Below, one piece after another: positions 1-64,000 of a DNA stretch of 64,000 nt. A program made the translations under genes and the position numbers. Each line of letters begins with the position of its first letter. Position 1 is the stretch's first letter. Below the pieces are notes generated by a model that ran no database searches, had not been told where the DNA came from, and worked only from the letters and a program-made list of their open reading frames with translations. This stretch comes from Tepidisphaera sp. Lineage in GTDB: Bacteria > Planctomycetota > Phycisphaerae > Phycisphaerales > UBA1924. Location of the stretch: the NCBI GenBank assembly GCA_050916045.1, contig CP051526.1:544001-608000 (forward strand). Reading direction: 5' to 3'.

Positions 1-1521
1 CGGCGGTTCATCAACGACGAGCAGCAGCCCTTCCCGGAGGGCAGGGCGTGCGGCGTCGTGCTCGACACCCTCTACACGTCCCAGGCCGCCGTGGGCATGT
101 TCAAAGCCAAGGTCCTCGCGTTCTCGGCGCTCTTCGCGGGATCCATCGCGTTCTTCTCGGGCGAGAACTACCAGAAGCTCATCCAGGAGAAGTGGCTTGG
201 TTTCAAGCAGAACTTCCACCTGCCGCACTACCTCGATGAATGGCTTTACAACCTGATGGGTCGCGCTCCCAAGCTGGCGGGGGTCGACATCCGCGAGCTT
301 GCGCTTCGGCCGACTCTTGACCTCACGATGTTCGGCGCGGGAGCGCTGATGGGGATCAAATCCGCTTCGAGCATGATGATCGGGATGATCCTGAACTTCG
401 CGGTGATCGTGCCGATCATGATCGCCCAGGGCGAGATCCTTCCCAAGTCCGGTTCCATCGCGGACGGAACCGCGGTCTTCGGCCGGGCCCACATCCTCAA
501 CACGTGGGCACTGTGGTGGGGCATCGTGATCATGGTCGTGGCTTCGCTGACCGCGCTCTTCGCCAAGCCGCAGGTCTTCATCCAGGCGTTCAAGGGCCTC
601 ACGGGCAAGAAGGACACGGGCCAGGATGTGCTCAGCCACATCGAGCTTCCGCTCTGGGTCTCGTTCGTCGGCGTGCCCATCGTGGGCGCGGTTGGCGTCT
701 GGATGGCGCACGACTGGTTCGGCGTCTCGTGGATCTTCGGCGCCACCGCCATCCCGATGATCATCATCCTGACCCTCATCGCGGCGAGCAGCACGGCTCT
801 CACCGGCACGACGCCGACCGGCTCACTCTCCAAGATCCCGCAGTTCACCTACGGCGCGCTCGACCCCAAGCACCCGCCGACCAATCTCATGACGGGCGTC
901 ATGTGCGTCGAGGTCGCGAGCAACGCCAGCAACCTCCTCATGGACATCAAGCCCGGGTACATGCTCGGCGCCAAGCCGCGGCAGCAAGCCTGGGGCCACG
1001 TCATCGGCGTCATCGCCGGCGCCCTCGCAAGCACGCCCCTCTTCTACATCCTCTTCCTCGACGGCTACACGCCTGAGAAGAAGGTTCAGGATCAGATGGT
1101 CACCGAGCAGTTCGCGTTCCCCTCGGCGGTCCAGTGGAAGGGAGTCTCCGATCTGGTCACCAGCATCTTCGGCGATTCGGGAAGCGGCTCGCTCCTGACG
1201 AACTCGATCATCACCTCGATGATCATCGCCGGCGTCGTGGGCCTCGTCTTCGAGGTGATCCGTATCAAGTCCAAGGGCAAGTTCCCGCTGGTTCCGCTGG
1301 CGATCGGCCTGGGCGTCGTCGTCCCGCCGGATTCCACCCTCGCGATGTTCGCCGGTGCGACCTTCTTCTGGGTCATGCACAAGGTCTACAACGCCCGGAA
1401 GGAAAGCCTCGGACACCGCCTCTGGATCGAGTCGCACGAACCGATCTGCGCGGGTCTCATCGCCGGCGCTGCCATCATCGGCATCGGCGACATCCTCGTG
1501 AAGGTCTTCCTGCTCAAGTAA
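1..1521 (+). CDS. OPT-family oligopeptide/metal-chelate transporter, 5'-truncated by the window edge
   Basis: Frame is open from base 1 (RRFINDEQQPFPEGRACGVVLDTL); the FPEG motif, many TM segments, DIKPGYMLGAKPRQQ and FAFPSAVQW are typical of the OPT family; TAA at 1519-1521. Confidence 0.85.
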   Translation, partial: RRFINDEQQPFPEGRACGVVLDTLYTSQAAVGMFKAKVLAFSALFAGSIAFFSGENYQKLIQEKWLGFKQNFHLPHYLDEWLYNLMGRAPKLAGVDIRELALRPTLDLTMFGAGALMGIKSASSMMIGMILNFAVIVPIMIAQGEILPKSGSIADGTAVFGRAHILNTWALWWGIVIMVVASLTALFAKPQVFIQAFKGLTGKKDTGQDVLSHIELPLWVSFVGVPIVGAVGVWMAHDWFGVSWIFGATAIPMIIILTLIAASSTALTGTTPTGSLSKIPQFTYGALDPKHPPTNLMTGVMCVEVASNASNLLMDIKPGYMLGAKPRQQAWGHVIGVIAGALASTPLFYILFLDGYTPEKKVQDQMVTEQFAFPSAVQWKGVSDLVTSIFGDSGSGSLLTNSIITSMIIAGVVGLVFEVIRIKSKGKFPLVPLAIGLGVVVPPDSTLAMFAGATFFWVMHKVYNARKESLGHRLWIESHEPICAGLIAGAAIIGIGDILVKVFLLK

Positions 1522-1541
1522 CCGACATCCCGACCACAACG

Positions 1542-1574
1542 AAACGGCCATTCCTTCGCGGAATGGCCGTTTTT
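1542..1574. terminator. Intrinsic terminator between convergent OPT and purL genes
   Basis: AAACGGCCATTCC-ttcgc-GGAATGGCCGTTT perfect 13-bp stem running into a T tract. Confidence 0.8.
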
Positions 1575-1598
1575 CATTGCTCACGAGAGACAGGGCGA

Positions 1599-4500
1599 TC
1601 ACCAGTCCAGCGGAGCGTGCCAGGCGCGGAAAAGCGACTCGACCGGGACGCTCAGGTCCGCCGCGTCCCACGCGAGCACACCCGTCGTGTCCAGCCGGCC
1701 GATGACCGTGTGCCACAAGCCGCCGCACGACCGGCCGTGATCCGTGAGAATCGTTCGCAACTTCGCAAGGTCTGCTTCACGCACCTCGAGCACGTACCGA
1801 GAGGGGTTCTCGGCGAACGCCCACTCGCGCTGTTCGAGGGTTCCGATGTCCGCCGTGACGCGGAGGCCCAAGGGAGACGGGCCAGCCGGCTCGCTCTTGC
1901 CGTTGCGGAGCAGGTCGTCGAGCGTGCTTGACCGCTCGCTCTTCGAAGCCGAGCCCGACGCGATCAGCATCTCCGCCGCCGCCGCCAGCACGCCACCCTC
2001 CGAGCAATCGTGAGCGGAGACGATCAGCCCGTCCTTGATCATCGCGGCGACCGCCGAAGCCGCCGCCGGGCCGAGCTTGAGGTCCACGCGCGGGATCGTC
2101 CCGCCCGCTTCGCCCGTGAGCATCGCGAGGTGGGTCGCTCCGAGTTCGTCGGTCGTGCGGGCGCCGACGACGATGAGCACGTTCCCCGCGGCTTTCGCGT
2201 CCATGGTGACCGTGCGGGCGATGCTCGGCACGATGCCGATGCCGGTGACCAGAAGCGTCGGCGGGATTTCGATGACCTTGGCTTCGCCAGTCGCCGGGTC
2301 CTTGTACCGGAGCTGGTTGTTGAGGCTGTCCTTGCCCGACACGAACGGCGTCCGGTACGCTTTCGCCGCGTCGTAACACCCCTCGGCCGCACGGACGAGC
2401 GTCGCGAGGTTGCGCGGTTCGCCGCAGCTTGGCCAGCAGAAATTGTCGAGGATCGCGATGCGGGTCGGGTCGGTCCCGACACACACGAGGTTCCGGACGA
2501 CCTCGTCGACGGCCGCCAGGACCATCAGGTACGCGTCACCACCGTTCGCCGCATCACCCACCGGCGTCTGTAAGCCTTGGGAAAGCGAAATGCCGCGGCC
2601 GGAGCCCGCGACCGGCTCGAGCACCGCCGCATCGCCCGGCCCGCGTCCCGCCGGGCCAACAAGCGGCTTGGCGATCACGTTCCCCTGCACCTCGTGGTCG
2701 TACTGGCGGATGATCCAGTGCTTGCTCGCGATGTTGGGGTGAGCGAGCAGGGCGAGGAGCGAGTCTTGGACGCTCGCGTTGCGCGAAAGCGTGGGCTGTG
2801 TCCCGGCGGCGGCCGATGGGCCCTTCGCGGTCGCGTGGGGTTCGTGGGTCGCATCCCGGGTGGGCATCGGGATGCCATCGTGCAGGAACGACATCGGAAG
2901 CCGGCCGACCTCGGTCCCCTTGAAGTTCAGGATCAGGTCCGCTCCCGGCGTTCCGAACTGGCCCAGATCCGCCATCGGCACGCCTTCTTCCGCGCAGATC
3001 TGCGTCAGAGCGGCCAGGTGCTTCTCCGGCACCGCGAGCACCATGCGTTCCTGGGCTTCGCTGATCCAGATCTCGGTATACGTGAGCCCGGCGTACTTGA
3101 GCGGAGCCCGCTCAAGGTGCACCTCGGCTCCGATCTCGCCGCCCATCTCGCCCACCGCCGAAGAGAAGCCGCCCGCTCCGCAGTCGGTCATGCCGTTGTA
3201 AAGCGGACCGGCATCCCGAGCCCGCATGATCGCATCGAGGACCCGCTTCTCCTCGATCGCGTTGCCGATCTGCACCGCGTGGGCGAACTCGGTGCTCGCG
3301 TTGGATCCAAGCTCCGCCGAAGAGAACGTCGCGCCGTGCACGCCGTCGCGGCCCGTGCGGCCACCGAGGGCGATGATCCGGTCCCCCGGCTGAGCTTTGC
3401 CCTTGATCAGATGCCGCGGGATCATCCCGATGCACCCCGCAAAGACGAGCGGATTGCCCACGTGACGGGAGTCGAAGAAGACCCCGCCCGAGACCGTCGG
3501 TATGCCCATCCGGTTGCCGTAATCGCGGATCCCCGCGACGACGTCGGTCAGGATCCGCTTGGGCGGCAAGCACCCCGGCGGCAGGTCCTTCATCTCCGGC
3601 ATCGCGACGCAAAAGACGTCCGTGCTTGCGATCGGCTTGGCCCCGAGCCCGGTCCCAATCACGTCGCGGATGCACCCGCCGATGCCCGTCGCCGCTCCGC
3701 CGTACGGCTCGATCGCGCTGGGGCGGTTGTGCGTCTCCACCTTGATGTTGACGGCCCACTGGTCGTCCAGCGCGATCACGCCCGAGTTGTCCTTGAAGAC
3801 GGACAGCGCCCAGTCGCACCCTTCGTCGATAAGCTCGAACGTCGCTGCGGCCACTGTGGACTTCAGCAGGTTCTTGATCGTCACGGTGCCGTCGGGCGCG
3901 ACGGTGTGCCCCGGGCGGCCCTCCCAGCGGATGACGTCCTCACCCTTGCCGCCCTTGTAGCGGATTGTGCTCTTGAGCGTCTTGTGCACACAGTGCTCGG
4001 ACCATGTCTGGGCGATCGTCTCAAGCTCGATGTCGCGCGGGTCGCGGCCGAGGGTTCGATACTCCGCCTGCACGGCTTTCATCTCATCCAAGCTCAGGAA
4101 GAGATGGGCTTCGCGCGACATCACGTTGAGCTGGTCGTCGGTCAGGTCCCGGATGGGGATCTGGCGGATGGCGAAGGGCTGCTCGTGCCCCTTGGGCAAG
4201 CCGGCCGGATGGAACGGAGCGGTGTGCACCGCGTGGATGACGGGGTTGCAAAGCGACCTGCGGGCGAACGCTTCGGCCTGCTGCGGCGTGACGCCCGCGA
4301 GGTCGTAGCGCATGCCGGTGGAGACCTCGGCCTGCTTGCCGGTGAGGTCGGCGATGGCGTCGCGGACGGACTGGGCGGCGGGGTCCATGACGCCCGGCAG
4401 GGGGTGCACCTCGACGACGCTTCCGGAGGGGCCTGAGGTCGGCGTCGCGGTCTCGGAGACCGGGTCGGCCAGGAGCTTTTCGTGCACGGCTTTGAGCTCG

Positions 4501-4679
4501 GCGGGCGAGAGGTCCGCTTCGATCAGGTACACGCGTGCGACGCCGATCTGCGAGGGCTTGAGCCCGGCTTGGGCGGCCTGTTTGGCGACGCTTGCCGCAC
4601 GCGGATCGGTCGCGGGGTTGCGCAGGCGGACTTCGACCCGGTGGACGGTGGGAGCGGCGACGGTGGAGGGGGGTGGCAC
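1599..4679 (-). CDS. purL: Phosphoribosylformylglycinamidine synthase subunit PurL with N-terminal PurS-like extension
   Basis: QTWSEHCVHK, KVETHNRPSAIEPYGGAATGIGGCIRD, DCGAGG, QYDHEV, SGKDSLNN, SAHDCSEGG motifs; no glutaminase domain. Start placed at GTG 4679 (uncertain); the track's extension to 4970 overlaps the divergent gene. Confidence 0.93.
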   Translation of the reverse strand: MPPPSTVAAPTVHRVEVRLRNPATDPRAASVAKQAAQAGLKPSQIGVARVYLIEADLSPAELKAVHEKLLADPVSETATPTSGPSGSVVEVHPLPGVMDPAAQSVRDAIADLTGKQAEVSTGMRYDLAGVTPQQAEAFARRSLCNPVIHAVHTAPFHPAGLPKGHEQPFAIRQIPIRDLTDDQLNVMSREAHLFLSLDEMKAVQAEYRTLGRDPRDIELETIAQTWSEHCVHKTLKSTIRYKGGKGEDVIRWEGRPGHTVAPDGTVTIKNLLKSTVAAATFELIDEGCDWALSVFKDNSGVIALDDQWAVNIKVETHNRPSAIEPYGGAATGIGGCIRDVIGTGLGAKPIASTDVFCVAMPEMKDLPPGCLPPKRILTDVVAGIRDYGNRMGIPTVSGGVFFDSRHVGNPLVFAGCIGMIPRHLIKGKAQPGDRIIALGGRTGRDGVHGATFSSAELGSNASTEFAHAVQIGNAIEEKRVLDAIMRARDAGPLYNGMTDCGAGGFSSAVGEMGGEIGAEVHLERAPLKYAGLTYTEIWISEAQERMVLAVPEKHLAALTQICAEEGVPMADLGQFGTPGADLILNFKGTEVGRLPMSFLHDGIPMPTRDATHEPHATAKGPSAAAGTQPTLSRNASVQDSLLALLAHPNIASKHWIIRQYDHEVQGNVIAKPLVGPAGRGPGDAAVLEPVAGSGRGISLSQGLQTPVGDAANGGDAYLMVLAAVDEVVRNLVCVGTDPTRIAILDNFCWPSCGEPRNLATLVRAAEGCYDAAKAYRTPFVSGKDSLNNQLRYKDPATGEAKVIEIPPTLLVTGIGIVPSIARTVTMDAKAAGNVLIVVGARTTDELGATHLAMLTGEAGGTIPRVDLKLGPAAASAVAAMIKDGLIVSAHDCSEGGVLAAAAEMLIASGSASKSERSSTLDDLLRNGKSEPAGPSPLGLRVTADIGTLEQREWAFAENPSRYVLEVREADLAKLRTILTDHGRSCGGLWHTVIGRLDTTGVLAWDAADLSVPVESLFRAWHAPLDW

Positions 4680-4833
4680 GGGCGATGGTAGACGAGAAAG
4701 GCCCGGCTCCGGCGTGCATGGGGTTGCAGCCGGTTCGGCTTCGGGCGGGGGGCCCCCAACTGGACCCGCTTTCCGTCCCCGGCCGATACCACCCTCCCCT
4801 TGTCCCGGCACCCTTCCTGATAGAGTGTGACCC

Positions 4834-6846
4834 ATGTCGACCCCGCCGTTCCCTTCGTCAACCCCCTCCCCGGACGCCAAGCCGGGCGACGGTTCCATCA
4901 CCGTCGGGGGCGGCACCTCCGCGTTCCTCTTCGAGTTCGCGTGGGAGGTCTGCAACCAGGTCGGGGGCATCTACCAGGTCATCCGTTCCAAAGTGCCCTT
5001 CATGGTCGAACGCTGGGGCGACCGGTACTGCTGCGTCGGTCCATGGGACGCGAGCAAAGCCGGCCTTGAGTTCGAGGAAAGCCGGGCGGGCGGCTGGATC
5101 GGACGCGCCATCGACCAGCTCCGCGAGCAAGGCCTGATCGTCCGCCACGGCCGCTGGCTTGTCCCCGGCAGGCCCCGCGTGCTCCTCATCGAGCACTGGC
5201 AGGGCAACCAGAAGCTCGACGAAGCCAAGTACCTCCTCTGGAAGGACCACGGCATCCAGGTCCCCGGCGGCGACGGTCTCATCGACGGCGTCGTTACCTT
5301 TGCCGACGCGGCCCGACGGCTGGTCGAGGCTCTCTGCGAGCATCACGCGGCGATGCGCGGCGGACGCGGGGTCGGAGCAAGTGCCAGCGGCGGTGGGGGA
5401 GCGATCGTCGCCCACTTCCACGAGTGGATGGGCGGCATGGCCATCCCCTTCATCCGCAAGAAGAACCTCCCCGTCGCCACCCTCTTCACCACCCACGCAA
5501 CGCTCCTCGGCCGGTACATGGCGAGCAACGAAACAGACTTCTACGAAAAGCTCCCGTGGGTCGATCAGGCCGAAGCCGCCAGCCGCTACAACATTGTCTG
5601 CCAGCACGGGATGGAACGGGCTTGCGCCCACGGGTCGCACGTCTTCACGACCGTGTCGTCCATTACCGCCGAAGAATGCGAGCATCTGCTCGGCCGCCGC
5701 GTCGACCTCGTCACGCCCAACGCCCTGACGATCTCTTCGTACAACCTCACGCACGATCAGCAGCGGATGCACGGCGAATACAAGGAGCAGATCCACCGTT
5801 TCACGATGGGTCACTTCTTCCCGAGCTACTCCTTTGACCTCGACAAGACGCTCTACTTCTTCACGTCCGGCCGGTTCGAGCCGCGGAACAAGGGCTTTGA
5901 TCTGTGTCTGGAAGCGATGGCCCGGCTCAACGCCAAGCTTCGGCACGCCAAGAGCGACCGCACCGTCGTCTTCTTCATCATCAGCCGCCAGCCCACCCGC
6001 GGCATCAACCCGCTCGCGATGGAAAAGCGCGGCGTGCTCAACGAGCTCCGCGAGATCACCCAGCACATCACCGAAGAAATCGGCCCCAAGCTCTTCCAGA
6101 GGGCGGGTTCCGGCGGCAAGCTCAAGCTCGACGACCTCGTCAGCGAGTACTGGATGCTGCGGTACCGCCGGGCTCAGCACGCGATGAAACAGCATTGCCT
6201 GCCCATGGTCGTGACCCACATGCTCGAGCACGACTCAACCGACCCCGTGCTCGGGCACATCCGCAACCTGCAGCTTTTCAACCGCCCCGAAGACCCCGTC
6301 AAGGTCGTGTACCACCCGGACTTTATCACGCCCCACAACCGCCTGTGGGGTATCGAGTACGACCAGTTCGTCCGCGGCACGCACCTTGGCATCTTCCCAA
6401 GCAGCTACGAGCCCTGGGGCTACACGCCGCTTGAATGTCTGGCGATGGGCATCCCCGCGGTGACGAGCGATCTCGCGGGGTTCGGTCGATTCGTGCAGGA
6501 GCACATGCCCGACCACGACGAGTTCGGCTTGTGGGTGCTCCGCAAGCGCGGCCGGGCATATCACGACGCGGCCGAGGACCTGGCTTCGATCATGTTCCAC
6601 ATGACGACGATGGAGCGGCGCGAACGCATCGCCCTCCGCAACGCCGTCGATAAGCGGTCGTGGGACTTTGACTGGGCCAAGCTCGGCATGGCGTACCACC
6701 GGGCTCACGATCTGTCGATCGAACGGCTCTGGATGGACATCGGGACCTACACGCCGCAGCTTCACCTCGACATCGAGCCCAAAGGTCTAAGCCCCGCTTC
6801 CACGATCGACCCCACGATCGAAGCCCGAAGCACCGACGACCTCTGA
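4834..6846 (+). CDS. Glycogen synthase, GT3 family (yeast/animal type)
   Basis: FEFAWEVCNQVGGIY, HFHEWM, FTTHATLLGR, VFTTVSSIT, SGRFEPRNKG, FPSSYEPWGYTPLEC match GT3 glycogen synthases. Confidence 0.9.
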   Translation: MSTPPFPSSTPSPDAKPGDGSITVGGGTSAFLFEFAWEVCNQVGGIYQVIRSKVPFMVERWGDRYCCVGPWDASKAGLEFEESRAGGWIGRAIDQLREQGLIVRHGRWLVPGRPRVLLIEHWQGNQKLDEAKYLLWKDHGIQVPGGDGLIDGVVTFADAARRLVEALCEHHAAMRGGRGVGASASGGGGAIVAHFHEWMGGMAIPFIRKKNLPVATLFTTHATLLGRYMASNETDFYEKLPWVDQAEAASRYNIVCQHGMERACAHGSHVFTTVSSITAEECEHLLGRRVDLVTPNALTISSYNLTHDQQRMHGEYKEQIHRFTMGHFFPSYSFDLDKTLYFFTSGRFEPRNKGFDLCLEAMARLNAKLRHAKSDRTVVFFIISRQPTRGINPLAMEKRGVLNELREITQHITEEIGPKLFQRAGSGGKLKLDDLVSEYWMLRYRRAQHAMKQHCLPMVVTHMLEHDSTDPVLGHIRNLQLFNRPEDPVKVVYHPDFITPHNRLWGIEYDQFVRGTHLGIFPSSYEPWGYTPLECLAMGIPAVTSDLAGFGRFVQEHMPDHDEFGLWVLRKRGRAYHDAAEDLASIMFHMTTMERRERIALRNAVDKRSWDFDWAKLGMAYHRAHDLSIERLWMDIGTYTPQLHLDIEPKGLSPASTIDPTIEARSTDDL

Positions 6847-6922
6847 CCGTCCCGCAGACTCAAATCTGTGCTTCGCGGCGACGTGTTCCCGCCGCGACCC
6901 CGCCGACGTACACTCGCGTCGA

Positions 6923-7444
6923 ATGACCGAAGCGTCCAAGCCACACGTTCAGCTCTTCACCGATGGCGCCTGCCTTGGAAACCCCGGTCCGGGCGGCTGG
7001 GCGTACGTGCTCAAGCACCCGGCTTCCGGAAGCAAGCGCGAAGACTCCGGCGCCGAGCCTCAGACCACCAACAACCGGATGGAGCTCCGCGCCGTGATCG
7101 AAGGCCTCGCCGCGATCACCCGCCCAAGCCTCATCGACCTCACCAGCGATTCCCAGTACGTCCTCAATGGACTCAAGGAATGGATGAAAAGCTGGAAGAA
7201 ACGCGGCTGGAAAACCTCGACCAAGGAGCCCGTCAAGAACGTCGATCTCTGGCAGATGCTCGACGTCCTCGTCGCACGCCACGAAGTCCGCTTCCACTGG
7301 ATCCGCGGCCATACCGGCCACGCCGAGAACGAACGCTGCGATGAGCTCAGCGTGATCGCTGCCGAAGCCGTCAAACGCGGCGACCAGAGCGTTGCCCGCC
7401 CCATGCCGAAGATCGAGGGCATTGCGCCGACCACCCTCCTGTGA
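6923..7444 (+). CDS. rnhA: Ribonuclease HI
   Basis: FTDGACLGNPGPGG, TTNNRMEL, DSQYV, VKNVDLW, WIRGHTGHAENERCDEL. Confidence 0.96.
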   Translation: MTEASKPHVQLFTDGACLGNPGPGGWAYVLKHPASGSKREDSGAEPQTTNNRMELRAVIEGLAAITRPSLIDLTSDSQYVLNGLKEWMKSWKKRGWKTSTKEPVKNVDLWQMLDVLVARHEVRFHWIRGHTGHAENERCDELSVIAAEAVKRGDQSVARPMPKIEGIAPTTLL

Positions 7445-7450
7445 AAAACG

Positions 7451-7480
7451 GCACGCCCCGCGCTCTCGCGCAGGGCGTGC
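7451..7480. terminator. GC-rich hairpin between convergent genes, possible terminator
   Basis: GCACGCCC-CGCG-ctct-CGCG-CA-GGGCGTGC; A-rich flank on the left gives a T tract on the minus strand. Confidence 0.55.
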
Positions 7481-7547
7481 TCGTTCAACACCGCTGGTTA
7501 CACGATCGAATGTCGGCCCGGCGTGACCGTGCCGCGGCCTCGTGCCG

Positions 7548-9644
7548 TCAGCACCCCGTCTCGAACGCGAGCACAAACGCGTCGTAGTCGAAGAAGTCCC
7601 CGAACCCGTCCCCGTTGAAGTCCGCCGTCTTCCCCGGCGGGCACACGCCCGTCTCAAAGCACGTCACGTAATCGTCGTAGTCGAAGAAGTCCAGGAACCC
7701 GTCCTCGTTGAAGTCCGCGGGGCAGCTCCGGAACTCGCGAGCCCCCATGTCCACGATCGGAGCAACCCCAAGCCCGATGTCCGTCGTCGCCGGGTCGTCA
7801 AATCGCCGGTCGCGACGCGACAGGTCCAGCGGCGTGACTTCTCCGAGGTTGTTGTCGATGTCGACGTCCGCGAAATCGACCGTGATCCGGCTGTTGTCAC
7901 CCGCGTCGATGCAGGGCGAGTCCGGCTGAAGCGACAGGTCATCATCGGTCGTGCCCACCACGCCGTCCGCGCCGTCTGCATCGACGAAGAGCGGGTTCCG
8001 GCTCGTGCAACCCGGCCCGCGACCGATGTAGTTGGACGGCAATCCCTGAACGGCGGAGTAGTTGACGTTGATCGTCCCCGAGAGCGGGTACATGTTCCCT
8101 TCGAAGGTCGTCGTGCTCGCGTCCGTGTCCGTGTTTCCCCAGAAGATCGAGTTGTCGATCGTCACGGTCGAGCCCGCCGTCGCGACCACGCCGCCGCCGG
8201 CTCCCGACGAGTTGCCCGCGAAGGTGCAGTTGTCGATCCGCGTGTCGTTGAAGGACCCAAACGTCAGGATCGCTCCGCCGTTGACGCCCGCCGTGTTCCC
8301 CGAGAACTCGCAGTTGTAGAACTGGTTCCACCCCGACCCGTTCAGCGAGTAGACCGCGCCGCCGAACGTCCCCGCCGAGTTCCCGATGAACCGGCAGTTC
8401 CCGAACGCCACCTGCGACCCGTTCGCGCCGCGGAAGTACACCGCGCCGCCGAACGTCGGCGTCTCGTTGTTCCTGAACTCGCAGTTCGTGAACCTCGCGA
8501 GCGAACTCGCCGCGAAGAAGGACACCGCTCCGCCCTCGAGCGCGCGGTTGTCGCGAATCAGGCAGTTGCGGATCCGCGGATTCGCACCGTTGATCCAGAT
8601 CGCTCCGCCTCCCGCATCAAACCCGCTCCCGTCCGCGTTGCCGCCCGTGATGACAAACCCGTCCAGAATCGCCGATGAGAATACCGATTCCGCCTCGACC
8701 ACATGGTACGAATTGTCATCGATGTCTCTTGTCCCGATGTTTCCGGAGAGAAACGACGGGTTCCCCTCGATGTTCGTGCGATCCGCGAGGCGGGTTTCGG
8801 TCCCCGCGAACCCACCGTAGATCGCGAGGTTGCTATTCATGCGAAAGCTCGCCGAACGATCAAGCCCGGCGGTCGGCCGATACGTGCCCGCCGCGACCCA
8901 GATCTCCGTCGTCGTGCCGTTGAAGTTCGCCGCCGCGATCGCATCATCAAGCCGCCGCACCGCACGCGACCAACTCGATCCGTCGTTTCCGGGCGCCGTG
9001 TCGTCGACGTAAAGCCGCTGCTCCGTCGCGCCCCGGTACCGAAGCTGCACCCCGCCCACCCGGGCCGTTCCTCCAGCATTGAACACCGTGATCGTCAGCG
9101 TCCCGCCGTTCACCACGACGTTGTGCACCGCGTGCGTCACGCCCGCGGTGAGCGTGTTGCTCCCGGGGCCTCCCGAAACCGACTGCAGCCCCTCCGCCGC
9201 GCCCGTCACGCCCACGTTGCACGAATCAACCCCGAACGGCGAACACGCGTACGTGTACACCGTGTACGTCCCGTTCCGAAGCGAGTTGAACGAAAGCGTC
9301 ATCGTCGTGTTCACGTTCGAGTTCAGCCCGTCCCCGAGCAGCCGGTCGTAGTCCCCCGACGTGCTCGCGCTGTCGAAGAAGTACCCCGAAGCCAGGTTCG
9401 AGACCGTCAGATCCGCCGACGTCGTGCTCCCGTTCGTGTCCGTCAGGTTGGACGCAAACGCCCCGATCCCGAGCGTGTCCCACGTCCCGGGCATGTCCGC
9501 CGCCCCGAGAAAGCTCGTGGATGGCGCTCCCGTCCAGCTTCCCGCCGTCGCGACGTTGAAATCAAGGTTGAAGTTCTGGGCTTGCACGCCCGCAACCGGT
9601 GCCACCGCGATCGCGAGAAAGCACATCGACCGTTTCATGCTCAT
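7548..9644 (-). CDS. Secreted right-handed beta-helix protein with two-repeat dockerin-like C-terminal tail
   Basis: Signal peptide MSMKRSMCFLAIAVAPVAGVQA; LYVDDTAPGNDGSSW, repeated GGA(I/V) and FxxN; ends CPADFNEDGFLDFFDYDDY...CPPGKTADFNGDGFGDFFDYDAFVLAFETGC. GGAG upstream of ATG 9644. Confidence 0.85.
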   Translation of the reverse strand: MSMKRSMCFLAIAVAPVAGVQAQNFNLDFNVATAGSWTGAPSTSFLGAADMPGTWDTLGIGAFASNLTDTNGSTTSADLTVSNLASGYFFDSASTSGDYDRLLGDGLNSNVNTTMTLSFNSLRNGTYTVYTYACSPFGVDSCNVGVTGAAEGLQSVSGGPGSNTLTAGVTHAVHNVVVNGGTLTITVFNAGGTARVGGVQLRYRGATEQRLYVDDTAPGNDGSSWSRAVRRLDDAIAAANFNGTTTEIWVAAGTYRPTAGLDRSASFRMNSNLAIYGGFAGTETRLADRTNIEGNPSFLSGNIGTRDIDDNSYHVVEAESVFSSAILDGFVITGGNADGSGFDAGGGAIWINGANPRIRNCLIRDNRALEGGAVSFFAASSLARFTNCEFRNNETPTFGGAVYFRGANGSQVAFGNCRFIGNSAGTFGGAVYSLNGSGWNQFYNCEFSGNTAGVNGGAILTFGSFNDTRIDNCTFAGNSSGAGGGVVATAGSTVTIDNSIFWGNTDTDASTTTFEGNMYPLSGTINVNYSAVQGLPSNYIGRGPGCTSRNPLFVDADGADGVVGTTDDDLSLQPDSPCIDAGDNSRITVDFADVDIDNNLGEVTPLDLSRRDRRFDDPATTDIGLGVAPIVDMGAREFRSCPADFNEDGFLDFFDYDDYVTCFETGVCPPGKTADFNGDGFGDFFDYDAFVLAFETGC

Positions 9645-9679
9645 GAGGAATGACTCCAAAGGGGGACTATCGGACAAGC

Positions 9680-9710
9680 GTTCAATGCCGCGCCCGGGGC
9701 CGGTTTTTCC
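9680..9710 (-). promoter_or_regulatory. Putative ECF-sigma-type promoter, shared with the site upstream of the DsbD-like gene
   Basis: Minus strand GGAAAAAC-N12-CGGCATTGAAC; near-identical GGAAGAAC-N13-CGGCATTAAAC at 50804-50835. Confidence 0.4.
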
Positions 9711-9722
9711 CGCCTCCAAAGA

Positions 9723-9750
9723 CGAACCCCGCGCCTTCGCGCGGGGTTCG
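9723..9750 (-). terminator. Hairpin terminator downstream of the 9777-11288 gene
   Basis: CGAACCCCGCGC-cttc-GCGCGGGGTTCG 12-bp perfect stem, then TCTTT on the minus strand. Confidence 0.7.
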
Positions 9751-9776
9751 GGTTCAGTCAGCATCAATCACCAAGC

Positions 9777-11288
9777 TCAGCACCCCGCCTCGAACGCCTG
9801 AACGAAGTCGTCGTAGTCGAAGAAGTCCACGAAGTCGTCCCCGTTGAAGTCCGCGGTCTTGCCGGGGGGGCAGGTGCCCGTCTCGAAGCAGTTGACGTAA
9901 TCGTCGTAGTCGAAGAAGTCCAGGAAGTTGTCCCCGTTGAAGTCCGCCGGGCACGGGGCAGAGAAGCTGATGTTCAGCGTGCCCGTTCCTCGAGCCGACA
10001 GGTACCCACCCACGCGGATCCCGTACTCGCGGCCCGCGACGACCGGATAGTTCTCGATCCGCGACTGGAAGCCGCAACCATCGTCATTGCACGTGAGGTA
10101 CGTCGGGCGTCCGATCTGGCACGGCGTGCCGGAGTAGAGCGCGAGCTTGGTGTCAAACCCCGAGCCGCAGGTGTCGATCGTGATCGTCCCGCTTTCCGTC
10201 GCCGTGTACACGTACCACAGATCCCCGTTCACCTGGTTGTCGACGCCGTTGTTCGTGCACTGCGAGAGCAGGGGCCCGTCCGTCGTCGCGAACCGGTTGT
10301 CGAAGGGGTACGAACCCACGGTCACGCCCAGAGCCTCTTCGCACTCGTTGTTCACCGGGCCCAAGTTCAGCTGGAAGTTCCCCGTCGCGTCGTCATACCC
10401 CGACACGCGGATGTAGTAGGTTTCCCCATCCACGGCGTTGACCGTCACCGAGCTGCTACGAGAGCCTGAGCACGCCGTCCCCGCGTCCGCATCGTCATCG
10501 CACGCGATCTGCGTCCCCGTCCCGCTCGGGCAGGAGTTCGTGTCGTAAACCGAAAGGACGGTGTCGTACGACGAGCCGCACGTCGAGATCACGATCGGAC
10601 CCGTCGCGGCCGCGACCCACTTGTACCACACGCTCGGCGTGAACTGGCTGCTCCCGCACGTCGCGTTGCCGTCAAGGCTCGCGTGCGTGGTCGAACCGCG
10701 TTGCACGCCCGGCGTGATCACGCGGGCGAACTGACACCGGTCGTTGCCCGGCCGGAACTGGATGTTGTACCCGCCGCTCATGTCGCCGTACGGGAGGAAC
10801 GCGTTCAGCTCGAGCTTGTACTGCCCGGCCTGGATGTGCACCAGATTCGGAGACTGGCCGCCCACCACGTACCCGTTGGTCACGCGGTTCCGCATCGCAA
10901 GCTCGATGAACCCGCCGGGGGAGTTCAGCGAGTAACCCCCGCCGTACTCCACGTCCAGATCGGTATCCGAGTCGAAATTCACAAGGAGCGTCGCTTCCGC
11001 GTTGCCCGCCTGACCCTGCGACTGCGCGAACGACTGGCCGCTGAACGAGCCAGAGAGAAGCCAGTTCGTCAGGCCCCAGTTGTTGCTCGCCTCAACATGG
11101 CCGCCGTTGCTGAAGTTCTTGGTGGCGCTCAGGGTCGCGCCCGAGGTGCTCGCCGACGTCTGCTGGTTCGTCCCCGAACCGTCGCCGGCCGTCGCCCGGG
11201 CGGCCGCCGAAGCCGAAACCACCGTCACCTGACCAAAAGCCGTGCCCGCCGTCGCCGCCAGAAGAATCGCCGCAGTCATCGTCCGCAT
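9777..11288 (-). CDS. Secreted protein with two Cys-containing PPC-like beta-sandwich repeats and two-repeat dockerin-like tail
   Basis: Signal peptide MRTMTAAILLAATAGTAFG; repeat (V/L)WY...(S/D)TCGS.(Y/F)DT.L..Y...C(D/N)DD...Y.IRV.GY twice; tail CPADFNGDNFLDFFDYDDY...AFEAGC. Confidence 0.85.
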   Translation of the reverse strand: MRTMTAAILLAATAGTAFGQVTVVSASAAARATAGDGSGTNQQTSASTSGATLSATKNFSNGGHVEASNNWGLTNWLLSGSFSGQSFAQSQGQAGNAEATLLVNFDSDTDLDVEYGGGYSLNSPGGFIELAMRNRVTNGYVVGGQSPNLVHIQAGQYKLELNAFLPYGDMSGGYNIQFRPGNDRCQFARVITPGVQRGSTTHASLDGNATCGSSQFTPSVWYKWVAAATGPIVISTCGSSYDTVLSVYDTNSCPSGTGTQIACDDDADAGTACSGSRSSSVTVNAVDGETYYIRVSGYDDATGNFQLNLGPVNNECEEALGVTVGSYPFDNRFATTDGPLLSQCTNNGVDNQVNGDLWYVYTATESGTITIDTCGSGFDTKLALYSGTPCQIGRPTYLTCNDDGCGFQSRIENYPVVAGREYGIRVGGYLSARGTGTLNISFSAPCPADFNGDNFLDFFDYDDYVNCFETGTCPPGKTADFNGDDFVDFFDYDDFVQAFEAGC

Positions 11289-11375
11289 GGGTGCTCTCCG
11301 TGTGTCTCTGAGATCGCAAATCGCGTCCCGTGCACACAGTGGCGAGCACCCGACCCCGTCAAGCTAGTCATTCCG

Positions 11376-11400
11376 GACGAATCTGGACGCCGGGGGTTCC
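11376..11400 (-). promoter_or_regulatory. Putative ECF-sigma promoter upstream of the 11288 gene
   Basis: Minus strand GGAAC-N16-CGTC, matching the general ECF -35/-10 pattern. Confidence 0.35.
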
Positions 11401-11419
11401 CCGTGGGCCGCTGGTCGGA

Positions 11420-13225
11420 CTACTTCTTCTCCCACCACCGCCAGACCGGGCCCCCGTCCGCCGTCAGCTTCTCTCCCTTGATCCCGGCCCGGATCAGCTC
11501 GATCGGGATCGAGTTGTACTGCAGCACGCCGTCGTGGAACGCCTTCTCCGTCATCCCCGGCACCACTTCCGCCTGCAGCGCCCGCATCTGAAGCCCGCCG
11601 ATCATGTACGCGCACTGATAAAGCGGGGAATAGTCGCCCCCGATGTACCGCCGCACCTCGCTCGTCGCTCCAAACCGCTCGTGTCCGACGCGATCAACCA
11701 GGTACGTGATCATCTCTTCCGGCGACATCTCACCCAGGTGGTACTTGAGGCTCACGATGATCCGCGCGCACCGGTGCATCCGCCAGAACAGAATCCCGAT
11801 CTTGTCCATGTTCACGTCGGCACCCATCGCCCCCGCCCAGCCAAGGTCCAGGAACCGGAACTCCCAGTAAAGAGCCCACCCCTCGATCAGGAACGGCGTC
11901 GAGAACTCCTGGCGATACGCACGCACACGCTCCGCGTAGAACCCCTGCAGGTGGTGCCCCGGGATGAGCTCATGCGGCGTCACGTTGTGCGTGAAGTGGC
12001 GGTTGTTGCCGCGGAGCGACATCAGCTTGTCGCCGTGGCTCATCGCGTCCGTCGGATACGACACCCCCATGTACTGCCCGCCGTACACCGCAAACGGCCA
12101 GTTGCGCTGCAGTTCCGGCGTGTGCATCTCGATCCGCCAAGACTCCTCGCAAAGCTCGGGGATCGTGATCAGGTCGCGGTCGCGGAGGAACTTGATCGCC
12201 GCTCGCGATTGGTCGCGGACAAGGGTGTCCTGCGATCCGATCGGAGCGCCGCTCCGCTTCACTTTCGCCAGCGCCGCTTTCCAGTCATCCCCGAACCCCA
12301 AAGCGTTGCTGGCTTTCTTCATCTCCGCTTCGCACCAAGCGAACTCGGACTCGGCCATCTGGACAAACTCTTCCGGCGTCGCCGCGACGTGTTCCGCTTT
12401 GAGGTCCGCGAGCAGCGCTTCGCGTCCGATCGGGTCGCCGATCAGCGGGTCGTCCGGCTTGCCCTTGACGCCGGCGATCTCCTCGCGCATGTACTTGGCG
12501 TAATCGTTCAGAGCCGTCTCGACCTGCGGCTTGATCTCCTTCATCCACCAGGAGAACTCCGGCTTGAACCCCTCGTTGTACTCGCACCAGTCGCGGAACG
12601 CTCCGAGGACACGCTCCGTCGTTCTCGACACGCGGAGCGCAAGCACCGGCGAAACCTTCAGGGCGTCCGGAGCGGCGCCGGCTTTCCGGCCGGCTTCGAC
12701 CGCTTCCTTGGCTTTCTTCACCAAGTCTGCGACCGTGCTGAGCTTCTCCGCCGCCGCGGCACCGTCAAACTCCTCAAGCCGGCGCCGCGACCACTCCAAG
12801 TCCTGGATCGCCCGCCGGAACGGGAGCAGCGGCTCCATCTCGTTCAGTCGGTCACGGTCCAGCTTCAGCCGCGCCAGCCGATTCTCCAGCGAGTTCCGAA
12901 GCAGGATGTAGTCGATCTTCCCCTGCTGCCCCAAGCTCTCAAAGTTCACCTTCTTCAGCGACGCTTGCCATTGCTCGACAAACGCCTGCTGCCGATCAAA
13001 CCGCTCCTCCGACCACGCCACCCCGTGAAACCGCGACACGTACCGGTCGTCGGTCGTGAAAAGCTCGATCATCGCCCGCAGGTCCGGGCCGTCGCTTGCC
13101 GGAACGGCGATCGTGCCCAGAGGACCAGCAGTCTCTGACTGCGCCGCGGGTTGATCGGCGAACGCGGTGCCGCACGCGAACGCGAGCACGGCGGGAAGGA
13201 ACAGAAAGCTATTGTGGATTCGCAT
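11420..13225 (-). CDS. DUF885-family secreted protein (putative zinc metallopeptidase)
   Basis: Signal peptide; HELIPGHHLQ, FLIEGWALYWE, EVRRY, AYMIGGL, FHDGVL motifs characteristic of DUF885. Confidence 0.85.
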   Translation of the reverse strand: MRIHNSFLFLPAVLAFACGTAFADQPAAQSETAGPLGTIAVPASDGPDLRAMIELFTTDDRYVSRFHGVAWSEERFDRQQAFVEQWQASLKKVNFESLGQQGKIDYILLRNSLENRLARLKLDRDRLNEMEPLLPFRRAIQDLEWSRRRLEEFDGAAAAEKLSTVADLVKKAKEAVEAGRKAGAAPDALKVSPVLALRVSRTTERVLGAFRDWCEYNEGFKPEFSWWMKEIKPQVETALNDYAKYMREEIAGVKGKPDDPLIGDPIGREALLADLKAEHVAATPEEFVQMAESEFAWCEAEMKKASNALGFGDDWKAALAKVKRSGAPIGSQDTLVRDQSRAAIKFLRDRDLITIPELCEESWRIEMHTPELQRNWPFAVYGGQYMGVSYPTDAMSHGDKLMSLRGNNRHFTHNVTPHELIPGHHLQGFYAERVRAYRQEFSTPFLIEGWALYWEFRFLDLGWAGAMGADVNMDKIGILFWRMHRCARIIVSLKYHLGEMSPEEMITYLVDRVGHERFGATSEVRRYIGGDYSPLYQCAYMIGGLQMRALQAEVVPGMTEKAFHDGVLQYNSIPIELIRAGIKGEKLTADGGPVWRWWEKK

Positions 13226-13257
13226 GGTTTCACCAAGTTTCGACAGCAGGAGGAAAG

Positions 13258-14244
13258 CTACTTCGCCACGGGCTTCTGGCGCTCGAAGGTCATCTCCGTC
13301 ACGACTTTCTGCTTCATCTTGAACGGCTCGGGCCCGTCACGGAGCGTCATCTCAAGGTTGGCTTCGGCTTTCATCGAGGAATGCAGCGGCATCGGCGAAT
13401 CCGAAGTCAGCCGGACCTTGCCGCTGCCGGCACCGACGAGAGACTCAAGCGTGATGTCCGATTTGGGAGCGCCCTCGGGCAGCTTGATCTTCTGAGACGC
13501 CGCGCTCTGCGACATCGTCACATCGCACACGACTTCGTCCGCCGTCATGGACCTGATGGTGTAGATCGCGGTGATCTCTTGCGTGAATCCGCCGATCCGG
13601 GGCTTCTGAAGCACGCTCCATCTGGCGCCCACGCCGACCTCCTCCTCAGGCACCGGCAGCGAAGCTTGACGGATCGACTGGTTCATCGAATCCAAGAGCT
13701 GCGCCATCGAAGGCTCCAGGTTGTCGCCCCCGAACTTGCCTTCTTTCACGATGCCGCGGTTGGTCGCGACGACCGTGCCTTTCATGCCTCCGGCTTGCTT
13801 CATCGCCGCGTTGATCATCTCAATCCGTTGGGGTTCCACGCCCTCTTCCGCGACCGCTTCAAACTTCTCGAAGACCGCCGTGTAGTGGATGTCCCCCGAA
13901 TCGTCCACCTTGTCGATGACGACTTTCATCGGCACCCTGATCGCCGGAGATTTGCCCGCATCCGGCATCGGCATCTCCTCGCCGCTCTCCTTCTTGAGCG
14001 AGATCGTCATGTTCATGCGGATCAGGATTTCCCAGGACATTTCCGAACCCGCCGTGGGCGTGAAGCGGAGGCGCCGCCGACCCTCCGGCGTGCCGGGCTC
14101 GAGAAGCTTGATGACCGGCTGATCCACCAATGCGGGTGCCTTCGCCGCCTCCGCCGGCGGTCCGGAAGGGACTTTGGTCTCCGGCTGGACCGCATGGATG
14201 CGGCCCGCGATCGCGAGGGTGAAAATCAGTGCCTGACGCCACAT
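13258..14244 (-). CDS. Secreted hypothetical protein (resembles DUF6263-type beta-rich proteins)
   Basis: Signal peptide; IKLLEPG...RRLRF and PVPEEEVGVGARW motifs; GAGGAG RBS; family assignment tentative. Confidence 0.7.
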   Translation of the reverse strand: MWRQALIFTLAIAGRIHAVQPETKVPSGPPAEAAKAPALVDQPVIKLLEPGTPEGRRRLRFTPTAGSEMSWEILIRMNMTISLKKESGEEMPMPDAGKSPAIRVPMKVVIDKVDDSGDIHYTAVFEKFEAVAEEGVEPQRIEMINAAMKQAGGMKGTVVATNRGIVKEGKFGGDNLEPSMAQLLDSMNQSIRQASLPVPEEEVGVGARWSVLQKPRIGGFTQEITAIYTIRSMTADEVVCDVTMSQSAASQKIKLPEGAPKSDITLESLVGAGSGKVRLTSDSPMPLHSSMKAEANLEMTLRDGPEPFKMKQKVVTEMTFERQKPVAK

Positions 14245-14338
14245 CGTTCGATCTCCTCATGCCGGATGCCCAAGGGGCGATCTGGGCTGGGCAGTGTACC
14301 ACCTGCCTATGGCGATCCCCTAGAATCGCCACCCACGG

Positions 14339-14412
14339 GTCCCGGTAGCTCAGCTGGATAGAGCAGCCGCCTTCTAAGCGGCAGGTCGTGCGTTCGAGTC
14401 GCACCCGGGACG
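14339..14412 (+). tRNA. tRNA-Arg (anticodon TCT)
   Basis: Acceptor GTCCCGG/CCGGGAC, D arm AGCTCAGCTGGATAGAGC, anticodon arm GCCGC-CTTCTAA-GCGGC, T arm GTGCG-TTCGAGT-CGCAC; CCA not encoded. Confidence 0.96.
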
Positions 14413-14510
14413 CTTTCCTCCAAAGCACACCCAAACCCAAGCCCTTCGAGGAGTCTCTCGCGCCGCACGACGACGTTCAGCCCCCCGGCCCGTCGCTCCA
14501 GTCGCTCCAC

Positions 14511-14777
14511 TTGGGCCTGCTCGTCGCTTCCGCCGCGATGGGCGCGGCGTCGCTCGTGCTCCAGAATGTGACGATCGCCGGCGCGGACCCGTCCAGGGAC
14601 GACCGAGTCCGTCAGTTTGCCGCGATCGTCGCCGGCATCGGCTTTCTCTTCGCGATCGCCTGGGCGATCGCGGGCCTTGGAGGACGAACCAAGCGATCCG
14701 CCGCCGCCTGGACTTGGTCGATCGCAGTCTTGGGAGCCGCCGCTGCAGTCCTGGCCTTGAGCTTGATGGGGCATTGA
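14511..14777 (+). CDS. Small hypothetical membrane protein (about 3 TM); start uncertain
   Basis: Three hydrophobic segments in the 14388-14777 frame; the track's start lies inside the tRNA, so TTG 14511 or ATG 14538 is more plausible. Confidence 0.4.
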   Translation: MGLLVASAAMGAASLVLQNVTIAGADPSRDDRVRQFAAIVAGIGFLFAIAWAIAGLGGRTKRSAAAWTWSIAVLGAAAAVLALSLMGH

Positions 14778-14894
14778 GCTGGACGGAAATTCAGACTGGT
14801 GGACGTGTCCAGACCCCTGAATCCAAGAGTGGGGGGCCTTCGCCCGTGGGCAAGCAGCCCTGTCGGCCAGGCGAGATTCCGAATCCAAAACGAA

Positions 14895-14920
14895 AACACC
14901 CGCGATTTCTCGCGGGTGTT
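14895..14920 (-). terminator. Intrinsic terminator of the 16S rRNA transcript
   Basis: AACACCCGCGA-tttc-TCGCGGGTGTT 11-bp stem followed on the minus strand by TTCGTTTT. Confidence 0.8.
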
Positions 14921-15117
14921 CCGGGCCTTCGGCCATGGATCAGAAACAGTTGGGAGAATTTTGATCATCCGTCACCGGATGTTTGTCCTAGGCCTCGCGG
15001 CTTTCGGACGAGAGTGTGTTGACCTGTCCTGCTGAAGATCTCTCTTCTGGGCCGGCCTGTCGGGGTTGGGCTTCACGCCGTCCCGATGCAAACCGAACCC
15101 GCAGGTCCAAGGAAATC

Positions 15118-16605
<1,488 letters not shown>

Positions 16606-17049
16606 ATTTTGTTGATCCGTGTCCCCTTGCGGGAAACCCGGCAAACTTCAGCTGAATGACCATGTATAACCCTCACTTGCGTGAGGGCGGTCACGATCGG
16701 TCTTGCGACCGACCGCCCGTGAGAGCGGCTGGCTCTCACGGTAATTCTTGAACATCTTCATCCACAACCTCCGGGGGGGAGGAGTGGATGTTTTCCACAC
16801 GATTTCAAGTGAATCAGGGCTGTGAATCCCCGATTGACCAACCGGTCCTCACCCTTGCGGGTGGGCCGGGGATCATCAACCACGACTGTTCCGGTCAGAA
16901 CGCCAAGGCCTACTCCCTTGCGGGCGTGGCGACCTTGGATGTCGCGGTTGCACACTCTCGTGTTTCTCCCAACTGTTCAGATTTCAAAGAGTTGTCGACT
17001 CGCCGGCCCTTGCGGCCGTCGTGTCGTCCCCGCTCGGAGCAGGGAGAGA

Positions 17050-17077
17050 AGCATACTCCGCACCCCGGCCGCGTCAA
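17050..17077 (-). promoter_or_regulatory. Sigma70-type rRNA promoter
   Basis: TTGACG-N16-TATGCT on the minus strand, about 450 nt upstream of the 16S; boxA-like AACTCTTTGAAA at 16982-16993. Confidence 0.7.
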
Positions 17078-17228
17078 GCGTTCGGCGTGAGTGATTTCGC
17101 GTTTTCTTCCCCGAGCCCGCCCCATCCCCAGATTCTTCAAAGATTTGCGCGCTTTCGACCCTTTTTACCCCCCTCCGACACCTCCGCCGCTCACCGGTTT
17201 GGGCGGATCCAATCCGTTCAGAATCCTA

Positions 17229-18233
17229 TCAGACTGCTCCATCCTCGGCCCACGCCAGCGGCCTTCGCCGTGAGGAAGCCACACCCGCCACCGCCGACCA
17301 GATCTCAAGCTCCCCGCCAGGCAGCTTCCACCCCCGCCGCAGCGTTCCGCACGCTTCCAGCATCGTCGCTCCCGTCGTCCTGACATCATCCAGCACGATC
17401 GCCACGCGGATCCCCTCCGGTAAACCAAGCCGGCACACAAAGCTCCCCTTCACGTTCCTCCGCCGCTCCGACGCCGACACCGCCAACTGCGAGGGGCGAA
17501 GCTTGCGGCCCAAGGCGTGCACCACCGGCACGCCGCACACCTGCGAAGCCGATCTCGCCAAGACCTGCGTGTGGTCGATGCCGCGCCACACCCGTCGCCA
17601 GAACGAGGATGAGATCGGCACGATGCAGCACTCCGCCCGCTCGACGCCCGCCCGGTCGAGCTCGCCCGCGAGAGCCGCTCCGAGCATGCTCCCGATTTCC
17701 CTTCCCACGGGGCGCCAGCGGCGGAACTTGAGCTCGTGCACGGCCCGGCGAAGCAGCCCGTAATAGTCACCAAGGCGCACGCACCTCGTCCACGGCAGCC
17801 GTTTGCGCTCGCACGCGGGGCATCCGGAGGTTCCGGCATCGCCGGCTTCGGGAATCGCAAGCTCGTACAAGCCCACGCGAGATCCGCAGCGGGGGCAGTA
17901 CGTCCCGTTCGAATCGGGAGCCCATCCGTGCTTGCGAGCCCGCTCGATGAACCCTTGCGAGGTGAGCCCAAGCCAGTATCGCTCGACTTGGTCGAGCCAG
18001 CCCGCAGACGGCGTCGGTTGGGGCGAGGGATCAAGCCCGACAAGCTCGGCCGGAACGTCGACGTAGGTGCGATCTGGATCCCGCGACGATCCGGGGATCT
18101 TCCACCGGATCGAGTCCTGAGCTTCGACGGGCTTGGGGGGCCAGACGAGTCGGTCCGGCGAACGACCTGATCCCGCGTTCATGTCACGCGGATCGGTCGG
18201 ATTCGCATCAGGGGATGGCGGACTTCCAGACAC
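17229..18233 (-). CDS. comF: ComF-family phosphoribosyltransferase-like protein with zinc ribbon
   Basis: CPRCG...CPAC, LRRAVHELKF, RRRNVKGSF, IVLDDVRTTGATM (PRPP loop). Start uncertain (GTG 18233 or ATG 18182). Confidence 0.85.
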   Translation of the reverse strand: MSGSPPSPDANPTDPRDMNAGSGRSPDRLVWPPKPVEAQDSIRWKIPGSSRDPDRTYVDVPAELVGLDPSPQPTPSAGWLDQVERYWLGLTSQGFIERARKHGWAPDSNGTYCPRCGSRVGLYELAIPEAGDAGTSGCPACERKRLPWTRCVRLGDYYGLLRRAVHELKFRRWRPVGREIGSMLGAALAGELDRAGVERAECCIVPISSSFWRRVWRGIDHTQVLARSASQVCGVPVVHALGRKLRPSQLAVSASERRRNVKGSFVCRLGLPEGIRVAIVLDDVRTTGATMLEACGTLRRGWKLPGGELEIWSAVAGVASSRRRPLAWAEDGAV

Positions 18234-18362
18234 AAAGGCCCCGCCGGCCGTGTGTTGAACCGACGGGGCGAGAGGAGGACTGGGCTGGTGGCCGCGGCTT
18301 GGTCAAGCGGGCGACCGATCTCTCGCTGACACCAGTGTATACGGATTCAGGTGTATCAGGAT

Positions 18363-19820
18363 TCAGCGAGCGGAGGGTGCTCTTGAAATCACAACCTGTC
18401 CCTGGCGGTCTCCCCGAATCACGTGGAGTTTGATGCCGCGGTTGAGATCTCCGCGGCCCATCGCGGCCGAGAACTCCTCGGCGGTCTCCACATCCTCGCC
18501 GTTGACCCGCAGGATGATGTCGTCCTTCTCAAGCTTGGCCGCTTCCGCCAAGCCGCCCGTGCGGACTTCGGTCACGACGACGCCTTTGATGCCGCGGTAG
18601 CCCATGCTCCGAGCTTCCCGCTCGGGTAGCGCACGAACCGTCATGCCGACGTCGGCTTGCTGAAGAGCTTCGAGGTCGCCGATCTTGATCGCGACCTTGG
18701 CGGGCTTGCCGTCGCGCAGGACCTCGAATTCGGCGGTGGTACCCGGCTCGGTGAGCGCGATCGCGGCCCGGAGAGTTGAGAGAGCGGTCATCGGCCGGTT
18801 CTGATAGCGGGTGACGATGTCGCCGGGCTTCAGGCCCGCGTCGGCGGGGCTGCCGTTCACGACTTCGCGGATGAGCACGCCCGAGTTGGGAGCGACACCC
18901 GCGTCCAAAGCGTCGCTTCCGAGCAGGTCGGTGAAGCCGGCTCCGATCCAGCCTCGGACCACCCGGCCGTTCTTGATGATGGCGTCCATGACGGCGGAGG
19001 CGATGTTCGCGGGGATGGCAAACCCGATGCCCTCGCTGCCCCCGGCTTTGCTCGCGATGGCGGAGTTGATGCCGACGATCTTGCCCTCCAGGCTGAGAAG
19101 CGGGCCGCCCGAGTTGCCCGGGTTGATCGACGCGTCCGTCTGGATGAAGTCCTTGTACGCTTCCTCGGAAAGCTCGCGAAGGGGAACATCCGCGCGGCTC
19201 TTCGCGGACACGATCCCCGCGGTCACGGTGTTCGCGAACCCGAAGGGCGAACCCACCGCGACGACCCATTCGCCGACCTCAAGCGTGTCCGAGTCCGCGA
19301 ATTTCAGCGGCGTCAGGCCCTTCACATTGATCTTGAGCACCGCCAGATCGGTGAGCACGTCGCGTCCCACGATCGTCCCCGTGACCACGCGCCCGTCGCG
19401 CAGGTGCACGTCGATCAGATCAGCGATCGCGACGACGTGGTTGTTCGTCAAGATCAGGCCGTCCTCGGACACGATCGCCCCCGAGCCGAGCCCGGCGTTG
19501 ACGATCCGTGTCCGGCCGGTCGGCCGACGCTCGAAGAAGCCGACCTGCTCGTACTCCGGCTGACGCTTCTTCGCGACGATGTGGACCACCGCCGGCTCGA
19601 CCTTCTTCGCGACATCCTTGAACGCTTTGGACAAGCCGCGAGCGATCGACAGAGCGTCCGTCTCGGTCATCGACTCGGGCTGGGCCTCCGGGGCGTGGTC
19701 CGCTGATCCGCTCGCGACCGCGTGGGGAATTCCGCCGCACATACCCGCGACCGCCACCATCCAAACCGCTAGCGTCGATTCGCCGAACGTCGACCTGCCG
19801 AATCTCGATCTGCCGAACAT
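18363..19820 (-). CDS. DegP/HtrA-family serine protease with two PDZ domains
   Basis: LGSGAIV, LTNNHVV, DLAVLKI, FIQTDASINPGNSGGPL, GIGFAIP and two PDZ-like repeats. Confidence 0.95.
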   Translation of the reverse strand: MFGRSRFGRSTFGESTLAVWMVAVAGMCGGIPHAVASGSADHAPEAQPESMTETDALSIARGLSKAFKDVAKKVEPAVVHIVAKKRQPEYEQVGFFERRPTGRTRIVNAGLGSGAIVSEDGLILTNNHVVAIADLIDVHLRDGRVVTGTIVGRDVLTDLAVLKINVKGLTPLKFADSDTLEVGEWVVAVGSPFGFANTVTAGIVSAKSRADVPLRELSEEAYKDFIQTDASINPGNSGGPLLSLEGKIVGINSAIASKAGGSEGIGFAIPANIASAVMDAIIKNGRVVRGWIGAGFTDLLGSDALDAGVAPNSGVLIREVVNGSPADAGLKPGDIVTRYQNRPMTALSTLRAAIALTEPGTTAEFEVLRDGKPAKVAIKIGDLEALQQADVGMTVRALPEREARSMGYRGIKGVVVTEVRTGGLAEAAKLEKDDIILRVNGEDVETAEEFSAAMGRGDLNRGIKLHVIRGDRQGQVVISRAPSAR

Positions 19821-19879
19821 GGGTGTCTCCAAAAGGGGCGCCGTGTCGCGCCGGAAGTCGAATGAAGTCTCAGGATTAA

Positions 19880-19903
19880 AACGAACTCGCCCTCGGGCGG
19901 TTC
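19880..19903 (-). promoter_or_regulatory. Putative ECF-sigma promoter of the degP-like gene
   Basis: Minus strand GAAC-N16-CGTT; degP genes are commonly ECF-controlled. Confidence 0.35.
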
Positions 19904-19985
19904 GCCAATCGCAAGGATGCGCGCAAGAAATCCTTCCGTCATGCTTGCAAAGTGCAAACAGAATACAAACCGCACCGCGTTTGCC

Positions 19986-20693
19986 TCACGTCCCGCGCTT
20001 GTTCCCGAACAGATCAAGGTGCAATCGGCGGCAGAGGCGCCATCCCCGGGCCGTGCAGATCTCGACGAGCCAGTTCAGCGTGCCCGGCGCCGGCGGAGCG
20101 ATCCCCTCGGGCATGAGCAGAACGTCGTCGGGCCGAAAGCCGCTCAGTGAGCCAAGCACCGATTCGAGTTCGGGAATGTCGGCTTGGCCTTTCACGACGA
20201 ACTTCAGTTGGTGATCGCCGGGCTCGTTCAGCAGAGCTTGGAGCGCCGCGAAGTTCAGCCGGCGCTCCTCGTGCACCTTGGCCCAGTGGCCGGTGGGGTC
20301 GCGCGGGTCGTTCCTCGGCGTGCTGTGCGAGAGCTTGGGGCTGATCGACCAGAGGTCGCAAGCGACGGTTCGATGCACCGTGCCGGCGGTCTCGATCGTG
20401 ATGTGGAAGCCCTCGGCGCGAAGGCTCGCGGCGAGCGGTTCGATCTCGCCGAAGATCATCGGTTCGCCGCCGGTGAGCACGGCGTGTTTGACGCCGCTTA
20501 ACTTCGCGTGCTCGACCAGCCAGTCGATCGGTCGGCGATCGATTTCCGGGTTCCAGCTCGCGTACGGCGTGTCGCACCACCCGCACCGCAGGTTGCAGCC
20601 GCTGGTGCGGATGAAGAAAGACGGGACGCCCGTGAGCTTGCCCTCGCCCTGGATGGAGGTGAAGGTCTCGGAGATCGGGAGCCAGTCCTTCAT
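19986..20693 (-). CDS. queE: 7-carboxy-7-deazaguanine synthase (radical SAM)
   Basis: ISETFTSIQGEG, FIRTSGCNLRCGWCDTPY, LTGGEP, IETAG, SISPK; ATG 20693 overlaps the queC stop. Confidence 0.93.
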   Translation of the reverse strand: MKDWLPISETFTSIQGEGKLTGVPSFFIRTSGCNLRCGWCDTPYASWNPEIDRRPIDWLVEHAKLSGVKHAVLTGGEPMIFGEIEPLAASLRAEGFHITIETAGTVHRTVACDLWSISPKLSHSTPRNDPRDPTGHWAKVHEERRLNFAALQALLNEPGDHQLKFVVKGQADIPELESVLGSLSGFRPDDVLLMPEGIAPPAPGTLNWLVEICTARGWRLCRRLHLDLFGNKRGT

Positions 20694-21391
20694 CGCTGGC
20701 TCCGCATGTAGCGGGTCGGGTCGGAGATTCCGGCGTCGGCGAAGCCTTTGATGCGGATCTGGCAGCTGTCGCAGTGGCCGCAGGATTCGCCCGACGCGCT
20801 GGGGTCGTAACAGCTTGAAGTCAGGCTGTAATCCACGCCGAGCGAGACGCCGAGCCGGATGATCTCGGGCTTGGTCATGCGGATGATCGGCGTGAGGACG
20901 CGGAGCGGGCGTCCCTCGACGCCAGCTTTGGTGCCGAGATTGATCGTGCGTTGCACGCTCTCGATGAATTCCGGCCTGCAGTCGGGGTAGCCGGAGTAGT
21001 CGACGGCGTTGACGCCGGTGTAGAGGGCTTCGGCTCCCACGACCTCGGCGAGGCCTGAGGCGATCGCGAGGAAGGTCAGGTTTCGCGCCGGGACGTACGT
21101 GATCGGAATGCCGTGCGAGAGGTCGTGGTCCGAGCGGTCCTTGGGGACGTCGATGTCGGCGGTCAGGGCCGAGCCGCCGATCTGACGCAGACCCAGCGTG
21201 ACCACGCGGAGCGAAGCCGCGCCGAGATGGTCCGCGACCCGCTTGGCGCACGAAAGCTCGTGCTTGTGCCGCTGGCCGTAGTCGAACGCGATCGCGTGCG
21301 ATGCAAACCCGTCGCGGCGGGCGATGGCGAGCACGGTCGCGCTGTCGAGGCCGCCGGAAAGCAGGACCACGGCTTGCGGAAGCGCGGTCAT
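20690..21391 (-). CDS. queC: 7-cyano-7-deazaguanine synthase
   Basis: VVLLSGGLDS, FDYGQRH, TYVPARNLTFL, DYSGYPDCRPEF, SCY...CGHCDSC. Confidence 0.96.
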   Translation of the reverse strand: MTALPQAVVLLSGGLDSATVLAIARRDGFASHAIAFDYGQRHKHELSCAKRVADHLGAASLRVVTLGLRQIGGSALTADIDVPKDRSDHDLSHGIPITYVPARNLTFLAIASGLAEVVGAEALYTGVNAVDYSGYPDCRPEFIESVQRTINLGTKAGVEGRPLRVLTPIIRMTKPEIIRLGVSLGVDYSLTSSCYDPSASGESCGHCDSCQIRIKGFADAGISDPTRYMRSQR

Positions 21392-22167
21392 GGAGCCACC
21401 TTGCGGAGCGTGCAGGAGTGGGGCGTCTTGCCCACACACATCTTGCGCTCGTAGTTGGTGCCGACCACCTCGCCCTCGCCCATGCGCTCAAGCGCGGCGA
21501 ACGGGAGGAGGTCAAACGGCTTGGGCACGTCCGGAAGCGAACCGACCGGCACCGCGCCCGAAGCTCGGAGAGCTGCGAACGCCGGAGCGTCCGTCCAGGC
21601 GGCGAAGTGCTGCATGTCCCAGGTCCACAGCTCATCGTGGTCGGTCACGACGCGGAGCTCGCCCGCGGGGGCGAGGGTGCGCCACACTTCGGCGAGGAAC
21701 CGGTGCTGGATGACGCGGTTCTTGTGGTGCTTGGTCTTGGGCCAGGGGTCCGAGAAGTAGAGGTGGATGACGCGGAGCAGGTTGGCGGGCGTCCGCCAGC
21801 GGAGGAACTCGGTGGCGTCGGCGTGGAGCATGCGCACGTTGGTGACGCCGGCGCGGCGGAGGCGGTCGGCGGTGTACGCGAAGAACTCGCCCTCCCACTC
21901 GATGCCGAGGAAGTTGGTCTCGGGCCGGGCTTTGGCTTCGTTTAGGATGAAGGTGCCCTTTCCGCAGCCGATCTCGAGTTCGAGGGGCAGGGCGGGGTTG
22001 GTGAACCAGGCCCGCGGGTCGAGGTGGCCTCCGGTGGGGTTGGAAGCCAGGTCGTCGGGGAGGGGCGGGATGGCTTCGCGCGCGACCGCGATGACGCCCG
22101 GGGCGGTGTCGTACTTGCCCTGTTGGGGTGGTTGCTGCGCGGGATGGGAGGAGGGCGTGCGGGTCAC
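21388..22167 (-). CDS. trmB: tRNA (guanine46-N7)-methyltransferase
   Basis: ELEIGCGKG, NFLGIE, LYFSDPWPKTKHHKNR, VVTDH, TNYERK; start GTG 22167 tentative. Confidence 0.92.
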   Translation of the reverse strand: MTRTPSSHPAQQPPQQGKYDTAPGVIAVAREAIPPLPDDLASNPTGGHLDPRAWFTNPALPLELEIGCGKGTFILNEAKARPETNFLGIEWEGEFFAYTADRLRRAGVTNVRMLHADATEFLRWRTPANLLRVIHLYFSDPWPKTKHHKNRVIQHRFLAEVWRTLAPAGELRVVTDHDELWTWDMQHFAAWTDAPAFAALRASGAVPVGSLPDVPKPFDLLPFAALERMGEGEVVGTNYERKMCVGKTPHSCTLRKVAP

Positions 22168-22402
22168 GGGCGAGTGTAGGAATTGGGGTCCGCAGATGTC
22201 CGCAGAAAACCACACCGGGCTTTGGTGAGATCTCTTGGGGGGGCATGGTCGTATAACCCAATGTGCGTCGTGCGCACGGGGAAACCCCTCTTGGATTCTC
22301 GGTACCGGTTCATCCGGCCGATGACAAGAGGTTGGTTGCGGAATGGATTCCAGAGGGCGCCGGTCTCCGATCTGGAGCGCGGGAGCCCGGGAGGGCACGC
22401 CG

Positions 22403-24502
<2,100 letters not shown>

Positions 24503-24711
24503 GTGAGCGGCGACGATCGATTTCACGCCGAGGCCGAGTCTTTCTCGAAGACTCGTCAGCCTCGGCGTGGGATTTGCCTGTACGCTCGCCGAAACAGCCG
24601 TGGAACGAAGACCGCGACCCGAGCGGGTTTGCGATGGAGCGTCGTGCCAAGATCGACCTGATGCGAACATAAGAGTCTCGCCGACGTCCGCCAACGTCGT
24701 ATCGTTGTCCA

Positions 24712-25695
24712 ATGGGTCTTGTCAGCCAGAAACTCGATCTTCGCGACGACCGGGGCGTGGTGCTTGCGACGGTTGAGCCGGAGCATCGGCGGGAGGGGTT
24801 GTGGCAGGATCGGAAGAAGCCTTGGCGGTCGTGGTCGTCGTGGCGGTTCTTGAGTGTTGTGCCGGTGCTCGGGCTGGGGGTGTATGTCATGTGGAGTCGG
24901 GGGTGGTCGCCACAGCCGATCCCGTGGCTGGTGGTTGCGTTTGGGGTCGGATCGTTTGGGCCTCGTGTTTCCACGCGGGGGAGCGTTCGACGGCTTTGCT
25001 CGAACGCGAAGCGTCTGGCGTGGGGGCCTATCGCGTGGCTCAGCGCGTATCGGCATTGCGGGGCGTGCGGGTACAGCTTGGCGGAGGTTGAAGCGGGCGA
25101 GGACGGGTGTGCGACGTGCCCGGAGTGTGGGGCGGCATGGCATCGGGACCGATGGACGATGGCGGGGCAGGACCCTCGCGAGAACAGCGAACTAGTGGGC
25201 CTGCTCGGTGGTGCGAGGTGGGGGCGGCAGAGTGAGGCGAACGCGTTCGTGTTGGACGATCGCGGCGTGCCTTTCAAGGCACCCGGGGGCGCGTATCCGA
25301 AGTGGGTTTCGGCGCGCGAGACAGATGGGCTTGCCCGCGAGCGTGTGCGGCGTGGGCTCAACGCGGCCGGGAACCGATGGCTTGTGGTGGCGGCGTGTGT
25401 GTGGGTGCCGGTGTGGGCGGGGCTGGTCGGGTTGATCGTGTGGCAGAGCCAACCGCTCCCTCGAGAGTGGTGGTCGCAGGTCTTTCTTTTGACGGCCCTT
25501 TTCGGATTACTTGGGCTGTTGATGCTGTATCTCGTTCGCCGATTTTCGATCAGCGATTCGGTGATCCGGAAAGTCTCGCTCGGCGAGGGCCGATGTCCGT
25601 GCTGCGGGGGGGCCATGAACGGCGACGCGGAGTTTGACGGGTGTGTGGCGTGTCGGCGGTGTTCGCGGGCGTGGCGGGTCGAAGCGAAGGCGTGA
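24712..25695 (+). CDS. Hypothetical membrane protein with two internally duplicated TM-hairpin + zinc-ribbon modules
   Basis: Two halves each starting at DDRGV, followed by two TM segments and CxxCG...CxxC (CGACGY...CPECG; CPCCG...CRRC). Confidence 0.7.
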   Translation: MGLVSQKLDLRDDRGVVLATVEPEHRREGLWQDRKKPWRSWSSWRFLSVVPVLGLGVYVMWSRGWSPQPIPWLVVAFGVGSFGPRVSTRGSVRRLCSNAKRLAWGPIAWLSAYRHCGACGYSLAEVEAGEDGCATCPECGAAWHRDRWTMAGQDPRENSELVGLLGGARWGRQSEANAFVLDDRGVPFKAPGGAYPKWVSARETDGLARERVRRGLNAAGNRWLVVAACVWVPVWAGLVGLIVWQSQPLPREWWSQVFLLTALFGLLGLLMLYLVRRFSISDSVIRKVSLGEGRCPCCGGAMNGDAEFDGCVACRRCSRAWRVEAKA

Positions 25696-25752
25696 AAGAC
25701 AAACCTCGCGCTCGCGCGTGAGGCTCGTTGTGCGTGAGGTGTGGGGCGTGGC

Positions 25753-27252
25753 TCAGCAGCCTTCTTCAAAGGCTTGGACGTAATCGGCGTAGTCGAAGAA
25801 GTCGAGGAAGCCGTCGGCGTTGAAGTCGACGGGGCAGGGGTTGGCGGGGGCTTGCACGGCGAGGAACGCGCTGACGGGCTTGGTGTCGCAGCCGGTGGCG
25901 ATTCGGCACTCGTAGACGGCGGAGTCGGCGGGCTCGACGTTCTGGATGCGGAGCAGTCGGGTGTCGGCGCCCGAGATGCGAGCGGAGTTGAGCAGAGGGC
26001 TTCCGTTCTTGTACCAGCGGTAGTCGAGATTGACACCGACGGCGCTGGTTGCGAATTCGGCGGTCGCGCCGGGGGCGAGGATCTGGTTGTCGGGTCGCTG
26101 GAGGATCTGGACGGGCCCGCCGCCGGAGGTTTCCAGGATGCAGAGCTGGCCGGTCCGATCGGCCCAGAGCACGTCGGGGAGCCCGTCGCGGTTGCGGTCC
26201 ATGAGGGTGGCGAGGGGATTGCTGCCAGCGACGCCGGCACCGCCGAAGTCCAACGGTGCGGCGAAGGCGGGTGCTCCGCGGTTGAGGTAGACGAGGGCGC
26301 GCAGGTTGAACCCGGTTTCGCTGGCGACGGCGGTGACGTCCGGGGAGCCGTCCATGTCGAAGTCTGCGACGGTGAGGGCGTTTGTGGAGAGGTCGGCGGG
26401 GCCTGAGACAACGGTGCACGTGAAGGCGCCCAGGGGATTGCCGATGAAGACGAGGAATCCTGATGTGTTGTTGGTGGCGATGATGTCGGGAATGCCGTCG
26501 GAGTTGATGTCCTGAACGACGCGGCTGGTGAGGCCGTTGTTGTTCGCGGCTGCGGAGACGCGGCGTGCCTGGAAGGACCCGTTGCCGTTGCCTTTGAAGA
26601 AGTTGACGCCCGCGGGGTTGCTGACGGTGGTGAGGACGTCGTCGCGGCCGTCGTGGTCGACGTCGATGAGGGTGATGAGGTTCGGACCGTCCCCGGCGGG
26701 GTAGGTCGTTCGGGGAAAGAACCCGCCGCCGGCGGCGCCCATCAGCACCGAGATGGTGTCGTCGCTGGTGTTGGTGACGACGAGGTCGGGTCGTTGGTCG
26801 CCGTTGAGGTCGCTGAGGGCGAGGCTGGTGGGGGTGCGGCCGACGGAGTACGCGGCGGAGGCGGTCAGGAACGTCCCGTCGCCGACGCCGCGGTAGACGC
26901 GGACGGATCCGGCGGCGTACTCGATGGCGAGGAGGTCCAGGTTCCCGTCCCCATCGGCGTCCTCAATGATGAACCTGACGAGGGTCTGGGGTGCAGGGAG
27001 CGGGATGAATTGGATCGAGGTGTAGGTTTGGGCGGCGTTGCGGCGGATCACGGTGACGCCGGTGCTGCCGGGGGTGCCGCTCGAGGCGGTGATGATCTCT
27101 TCGACGCCGTCGTGGTCGAGGTCAACGGCTTTGAGGTCGCTGGTGAAGGATGGGATGGTGAAGAAGGAGATTGGGGGAAAGAAGAACGGCCCGCAGTCGG
27201 CGAGGGCGGTGGGGGCGAGGGAGAGGACGGCGAGAGCGAGGGTACGAATCAT
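25753..27252 (-). CDS. Secreted FG-GAP/VCBS-repeat beta-propeller + Ig-like domain + single-repeat dockerin-like tail
   Basis: Signal peptide; repeats DLDHDG, DADGDGNLD, DLNGDQRPD, DVDHDGRDD, DINSDGIPD, DFDMDGSPD; YRWYKNG...DSAVYEC Ig; tail CPVDFNADGFLDFFDYADYVQAFEEGC. Confidence 0.88.
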   Translation of the reverse strand: MIRTLALAVLSLAPTALADCGPFFFPPISFFTIPSFTSDLKAVDLDHDGVEEIITASSGTPGSTGVTVIRRNAAQTYTSIQFIPLPAPQTLVRFIIEDADGDGNLDLLAIEYAAGSVRVYRGVGDGTFLTASAAYSVGRTPTSLALSDLNGDQRPDLVVTNTSDDTISVLMGAAGGGFFPRTTYPAGDGPNLITLIDVDHDGRDDVLTTVSNPAGVNFFKGNGNGSFQARRVSAAANNNGLTSRVVQDINSDGIPDIIATNNTSGFLVFIGNPLGAFTCTVVSGPADLSTNALTVADFDMDGSPDVTAVASETGFNLRALVYLNRGAPAFAAPLDFGGAGVAGSNPLATLMDRNRDGLPDVLWADRTGQLCILETSGGGPVQILQRPDNQILAPGATAEFATSAVGVNLDYRWYKNGSPLLNSARISGADTRLLRIQNVEPADSAVYECRIATGCDTKPVSAFLAVQAPANPCPVDFNADGFLDFFDYADYVQAFEEGC

Positions 27253-27302
27253 GGCGGGACTCCTGGAAGGGCCTCCCTCGATGTCAGGGCGGCGACACGC
27301 GG

Positions 27303-27331
27303 CATGCGATGGACGACAGGGGTGGGTGCCA
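27303..27331 (-). promoter_or_regulatory. Shared bipartite motif, copy 1 (putative alternative-sigma promoter)
   Basis: Minus strand TGGCAC-N16-TCGCATG, ending 51 nt upstream of ATG 27252. Confidence 0.6.
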
Positions 27332-27351
27332 GGAATCAGGGCAAAAACGGG

Positions 27352-27378
27352 CAGGCCACCGGGGTTTCCGGTGGCCTG
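27352..27378 (-). terminator. Intrinsic terminator after the 27417 gene
   Basis: CAGGCCACCGG-ggttt-CCGGTGGCCTG; minus strand continues CCCGTTTTT. Confidence 0.75.
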
Positions 27379-27416
27379 AGGGGGTTATGGGATCGAAAGA
27401 GCTTGGGGAGGCGTGT

Positions 27417-28835
27417 TCAGCAGCCCTCTTCAAAGCCTTGGACGAAGGCGTCGTAGTCGAAGAAGTCGACGAAGCCGTCGCCGTTGAAGTCGATGGCGCA
27501 GATCGGGACGGTGGGGTTGTGCTCGAAGGCGCCGACATCCACGACGCCGGCGATTCCCGGGAGGAAGTTGACGGGCTCGGCGTCGACGAAGCGGAGCTCG
27601 CCCTCGGCGTCTCGTGGGACGTTGACGTTGGCGGTGCCCACCCGGGCGAAGGTCGAGCCGCGGTCGATGCAGGGCGAGAGCGGCGAAAGCCGATAATCGT
27701 CGCTTCGGTCGTAGAAGTTGTTCGGGCCGGGCGCGTTCAGGAACTGGGGCTGCTGCGAGAAGTTGCCGAGGCCGGGCTCCATGACGCCGACGGTGTTGCA
27801 GTACTCGAAGGAGATGGTGGACTGCGGGGCGCGGTCGGCGATGGCTCCGTAGGCCTGAATGATGCTGTTTCGCACTGTCGCGCGGTATCGGCCGGCGGGC
27901 GCCCCTTCGGTCACGACGCCGAGCCCTACGCCGGCGATCGTGCAGTTCTGAATCACGACGTCCATTGGCCGGTTCAGAGGGGCCAGCAGGATGCCGCTGA
28001 GGGCTTCGGTGATGACGCAGTCGGAGATGGTTGCGTTGCTGCTCGCGAAGATTGCGATCCGCGCGCCGGCGATGTGACAATTCCTGATCGTCTGTCCATC
28101 GAAGATCGCGATCTGGCGGTCGGTCGACGCCCCGGCCGAGACGATCGTGAAGCCTTCGAGGACCGTTTCGGGTCCCTGGCCACCCGCGAGGATGATCCCG
28201 TAGGTGGGGTCCGTGGTGGAGATGGTCGTGACGGCCGGACCTTCGGCGGAGCGCACGATGAGCTTCTTGAACCCGAAATCGAAGCTCCCCGTGTAGTTGC
28301 CGGGGAGAACCTTGATCACCTGCCCGTCGCGGGCGGCGTTGATGGCGGCTTGGATGGTCGGGTACTCGGTGGGGACGCGGATATCGCCGTCGACCTCGAC
28401 GATGGCGGGGAGCACGGCCCAGTCGCCCCGGTCGTTCCAGCGGCCGTTGGAGGGGGCCATCGCGACGAGGTCCTCGAGGCCGCTGCCGTTGTTTGGCTCG
28501 CCCGGTGCCCAGTTGAACCAGACGGCGGGGTCGCCGCCGATCCAGGAGTAGAAGTTCTCGGTGGCGATGTCGTTGACGCCGATGAAGCACTCGGAGGTGT
28601 TGCGTCCGAAAGCGGCGACGTTGGCCCGGACCCACTCGTTGGTGGTGCTGTCGTGAATCGTCGCGAGCGACCCGCCGAGAGCGGCGGCGCGGGCGTTGGC
28701 GTCGGCCCAGGTCGTGGGGGCGAGGCGGTAGTAGCGTTTGCCGTTGGCGGGGTTCATGACGGGCCCGACGACGACCTGAGCCTGCGCGGCGGTGAGCAGG
28801 GCGAAAGCGGTCAAGATAGCGAGGCATCGTGACAT
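27417..28835 (-). CDS. Lectin-array paralogue 7: signal peptide + C-type-lectin-like + beta-helix + dockerin-like tail
   Basis: MSRCLAILTAF start with AGGAG RBS; WAPGEPNN...WND; IRVPTEYPTIQAAI; tail CAIDFNGDGFVDFFDYDAFVQGFEEGC. Confidence 0.88.
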   Translation of the reverse strand: MSRCLAILTAFALLTAAQAQVVVGPVMNPANGKRYYRLAPTTWADANARAAALGGSLATIHDSTTNEWVRANVAAFGRNTSECFIGVNDIATENFYSWIGGDPAVWFNWAPGEPNNGSGLEDLVAMAPSNGRWNDRGDWAVLPAIVEVDGDIRVPTEYPTIQAAINAARDGQVIKVLPGNYTGSFDFGFKKLIVRSAEGPAVTTISTTDPTYGIILAGGQGPETVLEGFTIVSAGASTDRQIAIFDGQTIRNCHIAGARIAIFASSNATISDCVITEALSGILLAPLNRPMDVVIQNCTIAGVGLGVVTEGAPAGRYRATVRNSIIQAYGAIADRAPQSTISFEYCNTVGVMEPGLGNFSQQPQFLNAPGPNNFYDRSDDYRLSPLSPCIDRGSTFARVGTANVNVPRDAEGELRFVDAEPVNFLPGIAGVVDVGAFEHNPTVPICAIDFNGDGFVDFFDYDAFVQGFEEGC

Positions 28836-28881
28836 GGTGGATCTCCTTGGGTTGATGGGGAGGGGTTGGGCCGAGGCGAGA

Positions 28882-30312
28882 TCAGAAGGCGCAACCGAAC
28901 TCGAAGGCTTCGACGAAGGCGTCGTAATCGAAGAAGTCGATGAAGCCGTCCGCGTTGAAATCGACGGTGCAGAGCGGTGCGGGGGCGGTGTATTCGTACG
29001 CACCGCAGTCGGCCACGGGCCCGGGGCCCGCGCCGGTGTCGAAGGTGGCGGCGTCATCGACAAAGCGCGGGCCTCCTCTCAGATCCGTGGGGATGGAGAG
29101 GTAGGAGAGGGGTTTGCGGCGTGCGTTGTTGGCGGCGTCGATGCAGGGGGAGGTGGGCTGGAGGAAGTAGTCGTCGGTGAGCTCGTAGATGCCGTTGGAG
29201 CCGGGGGCGTTCACGAAGCGAGGGTCGGCGTTGAGGTTGTTGGGGCCGACGTCTCCCTCGGCGACGACGTTGGAGAGGAAGAAGATGTTTGCGGTGCCGC
29301 CGGCGCCAAAGGGCGAAGTGTTGCCCGCGGTCACGGAGTTGATGAGAGACACCGTCACGGAGATCCCGGGCACGTTGTCGATCGAGATCAGGCACTGGTT
29401 GTTTCCGACGAGTGTGCAGTTCTGGACGGTTGCGTTGGTGCGGGTGCCGTTTGACGAGACGACCAGACCGGGCGCGCATCCCACCACGAGAGAGTCTGAG
29501 ATGAAGGAGGTACCGCGTAGGTGAACTCCGGCTGCGTTTGGATTGTTCAAGCGGCAATTGCGGATGACCTGGCCGTCATAGGCGATCACGAGGGCGTCTG
29601 CCGTGCCCGAGCTCGGGACGACAGTAAAGCCCTCGAGAACGGTCTCTGGACCTTACCCGCCCGTCATGTTGATCCCGATGCTGCCAGGGAGAACGCGGAT
29701 CGTCGTGCTCGAGGGCCCGCCCTCAGACCGGATCACGAGTTTCTTGGTTCCGTAGTTCACGTTCCCGGTGTGTTGACCCCGGGCGACGAGGATGGTCTGT
29801 CCATCGACAGCGGCGTCGACGGCGGCCTGGATGGTCGCGTACTCGGCGGGGACGCGGATGGGCCCGGTGACTTCAACGATCGCGGGTCGGCTGATCCCGT
29901 TGGGGATGTCGTTCCAGAGGCCCGAGGAGGGAATCATGCTTCCAAAGTCCTCGCCAGCGCCGGCGTTGTTGGGCTCGCCAGGCAACCAATTGAGGTAGAC
30001 CGGCTTCTCGCCGTTGGACCAACGGAAGGTGCCCTCGGCGGCGACGTCGTTGATCCCGATGAAGCAGGTCACGGTGTTGCCGCCGGCGGCGGCGAGGTTG
30101 GCGCGGATCCACTCGTTGGTGGCGGCGTCGTGAATGGTGACGAGGGTGCCGCCGAGGCTTGCGGCTTGGGTGTTGGCGTTGGCCCAGGTCGTGGGGGCCA
30201 GGCGGTAGTACCGTGTGCCGGTGGTGGGGTGGGCGATGGGGCCGATGGGGGCTTGGGCGATGGCGGTTCCCGCGAGAGCGAGGGCGGTGAGGACGGTGAG
30301 CGTGCCTTTCAT
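28882..30312 (-). pseudogene. Lectin-array paralogue 6, interrupted by an in-frame TAA at 29653-29655
   Basis: Track ORFs 29653-30357 and 28882-29589 are in the same frame; junction reads MTGG*GPETVLEGFT where paralogues read GGQGPET(I/V)LEGFT. Confidence 0.85.
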
Positions 30313-30361
30313 GGTGGTCTCCTGTGGTCGGGGGGGGGGGTGCGTGATGCTCGGCACGCAT

Positions 30362-30389
30362 CATGCGACGGGCGAGCGATGAGGTGCCA
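30362..30389 (-). promoter_or_regulatory. Shared bipartite motif, copy 2
   Basis: Minus strand TGGCAC-N15-TCGCATG, ending 50 nt upstream of ATG 30312. Confidence 0.6.
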
Positions 30390-30415
30390 CGATTGACGGT
30401 GAAATGCGTGAAAGA

Positions 30416-30447
30416 CAGCGGGCCGCCGGTACATCGGCGGCCCGCTG
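30416..30447 (-). terminator. Intrinsic terminator after the 30480 gene
   Basis: CAGCGGGCCGCCG-gtacat-CGGCGGCCCGCTG 13-bp stem; TCTTT follows on the minus strand. Confidence 0.75.
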
Positions 30448-30479
30448 GGAAGCTGCTGAGGGCTTGGGTTGGGGCGAGA

Positions 30480-31910
30480 TCAGGACGAGCAGCCGAACTC
30501 GAAGGCTTCGACGAAGGCGTCGTAGTCGAAGAAGTCGACGAAGCCGTCCACGTTGAAGTCGACGGGGCAGGGGTTCGGGGTGGGGATCACGGGGACGCGT
30601 TCGAGGGCTCCCATGTCGATCGCGGGGACGGTGGCTTGCGAAGCGGGGTCGTCCATGATGCGGGTGTTGCCGTCAAGATCGTTGAGCGTGACGATGGCGG
30701 TCATCGGGCGTCGGGCGGCGGCGTTGCCGCGATCGACGCACGGTGAGTCGGCGGCGAGGCGGAAGTCGTCGCTGACGCCGTAGATGAAGTCGGCGCCTGG
30801 CGCGTTCACGAAGCGAGGGGGCATGTCGATGTTGCCGACGCCCGGGTATCCGCCCTCGATGTTGGAGTGGGTGACGCGGAACTGGGACTCGGGCCCGGCG
30901 CTGAGCTGGCCGTTGTTGTCGTAGATGATGCAGTTGTTGATGTTCACGATGGTCGGGAAGGGGGACTGGTCGGCGGTGGCTTCGATGCCCTTGAGGTTGC
31001 CGACGATGGTGCAGTTCTGGATCGTGGGGTTGACGCGGTTGCCGGTGTACGAACGGGCGTAGATGCCAAGGCCCGGGCGTATGCCGGTGATGAGGCAGTC
31101 CGAGATCGTGGCGGATCCGCCGATGAACACCCCGGCTTCCTCGGCTCCGGTGATGATGCAATCGCGGAGGACCGGGCTGTCGCGGAGGACGACAGTGCGC
31201 GTCACGGTGGTCTGCGGTCGGATGGTGAAGCCTTCGATGACGGTTTCCGGCCCCTGACCGCCGGCGAGCGTGAGGCCGTCCGTGGTGTTGGTGGTCACGA
31301 TCGTGGTGACGCGGGGTCCGCCCGAAGAGCGGAGCACGATGCGCTTGGTGCCGAAGTTGAGCGTGCCGACGTAGGTGCCAGGCGCGACGACGATGGTCTG
31401 GCCGTTGAGTGCGGCGTTGAGTGCGGACTGGATGGTCGGGTACTCGGCGGGGACGCGGATGTCGCCGTCGACCTCGACGATGGCGGGGAGGACCGCCCAA
31501 TCGCCCCGGTCGTTCCAGCGGCCGGTCGAAGGGATCATCGCGCCGAGGTCTTCGAGGCCGTTGCCGTTGTTGGGCTCGCCCGGGGACCAGTTGAACCAGA
31601 CCGCGGGCTCACCGCCGATCCAGTTGTAGAAGTTCTCGATGGCGATGTCGTTGATGCCGATGAAGCACTCGGCGGTGTTGTTGCCGAAAGCGGCGATGTT
31701 GGCCCGGACCCACTCGTTGGTCGTGCTCTCGTGAATCGTCGCCAGTGAGCCGCCGAGCGCCGCGGCGCGGGCGTTGGCGTCGGCCCAGGTGGTGGGAGCG
31801 AGGCGGTAGTAGCGTTTGCCGTTGGCGGGGTTGATGGTCGGGCCGACGACGACCTGAGCGTGAGCTGCGGCGGCGAGGGCGAGGGCGGTCAGGAGGGCGA
31901 ATCTGCGCAT
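30480..31910 (-). CDS. Lectin-array paralogue 5
   Basis: Signal peptide; WSPGEPNN...WND; IRVPAEYPTIQ; tail CPVDFNVDGFVDFFDYDAFVEAFEFGCSS. Confidence 0.88.
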   Translation of the reverse strand: MRRFALLTALALAAAAHAQVVVGPTINPANGKRYYRLAPTTWADANARAAALGGSLATIHESTTNEWVRANIAAFGNNTAECFIGINDIAIENFYNWIGGEPAVWFNWSPGEPNNGNGLEDLGAMIPSTGRWNDRGDWAVLPAIVEVDGDIRVPAEYPTIQSALNAALNGQTIVVAPGTYVGTLNFGTKRIVLRSSGGPRVTTIVTTNTTDGLTLAGGQGPETVIEGFTIRPQTTVTRTVVLRDSPVLRDCIITGAEEAGVFIGGSATISDCLITGIRPGLGIYARSYTGNRVNPTIQNCTIVGNLKGIEATADQSPFPTIVNINNCIIYDNNGQLSAGPESQFRVTHSNIEGGYPGVGNIDMPPRFVNAPGADFIYGVSDDFRLAADSPCVDRGNAAARRPMTAIVTLNDLDGNTRIMDDPASQATVPAIDMGALERVPVIPTPNPCPVDFNVDGFVDFFDYDAFVEAFEFGCSS

Positions 31911-31958
31911 GGTGCGTCCTTTCAGGACTGTTTGGGGGGACGGACGAAATGGGAACGA

Positions 31959-33389
31959 TCAGCAGCCGAGCTCGTACGCTTGCACGAACTCGTCGTAATC
32001 GAAGAAATCAAGGAAGCCGTCGCGGTTGAAGTCGACGGGGCACGTTGGTTCGGGGACCGACGGGAGAGCTTCGAACGCGCCGATGTCGATGCGGGCCTGG
32101 GAAAGCGGATTCACATCGGTGGTGCCGTGAGCGAGGCGAGGGCGGTTTCCGGCATCAAGCTGGGTGCGGACGGTTCCGAAAGCGGCGCGGACTAGGTCGT
32201 TGCCGGCATCGATACAAGCGGAGTCGGGTGCGAGGGTGTAATCCTCCCCGAGCTCGAAATATCCGTCCGGGCCTGGAGCGCCGTTGAACCGGGGCGGGCT
32301 TGAGATGTTGCCGGGGCCGGGCCGGAGGGAGTTCGGAGTGTTGCAGTGGCTGAACTCAACGCGGCCGGAGCCGAGTTGGATGTCGGAGTAGTGACCGAGG
32401 AGGATCGAATTGGAGACTTTGATGACCAGAGGCCGGGCGAGGGACTGGAAGAAGGTGTAGAGCGGAACTCCGGTGGTGATGGTGCAGTTCTGTACCGTGA
32501 TGTTTCCGGGCTTGGGGGTTTGAAGGCCGGCGATGCCGATGTACGTCTCGGTGATGAGGCAGTCCGAGATGATGACGCTTCCGCCCGCGGCGACGCCGTT
32601 GGACGACCGGCCGATCCGGCAGTTCCGCACGACCTGACCGTCGACCGCGATGATTCCGTACTGCGTTCCGAAGTAGGTGGAGGGATGGATCGTGAATCCT
32701 TCGAGGATCGTCTCGGGTCCCTGGCCACCCGCCATCACGATGCCGTAGGCTCCGCCCGTCGTCACGATGGTGGTGGCGGCGGGGCCTGCTTGCGAGCGGA
32801 CGACGAGCTTCTTGTAGCCGAAGTCGAAGTTCCCCACATGGTTTCCCGGCGCGACTTCGATGATCTGTCCATCGATGGCGGCGTTGATCGCGGCTTGGAT
32901 GGTCGGGAATTCCGCGGGGACGCGGATGGGGCCGGTGACCTCGACCACCGCGGGGATGAAGATGCCCGACGTCGACACGTCGTTCCAGGTCCCGTCGGCG
33001 TTCATGCAACCGGCATCCTCGTCACCGCCGAAGTCGTTGGGTTCACCGGGACCCCAGTTCGCGTAGTAGGGCGGGTCGCCGGTGACCCAGCGAAAGTCTC
33101 CTTCCCTGCTTTCGTCGGAGAGGCCGATCCAGCAGGGGAAGGTACTGCCACTCGCGGTGACGACGTTGTGACGGATCCAGGTATTGAGCGCCTCGTCCGT
33201 GATGACGGCAAGCCGTGCGCCCATCGCGGTCGCCGCGGCTCGCGAGGTGGCGAGGTCGGCGCGGCCCAGACGGTGGTAGCGTGTGCCCGTCTCGGGGTGA
33301 ACGATCGGGCCGATCACGGGTTGTGCTTGGGCGAGTAAAGCGGGGATTGCCGTGGCAAGCGCGGTGAAGAGCAGGGTGGAGAACTTCAT
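31959..33389 (-). CDS. Lectin-array paralogue 4
   Basis: MKFSTLL start with GGAGG RBS; CWIGLSD, WGPGEPND...WND; tail CPVDFNRDGFLDFFDYDEFVQAYELGC. Confidence 0.88.
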   Translation of the reverse strand: MKFSTLLFTALATAIPALLAQAQPVIGPIVHPETGTRYHRLGRADLATSRAAATAMGARLAVITDEALNTWIRHNVVTASGSTFPCWIGLSDESREGDFRWVTGDPPYYANWGPGEPNDFGGDEDAGCMNADGTWNDVSTSGIFIPAVVEVTGPIRVPAEFPTIQAAINAAIDGQIIEVAPGNHVGNFDFGYKKLVVRSQAGPAATTIVTTGGAYGIVMAGGQGPETILEGFTIHPSTYFGTQYGIIAVDGQVVRNCRIGRSSNGVAAGGSVIISDCLITETYIGIAGLQTPKPGNITVQNCTITTGVPLYTFFQSLARPLVIKVSNSILLGHYSDIQLGSGRVEFSHCNTPNSLRPGPGNISSPPRFNGAPGPDGYFELGEDYTLAPDSACIDAGNDLVRAAFGTVRTQLDAGNRPRLAHGTTDVNPLSQARIDIGAFEALPSVPEPTCPVDFNRDGFLDFFDYDEFVQAYELGC

Positions 33390-33445
33390 GGGACCTCCGT
33401 GGCGAGGGCGGGGGATGGGAGCGGCATGGGGCGGGAGTGGTGGGC

Positions 33446-34852
33446 TTAGCAACCGGTCTCGTACGCCTGGACGAAGGCGTCGTAGTCGAAGAAGTCCAGG
33501 AACTGGTCGGCGTTGAAGTCGGCGGGGCAGGACGGGCGCGGCTGGTTGGATTCGACGGCTCCGATGTCGATCACCGCACCGGGGCCCACGCCCGTGTCGA
33601 TGGCGGGATCGTCGGTGAAGCGCGTCCCGCCGGCGGCGTCGAGGGGTGTGCCGTAGGCGGCGAAGATCCTGCGGGCGGCGTTGCTTCCTGCGTCGATGCA
33701 GGGCGAGCCCGGCGCCGGGGTGTAGTCGTCATCGGGTCCGTAGATGCCGTCGGGGCCCGGGGCACCGATGAAGAGCGGGTTGGCAGAGATGTTCCCTGCG
33801 CCGGGGGACAGGCCGGGGGTGTTGCTGTGGGTCAAGCGCACGGTGGCGAAGGTGTGAGGAAAGATCGTCGAGTCGAGATTGTCGACGAAGATCGTGTTCG
33901 CGATGTCGACGAGGAACCTCGGCGAGGTCGATCCGCTTTCGGGACGAAGCCCGTTGCGATTGCCCGCGATGGTGCAGTTCTGCACAGCGATCTCGACCGT
34001 CGGGCTCAAGCCGCGGGCGACGATTCCGAAGAAGCACCCGGTCACGATCGTGTCGGAAACGACGCCGCGATTGACGACCGTGATGCCGTTCTGGGCACCG
34101 TGGACGATGCAGCTGCGGACAGTCGGTCCGTCCGTCAGAGAGATGAGGTTCGGGACCTGCTGCGAGCCGGGCAGGACCGTGAACCCCTCGAAGGTCATCC
34201 TTCGCTGCGAGCCGCCGTTCATCAGAACGCCCGGCAAGGTCAGGCGAATCGTCGTCGCTCGCGGTCCGTGCGTCGAGCGGACGACGAGGTTTTTGCTCCG
34301 GAAGTCCACCGATCCCGTGTACTCACCGGGTGCGACCTCGACGGTCTGCCCCTCGAAAGCCGCGTCGATCGCGGCTTGGATGGTCGCAAACTCTCCCGGC
34401 ACCCGGAGCGGCCCATCGCACTGGACCACCGCGCGAATCGAAGCCGCGACAGGAACGTCGTTCCAAAGACCCGTCGTGGTGATCATCGTGGCGTCCTCGT
34501 CGCCGATGTTGTTGGGTTCGCCCGCTCGCCAGTTGGTGAAGACGACGCGATCGCCGTTGACCCAGCGGTACACCCCTTCGGATTCCTCATCGTTGAGCCC
34601 GATGTAGCACGGTTCGGGGTTGCCGCCAGCGGCGACGACGTTGGTCGCGATCCAGCTGTTGAACGAAGCATCATGGATGCTGACAAGCTGCCCGCCCATT
34701 GCGGCGGCGGCGGCTCGGACCTCTGGCCAGGTGCCGGCGGCGATGCGGTAGTACCGAGGGCCGTCGATCTGTCGGACAACAGGGCCGACCTCGATCTGGG
34801 CGGAAGCAAGACAGGCAAAGCCGAGAGATGCGGCAAGGGCGAGGAGTTTCAT
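33446..34852 (-). CDS. Lectin-array paralogue 3
   Basis: Signal peptide; CYIGLND, WRAGEPNN...WND; tail CPADFNADQFLDFFDYDAFVQAYETGC. Confidence 0.88.
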   Translation of the reverse strand: MKLLALAASLGFACLASAQIEVGPVVRQIDGPRYYRIAAGTWPEVRAAAAAMGGQLVSIHDASFNSWIATNVVAAGGNPEPCYIGLNDEESEGVYRWVNGDRVVFTNWRAGEPNNIGDEDATMITTTGLWNDVPVAASIRAVVQCDGPLRVPGEFATIQAAIDAAFEGQTVEVAPGEYTGSVDFRSKNLVVRSTHGPRATTIRLTLPGVLMNGGSQRRMTFEGFTVLPGSQQVPNLISLTDGPTVRSCIVHGAQNGITVVNRGVVSDTIVTGCFFGIVARGLSPTVEIAVQNCTIAGNRNGLRPESGSTSPRFLVDIANTIFVDNLDSTIFPHTFATVRLTHSNTPGLSPGAGNISANPLFIGAPGPDGIYGPDDDYTPAPGSPCIDAGSNAARRIFAAYGTPLDAAGGTRFTDDPAIDTGVGPGAVIDIGAVESNQPRPSCPADFNADQFLDFFDYDAFVQAYETGC

Positions 34853-34885
34853 GGCGTTGCTCCGGTGAAAGGGTGGAAGGAGTGT

Positions 34886-36301
34886 TCAGCAGCCGGTCTC
34901 AAAGGCTTCCACGAAGGCGTCGTAGTCGAAGAAGTCGACGAAGCCGTCGCCGTTGAAGTCGATCGCGCAGACGGGAGCTTGCGGGTTGTGCTCGTAGGCT
35001 CCGAGATCGACGATGCCGGAGACGCCGGCGACGAAGTTGGCCTGTTCGGCGTCGAGGAATCGCTGCTGGCCCGCGGCGTCCAGGGGCAGGTTCACGCTTG
35101 CGGTGGGCCGGCGGGCCTGGACGTGTCCACGGTCGATGCACAGGGAGAGCGGCGAGAGTGAGTAGTCGTCTTCAAGGCCGTAGACGCCGTCGGCTCCCGG
35201 GGCGTTGAGGAACCCTGGAGAAGCGGAGAAGGTGCCGATGCCGGATTCGCGGCTGAACACCGAGTTGCAGTACTCGAGCGTGACTGTTGCGGCGGGGCTT
35301 CGCGAGACGCTCCCGGCCGTGGTGGCGATGATCGAGTTGCGGACGGAGGCGCGGTAGCGGCCCGGGGGGAACGGGTCGGGTGCCTGGATGCCGTGGCCCG
35401 AGCCCGCGATGGTGCAATTCTGGATCATGACGTCCGCGGGGCGGCCCCCAGCGATCACCGAGACCCCGAAGAAGCGGCCGAGGATGAGGCAGTCGGAGAT
35501 GGTCGCGTTGCCGCCCGCGACGATCGCCGTGTCGCCGCCGATGATCCGGCAGTTCCGCACCGTCTGGCCGCCGTTCACGTTCACAAGCTGCCTCGTGCTG
35601 GGCTCGGTCGCCGCGATGGTGAAGCCTTCAAGCACGGTCTCGGGTCCCTGACCGCCCGTCATGACCACACCGAAGAAGATGTCCGTGGAGAGAATCGTGG
35701 TGACTTCGGGCCCCTGCGTCGAGCGAACGACGAGCTTCTTGGAGCCGAAACTGAAGCCGCCCGAGTAGGTGCCAGGGAGCACCTCGATGATCTGACCGTC
35801 GATCGCGGCGTTGACGGCGGCCTGGATTGTCGGATACTCGAGCGGCACCACGATCGGACCCGAGACCTCGATGATCCCAGGGTAGGTGAGGTACGCCGGG
35901 ACGTCGTTCCACACGCCCGAGGCCGGTGACATGACGCCGCCGTCCTCGATGCCGCCGAAGTCGTTGGGTTCGCCAGGTGCCCAGTTCGTGTACGCGAGCG
36001 GATCACCCGACGACCAGACGAAGCTGCCTTCGGTCGCGATGTCGTTGATGCCGATCCAGCACTCGTTCGTGTTGCCGCCCGCCGCCGCGAGGTTGGCCCG
36101 GATCCACTCGTTCTGCTGCTGGCTATGGATGGTGACCAAGGAGCCGCGGAGGTTGGCCGCGATCGTTTCGGCCTGGAACCGCTGGACCCGGTCGGTGCGG
36201 TAGTAGCGTTTGCCGTCCGCGGTGTTCATGACCGGACCGAGGGCGATCTGGCCGAAAGCGAGCGAAGCGGGGATGATGGCGAGAAGGAAAGCGAGCTTCA
36301 T
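34886..36301 (-). CDS. Lectin-array paralogue 2
   Basis: Signal peptide; CWIGIND, WAPGEPND...WND; tail CAIDFNGDGFVDFFDYDAFVEAFETGC. Confidence 0.88.
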   Translation of the reverse strand: MKLAFLLAIIPASLAFGQIALGPVMNTADGKRYYRTDRVQRFQAETIAANLRGSLVTIHSQQQNEWIRANLAAAGGNTNECWIGINDIATEGSFVWSSGDPLAYTNWAPGEPNDFGGIEDGGVMSPASGVWNDVPAYLTYPGIIEVSGPIVVPLEYPTIQAAVNAAIDGQIIEVLPGTYSGGFSFGSKKLVVRSTQGPEVTTILSTDIFFGVVMTGGQGPETVLEGFTIAATEPSTRQLVNVNGGQTVRNCRIIGGDTAIVAGGNATISDCLILGRFFGVSVIAGGRPADVMIQNCTIAGSGHGIQAPDPFPPGRYRASVRNSIIATTAGSVSRSPAATVTLEYCNSVFSRESGIGTFSASPGFLNAPGADGVYGLEDDYSLSPLSLCIDRGHVQARRPTASVNLPLDAAGQQRFLDAEQANFVAGVSGIVDLGAYEHNPQAPVCAIDFNGDGFVDFFDYDAFVEAFETGC

Positions 36302-36331
36302 GGCGTGGCTCCGTCCGGTGATCGATGGTGG

Positions 36332-37777
36332 TTACTCGGTGCAGCCAAGCTCGAACGCTTCAACAAACGCGTCGTAGTCGAAGAAGTCGACGAAGGTGTC
36401 GCCGTTGAAGTCGACGGGGCAGGGGCGCTGGAGCGAGACATACTCGAAAGCCCCGCAGTCGGCGATCGGTCCCGGACCCGAGCCGGTGTTGGCCACCGTG
36501 GGATCCTCCGAGAATCTCGGCAACCCATACCCATCGACCTGGTTTCCGATCGTGAGCATCGGCGCACGCAGCGAGTTGTTCGAAGCGTCGATGCACGGGG
36601 AGCCCGCCAGCGGGGTGTAGTCGTCATTGAGCTCGTAGGTTCCGTTGTCGCCGGGAGCGCTCGAGAACTGCGGGTCCGCGAAGAGGTTCGGCCCGCTCGC
36701 AAGCGGACCCTCCCCGAAGATGTTGCTGAACGCGAAGATGTTCCCGCTCCCCCCTCTGTAGAGCGGTATGCCGTTGCTCGCGGTGACGGAGTTGATTAGT
36801 CGGAGGGTGACCGGGACCGGGTGGAAGAAGTTGTCCGCCGCGACGCCGACCGTGTTGCCCACGATGGTGCAGTTCTGGATCGTCGCGTTCGTGCTGAATC
36901 CTCCAGAAGTCCCGTAGACGCCCACGAAGCTCCCGACAATCAGAGAGTCGCTGAGAACGGTCTTGTCGCGGAGAACGACGGCGATGGCTCCCGGGTTCTG
37001 GAACCGGCAGTTGCGGATCACCTGGCCGTTGAGAGCGCTGAGCAGTTCCTGCGTCGCGCCCGCAACATGCGGAACAACGGTGAAACCTTCCAGGATCGTC
37101 TCGGGCCCCTGACCGCCCGTCATCAGAACGCCGGTCGCGCTCGCGGTCACCCTGATCGTCGTCGACATGGGGCCGGACTCGGACCGGATGTGGAGTTTCT
37201 TGGAGCCGAAGTCGACGTTCCCGACATAGGAGCCGAAAGCGACGAGGATCGTCTGGCCGTCCACTGCGGCGTCGATCGCGGCTTGAATCGTCCGGAACTC
37301 GGACGGAACGCGGATCGGCCCGGTGAATTCGACGACGGCGGGCCGGGGAATTCCGTCGGGAATGTCGTTCCACGTTCCGTCCGACGCCGACATGATGACC
37401 AGGTCTTCCGCGCCGCCCGCGTTGTTCGGCTCGCCAGCAAGCCAGTTCAAGTAGGTCGGCGCGTCGCCTCTGCTCCATCGGAACAAGCCTTCCTGCACGC
37501 GGTCGTTGATCCCGATGAAGCAGGGGACGGTGTTGCCGCCCGCAGCCACCACGTTCTGCCTGATCCACTCGTTGGTCGCGGCGTCATGGATCGTCGCCAG
37601 GTTGCCGCCGACGCTCCGGGCGGAGGAGTCCGCCGATTCCCAACTCCGCGGCGAGTACCGGTAATAGCGCGTACCAGTCTCGGGGTGGGTGATCGGCCCG
37701 ATCATCGGCTGAGCAATGCCCACGGAGCAGACGGCCAGGGCGATCGTGGGCGCAGCGATAGCACGGAGACGGAGCAT
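36332..37777 (-). CDS. Lectin-array paralogue 1
   Basis: MLRLRAIA start with AAAGGAAG RBS; WLAGEPNN...WND; tail CPVDFNGDTFVDFFDYDAFVEAFELGCTE. Confidence 0.88.
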   Translation of the reverse strand: MLRLRAIAAPTIALAVCSVGIAQPMIGPITHPETGTRYYRYSPRSWESADSSARSVGGNLATIHDAATNEWIRQNVVAAGGNTVPCFIGINDRVQEGLFRWSRGDAPTYLNWLAGEPNNAGGAEDLVIMSASDGTWNDIPDGIPRPAVVEFTGPIRVPSEFRTIQAAIDAAVDGQTILVAFGSYVGNVDFGSKKLHIRSESGPMSTTIRVTASATGVLMTGGQGPETILEGFTVVPHVAGATQELLSALNGQVIRNCRFQNPGAIAVVLRDKTVLSDSLIVGSFVGVYGTSGGFSTNATIQNCTIVGNTVGVAADNFFHPVPVTLRLINSVTASNGIPLYRGGSGNIFAFSNIFGEGPLASGPNLFADPQFSSAPGDNGTYELNDDYTPLAGSPCIDASNNSLRAPMLTIGNQVDGYGLPRFSEDPTVANTGSGPGPIADCGAFEYVSLQRPCPVDFNGDTFVDFFDYDAFVEAFELGCTE

Positions 37778-37842
37778 CGGTCTTCCTTTCTGAGAGCGGG
37801 GTTTCTGAGTTGGCTGTGGGCTTGAGGTCGGGCCCCGCCCTT

Positions 37843-37870
37843 CATGCGTCACCCGCGAGACGGGCTGCCA
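37843..37870 (-). promoter_or_regulatory. Shared bipartite motif, copy 3
   Basis: Minus strand TGGCAG-N15-ACGCATG, ending 66 nt upstream of ATG 37777. Confidence 0.55.
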
Positions 37871-37955
37871 CGAATTCCGCCGGAGTGGTAGTTCAGGCCG
37901 CCTTAATCCAAACAAAATAAGAACACAAGATTTTGGCTTCGGGGTGCGAAATGGC

Positions 37956-37985
37956 TTGACACGACCCGGCTGTTTCTTGTACTCT
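37956..37985 (+). promoter_or_regulatory. Sigma70-type promoter of the LacI/glucan locus
   Basis: TTGACA-N18-TACTCT with an AT-rich upstream tract. Confidence 0.55.
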
Positions 37986-38074
37986 GGAACAAGTCAGTAA
38001 CTGTCTCAGGAACGATACCGGCGTGTATCAGGCTCCCGAGGGCTCGGGTTTTCAGGCTCGGCGTTGAGGTGAAC

Positions 38075-39139
38075 ATGGCATCGGTACGCGGGATCGCAGC
38101 ACAGGTCGGGGTTTCAGTCGCGACTGTTTCACGGGCGCTGAACAACCATCCGCACGTGGATGCGGAGACCCGGCGGAAGGTCGTCGCGGCCGCCGGTCGG
38201 GCGGGCTATACCCCCGGGAACGCGGGGCGGCGGGTGTCGACGGCGATCGGCTTGGTCTATCCGGGCGAGGTGGTGCGGGCGGATTACGGCGGCTTCGACG
38301 CTTCGCTTCTGGCGGGCGTGCTGCGAGGTCTGAACGAGCACAAGTTGGACATCCAGATCGTTTCGGTCGGTCGCGACAAGGGCGCCGACGAGACGTTTGC
38401 CGAGTTCTTCGTCCGCAAGGGCCTCCGCGGGGTCATCCTGCGAAACTTCGAGGAAACCCGTTCGATGACGCGAGCGATCGCGGCGGAGGGGTTCCCGGCG
38501 GTGGTCGTTGCGGACCGTTTCGATGACGAATCTGTCAATTTCGTCTGGTGCGACTCGCGTTCGGACAGCCGTCGCGCGGTCCAGCACCTGATCGACCTCG
38601 GCCACCGTCGGATCGCTCTGGGCGTCCACCGCGTCCCGGATACGGACCACCATGAGCGTCGCGCCGGGTATCGCGAGGCGCTCAAGGAAGCCGGGATCGC
38701 CGAGGATCCGTCGATCATGGTCGACATCTGCGGCGATATGGAGGGTGGAGCCGCGTACATCTCGCGTCTTCTGAGCTTGCCTGTGCCGCCGACGGCGGTG
38801 TACTTCTCGGACCCTCTCGCGACCGTCGGCGCCCTGCGTCGCTGCTTGGAACTCGGCCTGAGCGTGCCGCGGGACCTCTCGATCATCGGGTTTGACGACA
38901 GCGACATCCGCAAGCACACCTTTCCGCAGTATTCCGCGGTGGTTCAGGACGCGGAAATGGTCGGTTTTGAAGCGGCTCGCTGGCTTTCGCGGCGTCTGGC
39001 TCATCCAGAGGATCCGCAGTGGCGAAACCTGCGGATGGAGCGGTCGACGTTTCTCGAAATCAACAAGACGACGGGCCGTCCGCCCGTGGAACCGGTCCGG
39101 GTGCTTCCGGACGGGACGCGTGTGGCGGTCAAGGTGTAA
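38075..39139 (+). CDS. LacI-family transcriptional regulator
   Basis: HTH IAAQVGVSVATVSRALN; HLIDLGHRRIA, ERRAGY, VPRDLSIIGFDD; GAGGTG RBS. Confidence 0.95.
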   Translation: MASVRGIAAQVGVSVATVSRALNNHPHVDAETRRKVVAAAGRAGYTPGNAGRRVSTAIGLVYPGEVVRADYGGFDASLLAGVLRGLNEHKLDIQIVSVGRDKGADETFAEFFVRKGLRGVILRNFEETRSMTRAIAAEGFPAVVVADRFDDESVNFVWCDSRSDSRRAVQHLIDLGHRRIALGVHRVPDTDHHERRAGYREALKEAGIAEDPSIMVDICGDMEGGAAYISRLLSLPVPPTAVYFSDPLATVGALRRCLELGLSVPRDLSIIGFDDSDIRKHTFPQYSAVVQDAEMVGFEAARWLSRRLAHPEDPQWRNLRMERSTFLEINKTTGRPPVEPVRVLPDGTRVAVKV

Positions 39140-39220
39140 GGGAAGTGGTCTTGGGTCGTGATTCGGAACAGTGAATGTGCCTCGGGTGTGTTTCCCTGCG
39201 GCGAAGAATCTGGAGTGCAC

Positions 39221-40144
39221 ATGGTTCTTGCAAAGTCGAGGTCTCGTTGGACGGGCTTCACGCTGATTGAACTTCTGGTGGTCATCGCGATCATCGCGCT
39301 GCTCATCGGCCTGCTTCTCCCCGCGCTGGGCAAAGCCCGCGATGCGGGTCGTCAGGCGGTGTGCCTTTCGAACGTGAAGCAGATGGGCATGGCGGCGACT
39401 CTGTACGCCGCGGACAACAAGGAACGCGTGTGGATCGCGAAGGTCGACTTCGTCAACGGCCAGCAGGTCTATCGCCCTGATCCCGGCCGCATGTCCGGCC
39501 CGACGGGCAACTACACGGCGTGGGCGCGGCTTCCCGATCCGGCGAACCCCGGCCGCGCGCTGCCGGGTCTCGCGTACCAGTATCTCGATCTTGCGGGCAA
39601 AGCTGGCGAGTGTCCGGCGAACAAGCGTCGCTCGGCGGACGGTCAGGATCGGAGCACCACGAGCCTGACGACCGAGATCGACTTTGACTACACGTTCATG
39701 AGCGTGATGGCCGGGGCCCGCCTGGGCACCGATACCAAGATGGCGTATCTGAAGGATCCGGCGCCGTTCTTCAGCGGGCTGCCGCCCCTGGGAATCACCC
39801 ACGACACCTCGCAGGATCGTCTTCAGATCCTGCAGTCGCCGGTGCTCTTCATCGAGGAGAACACCTGGCTCTTCAATTCGGACGTGCCCGACGGGCTCTT
39901 TGCTTCGTCGGACCAGATCTCGACGCGTCACTCCCAGACGGGCAATCTCGCTTATCTGGACGGCGGCGCGGGCGCGATCAAGCCCCCGCGGGCGGGCGAG
40001 GAGAAAACCGCGGAAGCGGGCGATCTGTACGCGAAGCACTTCTACGCGTGGACGAACCGCGAATGGCTCCGCGTGGAGGGGCCGAGCGAGGGCAATGGCA
40101 GGCCGTTCGGGTGGTTCAACAACCCCACTCGCGGGCCGTTCTGA
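39221..40144 (+). CDS. Prepilin-type N-terminal cleavage/methylation protein with H-X9-DG motif (DUF1559-like)
   Basis: [46 protein letters not shown]-terminal [12 protein letters not shown]. Confidence 0.92.
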
Positions 40145-40234
40145 TCGAGAGGGGTGGGCCAAATGTCGGGTGAAGTCGCGCGGCCTGATGTCCGGCCGTG
40201 CGTGAATTCGGAGTGAATGAAGGAGAATCATCAG

Positions 40235-41515
40235 ATGAAGAGGATCTTTGGAATCGCCCTTGCGGCGACGGGCCTTTTGGCCTCGACGGCGAGCGCTCAG
40301 AACGCGCTCTTGAACGGCGGGTTTGAAGAGAAGTGCACCCCGGCGGCGAGCTGGACGGCCTTCGGCAACGTCACGAACATCAACTTCTACACGACCTCCG
40401 GGGCGCGTTCGATCAAGATGTTCGGGCCCTTCAACGCCCCGCTCGGCTACAGCGGCATCTTCCAGGATCGCCCCGCGTCCCCCGGCCAGGTGTACACGGG
40501 CTCGGCGTTCGTCTTCAGCCCCTGCTGGGACCGCCTGCGGCCCGACGGCACGCGCGCCCTCGTCGATGTGAGCTTCATCGACGCCAACGGCAACGTGATC
40601 AACGACCCGCAGACGAACATCTCGCCGCGCGTCACCGAGTCGACCGCTCCGGGCGGCAACGCCGGGTGTGACCTCGGCTTCTCCGAGCCTCTGGCGGTTC
40701 AGCTGACGACGACCCCCGCGGTCGCGCCGGCCGGCACCGTGGCGGTCCGCATCCAGCTCCTCGTCGAGCAGGAAAACTACATCGGCGGCGCGGCGTGGTG
40801 GGATGACGCTTCGCTCGAGCTTTCGACCAACCCGGGCGTCAACGTGCTCGACAACTCGAGCTTTGAGCAGGCTCCGGCCAACTGCTTCGGCAGCAACTTC
40901 GTGGGCTGGGTCAACTTCGGCAACGGTTCGGACACCCCGGGTGTCAACGCCCGCACGGGCAACGAAGCCGCGAAGCTCTTCGGCGGGTTCAACGGCAACC
41001 CCGCGTTCAGCGGCTGGTTCCAGGACGTCGCGGCGACCCCGGGCAGCTCTTGGATCGCTCGCGGCTGGGGCCGTTCCTGGGTGAACGACTCCCTGCAGCC
41101 GGGCAACAACGTCTTCCTCCAGCTTGAGTTCTACGACGAGTTCGGCAACAACCTGATCGGCGGCGTCGGCCAGAGCGAATCGATCCCGACTCCCGGCGAT
41201 GACACCTACCGGTTCTACGAGACCGGCCTCGCGGTCGCTCCCCCCGATACGGCGAAGGTCCGCCTCGTCATCATCCAGGTCCAGAGCAACTTCGCGGGTG
41301 GCGCGACCTGGTGGGACGACATGGAACTGACCAACGGTTGCGCCGCGGACTTCAACGGCGACAACTTCCTGGACTTCTTCGATTACGATGATTACGTCAA
41401 CTGCTTCGAGACCGGCAACTGCCCCCCGGGCAAGACCGCCGACTTCAACGGTGACGCCTTCGTCGACTTCTTTGACTACGACGACTACGTCGAAGCTTTC
41501 GAGACCGGCTGCTGA
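40235..41515 (+). CDS. Secreted protein with two CBM4/9-like modules and two-repeat dockerin-like tail
   Basis: Signal peptide; two repeats L(L/D)NxxFE...W..FGN...K(M/L)FG.FN...APxxT..VR...GGAxWWDD; AAGGAG RBS; CBM assignment is by resemblance. Confidence 0.8.
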   Translation: MKRIFGIALAATGLLASTASAQNALLNGGFEEKCTPAASWTAFGNVTNINFYTTSGARSIKMFGPFNAPLGYSGIFQDRPASPGQVYTGSAFVFSPCWDRLRPDGTRALVDVSFIDANGNVINDPQTNISPRVTESTAPGGNAGCDLGFSEPLAVQLTTTPAVAPAGTVAVRIQLLVEQENYIGGAAWWDDASLELSTNPGVNVLDNSSFEQAPANCFGSNFVGWVNFGNGSDTPGVNARTGNEAAKLFGGFNGNPAFSGWFQDVAATPGSSWIARGWGRSWVNDSLQPGNNVFLQLEFYDEFGNNLIGGVGQSESIPTPGDDTYRFYETGLAVAPPDTAKVRLVIIQVQSNFAGGATWWDDMELTNGCAADFNGDNFLDFFDYDDYVNCFETGNCPPGKTADFNGDAFVDFFDYDDYVEAFETGC

Positions 41516-41554
41516 ACGCTTGAGCGGCACGCAGGCCGCTTGATGTCAACAACG

Positions 41555-41587
41555 GCGCCCCGGGGATTCGCGTCCCCGGGGCGCTTT
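41555..41587 (+). terminator. Intrinsic terminator/stabilising hairpin inside the glucan locus
   Basis: GCGCCCCGGGGA-ttcgcg-TCCCCGGGGCGC-TTT. Confidence 0.7.
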
Positions 41588-41631
41588 CGCGAAAGTCGCC
41601 GGGCCAAAAGCCCGGTTCAATGTGGAGCCGC

Positions 41632-43116
41632 ATGGATCGTCGGCAGCGTCAATCAGGAGCCTGGAGCGAAGCGCGTGGGACTTCGCGGGTTCGCTCGCGG
41701 GGTTCGGCGCTTGGTTCGCGGACCTTGGCGCTCATGGCCCTCCTCGCCTGCTCCACCCTCCTGATCGCGGCGCTGCGGGCGGGCGAAGCTTCGAGCGGCC
41801 GCACATTCTGGCTTTTCGCCGGCGCCCACCACCGCATGTACGTCCCGATCATGGAGTCATGGAACGCAAAGGCGGGTTCCGACGCTTCGATCGATCGGGT
41901 CGAGATGAAGCTCCTGAGCTACAACGCTCTTGAACGGCGGATGCTCTCTTCCTTCTACACCGGGACACCCTCGGCCGATCTGATCGAGGTCGAGCGGAAG
42001 ATCGCGGGCAACGCCTTCAAGGGTCCGCTTGAACGCGTGGGTTTCGTCGATCTGACCGATCGCCTCAAGCGGGAAGGCCTGCTCAACGAGATCAACGCTC
42101 CGAGCTTCGGCCCCTGGACCAGCCGCGGGCGGATCTTCGGGCTGCCCCACGACGTCCACCCCGTCATGCTCGGATACCGGGCCGACCTCGTCGAAGCCGC
42201 GGGCATCGATGTCTCGCAGATCGAGACGTGGGACGACTTCATCCGCCTGCTCAAGCCGCTCCAGAAAGACCTCGACGGTGACGGCACGCTGGACCGGTTC
42301 CTCATCAACATGTGGCCCAACAACGCCGACCACCTCGAGGTGCTCATCCTGCAAGCCTGCGGAGCGTTCTTCGATGATCAGGACCGCTGCGTCATCGCGA
42401 GCGACATCAACGCCGAGGTGCTGGCGACCGTTGCGTGGTGGTGCGTCGGGCCCGACCCGGTCGCGGCGGACGCGCCCAACTTCTCGCTGGCCGGCAATCA
42501 GAAGAAAGCCGACGGCTACGTCGTGTCGAGCCTCTTCCCCGATTGGATGTGCGACATCTGGCGGAACGAGATTCCGTCGCTTTCGGGCAAGCTCAAGATG
42601 ATGCCGATCCCGGCGTGGCGCAAGGGCGGCCTCCGCACCAGCGTCTGGGGCGGCACGATGATCGGCATTCCCCGGGCCGCGGTCGACGGACCCACCGGCG
42701 AGCAGGACTTTGAGCGACTCTGGGCTTTCGCCAAGCACCTGTACCTTTCCAAAGAGCTCGCCGGCGCCCTCTGGCGGAGCGGCAGCATCATCACCCCCGT
42801 CCGGGCCCACTGGTCCGATACGGTGTACGACGAGCCGCAAGCGTACTTCAGCGGGCAGGCGACCGGTCGCATGTACATCGAGCAGGCTCCCTTCATCCCC
42901 GCCCGCTCGAGCAGCCCGTACAACACGATCGCGATGCAGCGCACCCAGACCGCCCTCGAGGACCTCGCCAAGGAAGTCGCTCGCGACAAGACCATGTCCC
43001 GCGAAGCGGTACAGGCCCGTGCCAAGGAACTGCTCCAGATCGCGCAGCGGTACGTCGAGGGGCAGATCGAGCGGAACGTGTTCCTGTCCGAATCCGTCGC
43101 GGAGGCAAGCCGATGA
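41632..43116 (+). CDS. Sugar ABC transporter substrate-binding protein (start uncertain)
   Basis: GRIFGLPHDVHPVMLGYRADL, IETWDDF, SVWGGTMIGIP; overlaps the permease start (ATGA). Confidence 0.88.
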   Translation: MDRRQRQSGAWSEARGTSRVRSRGSALGSRTLALMALLACSTLLIAALRAGEASSGRTFWLFAGAHHRMYVPIMESWNAKAGSDASIDRVEMKLLSYNALERRMLSSFYTGTPSADLIEVERKIAGNAFKGPLERVGFVDLTDRLKREGLLNEINAPSFGPWTSRGRIFGLPHDVHPVMLGYRADLVEAAGIDVSQIETWDDFIRLLKPLQKDLDGDGTLDRFLINMWPNNADHLEVLILQACGAFFDDQDRCVIASDINAEVLATVAWWCVGPDPVAADAPNFSLAGNQKKADGYVVSSLFPDWMCDIWRNEIPSLSGKLKMMPIPAWRKGGLRTSVWGGTMIGIPRAAVDGPTGEQDFERLWAFAKHLYLSKELAGALWRSGSIITPVRAHWSDTVYDEPQAYFSGQATGRMYIEQAPFIPARSSSPYNTIAMQRTQTALEDLAKEVARDKTMSREAVQARAKELLQIAQRYVEGQIERNVFLSESVAEASR

Positions 43117-44051
43117 GCGCCCGCGCCGTGGAAACCCCGATGCTCGCGCCCAAGTGGCAGCCGCGATGGGCGCCTTGGCTCTTCCTTTCGCCCTTTCTCC
43201 TCATCTTCGTGGTGTTCACCGCGTATCCGCTGGTGCGGTCGCTGGTGCTCTCCCTTGAGCAGACGTGGGGCCCGGGCGAGTCGCGGTTCGTCGGCGCGGC
43301 GAACTACAAGTGGCTCCTGACCGACCGGCTGTTCTACAAAGCCCTCTCGAACACGGTGCTCTACACCCTGGGTTCGCTTTTCATCCAGCTCCCGCTGGCC
43401 TTGTTCCTGGCACTGGTGCTTGAGACGCCCGGCCTCCGCGGCAAAGCCATCTACCGCGTGATCCTCTTCTCGCCGTCCCTGGTGGGTGTCGTCTTCGCGG
43501 CGATGATGTTCGGGCTGATCCTGGAAGCACGCTCGGGCCTGCTCAACCGCGTTCTTCACGCGGGGACGTCGTTCCTTCCCGAAGCATGGCGGTGGAATCT
43601 CGACTTCGCCTGGCTCACCGAGTACACGATCGCCGCGATGGTCGTCGCGTCGCTCTGGATGTTCGTCGGGTTCAACATGGTGTACTTCTCGGCCGCGCTG
43701 CAGAGCGTCCGGGCGGACCTCCGCGAAGCGGCGACGCTTGACGGGGCGGGCCGCTGGGCGCGGTTCCGGCACGTGGTGTGGCCGGCGATCCGACCGGTTT
43801 CGAGCTTCGTCGTGCTGCTCTCGGTGGTCGGGTCGCTCCAGCTTTTCGAGCTTCCGTACATGATTCTGGATGCGGCGGGCCGGCCGAGCGATTCGGGCCT
43901 GACGCTCATCATGTACCTGTACCGCAATGGGTTTGAATCGGGCGATCTCGGGTACGCGAGCGCGATCGGCTGGGTGCTGGGGATCGTGCTGATCGCGTGC
44001 TCCGCGTTCGAGCGTGTGCTTTCGCGTGGTGAAGCGGAGGGCACGGCGTGA
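43113..44051 (+). CDS. Carbohydrate ABC transporter permease
   Basis: WLFLSPFL, FVGAANY, EAATLDGA EAA loop, GYASAIG. Confidence 0.93.
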   Translation: MSARAVETPMLAPKWQPRWAPWLFLSPFLLIFVVFTAYPLVRSLVLSLEQTWGPGESRFVGAANYKWLLTDRLFYKALSNTVLYTLGSLFIQLPLALFLALVLETPGLRGKAIYRVILFSPSLVGVVFAAMMFGLILEARSGLLNRVLHAGTSFLPEAWRWNLDFAWLTEYTIAAMVVASLWMFVGFNMVYFSAALQSVRADLREAATLDGAGRWARFRHVVWPAIRPVSSFVVLLSVVGSLQLFELPYMILDAAGRPSDSGLTLIMYLYRNGFESGDLGYASAIGWVLGIVLIACSAFERVLSRGEAEGTA

Positions 44052-44950
44052 ACAACAAGCACACCAAGTCGGGCCGCTTGCGTGCGACGCTGATCCTCTG
44101 GATCGCGTGCTTTGTCACGCTTCTGCCGCTGGTCTGGCTGGTGATCTCGAGCTTCAAGACCAACGAGTCGTTCCTGACCTCGCTTTTGGTCCCCAAGTCG
44201 CCGATCGTCGCCGAGGGAGTGGATCCGAGCACGATTCCCCCAGAGGACCTGCGGTGGAAGTACGACCTCACGCTGCTCACCTTCAAGCACTATCGCGAGC
44301 TTTTCGGACAGCTCGATTTCGTGACCCCGCTGCTGAATTCCGTGCTGCTCTCGAGCGCGACAGCGGTGCTGGGCACGCTTTTCGCCGCGATGGGCGGGTA
44401 CGCCCTCGCCCGGTTCGAGTTCGCGGGTCGCAAGCTCGTCACGGCGCTGGTGATCGGTGCGGTGCTGATCCCCGCGCCGCTGCTGCTGGCTCCCGGGTAT
44501 GAGCTGCTCTTCAAGATCGGCCTGCTCAACACGTTCACGGGCGTCATCCTGCCCGCGGCCGCGCCGGCGTTCGGGGTCTTCCTGTTCCGGCAGTCGATCA
44601 TGTCGAGCGTGCCCCGTGAGCTTCTCGAAGCCGCCCGCTTGGACGGGTGTGGCGAGGTCCGGATGTTCTTCGCGGTGGTCATGCCGCTGGTCAAGCCGAT
44701 GATCGGCACGTTCGTGATGCTGACGTTCCTGGGGGCGTGGAACAACTTCGTGACCCCGCAGGTGATTCTGCAAAGCGAGAGTAAATTCCCGCTTTCGGTC
44801 GCGGTCGCTCAGCTCCGCGGGACGTACTACCAGAACTATGGTTTGCAGATGGCGGGAACGGTCGTGTCGATCGTCCCCGTGCTGGTGCTGTTCCTCGCCC
44901 TGCAGCGGTCGTTCGTCAGCGGGCTGACGGCGGGAGCGGTCAAGTCGTAA
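44048..44950 (+). CDS. Carbohydrate ABC transporter permease
   Basis: SSFKT, GYALARFEFAGR, PRELLEAARLDG, FVSGLTAGAVK. Confidence 0.93.
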   Translation: MNNKHTKSGRLRATLILWIACFVTLLPLVWLVISSFKTNESFLTSLLVPKSPIVAEGVDPSTIPPEDLRWKYDLTLLTFKHYRELFGQLDFVTPLLNSVLLSSATAVLGTLFAAMGGYALARFEFAGRKLVTALVIGAVLIPAPLLLAPGYELLFKIGLLNTFTGVILPAAAPAFGVFLFRQSIMSSVPRELLEAARLDGCGEVRMFFAVVMPLVKPMIGTFVMLTFLGAWNNFVTPQVILQSESKFPLSVAVAQLRGTYYQNYGLQMAGTVVSIVPVLVLFLALQRSFVSGLTAGAVKS

Positions 44951-44992
44951 AGACGGTGTGAAGCGGGGCCGCAAAGGCCACCGAGGAGGTCG

Positions 44993-46417
44993 ATGATGTT
45001 CCGTGACGGATTCATTTGGGGTGCGGCGAGCAGCTCGTACCAGATCGAGGGTGGAGCCACGGCGCACGGCCGCGGCCCCAGCGTTTGGGACGCGTTCTGC
45101 GCCGAACAGGGCAAGGTCTACCGCAACCAGTCCGGTGCGGTCGCCTGCGACCACTACCACCGCGTCTCCGAGGACGTCGCGATCATGAAGCGGATGGGCC
45201 TGCACGCCTACCGGTTCTCGACCTCTTGGTCGCGGATCATGCCCACCGGCCGCGGTGCCGTCAACGGCGCGGGCTTGGCGTTCTACGACCGCTTGGTCGA
45301 CGAGCTGCTCGCGGCCAAGATCGAACCCTGGCTCACGCTTTTCCACTGGGACTATCCCCAGGCTCTTCAGCTCGAGGGTGGCTGGATGAACCCCGACTCC
45401 TCGAAGTGGTTCGCCGACTACACCGATGTCGTCGTGCGCCGCCTCGGCGACCGCGTCCGGCACTGGATGACGATCAATGAGCCGCAGGTCTACATCGGTC
45501 TTGGCCACCGCGACGGCACGCACGCCCCGGGCATGAAGCTCTCGACCGCCCAGTGGCTCCAGTGTGGCCACAACACGCTGCTGGCCCACGGCCGCGGAGC
45601 CCAGGTCATCCGTGCTTCGGCCGCCCGCACGCCGACAGTCGGTTGGGCGCTTGTCAACCGCGTCGAGTATCCCGCGACGGACTCGCCGGCCGACATCGAA
45701 GCCGCCCGCCGCTCGACGCTCTCCGTCACCGTGAAGGACACCTGGAGCAACACCTGGTGGGCCGACCCCGCCCTCCGCGGCCACTACCCGGAGGACGGCC
45801 TCAAGCTCTTCGGAGCCGATGCTCCCAAGACCGCTCCCGGCGACATGGAGACCATCAACCAGCCGCTGGACTTCTACGGCGTCAACATCTATTCGGGCGA
45901 AGCCGTGAAAGCCGGACCCGACGGCAACCCGGTCAACGTCCCGTGGTCTGATGGCAACCCCATCACCACCTTCCGCTGGAACATCGCGCCCAAGTCGCTG
46001 CAGTGGGGGCCCCGCTTCCTCTACGAGCGGTACAAGACGCCCATCATCGTCACCGAGAATGGAATGGCCAACGCCGACTGGGTCCACGCCGACGGCCAGG
46101 TCCATGATCCCCAGCGCATCGACTTCACCCGCGGGTACCTGCAGGAACTCGCAAAGGCCGCTGCTGCGGGCACCGACATCCGCGGGTACTTCCACTGGTC
46201 CATCCTCGACAACTTCGAGTGGGCCGAGGGATACCGCGAACGCTTCGGCCTCGTCCATGTCGACTTTGAAACCGGCAAACGCACGCCCAAGGACTCCGCC
46301 GCGTGGTACCGCGACGTCATCGCGACCAACGGCCGCAACCTCGGCGTTTCCGACGCATCTGCCAAGCCCGGCGCCGTTCTCGAACCTGGTCCCCTTCGCG
46401 CGGAGGTCGTCCGATGA
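44993..46417 (+). CDS. GH1 beta-glucosidase (no signal peptide)
   Basis: FIWGAASSSYQIEG, ACDHYHR, YRFSTSWSRI, TINEP (acid/base), IVTENG (nucleophile), WSILDNFEWAEGY. Confidence 0.96.
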   Translation: MMFRDGFIWGAASSSYQIEGGATAHGRGPSVWDAFCAEQGKVYRNQSGAVACDHYHRVSEDVAIMKRMGLHAYRFSTSWSRIMPTGRGAVNGAGLAFYDRLVDELLAAKIEPWLTLFHWDYPQALQLEGGWMNPDSSKWFADYTDVVVRRLGDRVRHWMTINEPQVYIGLGHRDGTHAPGMKLSTAQWLQCGHNTLLAHGRGAQVIRASAARTPTVGWALVNRVEYPATDSPADIEAARRSTLSVTVKDTWSNTWWADPALRGHYPEDGLKLFGADAPKTAPGDMETINQPLDFYGVNIYSGEAVKAGPDGNPVNVPWSDGNPITTFRWNIAPKSLQWGPRFLYERYKTPIIVTENGMANADWVHADGQVHDPQRIDFTRGYLQELAKAAAAGTDIRGYFHWSILDNFEWAEGYRERFGLVHVDFETGKRTPKDSAAWYRDVIATNGRNLGVSDASAKPGAVLEPGPLRAEVVR

Positions 46418-47832
46418 GCCGGTCCAATCCGAATCCGTTCCTGCTCGCCGCGTCCTGCGCCGCGACCATGGCTGCTTCCGCGCTCGCCCAGCCCGAGCCC
46501 GGCCCGTGGCGCATGACGTTTCAGGATGAGTTCTCGACCAACATCATCGACGCTTCCAATTGGCGGCTGGTCAATCAAGCCTGGCCCTACAACGACGAGC
46601 GCCAGTACTACAGGCCATCCGCCGTCACGCAGTCGGGCGGCAAGATGATCATCACCGCCACCAACCAGCCCTTCGGCGGCCGCTTGTACACCTCCGGCCG
46701 CGTCGAAAGCGGCGGGAACCGCTTCAACCAGCAGTTCGGCCGGTTTGAGTGGCGAGCCAAGCTCCCCCGCACGCAGGGCATCTGGCCCGCGCTCTGGCTC
46801 CTGCCCGAGAACCAGTGGCCCCCCGAGATCGACGTGATGGAGCTCCTCGGCCACGAGCCCAACAAGGTCTACTTCACCCACCATTACGGCACCGCCCAAG
46901 CTCCGCGCAATCAGAGCAGCAGCTTCGTCGGGCCCGATTTCTCCGCAGACTTCCACAACTTCGCCTGCGAGTGGTGGCCGGACCGCATCGAGTGGTTCGT
47001 CGACGGCACGCTCCGCGCGACGCACCGCAACGCGATCCCGCGCATGCCGATGTACCTCATCATGAACGTCGCGGTCGGCGGGTTCTGGCCCGGATACCCC
47101 GACGGCACCACCACCTTCCCGCAGCGGATGGAGATGGACTGGGTCCGCGTCTGGGAGCGGTACCTGCTCAACGAGAGCTTCGAGGACCCCGGCCCTGGCG
47201 CGGGCGTCCCGTTCTATGGCTGGACGAAGTGGGGCAACGTCTTCACCGATAGCGATGACGGCCGCACGCCTCTGACCAGCCGCGGCATCAAGATGTTCGG
47301 CAACTTCAACGGCCAGCCGAACGCTTCCGGTCTCTGGCAGGCATCCACCGACGTCGCTCCGGGTCAGGTCTGGCGGGTTCGTTCGTGGTGGAAGCACCGC
47401 GCGGACGACGCGATCGCCGGCGGCAACTCGGCTTCGATCTCGATCGAGTGGCGCAACGCCGCCGACGAGTTCATTTCCGAGACGCTGACGGTCGCTCTGA
47501 CCTCCGCTTCGCCGACGAACACGTACCGCGAGGTGATCGCCGAGGGGCTCGCCCCGCCCGGCACGGCGTCCGCGCGGGTCGTCGCGAAGTTCTTCCAGCC
47601 AGCCCAATCCGCCGGCGCCGCGTACGTCGATGACATCTCCCTCGAGTTCGTCGGATGCGGAGCGGATTTCAACGGCGACGGGTTCGTCGACTTCTTCGAC
47701 TACGACGACTACGTCCAGTGCTACGAGACCGGTGCATGCCCGGCGGGCGAATCGGCGGACGTCAACGGCGATGCGTTCGTCGATTTCTTCGACTACGACG
47801 CCTTCGTCGCGATGTTTGAAGCCGGCTGCTAA
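46414..47832 (+). CDS. Secreted GH16 endo-beta-1,3-glucanase (laminarinase-like) + CBM-like module + two-repeat dockerin-like tail
   Basis: Signal peptide; FQDEF, YTSGRV, GIWPALWLLP, WPPEIDVME catalytic motif, NVAVGG, DWVRVW; ATG 46414 overlaps the GH1 stop. Confidence 0.92.
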   Translation: MSRSNPNPFLLAASCAATMAASALAQPEPGPWRMTFQDEFSTNIIDASNWRLVNQAWPYNDERQYYRPSAVTQSGGKMIITATNQPFGGRLYTSGRVESGGNRFNQQFGRFEWRAKLPRTQGIWPALWLLPENQWPPEIDVMELLGHEPNKVYFTHHYGTAQAPRNQSSSFVGPDFSADFHNFACEWWPDRIEWFVDGTLRATHRNAIPRMPMYLIMNVAVGGFWPGYPDGTTTFPQRMEMDWVRVWERYLLNESFEDPGPGAGVPFYGWTKWGNVFTDSDDGRTPLTSRGIKMFGNFNGQPNASGLWQASTDVAPGQVWRVRSWWKHRADDAIAGGNSASISIEWRNAADEFISETLTVALTSASPTNTYREVIAEGLAPPGTASARVVAKFFQPAQSAGAAYVDDISLEFVGCGADFNGDGFVDFFDYDDYVQCYETGACPAGESADVNGDAFVDFFDYDAFVAMFEAGC

Positions 47833-47873
47833 GCCGCGAACCGGACTCCATCGAGCGGCGAACGATTGGCTCG

Positions 47874-48122
47874 ATGACGCCCGATCGCCCGATCGTCCTC
47901 AAAGCCGCCACCTGCACCACGTGCGGGCACCTTCTGCGTGGCTTGACGCCGGCGCAGAAAGCCGTCGTCTGCCCGGAATGTGGCTCCACCGTCGTCTTTG
48001 ACCTCCGCACCCCCGTGCCACGCCCGGAAACCGGTCCCTACTGGCGTGGCACGTCGCTGCTCACGATCTCGCTCCTCGCCGCCGTGCTGATCGCGGTGCT
48101 CGTCATTCTGGCGTTCGCCTGA
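47874..48122 (+). CDS. Small zinc-ribbon protein with C-terminal TM helix
   Basis: CTTCGHLLRGL...CPECG followed by a hydrophobic helix. Confidence 0.65.
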   Translation: MTPDRPIVLKAATCTTCGHLLRGLTPAQKAVVCPECGSTVVFDLRTPVPRPETGPYWRGTSLLTISLLAAVLIAVLVILAFA

Positions 48123-48201
48123 TTCCTTGTCCGGCCACCAAAAACCTAAAACGACCACAGGCCGCCCTTTGAGCGTAAACCCAAAGAACGGCCTGCTTGA
48201 A

Positions 48202-48273
48202 AGCGGGTGGACGGATTTGAACCGACGACATTCACGTTGGCAACGTGACGCTCTACCACTGAGCTACACCCGC
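48202..48273 (-). tRNA. tRNA-Gly (anticodon GCC)
   Basis: GCGGGTG/CACCCGC acceptor, AGCTCAGTGGTAGAGC, TCACG-TTGCCAA-CGTGA, GGTTCAAATCC; CCA not encoded. Confidence 0.96.
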
Positions 48274-48367
48274 AGGATGTCAAAGACTGTCAGAACCGGA
48301 CGAAACCCGAAACTGTCGGCCCGCCGTCCTGCGATCCAGGTCATCGGCGCTCCCGTTTGGGGCCATG

Positions 48368-48396
48368 AATCTAGACGGACGATCCCGCCAAGTCAA
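48368..48396 (-). promoter_or_regulatory. Sigma70-type promoter of tRNA-Gly
   Basis: TTGACT-N17-TAGATT on the minus strand. Confidence 0.65.
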
Positions 48397-48463
48397 CCCC
48401 CTTCCAACCCATTCAGTCCGCACCCATCGGGACCTCCCGCCGGGTGGCCAGTCGCTTATCGGC

Positions 48464-50794
48464 TCACCCGCCCCGGTTCGCTTGCGCAAAGGCCGTGGAG
48501 ATGTCATCATCGGTCGGCTGATAGTAGAGGAATCGAGGCTTTGTCTCGCCGGGGTGCTCGATTGAGATGAGGGGGATTCCGACCTCGCCGAGTTGTTTGA
48601 GCTTTCCCCATCCGGGAGCGGAGGATGCGGTCACGTCGGCGAAGAAAGTCGCGACGGACGGCTCATCGGTTCTGGCAGCGATTTTCTGGTGCTCGGGGGT
48701 ATCCAGCCTGAAGGTGATCCCGCTCGTGCACCACTCCGCCGAAAAGACCGTCACGACGGTCTTCCCGGCGGCCTTCGCTTCCGCTTCGGCTTCGGGCGAC
48801 CAGGGGCGAGCGTTTCGGAACGCGCCCTTCTTCTCCGCTTCGTCGGAGGCGGTGGCCTGTGTTCCGCGAGCTTTCTGGAGGAGCCCCGTCACTTCGGCGA
48901 CGGAGCTCGGGTAGTAGGACTTGAGGGGCTCCTGGGCGCCGGGGCCTTGGTACGAGACGACGGGGATGCCGACTTCCTTGAGTTCCTTGAGGCGTTTCCA
49001 GCCGACGGCCGTGCGGCTTGTGAGGTCGGCCATCATCGCGACGACGTTGGGGTCCTTGAGGGCTTTGGTCACTTCCTCTTCGCTCAGGGTGCCGGCTTTG
49101 AGGAACTGGCAGTTGATGCACCATTCGGCGGTGAAGTCGATGACGACGGTCTTGCCGGCGGCGAGCGCGGCGGCTTCGGCTTCGGGCGAATACGCGATCC
49201 ACGCCGAACTCGCTTCGTACTTCCGCTTGTGGACGTCGTGAAGCCTGAGTGTCCACATCAGCATCCCGCCGCCGACGACGAGCGCCGTCAGCACGAGCAC
49301 GCCCTTGCCCACGCCCGTTCGCGCGTTCGGCACGCCCTTGCCGATCATCCACGCGCACGCTCCGACGATCAGCATCGTCATGACCCACCAGTGGATCATC
49401 GACTTCATGAACGGGGCTTCGGCGACCAGCGCCAGGATCCCGTTGCCCAGGAAGAAGACGGCGACCGCGATCATCATCAGGCCCATGACCTGCTTGATCA
49501 GGTCGCTGCCCGGGCCGGCTTTGGGAAGCTTTTTCGTCAGCGCGGGGAATGCCGCGAGGACCACGTACGGGAATGCCATCCCGATCCCGACGAACGTCAT
49601 CGCGAAGAGGGGGATCAGAGCGTTTTCCTGCTGTGTCGCCCACGAAAGCGCTGCGCCGATGAACGGCCCGAAGCACGGGGTCCCGAGCACCGCCGTCATC
49701 ACGCCGAACAGGAACGAACCCTTGAGCGTGTCGTGCCCGACGTTGATCGCGTACACCGACTGCGGAAGCTGGATCGTGAACGCTCCCATCAGGCCGACGG
49801 CCATGATGCCGATCACCGCCGCCGCTCCAAGCTGAAACAGCGGGTGGCCGAAGAGGAAATTCACGCTATCCACGACCTTGAGCACCGAGATCAACAGAGC
49901 GATCACGAACCAGAATGCGACGATGCCCAGCGCGGTCATCACGCCCAGAAGCACCGCTCGCCCGCGCCCGCCCCCCTGGTGCTCCGCCGCCCGCTGGAAC
50001 CCCGCGATCTTGATCGGAATCACCGGAAGCACGCACGGCATGATGTTCAGGATGAACCCCGCGAGTGCACACACCGCCATCAGAAGCGCAAGCCCGAACG
50101 TTCCGCCCGCGTCGATCTTGAAGAGGCCAAGGTCGATCACGCTGCTGAGCGGCGCCTTGGCGGGCGCGGTCGGAGCGGCCGCTTCGGACTCAAATCCCTT
50201 CGCGTCAAACCCCGCCGGCCACGTCGGAGCCGCCGGAGCATCCGCCGCGATGGTGAGCGTCAGCGTCGCTTCGCCGGGCTCCTCCATGAGGCACATGCCC
50301 TTGTCGGTGCACGCTTGCGACGACCAGCGGACCTTGATCTCGCGGGGGCCCGGAGCGGCGCCCGCATCCACGGTGATCGGCAGGTAGACCGGCACCGTTC
50401 CTTCGAGGAACGCCGACCGTTCCGCGAGAGCCCCTTCGCCCACCATCTTGACGATCGGCTTGGGCCACTGCGAGGCTTTCAGGGTGAGCCCGGAGTCCTT
50501 GGCGAACTCCGCCGTGGCGGTCGACAGGATGCCGGTGGCTTCCCCTCCGCCCAGCGCCGACCAGTCCGGGGGGTAGATGTGCCAGGTGTCGTCGACGACG
50601 AACGTCACGGTGACCAGGGCTTTCCCGCCCGGAGCCACCGTGGCCGGGGTAATCGTCGCCGAGACCTTGACCACACTTTCCGGCTGCGCCGCCGCCCGGG
50701 GTGCCGTCCAGCCCAGGATCGCCAGACCGACCAACAGCAGGCCAAGGGTCGATCGAAGGGCGGGAAGGAGGGTCGATGTCCGGAATCGTGCCAT
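48464..50794 (-). CDS. DsbD/ScsB-like thiol:disulfide interchange membrane protein with duplicated thioredoxin domain
   Basis: WHIY and QACTDKGMC (N-domain), LNIMPCVLPVIPIK and TPCFGPF (TM domain), DFTAEWCINC (thioredoxin), second copy FSAEWCTSG. Confidence 0.9.
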   Translation of the reverse strand: MARFRTSTLLPALRSTLGLLLVGLAILGWTAPRAAAQPESVVKVSATITPATVAPGGKALVTVTFVVDDTWHIYPPDWSALGGGEATGILSTATAEFAKDSGLTLKASQWPKPIVKMVGEGALAERSAFLEGTVPVYLPITVDAGAAPGPREIKVRWSSQACTDKGMCLMEEPGEATLTLTIAADAPAAPTWPAGFDAKGFESEAAAPTAPAKAPLSSVIDLGLFKIDAGGTFGLALLMAVCALAGFILNIMPCVLPVIPIKIAGFQRAAEHQGGGRGRAVLLGVMTALGIVAFWFVIALLISVLKVVDSVNFLFGHPLFQLGAAAVIGIMAVGLMGAFTIQLPQSVYAINVGHDTLKGSFLFGVMTAVLGTPCFGPFIGAALSWATQQENALIPLFAMTFVGIGMAFPYVVLAAFPALTKKLPKAGPGSDLIKQVMGLMMIAVAVFFLGNGILALVAEAPFMKSMIHWWVMTMLIVGACAWMIGKGVPNARTGVGKGVLVLTALVVGGGMLMWTLRLHDVHKRKYEASSAWIAYSPEAEAAALAAGKTVVIDFTAEWCINCQFLKAGTLSEEEVTKALKDPNVVAMMADLTSRTAVGWKRLKELKEVGIPVVSYQGPGAQEPLKSYYPSSVAEVTGLLQKARGTQATASDEAEKKGAFRNARPWSPEAEAEAKAAGKTVVTVFSAEWCTSGITFRLDTPEHQKIAARTDEPSVATFFADVTASSAPGWGKLKQLGEVGIPLISIEHPGETKPRFLYYQPTDDDISTAFAQANRGG

Positions 50795-51013
50795 AGATGC
50801 CTTGTTTAATGCCGCCGAGGGCGCGAAGTTCTTCCTGCCGCCCCCCGGATCGGTTTTCAGGACCGATATCGACGGGCGGGACCCTCAATCATAGCGATAG
50901 GATGGTGTACGGGTACGCTTCTTCCGGACAGTCGGGGCCCCCCGGCCGATGGACAAGCACGAAGCGTCGGTTCCCGTTCTAACCGGGCCGGCGCGACCGA
51001 GGGCCTTTCGTCC

Positions 51014-52051
51014 ATGGCGGACCTGCTGGACCAATCTGAAGTCGACCGTCTGCTCGCCGGCATCGGCGATGCGTCCGCGGCCACGGATGCGTCGGCCGAC
51101 GGTCCCGGCAAGCCGGCGATCTTCGCCCGCCGCAGCGGCATGGCCGCTCACAACGACCTGGAGGTCAAGGAATACGACTTCAAGCGGCCCGAACGCGTCT
51201 CCAAGGACCAGATGCGGGCCCTGCAGACCGTCCACGAGAGCTTCGCCCGAAACTTCGGCGCCGCACTCTCCGGGTTCCTGCGCACGATCGTGGAGGTCAA
51301 GGTCGCTACGTGCGAGCAGATGACGTACTCGGAGTTCATCTCCGGCCTGCCGAACCCGACGAGCTTCAACCTGATCGAATCGCCGGGCCTCGAAGGTCAG
51401 ATCTGTCTTGAGATCAGCCCGCTCATCATTTATCCGATCATCGACCGCCTGCTCGGCGGGAGCACCAAGGACCTCTTCATCCCCCAGCGTCCGATGACGG
51501 GGATCGAGAGCCGCCTGATCGGCAACGTGACAAGCCGCGGCTTGGCCGCGCTCTCCGAAGCCTGGTCCAGCGTCCGCAAGCTCGAGTTCGACATCACCGC
51601 GACCGAAAGCAACCCTCAGCTCGTCCAGATCGTCCCGCCCAACGAGGTCGTGATCGTGATCGGGTTTGAGCTTCGCATGAACGCCCGCGCGGGCACGATG
51701 AACCTGTGCATCCCGTACAACGTCATCGAGCCGTTGATGGAAGAGCTGAGCAACCAGAGCTGGTTTTCGGCTTCCCGCAACCAGCGTCAGCCCGACATCG
51801 AGCGGCAGATCTCGAAGAATCTCAGCCGCGCGGGCGTCGAGCTCGCCGTCGTGCTCGCGGAAACGACGATCACGCTCCACGATCTGCTCGTGATGGTCCC
51901 CGGCGACATCATCTCGACCGAGCGAGCGGCCAACCTGCCCGCAGTGGTGTCGGTCGAGGGCGAGAAGAAGTTCCTCGCGGAAGTGGGGCAGTACAAGCAG
52001 TCGCGAGCGATCCGCATCGTCAAGCCCGTGAGCGGCGGAGACCGGGTGTAG
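51014..52051 (+). CDS. fliM: Flagellar motor switch protein FliM
   Basis: LLDQSEVDRLL CheY-binding N-terminus, YDFKRPERVSKDQMRAL, ESNPQLVQIVPPNEVV, MNLCIPY. Confidence 0.95.
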   Translation: MADLLDQSEVDRLLAGIGDASAATDASADGPGKPAIFARRSGMAAHNDLEVKEYDFKRPERVSKDQMRALQTVHESFARNFGAALSGFLRTIVEVKVATCEQMTYSEFISGLPNPTSFNLIESPGLEGQICLEISPLIIYPIIDRLLGGSTKDLFIPQRPMTGIESRLIGNVTSRGLAALSEAWSSVRKLEFDITATESNPQLVQIVPPNEVVIVIGFELRMNARAGTMNLCIPYNVIEPLMEELSNQSWFSASRNQRQPDIERQISKNLSRAGVELAVVLAETTITLHDLLVMVPGDIISTERAANLPAVVSVEGEKKFLAEVGQYKQSRAIRIVKPVSGGDRV

Positions 52052-52053
52052 CT

Positions 52054-52470
52054 TCATCGTTCATACCGAGGATCGTCAGCTTTCAGCATCTCGTCCGGGA
52101 CCGGCATGGCCGTGAGGATCACGGCGTCGATCGTCGGGCGGTTCTCGAGCAGGCATCGTGCGGCTCGGTGCATGCCGTCGAGCACGGCGAGCGGGTTGTC
52201 GCCCAGGGGGCCGAGGATGATCGGGACCGAGAGGTCGGCGGTCATGATCCGGCGGCAGTGGTCGGCGACCGCCCGGCAGGTCGGCTTCTTGCCCCACGCG
52301 TCGCTGAACCAGCAGACCTCATCCATCTCGCGGATCGCGCTCACGGGCACCGGCCGAGGCGTAAGCCCGACCGCCGCCGCCCAGAGCGTCGTCACGTGCC
52401 ACACCCGCTTGCCGTCAGAAAGCACGCGAGGTTCGCCGCCCGGATGGTGTGAAGCGGGGTTGAAAGCCAT
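52054..52470 (-). CDS. Small ParB/Srx-fold-like hypothetical protein
   Basis: ADLSVPIIL...VLDGMHRAAR resembles the ParB/sulfiredoxin DGxHR motif. Confidence 0.65.
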   Translation of the reverse strand: MAFNPASHHPGGEPRVLSDGKRVWHVTTLWAAAVGLTPRPVPVSAIREMDEVCWFSDAWGKKPTCRAVADHCRRIMTADLSVPIILGPLGDNPLAVLDGMHRAARCLLENRPTIDAVILTAMPVPDEMLKADDPRYER

Positions 52471-52520
52471 GAGGGAAGGTACGGCGGTCGGAGTGCGCCA
52501 ATCCACGCGACCGCGTGCCG

Positions 52521-54719
52521 TCAGCACCCGCTCTCGAACGCGTCAACGAAGTCCGCGTAGTCGAAGAAGTCGATGAAGCCGTCCTGGTTGGCGTCGGCGG
52601 TCTGGCCTTGTGGGCAGCCTTCGGCTTGGAAGCACACGACGAAGTCGGCGTAGTCGAAGAAGTCGATGAAGCCGTCGGCGTTGAAGTCCGCGAGGCAGCT
52701 TGGCTCGGCGGTCCAGACGAAGGAGCCGGCGGGCTCGCGGACGGCGGCGTGGAGGCGGCCGTCGAGCACGATGAGGTCGAGGACTTCACCCTCGGGCGTG
52801 CCGGGGACGGGCTCCCAGCGGTCGCCGTCGGTGGAGCGGTAGACGCGGTCGGCGCCGGCGTAGGCGATGCCGTTCAGCAGCGCGAACGCGTTCACAGGGG
52901 CGAGGTCGGCGACATTGACCTCCGCGCGGGTCCACGTGCGGCCGGCATCGCGAGAGATGAAGACACCGCGGTCGATGCCGTTTGGATCAAGGAAGATCGG
53001 GAAGCCGATCGCTCCCGCGACGATGGTGTCGCCGAGGACGGCGAAGTCGTTGATCATGGGCGGGAAGCCGTTGGGATCAAGCGGGAGGCCGGCGTTGGAC
53101 CGGCTCCAGTTCTCGCCGCGGTCGGAGGAGCGGATCGGGCCGTTGCGGTAGGAGCCGACGAGGACGAGCTGGCCCCAGGGGCCGGACGCTTCGGCGATCG
53201 AGACGACGGGGTCGTAGACGGGCTCATTGAAGAGGTTGCGGGCCATGATGGGGTAGCCGCGGTTGATGCGGGTCCAGCCGGTGCCGGCATCGCTCAGGCG
53301 GAGCATGCCCCCGCCGCTGATCTGGAACTCCTGGTCGAAGAACTCGATGCCAAAGCCCGTGCCCGCGAGAAGCCGCCCGGCGTGGCGGGCGAACGCGGAG
53401 ACCTCGCGGAGCTGGTTGCCCGCGGTGCCGTTGTAGATGGGGACGCCGGTGTTCAAGGGGGCGAAGGTCGCGCCGCCATCGGTGGAGCGGACGATGCCGT
53501 CGTAGAGCGAGCCGACGAAGAGCGTGGAGCCCTCGGCGAAGAACCCGTCGGGCTGGATGCACGCGGGGATGCCGGCGGCGGAGTTGCTCCAGCCGGTCTC
53601 GGTGAGCGAGAAGACGCGCGCATTGCCTCGGCCGACGGCGTGGAGGCGGTCGGTGGCGGCGAGCTTGGCGGCGACGCCCAGCGCTGGCCCGCCGGGGACG
53701 GGTGACCATGAGAGCCCGGCATCGCCCGAGCGGAAGAGGCCCGACGAGGTTGAGATCACAAACTCGCCATCGCGGTGGTCCAGGTCCTGGATGAACCCCT
53801 CGATGCAGCGCGGCAGGCCCAGAGCGGCGGGAGCCCAGGTGCGGCCGGAGTCTTCCGAGCGGAGGAGGGGCGGCTCGCTTTGGGCGTTCGCGGCGATCAG
53901 CGTGCCGTCGCCGAAGATGAGGTGCGAGAAGCCACCGCCCGCGAAGAAGCCGCTCAAGGGCGCGGTGGTCCAGGTCCGGCCGAGATCCTCCGAGGCGAAG
54001 GTGATGCCGTCGGCGGGAACGATCCACGCATCGCCGATGACCGCCGGGCTTGCGGGGAGGAAGGAGGGGCCTTCAAGGCCCGACTCCTGCCACGTCTCGC
54101 CCAGGTCCAGCGAGATGAGGAAGCCCGAGCCGAAGGCGCGGGTGGCGATGAGGGCCCCGCCCACGGGAAAGATCGAGCTTGGGAACTCTCCTTCCGGGAA
54201 CGCGAGGGGCGCCCAGGTGTCGCCCGCATCGCCGGAGCGGAAGAGGAAGATGGGGTCGCCGGAGAAGGGATTTCCGAGGAGGAAGAGCGTGGTGTCGCTC
54301 GCGGCGAGCTGGGTCGCGGCGGGGAGGTCCGTCGCGATGGGCTGCCAGCCCGAGGGCTCGTGGCGGAAGAGGGCGCCATCGCCGCGGCGGACGAACTCGC
54401 GGAGCTGGTCGCCGCTTTGGTGGAGCAGGACCTGCTGGAAGGTGATGCCCGGAGCGGTGGGAAGCCCATCGGTCGCGTCGGACCACGCGTCCGCGTCGGC
54501 GGTCAAACGGAAGATGCGGGTGCGGTCACAGGCGAGGCCGCGGGTGGCGGTGGGGGGGATGGGGGGGGTGGGGGTGGGGGCGAGATCGAGGCTTTGCATG
54601 CTGGCGCCGGTGGCGGGCCCGGGGGTACGGGTCCAGCGAAGGCTCTGGGCGGAGGCGGAATGGGAAGCGGCGAGGCAGCAGGCGAGACCGGCGGCGAGGG
54701 CAAGGGCACGAATCGGCAT
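52521..54719 (-). CDS. Secreted BNR/Asp-box beta-propeller protein with two-repeat dockerin-like tail
   Basis: Signal peptide MPIRALALAAGLACCLAASHSASA; many S-x-D-x-G-x-(T/S)-W repeats; tail CLADFNADGFIDFFDYADF...AFESGC; AGGAG RBS. Confidence 0.88.
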   Translation of the reverse strand: MPIRALALAAGLACCLAASHSASAQSLRWTRTPGPATGASMQSLDLAPTPTPPIPPTATRGLACDRTRIFRLTADADAWSDATDGLPTAPGITFQQVLLHQSGDQLREFVRRGDGALFRHEPSGWQPIATDLPAATQLAASDTTLFLLGNPFSGDPIFLFRSGDAGDTWAPLAFPEGEFPSSIFPVGGALIATRAFGSGFLISLDLGETWQESGLEGPSFLPASPAVIGDAWIVPADGITFASEDLGRTWTTAPLSGFFAGGGFSHLIFGDGTLIAANAQSEPPLLRSEDSGRTWAPAALGLPRCIEGFIQDLDHRDGEFVISTSSGLFRSGDAGLSWSPVPGGPALGVAAKLAATDRLHAVGRGNARVFSLTETGWSNSAAGIPACIQPDGFFAEGSTLFVGSLYDGIVRSTDGGATFAPLNTGVPIYNGTAGNQLREVSAFARHAGRLLAGTGFGIEFFDQEFQISGGGMLRLSDAGTGWTRINRGYPIMARNLFNEPVYDPVVSIAEASGPWGQLVLVGSYRNGPIRSSDRGENWSRSNAGLPLDPNGFPPMINDFAVLGDTIVAGAIGFPIFLDPNGIDRGVFISRDAGRTWTRAEVNVADLAPVNAFALLNGIAYAGADRVYRSTDGDRWEPVPGTPEGEVLDLIVLDGRLHAAVREPAGSFVWTAEPSCLADFNADGFIDFFDYADFVVCFQAEGCPQGQTADANQDGFIDFFDYADFVDAFESGC

Positions 54720-54876
54720 GGTGAGCGGCTCCTGGGGGCCGGGTGGCGAAGGCGCACCGGGCGGCCGCAGACAAGTGTTCCCAGGGGTGTGTGGTATTGC
54801 AGTGTGGGAGGGCAGAAGTTGGAACGGGTAAGCGGCGGTGTGGAGAGTGGGTGTGTGGGGGGGTGGGGGCATCGGC

Positions 54877-55086
54877 GGGCTGGAGGGAGCAGAAGAGGGC
54901 TTGGAGGCGGCCGTTGAGGGCTTGGATGGAGCAAAAGAAGGCTTGGATGGGGCAGCAAAGGGCTTGGATGGAACAAAAGAAGGCTTGGATGAGGCAGCAA
55001 AGGGCTTTGACGGAGCAGCAAAGGGCTTGGATGGAGCAGGAGAAGGCTTGAATGGAGCAGAAGAAAGCTTGAACGGGACCGTTGAC
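54877..55086. repeat. Degenerate 21-nt tandem repeat, about 10 units
   Basis: Consensus GGCTTGGATGGAGCA(G/A)(C/A)A(A/G)A(G/A); translates on + as GLDGAKE-like heptads. Confidence 0.9.
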
Positions 55087-55624
55087 GGGTGGATGGAGCC
55101 GCGACCATCCGCGTCTTCCGGATCGGGCCGATGAGGGGCGGATGGGGGGGGATCGGGGTGGGTGGTCTTCGGGGGGGTGGGGTGGGTGGGTGTGGGGGTT
55201 GTTGTCCCGGGGGTGGATGGTTCCTATGGTTGATCGGCTTTCGTGAGGATGCCTCGATCTGTCGCCGCGCTTGTTGCGGTGCGGAGCGGTGTGTTCTCGG
55301 AAGGACGAGGAACGCTTGATGATGCTGGCAGGATGTCATGCTCGTTAGGCTTCACCAGCTCCGTGCTGGTGAGGGCGGTTCCACCGTCATGCTCTCAAGA
55401 GGAGGGCGGATGGTGTAGGCCCCCGGTTCCATTTTCGCGCGGAGCACGTTCATTGCGTGCGAAGCGTGGGAGCGTCCTTTGGAGAGGCCTTGAGCGCGTG
55501 CTCGGGGCTTCGCGTGTTTTTGGACATGCGCGCTCCGGGGGTTCCGGAGCGGTGGAAAGACGGTCAGGTCGGAACATCTCGACATCTCGTCAGACATCTT
55601 GACAGGTCGGAATCGGAGTCAGCC

Positions 55625-56980
55625 ATGAACGCGACGGAAATGAACAGGATCCTGGACGCCATCGCCCGCGAGCGGAACATCGACAAAGCGGTGCTCGTGC
55701 GGGACCTTGAGCGGGCCATGGTCTCGGCTCTTCGCAAGTTCTTCAACACGCTGGACGTCGAGGAGTTCTCGGCCAAGATCGACCCCATCGCGGGCTCGAT
55801 CGAGGTCTTCCGCCACGGCGAGCCGCTGACGCTCAAGCCGGGGGATCTGGGCCGCATCGCGGCGCAGACCTTCAAGCAGGTGATGATCCAGGGCTTCCGC
55901 GACGACGAGCGGGCTTCGATCCTGGAAGAGTTCGGCAAGCGCGTCGGCGACATCGTGACGGGCACCGCTCAGCGGTACGAGGGCGGGAGCCTGGTCGTCA
56001 CGATCGACCGGGCCGAAGCGTTCATGCCCAAGAGCGAGCAGATCCCCGGCGAGGTGTTCACGGCGGGCGACCGCGTGCGGTGCCTCGTGCTTGATGTCCG
56101 CGATGCGGGCAGCCAGGTCAAGATCGTCCTCAGCCGAGCGAACCCGGACTTCATCAAGCGCCTCTTCGAGGTCGAGGTCCCCGAGGTCGCCGAGCACGTG
56201 ATTGAGATCAAAGCCATGGCCCGCGAAGCCGGGTACCGCACCAAGATGGCCGTCTCGTCGGTCGACAGCAAGGTCGACGCGGTGGGGGCGTGCGTGGGTG
56301 TCCGCGGCAGCCGCATCAAGAACATCGTCGATGAGCTCAACGGCGAGAAGATCGACATCGTCCGCTGGAACGAGTCGAGCCAGATCCTGATCCAGAACTC
56401 GCTCAAGCCGGCGGAAGTGGCGGAGATCTCGCTCTGCTTTGAACTGGGCCGGGCGACGGTCGTCGTGCGCGATGACCAGTTGTCGCTGGCGATCGGCAAG
56501 CGTGGCCAGAACGTGCGGCTCGCGGCCCGTCTGACGGGCTGGGACATCGACATCCTGACGCCCGCGGAGTTCAACAAGGGTCTGGAAGCGATGTCCGAGA
56601 CGCTCAAGGGCATCGAGGGGATCACGGACGAGATGGTGGACAAGCTCGCGGCTTTGGGCATGGTCAGCGTCTTCGACATCGAAGAGGTTGGAGCCGAGGT
56701 CATCGCCGGCGAACTGGGCATCACGGTTGAGTACGCGACGAACGTGGTTGAGATCTCCTCGGCCCGGGCCAAGGTGGTGGCGGCCCAGCAGCAGGCGGAG
56801 AAGGAAGCCAAAGCCCGGGAGCAGTCCCAGGCGCAGGACGCGGCACGGCGTGCCTTGCTCGAGGGCGGCTCGGCCGAGTCGGGCGAAGCGGCGGCGGCGG
56901 CGATTCTGGGAGCGGGCCCGGCCGCGGCTCCCAGCGCGGCCGACGACGCCCGTGCGGCTGACATTCTGGGCCAGTCCTGA
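55625..56980 (+). CDS. nusA: Transcription termination/antitermination factor NusA
   Basis: LGRIAAQTFKQV, LFEVEVPEV, AREAGYRTK, VGACVGVRGSRI, LSLAIGKRGQNVRLAARLTGWDIDI. Confidence 0.97.
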   Translation: MNATEMNRILDAIARERNIDKAVLVRDLERAMVSALRKFFNTLDVEEFSAKIDPIAGSIEVFRHGEPLTLKPGDLGRIAAQTFKQVMIQGFRDDERASILEEFGKRVGDIVTGTAQRYEGGSLVVTIDRAEAFMPKSEQIPGEVFTAGDRVRCLVLDVRDAGSQVKIVLSRANPDFIKRLFEVEVPEVAEHVIEIKAMAREAGYRTKMAVSSVDSKVDAVGACVGVRGSRIKNIVDELNGEKIDIVRWNESSQILIQNSLKPAEVAEISLCFELGRATVVVRDDQLSLAIGKRGQNVRLAARLTGWDIDILTPAEFNKGLEAMSETLKGIEGITDEMVDKLAALGMVSVFDIEEVGAEVIAGELGITVEYATNVVEISSARAKVVAAQQQAEKEAKAREQSQAQDAARRALLEGGSAESGEAAAAAILGAGPAAAPSAADDARAADILGQS

Positions 56981-57065
56981 AACGGGACGGGTTCAGCCAA
57001 CGATGGATGCGTGAGTGTGAGGGATCGGGGTTCGGTGGTGGCGGGAAACTTGCTGGAGAACGCGT

Positions 57066-60000
57066 TTGGCAGCCAAGCGGATCTTTGAACTGGCGAAGGA
57101 ACTGGGGATCGAGTCCAAGGTGATCATCGCCAAGTGCGTTGAGGAAGGCGTCTCACCGGACAAGGTCAAGAACCACATGGCGACTGTGTCGCCGGGCCTC
57201 GTGGAGTCCATCCGCGAGTGGTTCCCCGGCGCGGGCGGCGGAAGCGTCGCCGTGGCCGAGAGCGCTCCCAAAGCCAAGGCTCCCAAAGCCGCGCCGGCCG
57301 AGCCCACGCCCCCCCCGCCCGACGAGCACGCGAAAGCCACGCCCGTCGTCGTCAAGGCCGGAGCAACCGTCGTCGCCAAGCCCGCGACGCCCGAAGCCCC
57401 GCCCCCGGCTCGAACCTCCGCACCCCTCCCGACGTCGGTCAACATCCCCGCCGAGCCTCCCCGGCCCGTCGCGCCGCCCGTCGAGAAAGCCCCCGACAAG
57501 CCGCAGGCTCCCGCACCGACGGTCATCCGTCCGGCGGCGTCCGCGCCGGTGGTTGAGAAGCCCGTCGAGCCGGCCCGGCCCGAGGTCGTCTCGCGGCCGA
57601 TCGCTCCGACGCACATCGCGCCGCCGACCGGCGGAGCGCCTGCTCCGGAAGCCCCGGCCGCGCCCGTCGCGCCGGTCAGCCGTCCTTCCGGCCCCGGCAA
57701 TCCGCCCGGCTCCGCTCCCCGGACCCCCGTCGCGCATTCTCCTTCGGTCACGATGAACGTTCCGCGCAAGCCGACGGTCGTCTCGCCGGCGGGGCCGCAG
57801 CTGGCTTCGGTTCAGAAAGCTCCGGCCAAGCTGTCGGGCCCCAAGGTCGTGCGCGTCGAAGAGCCGGACCGGCTCGAAGCTCCGCGTCCGCGTCGCTTCA
57901 CGCCCGGCGCGCCCTCCGGCCCCGGCGGCGGCATGGCGCCTCGCGGTCCCGCCCGTCCGGGCGAGACGGAGGATGATCGCGGTCGCAGCCCGCGTCGCAA
58001 GGGCGCGGGCCCCGGCGGCCCCGGCGCCGGACCGGGCATGCGTCGCTCCACGGGAGCGGGCGTGCCGGATCGCCGTCGCGCAACCACGACGCCCGACAAC
58101 TGGGTCGGCGGCCAGGTCTTCTCCGAACAGGACATCATCGAGCGCGAAGCTCGCCTCGCCCGCGCCGGCGGGTTCGTCAAGAAGCACAAGCAGCAGATGA
58201 AGGGCCCCGGCGGCCCCGGCGAGATCGGCCCGATCGAGAACAAGTTCAAGATCGCCCAGCCGTTCACGATCAAGGAGCTTTCCGAGGTCACCGGCGTCAA
58301 GGGCGCCGAGATCGTCAAGAAGCTCTTCCTGCAGGGCGTGATGGCCACCATCAACTCGGGCATGGACCCGCAGAAGGCCATCGAGATCATGATGGACTTC
58401 GACATCGAGCTCGAGGTCGTGGAAGCCAAGACCGCGGAAGAGGTCCTCGACGAGGATCTCATCAAGCGGGCGGCCGTCGATGAACGCCCGCGCGGTCCCG
58501 TCGTCACGATCCTCGGCCACGTCGACCATGGCAAGACGTCGCTCCTGGACAGGATCCGCAACGCCAACGTCGCCGCGGGCGAAGCCGGCGGCATCACGCA
58601 GCGGACCAGCGCCTTCAAGGTGCCCGTCGAGGTTGCCGGTGACAAGAAGGAAATCGTCTTCCTCGACACCCCGGGCCACGAAGCTTTCACGTCCATGCGT
58701 TCACGCGGCGCCAACATGACCGACGTCATCGTCCTGGTCGTGTCCGCTCCCGAGGGCGTCATGCCCCAGACGATCGAGTCCATCGCCCACGCGAAAGCCG
58801 CCGGCGTCCCCCTCGTCGTCGCTCTCAACAAGATCGATCGCCCCGACGCGACCGAAAGCCAGGTCCAGAAGACCCTGCGTCAGCTCGCGGACGCCGGCCT
58901 CCAGCCCACCGAGTGGGGCGGAGAGACCGACATCGTGCGCACCAGCGCGACGACCGGGCAGGGCATCAAGGAACTCCTGGAGCTCCTCGATTACCAGTCG
59001 CAGCTCAAGAATCTCCGGGCCGACTTCGACGGCACGGCGAGCGGCGTCGTGATCGAAGCCCGCACCGAGGAAGGTCGCGGTGCCGTCGCCAGCCTGCTCG
59101 TCCAGCAGGGCAAGCTCAAGGTCGGTGACTTCGTCGTCGCCGGCCGCGGTTTCGGCCGCGTCCGCGACATCCACAACGATCGCGGCGTCAAGATCCGCGA
59201 GGCTCTGCCGCCCAGCCCGGTGCAGATCTCCGGTATCGACATGGTCCCCGACGCGGGCGACAAGTTCTACGTCGTTTCGTCGCTCAAGAAGGCCGAGGAA
59301 GCCGCCGACCACCGCCGCCACCGCGAGCGCGAAGCCGAACTGGCCAAGCCCAAGCTCACCCTCGACAGCCTGTTCTCGCAGATGCAGGACAACGAGGTGG
59401 AGGTCAAGGAGATCAAGATCGTTCTCAAAGCCGCGGAACAGGGCACGGTCGACGTGCTCACCAAGGAATGCGAGAAGATCGGCACCTCCGAGGTCAAGGT
59501 CCGCGTGCTCCACTCGGCCGTCGGCGGCATCAACCGTTCGGACGTCCAGCTCGCCGACGCTTCCAAAGCGATCATCATCGGGTTCAACGTCATCGCCCTG
59601 GGCGAAGCCCGCACGCTCGCCGAGCAGAAGGGCGTCGAGATCCGCACCTACGACGTCATCTACAACATCACGGATGACCTCAAAGCCGCGGCCGAGGGCA
59701 TGCTCGCTCCGGAGCTCCGCCAGGAGGTCCTGGGCCACGCCGAAGTCCGCCAGGTCTTCAACATCTCCAAGGTCGGCACCATCGCCGGCTGCTACGTCAC
59801 CGACGGCGTCATCGAACGCAACGCGTTCATCCGCGTCACGCGCGGCGGCGTGGTGGTGCAGAACGAGCGCGTCCTCGAACAGCTCAAGCGGTTCAAGGAC
59901 GACGCGAAGGATGTTCGCACCGGCATGGAATGCGGCATGAAGGTCGTCGGGTACGACGACATTAAGGTCGGCGACGTCATCGAGTGTTACAAGCAGGTGG

Positions 60001-60068
60001 AGTTCAAGCGCACGCTCGCCGGCGGGGTGGTCGCTCCCGAGAAGCCCAAGGAGAAGAAGAAGCAGTAA
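57066..60068 (+). CDS. infB: Translation initiation factor IF-2
   Basis: TTG start after [50 protein letters not shown]...ECG. Confidence 0.98.
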
Positions 60069-60143
60069 GCCGGCGTCGTCGCCCGCCCCGGCCCCCCGGG
60101 TCCGCGGTGCGCCCCGACTCCGCGCCCTGCCGCTTGCAGAACC

Positions 60144-60545
60144 ATGGTCGTCGGAATCCTCCAGTTCGAGCTTCACATCCACGGCGCCGAGTCCCTCAAG
60201 GACAAGCGCCGCGTGATCTCGTCCGTGCGCGACAGGCTTCACCGCGAGCATCAGGTGAGCGTGGCCGAGGTCGCCGCGCAGGACATCCTCAACCTCGCCG
60301 TCATGGGGCTTGCGATGGTCGGGAACGAGGGGGGCCACGTCGGCCGCACGCTCGACTCGATTACGGCCAAGCTCCGGGCGCTGGGCGACGCCGAACTCGG
60401 CCTGACCTCGCGAAGGCTGATCCACGGGCATGAAGCCCAGGAACTGTCGGACGAGGATGCGGTCGATGAGACCCTCGCGGCGGAGATGCTTTCGCGCGGT
60501 GAAGAAATCTTCGCTCCTCCGGCGAAAGGGAAGGACACCCGATGA
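60144..60545 (+). CDS. DUF503 (YlxP-like) protein
   Basis: MVVGILQFELHI...SLKDKRRVI...VSVAEV...D; canonical position between infB and rbfA. Confidence 0.9.
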   Translation: MVVGILQFELHIHGAESLKDKRRVISSVRDRLHREHQVSVAEVAAQDILNLAVMGLAMVGNEGGHVGRTLDSITAKLRALGDAELGLTSRRLIHGHEAQELSDEDAVDETLAAEMLSRGEEIFAPPAKGKDTR

Positions 60546-60952
60546 CACGCCGCCAGGAACAACTCGCATCCGTCCTTCGCGAAGCCGTTCAGGAGGTCCT
60601 GAGCCGCGGCCTCAACGATCCGCGCGTCTCGGGGTTGATCACCGTGACCGGCTTTGAGCTTTCGCCCGACCTCGAGTACGCCACGGTCCGCGTCTCGGTC
60701 CTTCCCGCCGAACGCCAGCAGCTCACCTTCCACGGCATCAAAGCGGCCGGAGCCTACATCCGCCGCGAGGTCGGCGACAAGGTGAAGAACCGCAAGCTGC
60801 CCAAGTTCAACTTTGAGCTCGACTCGAGCTTCAAGAAACAGCTCGGCGTCATCGAAGCGCTCGAGCACGCCAAGCACGGGCAGAAGCCCGCGGGCTGGGG
60901 CTCAGCGCCGGCCAAGGGCCCGGATTCACCGGGGGAGGCCGGTTCCCCGTGA
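60542..60952 (+). CDS. rbfA: 30S ribosome-binding factor A
   Basis: DPRVSGLITVT..ELSPDLEYATV.VS, AGAYIRREVG, PKFNFELDSS. Confidence 0.95.
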   Translation: MTRRQEQLASVLREAVQEVLSRGLNDPRVSGLITVTGFELSPDLEYATVRVSVLPAERQQLTFHGIKAAGAYIRREVGDKVKNRKLPKFNFELDSSFKKQLGVIEALEHAKHGQKPAGWGSAPAKGPDSPGEAGSP

Positions 60953-61743
60953 GCCCCAACGAAGCCGCCAAGAACTTCCAGGCTCTCCTGCGCAAGCTCC
61001 GCGTCAAGCTCGACGCGGATGAGCAGGCTCAGGCGGCCCCCGCCGGGGAGTCCACGGATGAGCTTCGGCTCGCGCGTGCGCGTGAGGCGCTGGATCATCT
61101 CGTTCACTCGTTCATGCTTTGGGAAGCGACGCAGACGCAGGCCAAAGCAGCGGTCCGCAGGCTTCAGGACGCTTTCGTCGACGCCAACGAGCTCCGCATC
61201 GCGTTGCCGCACGAGACTGCCCGCATCGTGGGTGAACGCTACCCGCTCGCCGCGGAACGCTGCGTCCGGCTGAAAGCGACGCTCCAGGATCTGTACCGAC
61301 GCGAGCACACCCTCTCGCTCCAGTCGCTGATCGACGCTCCCAAACGCGAAGCCCGCGCGTTCCTCGAATCCCTCGACGGCATGCCGCCGTTTGTTTCGGC
61401 CCGCCTGTTTGTCATCTCCCTGGCCGGCCACGCCGCTCCGGCGGATTGGAAGCTCGTCGACCTGCTCGTCGCTCACAAAGCCATCCCCGCCGATCACGCC
61501 GACCCCGCCGCCGCTTCCGCCTGGTTGGAACGTCAGTTCCGGTCCGGCGACGCACCCGCGGTTCTCGCGGCCCTTCAAGCCTGGTCCGATGAGCATGGCG
61601 AGTCGCCCAAGTTCGACCGCTCGATCGCGACCGGGCCCACCCTGACCAAGGAACTCGCCGTCTGCGAGAAGCCTCGCAAGCGGCCGGTCAAGAAATCGGG
61701 AAAGCGCCCGGCGGACCGTTCGACCAAGCCCAAGCCCAGATAG
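60949..61743 (+). CDS. Hypothetical protein, possibly a degenerate HhH/endonuclease III-like fold, basic C-tail
   Basis: GTG overlaps the rbfA stop; FVDANELRIA and FLESLDGMPPFV resemble HhH-GPD elements; no Fe-S cysteine cluster. Confidence 0.65.
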   Translation: MSPNEAAKNFQALLRKLRVKLDADEQAQAAPAGESTDELRLARAREALDHLVHSFMLWEATQTQAKAAVRRLQDAFVDANELRIALPHETARIVGERYPLAAERCVRLKATLQDLYRREHTLSLQSLIDAPKREARAFLESLDGMPPFVSARLFVISLAGHAAPADWKLVDLLVAHKAIPADHADPAAASAWLERQFRSGDAPAVLAALQAWSDEHGESPKFDRSIATGPTLTKELAVCEKPRKRPVKKSGKRPADRSTKPKPR

Positions 61744-61794
61744 AGGCGGTACGATCCGCCGAGTCCGCCTTCTTCCGCCACCGCGAGGCTTGCG

Positions 61795-64000
61795 ATGTCG
61801 CCATCGACGTTTGTGCTTTTTCTTGTCGTTCACGCCGGGACGGCGGCCGGGCTTACGGTCGAAGCCGGCGCGCCGGCCGAGGCTCTGACGGCCGTGGCCG
61901 GGCTCGCCGATCCGCTTTCGGACCTCCGGGCCAGGGCCGAGCTTGAGCGCACAAACCCGAACCAGGCCGCCCGGGCGCTGCCGCCCCCTCCCGGCATCGA
62001 CGCCGCCGCGGTCGCGCAGCTTGGCGACGCCGAGCGCGCGCCCACCGCTCCTGCGGGAATGAGCCTGGCGTCGGTTCTCGAAGCGATTGCGGCCAAGGGC
62101 CCGCCCGCTTCTCTCATGCCGATCCAGACGCCGAAGCCCGACGCGGAATCCGAAGCGGAGGCTTCCAAGCTCTACGCGTCGGCACGGATGCAGCGGCTCG
62201 ACGGCAAGCACGCCGATGCGCTCGCTTCGCTCCAGGAAGCCGCGAAGATCGACCCCTCCAGCCCGGCGATCTGGCGCGAGATCGCCGAGTGCCAGAACTC
62301 GCTCGGCCGCCGCGCCGCTTCCCTCTCCGCGATGCAGCAAGCCGTCCGCCGTGGCCTTCGCGATGCTGGCGTGTGGTCGTTTCTCGGTCGCGAAGCCGGC
62401 CGCGGCCTTCGCACCGACGAGGCGCTCTGGCTTCTCGCCGGCGCTTCGAAGCTGCTCGACCGGGAAGCGCCGGCTTCCGCCGTCAACGACCTGTACCTCG
62501 CGGAGGCCATGGACCGCGCCGGATACGCCGGCGCGGCGGGTGAGCTTCTCGCGCGCGGTCTTGGGTCCAAAGCCCTCGCCGCCGAGAACGCGCGCATGAT
62601 CCCGGAGGTCGCCGAGACGCTCCGTCGCCGCGGCGAGCTCTGGCTCCGCGCGGGGGACCTGGCGATGAGGCTGGGCCGCGTCGAGGACGCCGCGGTCGCG
62701 TACGAAGCGGCAGCGGGGGAGACGTCGGCGGATTCCGGCGCCCTCGCGGTCCGACGCGTGTATGCCTCCGTGCGATCGGGGCGGCCCGCGCAGGCCGCGC
62801 TGGCGCTCGTCGACAAGCTCAAGTCCGGCGCGGGGTTCGAAGACCGCGAACTCGGCGTCGTGCGGTACCTCGCGGACCGGACGGATGTCGGCCCGGCGCT
62901 CTCGGCCGCGATCGCGCAGACCCTCGGCGATCGAGCGACCACGCCCAGCGCCCGGAGCAGGCTCGCCCGCGCGCGTGCGGCCGCACTGCCCGTCGCGGCG
63001 CGGCGTTCGGCGCTGATCGAGCATCTTTCCACGAATCCGTCGGATCGGCGTGCGGCGGCGGACCTGCTGGACAGCTTCGGACCCGAGCAGTCGAGCGAGC
63101 GGGATCGGGCGCTGGTCATGCTGGTCGAGAAGCGTCCCGAGTCGGCGGACGTGTGCGCCGCCCTGCTCCTGGCCGAGGGTCGCGGCGTCGTCTCCGCCGC
63201 AGATTCGCTGGCCCGGCGGGATGATCCGGCTTCCGCCCTCCTCGCCGCGTACCTGCGCATCGCGATGGGCAAGCCCGTGGATGCGCTGTCGCTGCTCAAG
63301 CCCGAGCGCGTGCCCGAAGCCGTGCGGGCGGCGGTTCACGCGGCCCGGGCGGATCTCGCGGGAATGTCCGGCGATTACCAGGCCGCCAAAGCCGCGCTCA
63401 AAGCCCTCGAGTCCATGCCCATCGAGACCACGCGATTCGCGCGGGCCCGGGCTCTGAGCGCCCTTCAGCGGCACGCCGAAGCGTTCGAAATCGTCAAGAC
63501 ACTCGCCGAGACGCCCTCCGTCGACGACCGGCTTCTGGTCGCGGGGTTCGCGCTCCGCGCGGGCGACCTGTCCGCGGGCGAGAGAATCCTCGCCGCCGTC
63601 GCCGAAGAAGACCCGCAGGATGAGCGTGCGGCCGAGGTTCTGCTCAAGCTCTATTCCCGCGGCGAGAAAGCCGACCAGCGGCAGCTCGCGGCGCTCGTAC
63701 AGCGCCTTCGCGAGAAGGTGTCGTCAAGCCGGGTGCTTCGGTGGGCCGTCGCCATGGAACTCGTCCAACGTGGACAGTTCGCCGCCGCCGAGCAGTCGCT
63801 GATGGGCCTGGCCGAGGAGGACGCTTCGAGCGTCGGCCTGCTGGATGCGCTCGCGACGGTCTGGACGCGCGGTGGAGCGGCATCGCTCGAACGCGGCGAG
63901 GCTTGGCTTCGGGCGAGGCTTGCGGACGCGCCGGAGTCTGTCGAGGCGCTGGCGGCGCTCGCTCAGGTTGTCGCGGCCCGCGGCAAGGCGGATGACGCGA
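61795..64000 (+). CDS. Large TPR-repeat protein, 3'-truncated (absent from the ORF track because no stop is in the window)
   Basis: ATG 61795 MSPSTFVLFLVVHAGTAAG; TPR-like ALASLQEAAKIDPSSPAIWREIAECQNSLGR; Ala/Arg/Leu-rich helical sequence appears to stay open to the window end. Confidence 0.8.
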   Translation, partial: MSPSTFVLFLVVHAGTAAGLTVEAGAPAEALTAVAGLADPLSDLRARAELERTNPNQAARALPPPPGIDAAAVAQLGDAERAPTAPAGMSLASVLEAIAAKGPPASLMPIQTPKPDAESEAEASKLYASARMQRLDGKHADALASLQEAAKIDPSSPAIWREIAECQNSLGRRAASLSAMQQAVRRGLRDAGVWSFLGREAGRGLRTDEALWLLAGASKLLDREAPASAVNDLYLAEAMDRAGYAGAAGELLARGLGSKALAAENARMIPEVAETLRRRGELWLRAGDLAMRLGRVEDAAVAYEAAAGETSADSGALAVRRVYASVRSGRPAQAALALVDKLKSGAGFEDRELGVVRYLADRTDVGPALSAAIAQTLGDRATTPSARSRLARARAAALPVAARRSALIEHLSTNPSDRRAAADLLDSFGPEQSSERDRALVMLVEKRPESADVCAALLLAEGRGVVSAADSLARRDDPASALLAAYLRIAMGKPVDALSLLKPERVPEAVRAAVHAARADLAGMSGDYQAAKAALKALESMPIETTRFARARALSALQRHAEAFEIVKTLAETPSVDDRLLVAGFALRAGDLSAGERILAAVAEEDPQDERAAEVLLKLYSRGEKADQRQLAALVQRLREKVSSSRVLRWAVAMELVQRGQFAAAEQSLMGLAEEDASSVGLLDALATVWTRGGAASLERGEAWLRARLADAPESVEALAALAQVVAARGKADDA

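Follow-up and report, generated by a model that had tools for sequence, protein, structure and literature searches.

CUT1-type sugar ABC operons combine a LacI regulator, a sugar-binding protein (SBP), two permeases and a GH1 enzyme, and depend on a shared ATPase of the MsmK, MsiK or MsmX kind. In planctomycetes, polysaccharide uptake is called uncharacterised in the accessible part of a review (PMC12078418), and the accessible part of PMC11131199 states that no planctomycete CAZyme cluster has been functionally studied. A 'fishing rod' model is already in print (PMC5394234; reviewed in PMC12078418), which proposes that pilin-like fibres attach to polysaccharide and carry it into the periplasm; the available text of PMC5394234 reports, from microscopy of Planctomycetia, that dextran binds to pili-like fibres. 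The portions at hand of PMC13274419 describe an alginate operon of the verrucomicrobium Verruconatronum alginivorum (pgaptmp_000046-60), where a member of a set of 67 pseudopilin paralogues neighbours a gene for a secreted hypothetical protein and shares its induction. On alginate, in one replicate (its Table S3), this pseudopilin accounted for 0.513% of the protein, exceeding the 0.111% of the neighbouring lyase; with mannose and sucrose the pseudopilin's share was 0. The organism has TonB systems, and its pseudopilin is assigned by the authors to a type II export system. DUF1559 is listed as unknown in the excerpted text of PMC10632474. Literature searches found general papers but none on a locus-level linkage of prepilins, LacI and glycan genes, and the accessible parts of PMC8567305 and PMC10632474 report neither a link to LacI/CAZyme loci nor an exchange of prepilin heads.

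The locus described here lies on contig CP051526.1 of Tepidisphaera sp. (Phycisphaerales; host genome labelled G000), within a window of 64,000 nt whose positions are used throughout. The eight co-oriented genes of the first-pass annotation were all found on the + strand where it had placed them. A LacI-family repressor (38075–39139; PF00356 and PF13377), an H-X9-DG prepilin (39221–40144) and a tandem CBM-fold protein (40217–41515) are followed by a CUT1 sugar-binding protein (41620–43116; PF01547, SBP_bac_1), two ABC permeases of the MalF/UgpA (43113–44051) and MalG/UgpE (44048–44950) types, each with a BPD_transp_1 domain and an EAA motif, a GH1 beta-glucosidase (44993–46417) and a GH16 endo-beta-1,3-glucanase (46414–47832; PF00722) that carries one CBM-fold domain and a dockerin-like tail. 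The overlapping stop and start codons noted earlier exist as three 4-base overlaps (SBP/permease, permease/permease and GH1/GH16), but none touches the prepilin or the CBM gene, which are set off by intergenic gaps of 81, 72 and 104 bases. The binding protein and the two EAA-motif permeases together constitute a CUT1 ABC importer. A regulator and complementary CAZymes are co-located (LacI, GH16, GH1), as in a PUL of the SusCD type, but no susC/susD pair occurs among the eight genes.

The GH1 protein scores 533.9 against TIGR03356 (cut-off 478.5), contains NEP and ENG motifs, lacks a hydrophobic signal segment and is probably cytoplasmic. The GH16 enzyme has the catalytic motif E-x-D-x-x-E as EIDVME at residue 138, and its best solved relatives are the GH16 laminarinases 4dfs and 3azx (E about 1e-43). 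The family evidence for both enzymes supports the earlier assignment to beta-1,3-glucan of the laminarin type.

Profile searches of the eight genes agreed that the locus encodes neither an ATPase nor an outer-membrane transporter. The missing ATPase, first thought unusual, was rejected as an oddity: the genome encodes a stand-alone MsmK-type ATPase with an OB/TOBE domain elsewhere (C1:77794-78918), to which 9 of 9 in-locus ATPases of relatives are best matched and which probably serves this CUT1 transporter in trans. A TonB receptor elsewhere that could account for uptake, which the first-pass annotation had named as damaging to its proposal, was not found in the host genome (95.6% complete; 0 matches to PF00593 or PF07715), and one of five relatives has a single receptor. 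The lack of SusCD/TonB is therefore true of the locus, but it holds genome-wide and was discarded as a locus-specific trait.

Just upstream of lacI, a degenerate copy of the palindrome TGWAACWGTTWCA (37996–38008, unstranded) is a candidate LacI operator. A scan of 36 related loci found copies with 0–1 mismatch in 23 of them; the copy in the window departs from the palindrome at 2 positions and is outscored by 17 sites in the host genome. An attempt to derive a LacI regulon from a scan of the host genome was dropped, as the majority of top matches were intragenic; the best match lies within or ahead of a peptidase S51 gene. A promoter scan returned 1 sigma-70 site against 0.9 expected and so nothing usable. 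In the stretch that separates the CBM gene from the ABC genes, hairpins at 41519–41604 (+ strand) fold with z = -4.4, a stability equalled by 0 of 200 shuffles, and possibly function as a stabiliser or weak terminator. Three RNA libraries from two studies yielded near-identical short contigs that partly cover the prepilin head and the CBM gene, a single piece over GH1 and no cover of the ABC genes; the contigs come from small shares of the runs and say nothing on transcription, its level or co-transcription, and the pattern is at most a weak hint that fits hairpins 3' of the CBM gene.

The 432-residue product of the CBM gene is predicted from its model and fold comparison to be a secreted, non-catalytic protein in which a pair of CBM-fold domains is combined with a dockerin-like tail that has Gly-Cys at its end. 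It has no Pfam match and is confidently modelled (pLDDT 94) as a tandem beta-sandwich like those of CBM16, CBM61, CBM4-2 and CBM22, with a Z of 16.5 against CBM16 2zey (rmsd 2.8, 139 aligned), 15.4 against CBM61 and 15.2 against CBM4-2, values that phage tailspike domains also reach. Its CBM-fold domain recurs on the GH16 of the locus, and GH16 is the sole catalytic family among the 56 homologues scanned (of 150 listed), 18 of which carry it. The tandem protein is a putative surface glucan binder. The tails of the CBM protein and of GH16 score 16.7 and 16.8 against dockerin_GC (NF041540; cut-off 29); although under the cut-off, that of the CBM protein aligns over the full length of the model, and a related tail in the host genome passes with 30.9.

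The product of 39221–40144 was correctly called a prepilin of the H-X9-DG type. It exceeds the cut-offs of N_methyl (PF07963; 21.8 bits against 21.2) and TIGR02532 (22.5 against 16.3), has a class III signal (G/FTLIE, found as GFTLIE at residue 12, with Gly at -1, Phe at +1 and Glu at +5) and a long hydrophobic helix, and shows the H-x9-DG pattern at residue 237, the His of which is invariant in 46 aligned relatives. It is DUF1559-like in that PF07596 matches below cut-off (17.6 against 23.3 bits) at residues 38–66 only; TIGR04294 is not among the NCBIfam matches listed, and in the Atlas the head lies close to a cluster of which 12% carry PF07596. The structural model (mean pLDDT 55) is confident for the N-terminal helix alone (3–53) and is too poor for a sugar pocket to be judged. 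A Foldseek search with this low-confidence model gave no match at E<=0.001, the helix by itself resembling PilA4.

The head of the prepilin belongs to a family designated A, and related loci may instead carry a head B that is alignable with it over just 23 columns, at the H-X9-DG motif. Both heads serve the same GH16/GH1 type of locus, which counts against a conserved glucan pocket. Two trees, a quick tree and a FastTree (no clade test), suggest that B was the earlier head at the locus and that A arrived later, on one or two occasions. Homologues of head A are mostly found outside sugar loci: among 29 other loci (1.5 kb flanks) LacI adjoins in none and a weak CBM match occurs in one. Because the head was replaced while the glucan enzymes stayed, and because head-A homologues lie mostly elsewhere, it is doubtful that pilin and CBM protein form a co-evolved pair of strict substrate specificity.

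The association of a prepilin with the locus is nonetheless widespread. Among 47 related loci with at least 7 kb either side, 43 contain a prepilin, 42 LacI, 40 GH16 and 38 GH1, in shuffled gene order. All 33 loci with a non-catalytic CBM gene have a prepilin, 10 of the 43 prepilin loci lack the CBM family of the 432-residue protein, and one of the four loci without a prepilin keeps LacI, GH1 and GH16 intact. Freshly fetched loci contained a prepilin in 17 of 20 cases against 3.7 expected from the prepilin density of each genome, although related genomes are not independent and p-values overstate. In two related genomes a prepilin lies within 4 kb of 12 of 16 and 11 of 17 LacI genes, where the null has a mean of about 2 and maxima of 7 and 8 in 20,000 shifts, and 15 of 23 sampled LacI-prepilin loci have clear carbohydrate enzymes or esterases. 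Head B was present in all 11 genomes that have the ABC binding protein of the locus (56 family genomes sampled), always at the locus; its six other copies all lie in LacI loci, three of these with GH16 and CBM genes and without the locus-type ABC binding protein. The binder gene and its tail type (dockerin-like or PEP-CTERM) have also been exchanged among related loci. At an amylase locus (L129), a starch-binding X25 PEP-CTERM protein adjoins a prepilin.

Synteny and LacI linkage bear out the view of the first-pass annotation that prepilin and CBM protein are genuine members of the locus. As far as gene neighbourhoods tell, the pairing of prepilin and binder is kept by relatives even where either gene has been exchanged. 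In this view the pilin helix, the H-X9-DG motif and the slot for a tail-sorted binder are conserved, with the head exchangeable.

The reading preferred here, at a probability of roughly 0.45, is of a TonB-free glycan locus in which a cassette-specific pilin, with machinery encoded elsewhere, helps to capture and import glucan. LacI would repress a beta-1,3-glucan utilisation operon. The tailed GH16 would cut laminarin-type glucan, the ABC binding protein and permeases would take oligosaccharides over the inner membrane with the shared MsmK ATPase, and the cytoplasmic GH1 would free glucose, three steps that are well grounded in family evidence. The prepilin would be cleaved by the prepilin peptidase of the genome, which also encodes an exosortase, and may then join a retractile type IV filament as the subunit specific to this cassette; elsewhere the genome encodes six secretins, 4 PilT over cut-off and ten PilB/GspE-type ATPases. 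The filament, acting with the binder, might capture glucan and pull it up to a secretin, or through one into the periplasm, thereby taking the role of SusC/SusD in Bacteroidota. A surface GH16 would yield short oligomers that porins could pass without a pilus, which counts against the need for pilus import. A further point against this reading is that just 2 of the 31 host prepilins are in LacI sugar loci.

The main rival casts the prepilin as a cognate pseudopilin of type II secretion, an adaptor that selects the co-transcribed, tail-sorted CBM protein and GH16 for export or display through a secretin, with sugar entering by porins. This fits part of the data equally well, although overall it appears unlikely. 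The same secretins and PilB/GspE-type ATPases would be at its disposal, and the gene immediately after 9 of the 31 host prepilins is co-oriented and dockerin-tailed, where the background is 2.6% (p 6e-8); most of these cases lie outside sugar loci. It also agrees with the accessible text of PMC8567305, according to which genes of this kind often have signal-peptide genes as neighbours, and with the suggestion in PMC13274419, as excerpted, of type II export of lyases. However, 184 of the 193 dockerin-tailed host genes, including proteases and a GH53, have no prepilin directly upstream, so that export of tailed proteins generally needs no private pilin. Moreover, a catalytic Pfam domain over cut-off occurs in 0 of the 9 tailed proteins directly behind prepilins and in 6 of 12 other tailed proteins of the host (a small, non-random sample), and the pilin head was swapped while the CBM family stayed.

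Pilin and binder could also keep the cell attached to glucan particles or sense that such particles are there, with hydrolysis outside, oligomers entering via porins and no polymer pulled in. Co-regulation and synteny suit such adhesion or sensing equally, an exchangeable head is easier to reconcile with it, and the available part of PMC11131199 cites type IV pili of Fimbriiglobus that enhance adhesion to chitin. It is nevertheless improbable, given that no other recognised high-affinity outer-membrane importer was found in the host genome and that prepilin/binder pairs also stand beside genes for apparently soluble nutrients, namely a DUF2946-like metal locus, a PstS-like partner and a phytase/phosphodiesterase region, all weak matches. 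In favour of the import reading, the DUF2946-like gene (E 0.002, under cut-off) precedes one of the prepilins. Genes of the DUF2946 type usually precede TonB receptors. Finally, that one of about 31 paralogues landed in the operon and was inherited without a glucan role is very improbable, despite the abundance of prepilins (21–80 per genome sampled; in 12.6% of random 19.5-kb stretches of the host) and the four loci that lack one, because the prepilin was kept through reordering and replacement by an unrelated head, head B sits in LacI loci for 17 of 17 family copies, and the same linkage recurs at many unrelated LacI loci.

The capture and import reading can tentatively be widened, although the broader form is held with more doubt than belief. 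Where PVC bacteria possess few TonB receptors or none, their dozens of H-X9-DG prepilins may act as interchangeable subunits, each specific to one nutrient, that plug into a common retractile type IV filament and secretin; every such prepilin would have a tail-sorted binder as its partner and be under the nutrient's own regulator. This would amount to a general TonB-independent route across the outer membrane for glycans and perhaps metals or phosphate, with prepilin and binder as the functional equivalent of SusC/SusD. The locus offers concrete candidates for polysaccharide capture without the usual outer-membrane importers. It connects one H-X9-DG paralogue with a substrate that can be named, with a regulator for which there is a candidate operator, and with a binder that can be folded, so that import and export could be told apart by one deletion or induction experiment. 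If the link is true, the combination of prepilin and tailed binder could serve as a signature of glycan loci in these phyla, much as susCD does for Bacteroidota.

Compared with known systems, the locus shares with the Bacteroidota PUL a sugar-responsive regulator, a surface endo-glucanase, a non-catalytic surface binder and an exo-glucosidase in one operon. It differs in having no SusC/SusD, with no TonB receptor found in the genome, and in employing a CUT1 ABC importer, a prepilin and C-terminal tail sorting rather than N-terminal lipoproteins. The whole inner-membrane half, including the in-trans ATPase, is that of a CUT1 operon, but here the host is a diderm and the operon also includes a prepilin and surface proteins sorted by their tails. 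The planctomycete N_methyl + SBP_bac_10 paralogues (DUF1559, H-X9-DG), as portrayed in the accessible parts of PMC8567305 and PMC10632474, have the same class III signal, dozens of copies and signal-peptide neighbours, whereas the DUF1559 score is under cut-off here. The V. alginivorum operon, on the available text of PMC13274419, likewise places a pseudopilin paralogue in a polysaccharide operon, although in another phylum, on another substrate and with a sodium symporter and TonB systems. Pilin-like fibres as polysaccharide catchers are common to the locus and the 'fishing rod' model, which, in the text at hand, stems from microscopy in Planctomycetia with no gene assigned, whereas here, in the Phycisphaerae, genes are assigned by context.

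The eight plus-strand genes at 38075-47832 match their first-pass annotation, with Pfam and NCBIfam calling LacI, an N-methylation prepilin, an ABC sugar-binding protein (SBP_bac_1), two permeases, GH1 and GH16, and assigning no family to the 432-aa tailed protein. The overlapping stop and start codons described for them exist, three in number, but are confined to the ABC and GH genes. The locus is, as proposed, a beta-1,3-glucan locus, since the nearest solved relatives of its GH16, which has the EIDVME motif, are laminarinases, and its GH1 has both catalytic motifs; no signal segment was found in GH1. The 432-aa protein is modelled, with a confident fold, as two beta-sandwiches similar to CBM22, CBM16, CBM61 and CBM4-2, and its CBM-fold domain also occurs C-terminal to the GH16 catalytic domain. 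GH16 is the sole catalytic family, on 18, among the 56 homologues scanned of 150 listed, so that the protein likely binds beta-glucan. In the prepilin, the GFTLIE signal starts from residue 12 and the H-x9-DG motif lies at 237; its structure model is too poor for a glucan pocket to be sought in it, and the fold search gave no match at E<=0.001.

The prepilin belongs to the locus. Synteny in relatives had been named as a point on which the proposal could fall, and among related loci collected with the ABC binding protein as anchor the prepilin is present in 15 of 18 (the first 20, less two cut by contig ends and including one near-identical sibling), in 17/20 of a second set against 3.7 expected, and in 43/47 of a third (80 loci overlapping the earlier sets, counted where at least 7 kb lay on both sides). 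These 47 hold LacI in 42, GH16 in 40, GH1 in 38, an ATPase in 6 and the non-catalytic CBM gene in 33, every one of the 33 also with a prepilin. Gene order and strand differ widely among related loci, and formal p-values overstate the case because related genomes are not independent. On the minus strand at 25753-37777, some nine paralogous tailed proteins are encoded in tandem and transcribed away from lacI, the one member scanned bearing C-type lectin and beta-helix domains. This array also adjoins the locus in one relative (G006, stretch L026) and was not seen in the other first-set loci.

Both the prepilin and the binder slots are exchangeable. Prepilin heads sort into three main groups, with some singles besides, and BLAST links none of these with one another; the profiles of head A, that of the window's prepilin, and head B align over 23 columns, only at the H-X9-DG motif. 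Head B is a locus-bound family: it lies beside the binding protein in all 11 family genomes that have this binding protein (56 sampled), and every one of its six other family copies lies in a LacI locus, of which three have GH16 and CBM genes but lack this binding protein and three have a different ABC system and an FAD oxidoreductase. Stretches L155, L156 and L158 show head-B prepilins in such a different LacI/ABC locus with the oxidoreductase, two with a phosphodiester glycosidase. Head A is widespread (45/201 genomes), and none of its 29 other best loci has LacI within 1.5 kb. It was probably recruited into the locus once or twice, as A loci fall among B loci in a quick binding-protein tree and the locus copies form two main groups and one stray in a fast tree of A heads. 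The tail of the CBM protein is either dockerin-like or PEP-CTERM, depending on the locus. Where prepilin loci have no member of this CBM family, 5/10 encode, beside or close to the prepilin, a different family of tailed protein, 260-270 aa long, that fills the binder position (L171:7910-8689, L172:7876-8694, L180:8025-8816, L188:5544-6350, L192:7915-8694), with no Pfam domain except the tail and Atlas matches all <0.9. New here are three points: pilin head, binder and anchor have all been swapped inside a single orthologous locus, head family B is a locus-bound group, and there is a candidate LacI operator. This putative site, the palindrome TGWAACWGTTWCA, occurs in 23 of the 36 related loci that were scanned and frequently lies upstream of lacI; the copy in the window, at 37996, has two mismatches, and a better one precedes a single-CBM dockerin-tailed gene (contig C1:462888-463753; L143:3889-4751), possibly a remote member of the regulon. 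The palindrome and the strong predicted hairpins 3' of the CBM gene would fit a single repressed mRNA whose front part is the more stable.

The LacI-prepilin layout is general. In two complete sister-family genomes a prepilin lies ≤4 kb from 12/16 and 11/17 LacI genes, values never reached in 20,000 trials of a null made by shifts over 20 kb (mean near 2), and LacI is usually followed by a PEP-CTERM protein, then a prepilin, then the enzymes. Judged from 52 chosen genes, 15 of these 23 loci clearly encode carbohydrate enzymes or esterases (GH1, 2, 10, 16, 30, 66, 99, 113, 130, amylase, PF10091, lyase, sulfatase, sialate esterase), two BNR-repeat proteins only and six none; the tailed partner in the amylase locus bears starch-binding X25 domains. 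A second such Tepidisphaera locus (C1:3832312-3843349; L056:4316-15347) comprises LacI, a PF10091 glucanase, a PEP-CTERM protein, GH94, a prepilin, a small membrane protein and two tailed proteins, its substrate probably being beta-1,2-glucan, so that 2/4 LacI genes of the genome are involved.

Most of the 31 prepilins found by pattern in this genome (21-80 per genome over 35 genomes) are not near LacI. Dockerin-like tails are common in the genome (193/3283 genes by our own gene predictor and tail pattern). A tailed gene directly follows 9/31 prepilins, against a 2.6% background; 0/9 partners have a catalytic Pfam domain over cut-off, versus 6/12 other tailed proteins scanned. One cassette (C1:3385336-3388174; L054:5337-8172) joins a His-rich DUF2946-like gene (weak match), prepilin, dockerin-tailed protein and similar-looking PEP-CTERM protein, a candidate metal-uptake version. 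Possible phosphate-scavenging cassettes pair a prepilin with an 830-aa tailed protein weakly resembling PstS (L052:5265-9021), or place the pair beside phytase and phosphodiesterase genes (weak matches; L055:825-13689).

The lack of an ABC ATPase in the locus, remarked on in the first-pass annotation, holds but is ordinary: a stand-alone MsmK-type gene lies elsewhere in the genome, and is the best match of each ATPase encoded in nine related loci. An operator-like site, perhaps by chance, lies ~400 bases upstream of it (C1:79325). A TonB receptor elsewhere, which would have undercut the proposal, was not found in this 4.08-Mb single-contig, 95.6% complete genome by a profile search for barrel and plug in which control families matched; one of five relatives has one.

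The genome encodes six secretins, ten PilB/GspE-type and four PilT ATPases, a prepilin peptidase and an exosortase, so that machinery encoded outside the locus can assemble a retractile filament, which the prepilin would join. A secretin of 3904 aa that bears 37 Secretin_N repeats (C1 ~2296103-2307814; L152:1104-12815) may form a very long channel across an enlarged periplasm, and the sole prepilin peptidase gene has an H-X9-DG prepilin two genes away (C1:1360497-1365007). In two planctomycetes dextran is bound by pili-like fibres and taken up into the periplasm (PMC5394234), summed up as the fishing-rod hypothesis (PMC12078418). Expansion and signal-peptide neighbours of the H-X9-DG/DUF1559 family have been described (PMC8567305; PMC10632474), as has CAZyme clustering in Phycisphaerae (PMC11131199, whose main text lacks the word 'pilin'); no description of the regulator-binder-prepilin-enzyme layout was found in literature covering few subscription papers.

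That prepilin and binder serve glucan capture and import, as first suggested, has a probability of roughly 0.45; it is favoured because the partners are binders, the pairs occur in nutrient-uptake contexts, most tailed proteins do without a pilin of their own and the genome yielded no TonB receptor. What speaks most against a lock-and-key glucan pocket in the prepilin is the exchange of its head. Export or display is a doubtful but serious rival: a pseudopilin whose operon is induced by alginate made up, in one replicate, 0.513% of protein on alginate against 0 on each of two other sugars, and was interpreted as type II export (PMC13274419), but tailed proteins mostly manage without a dedicated pilin. 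Adhesion or sensing, with sugar entering by porins, is somewhat less probable again, and a mere passenger in a locus to which it belongs is what the prepilin is very unlikely to be. The genomic link of prepilin to locus is strong; the mechanism is a proposal. The locus is a clear example of a variant polysaccharide utilisation locus: unlike the classical form, that of Tepidisphaera is TonB-free and contains a pilin.
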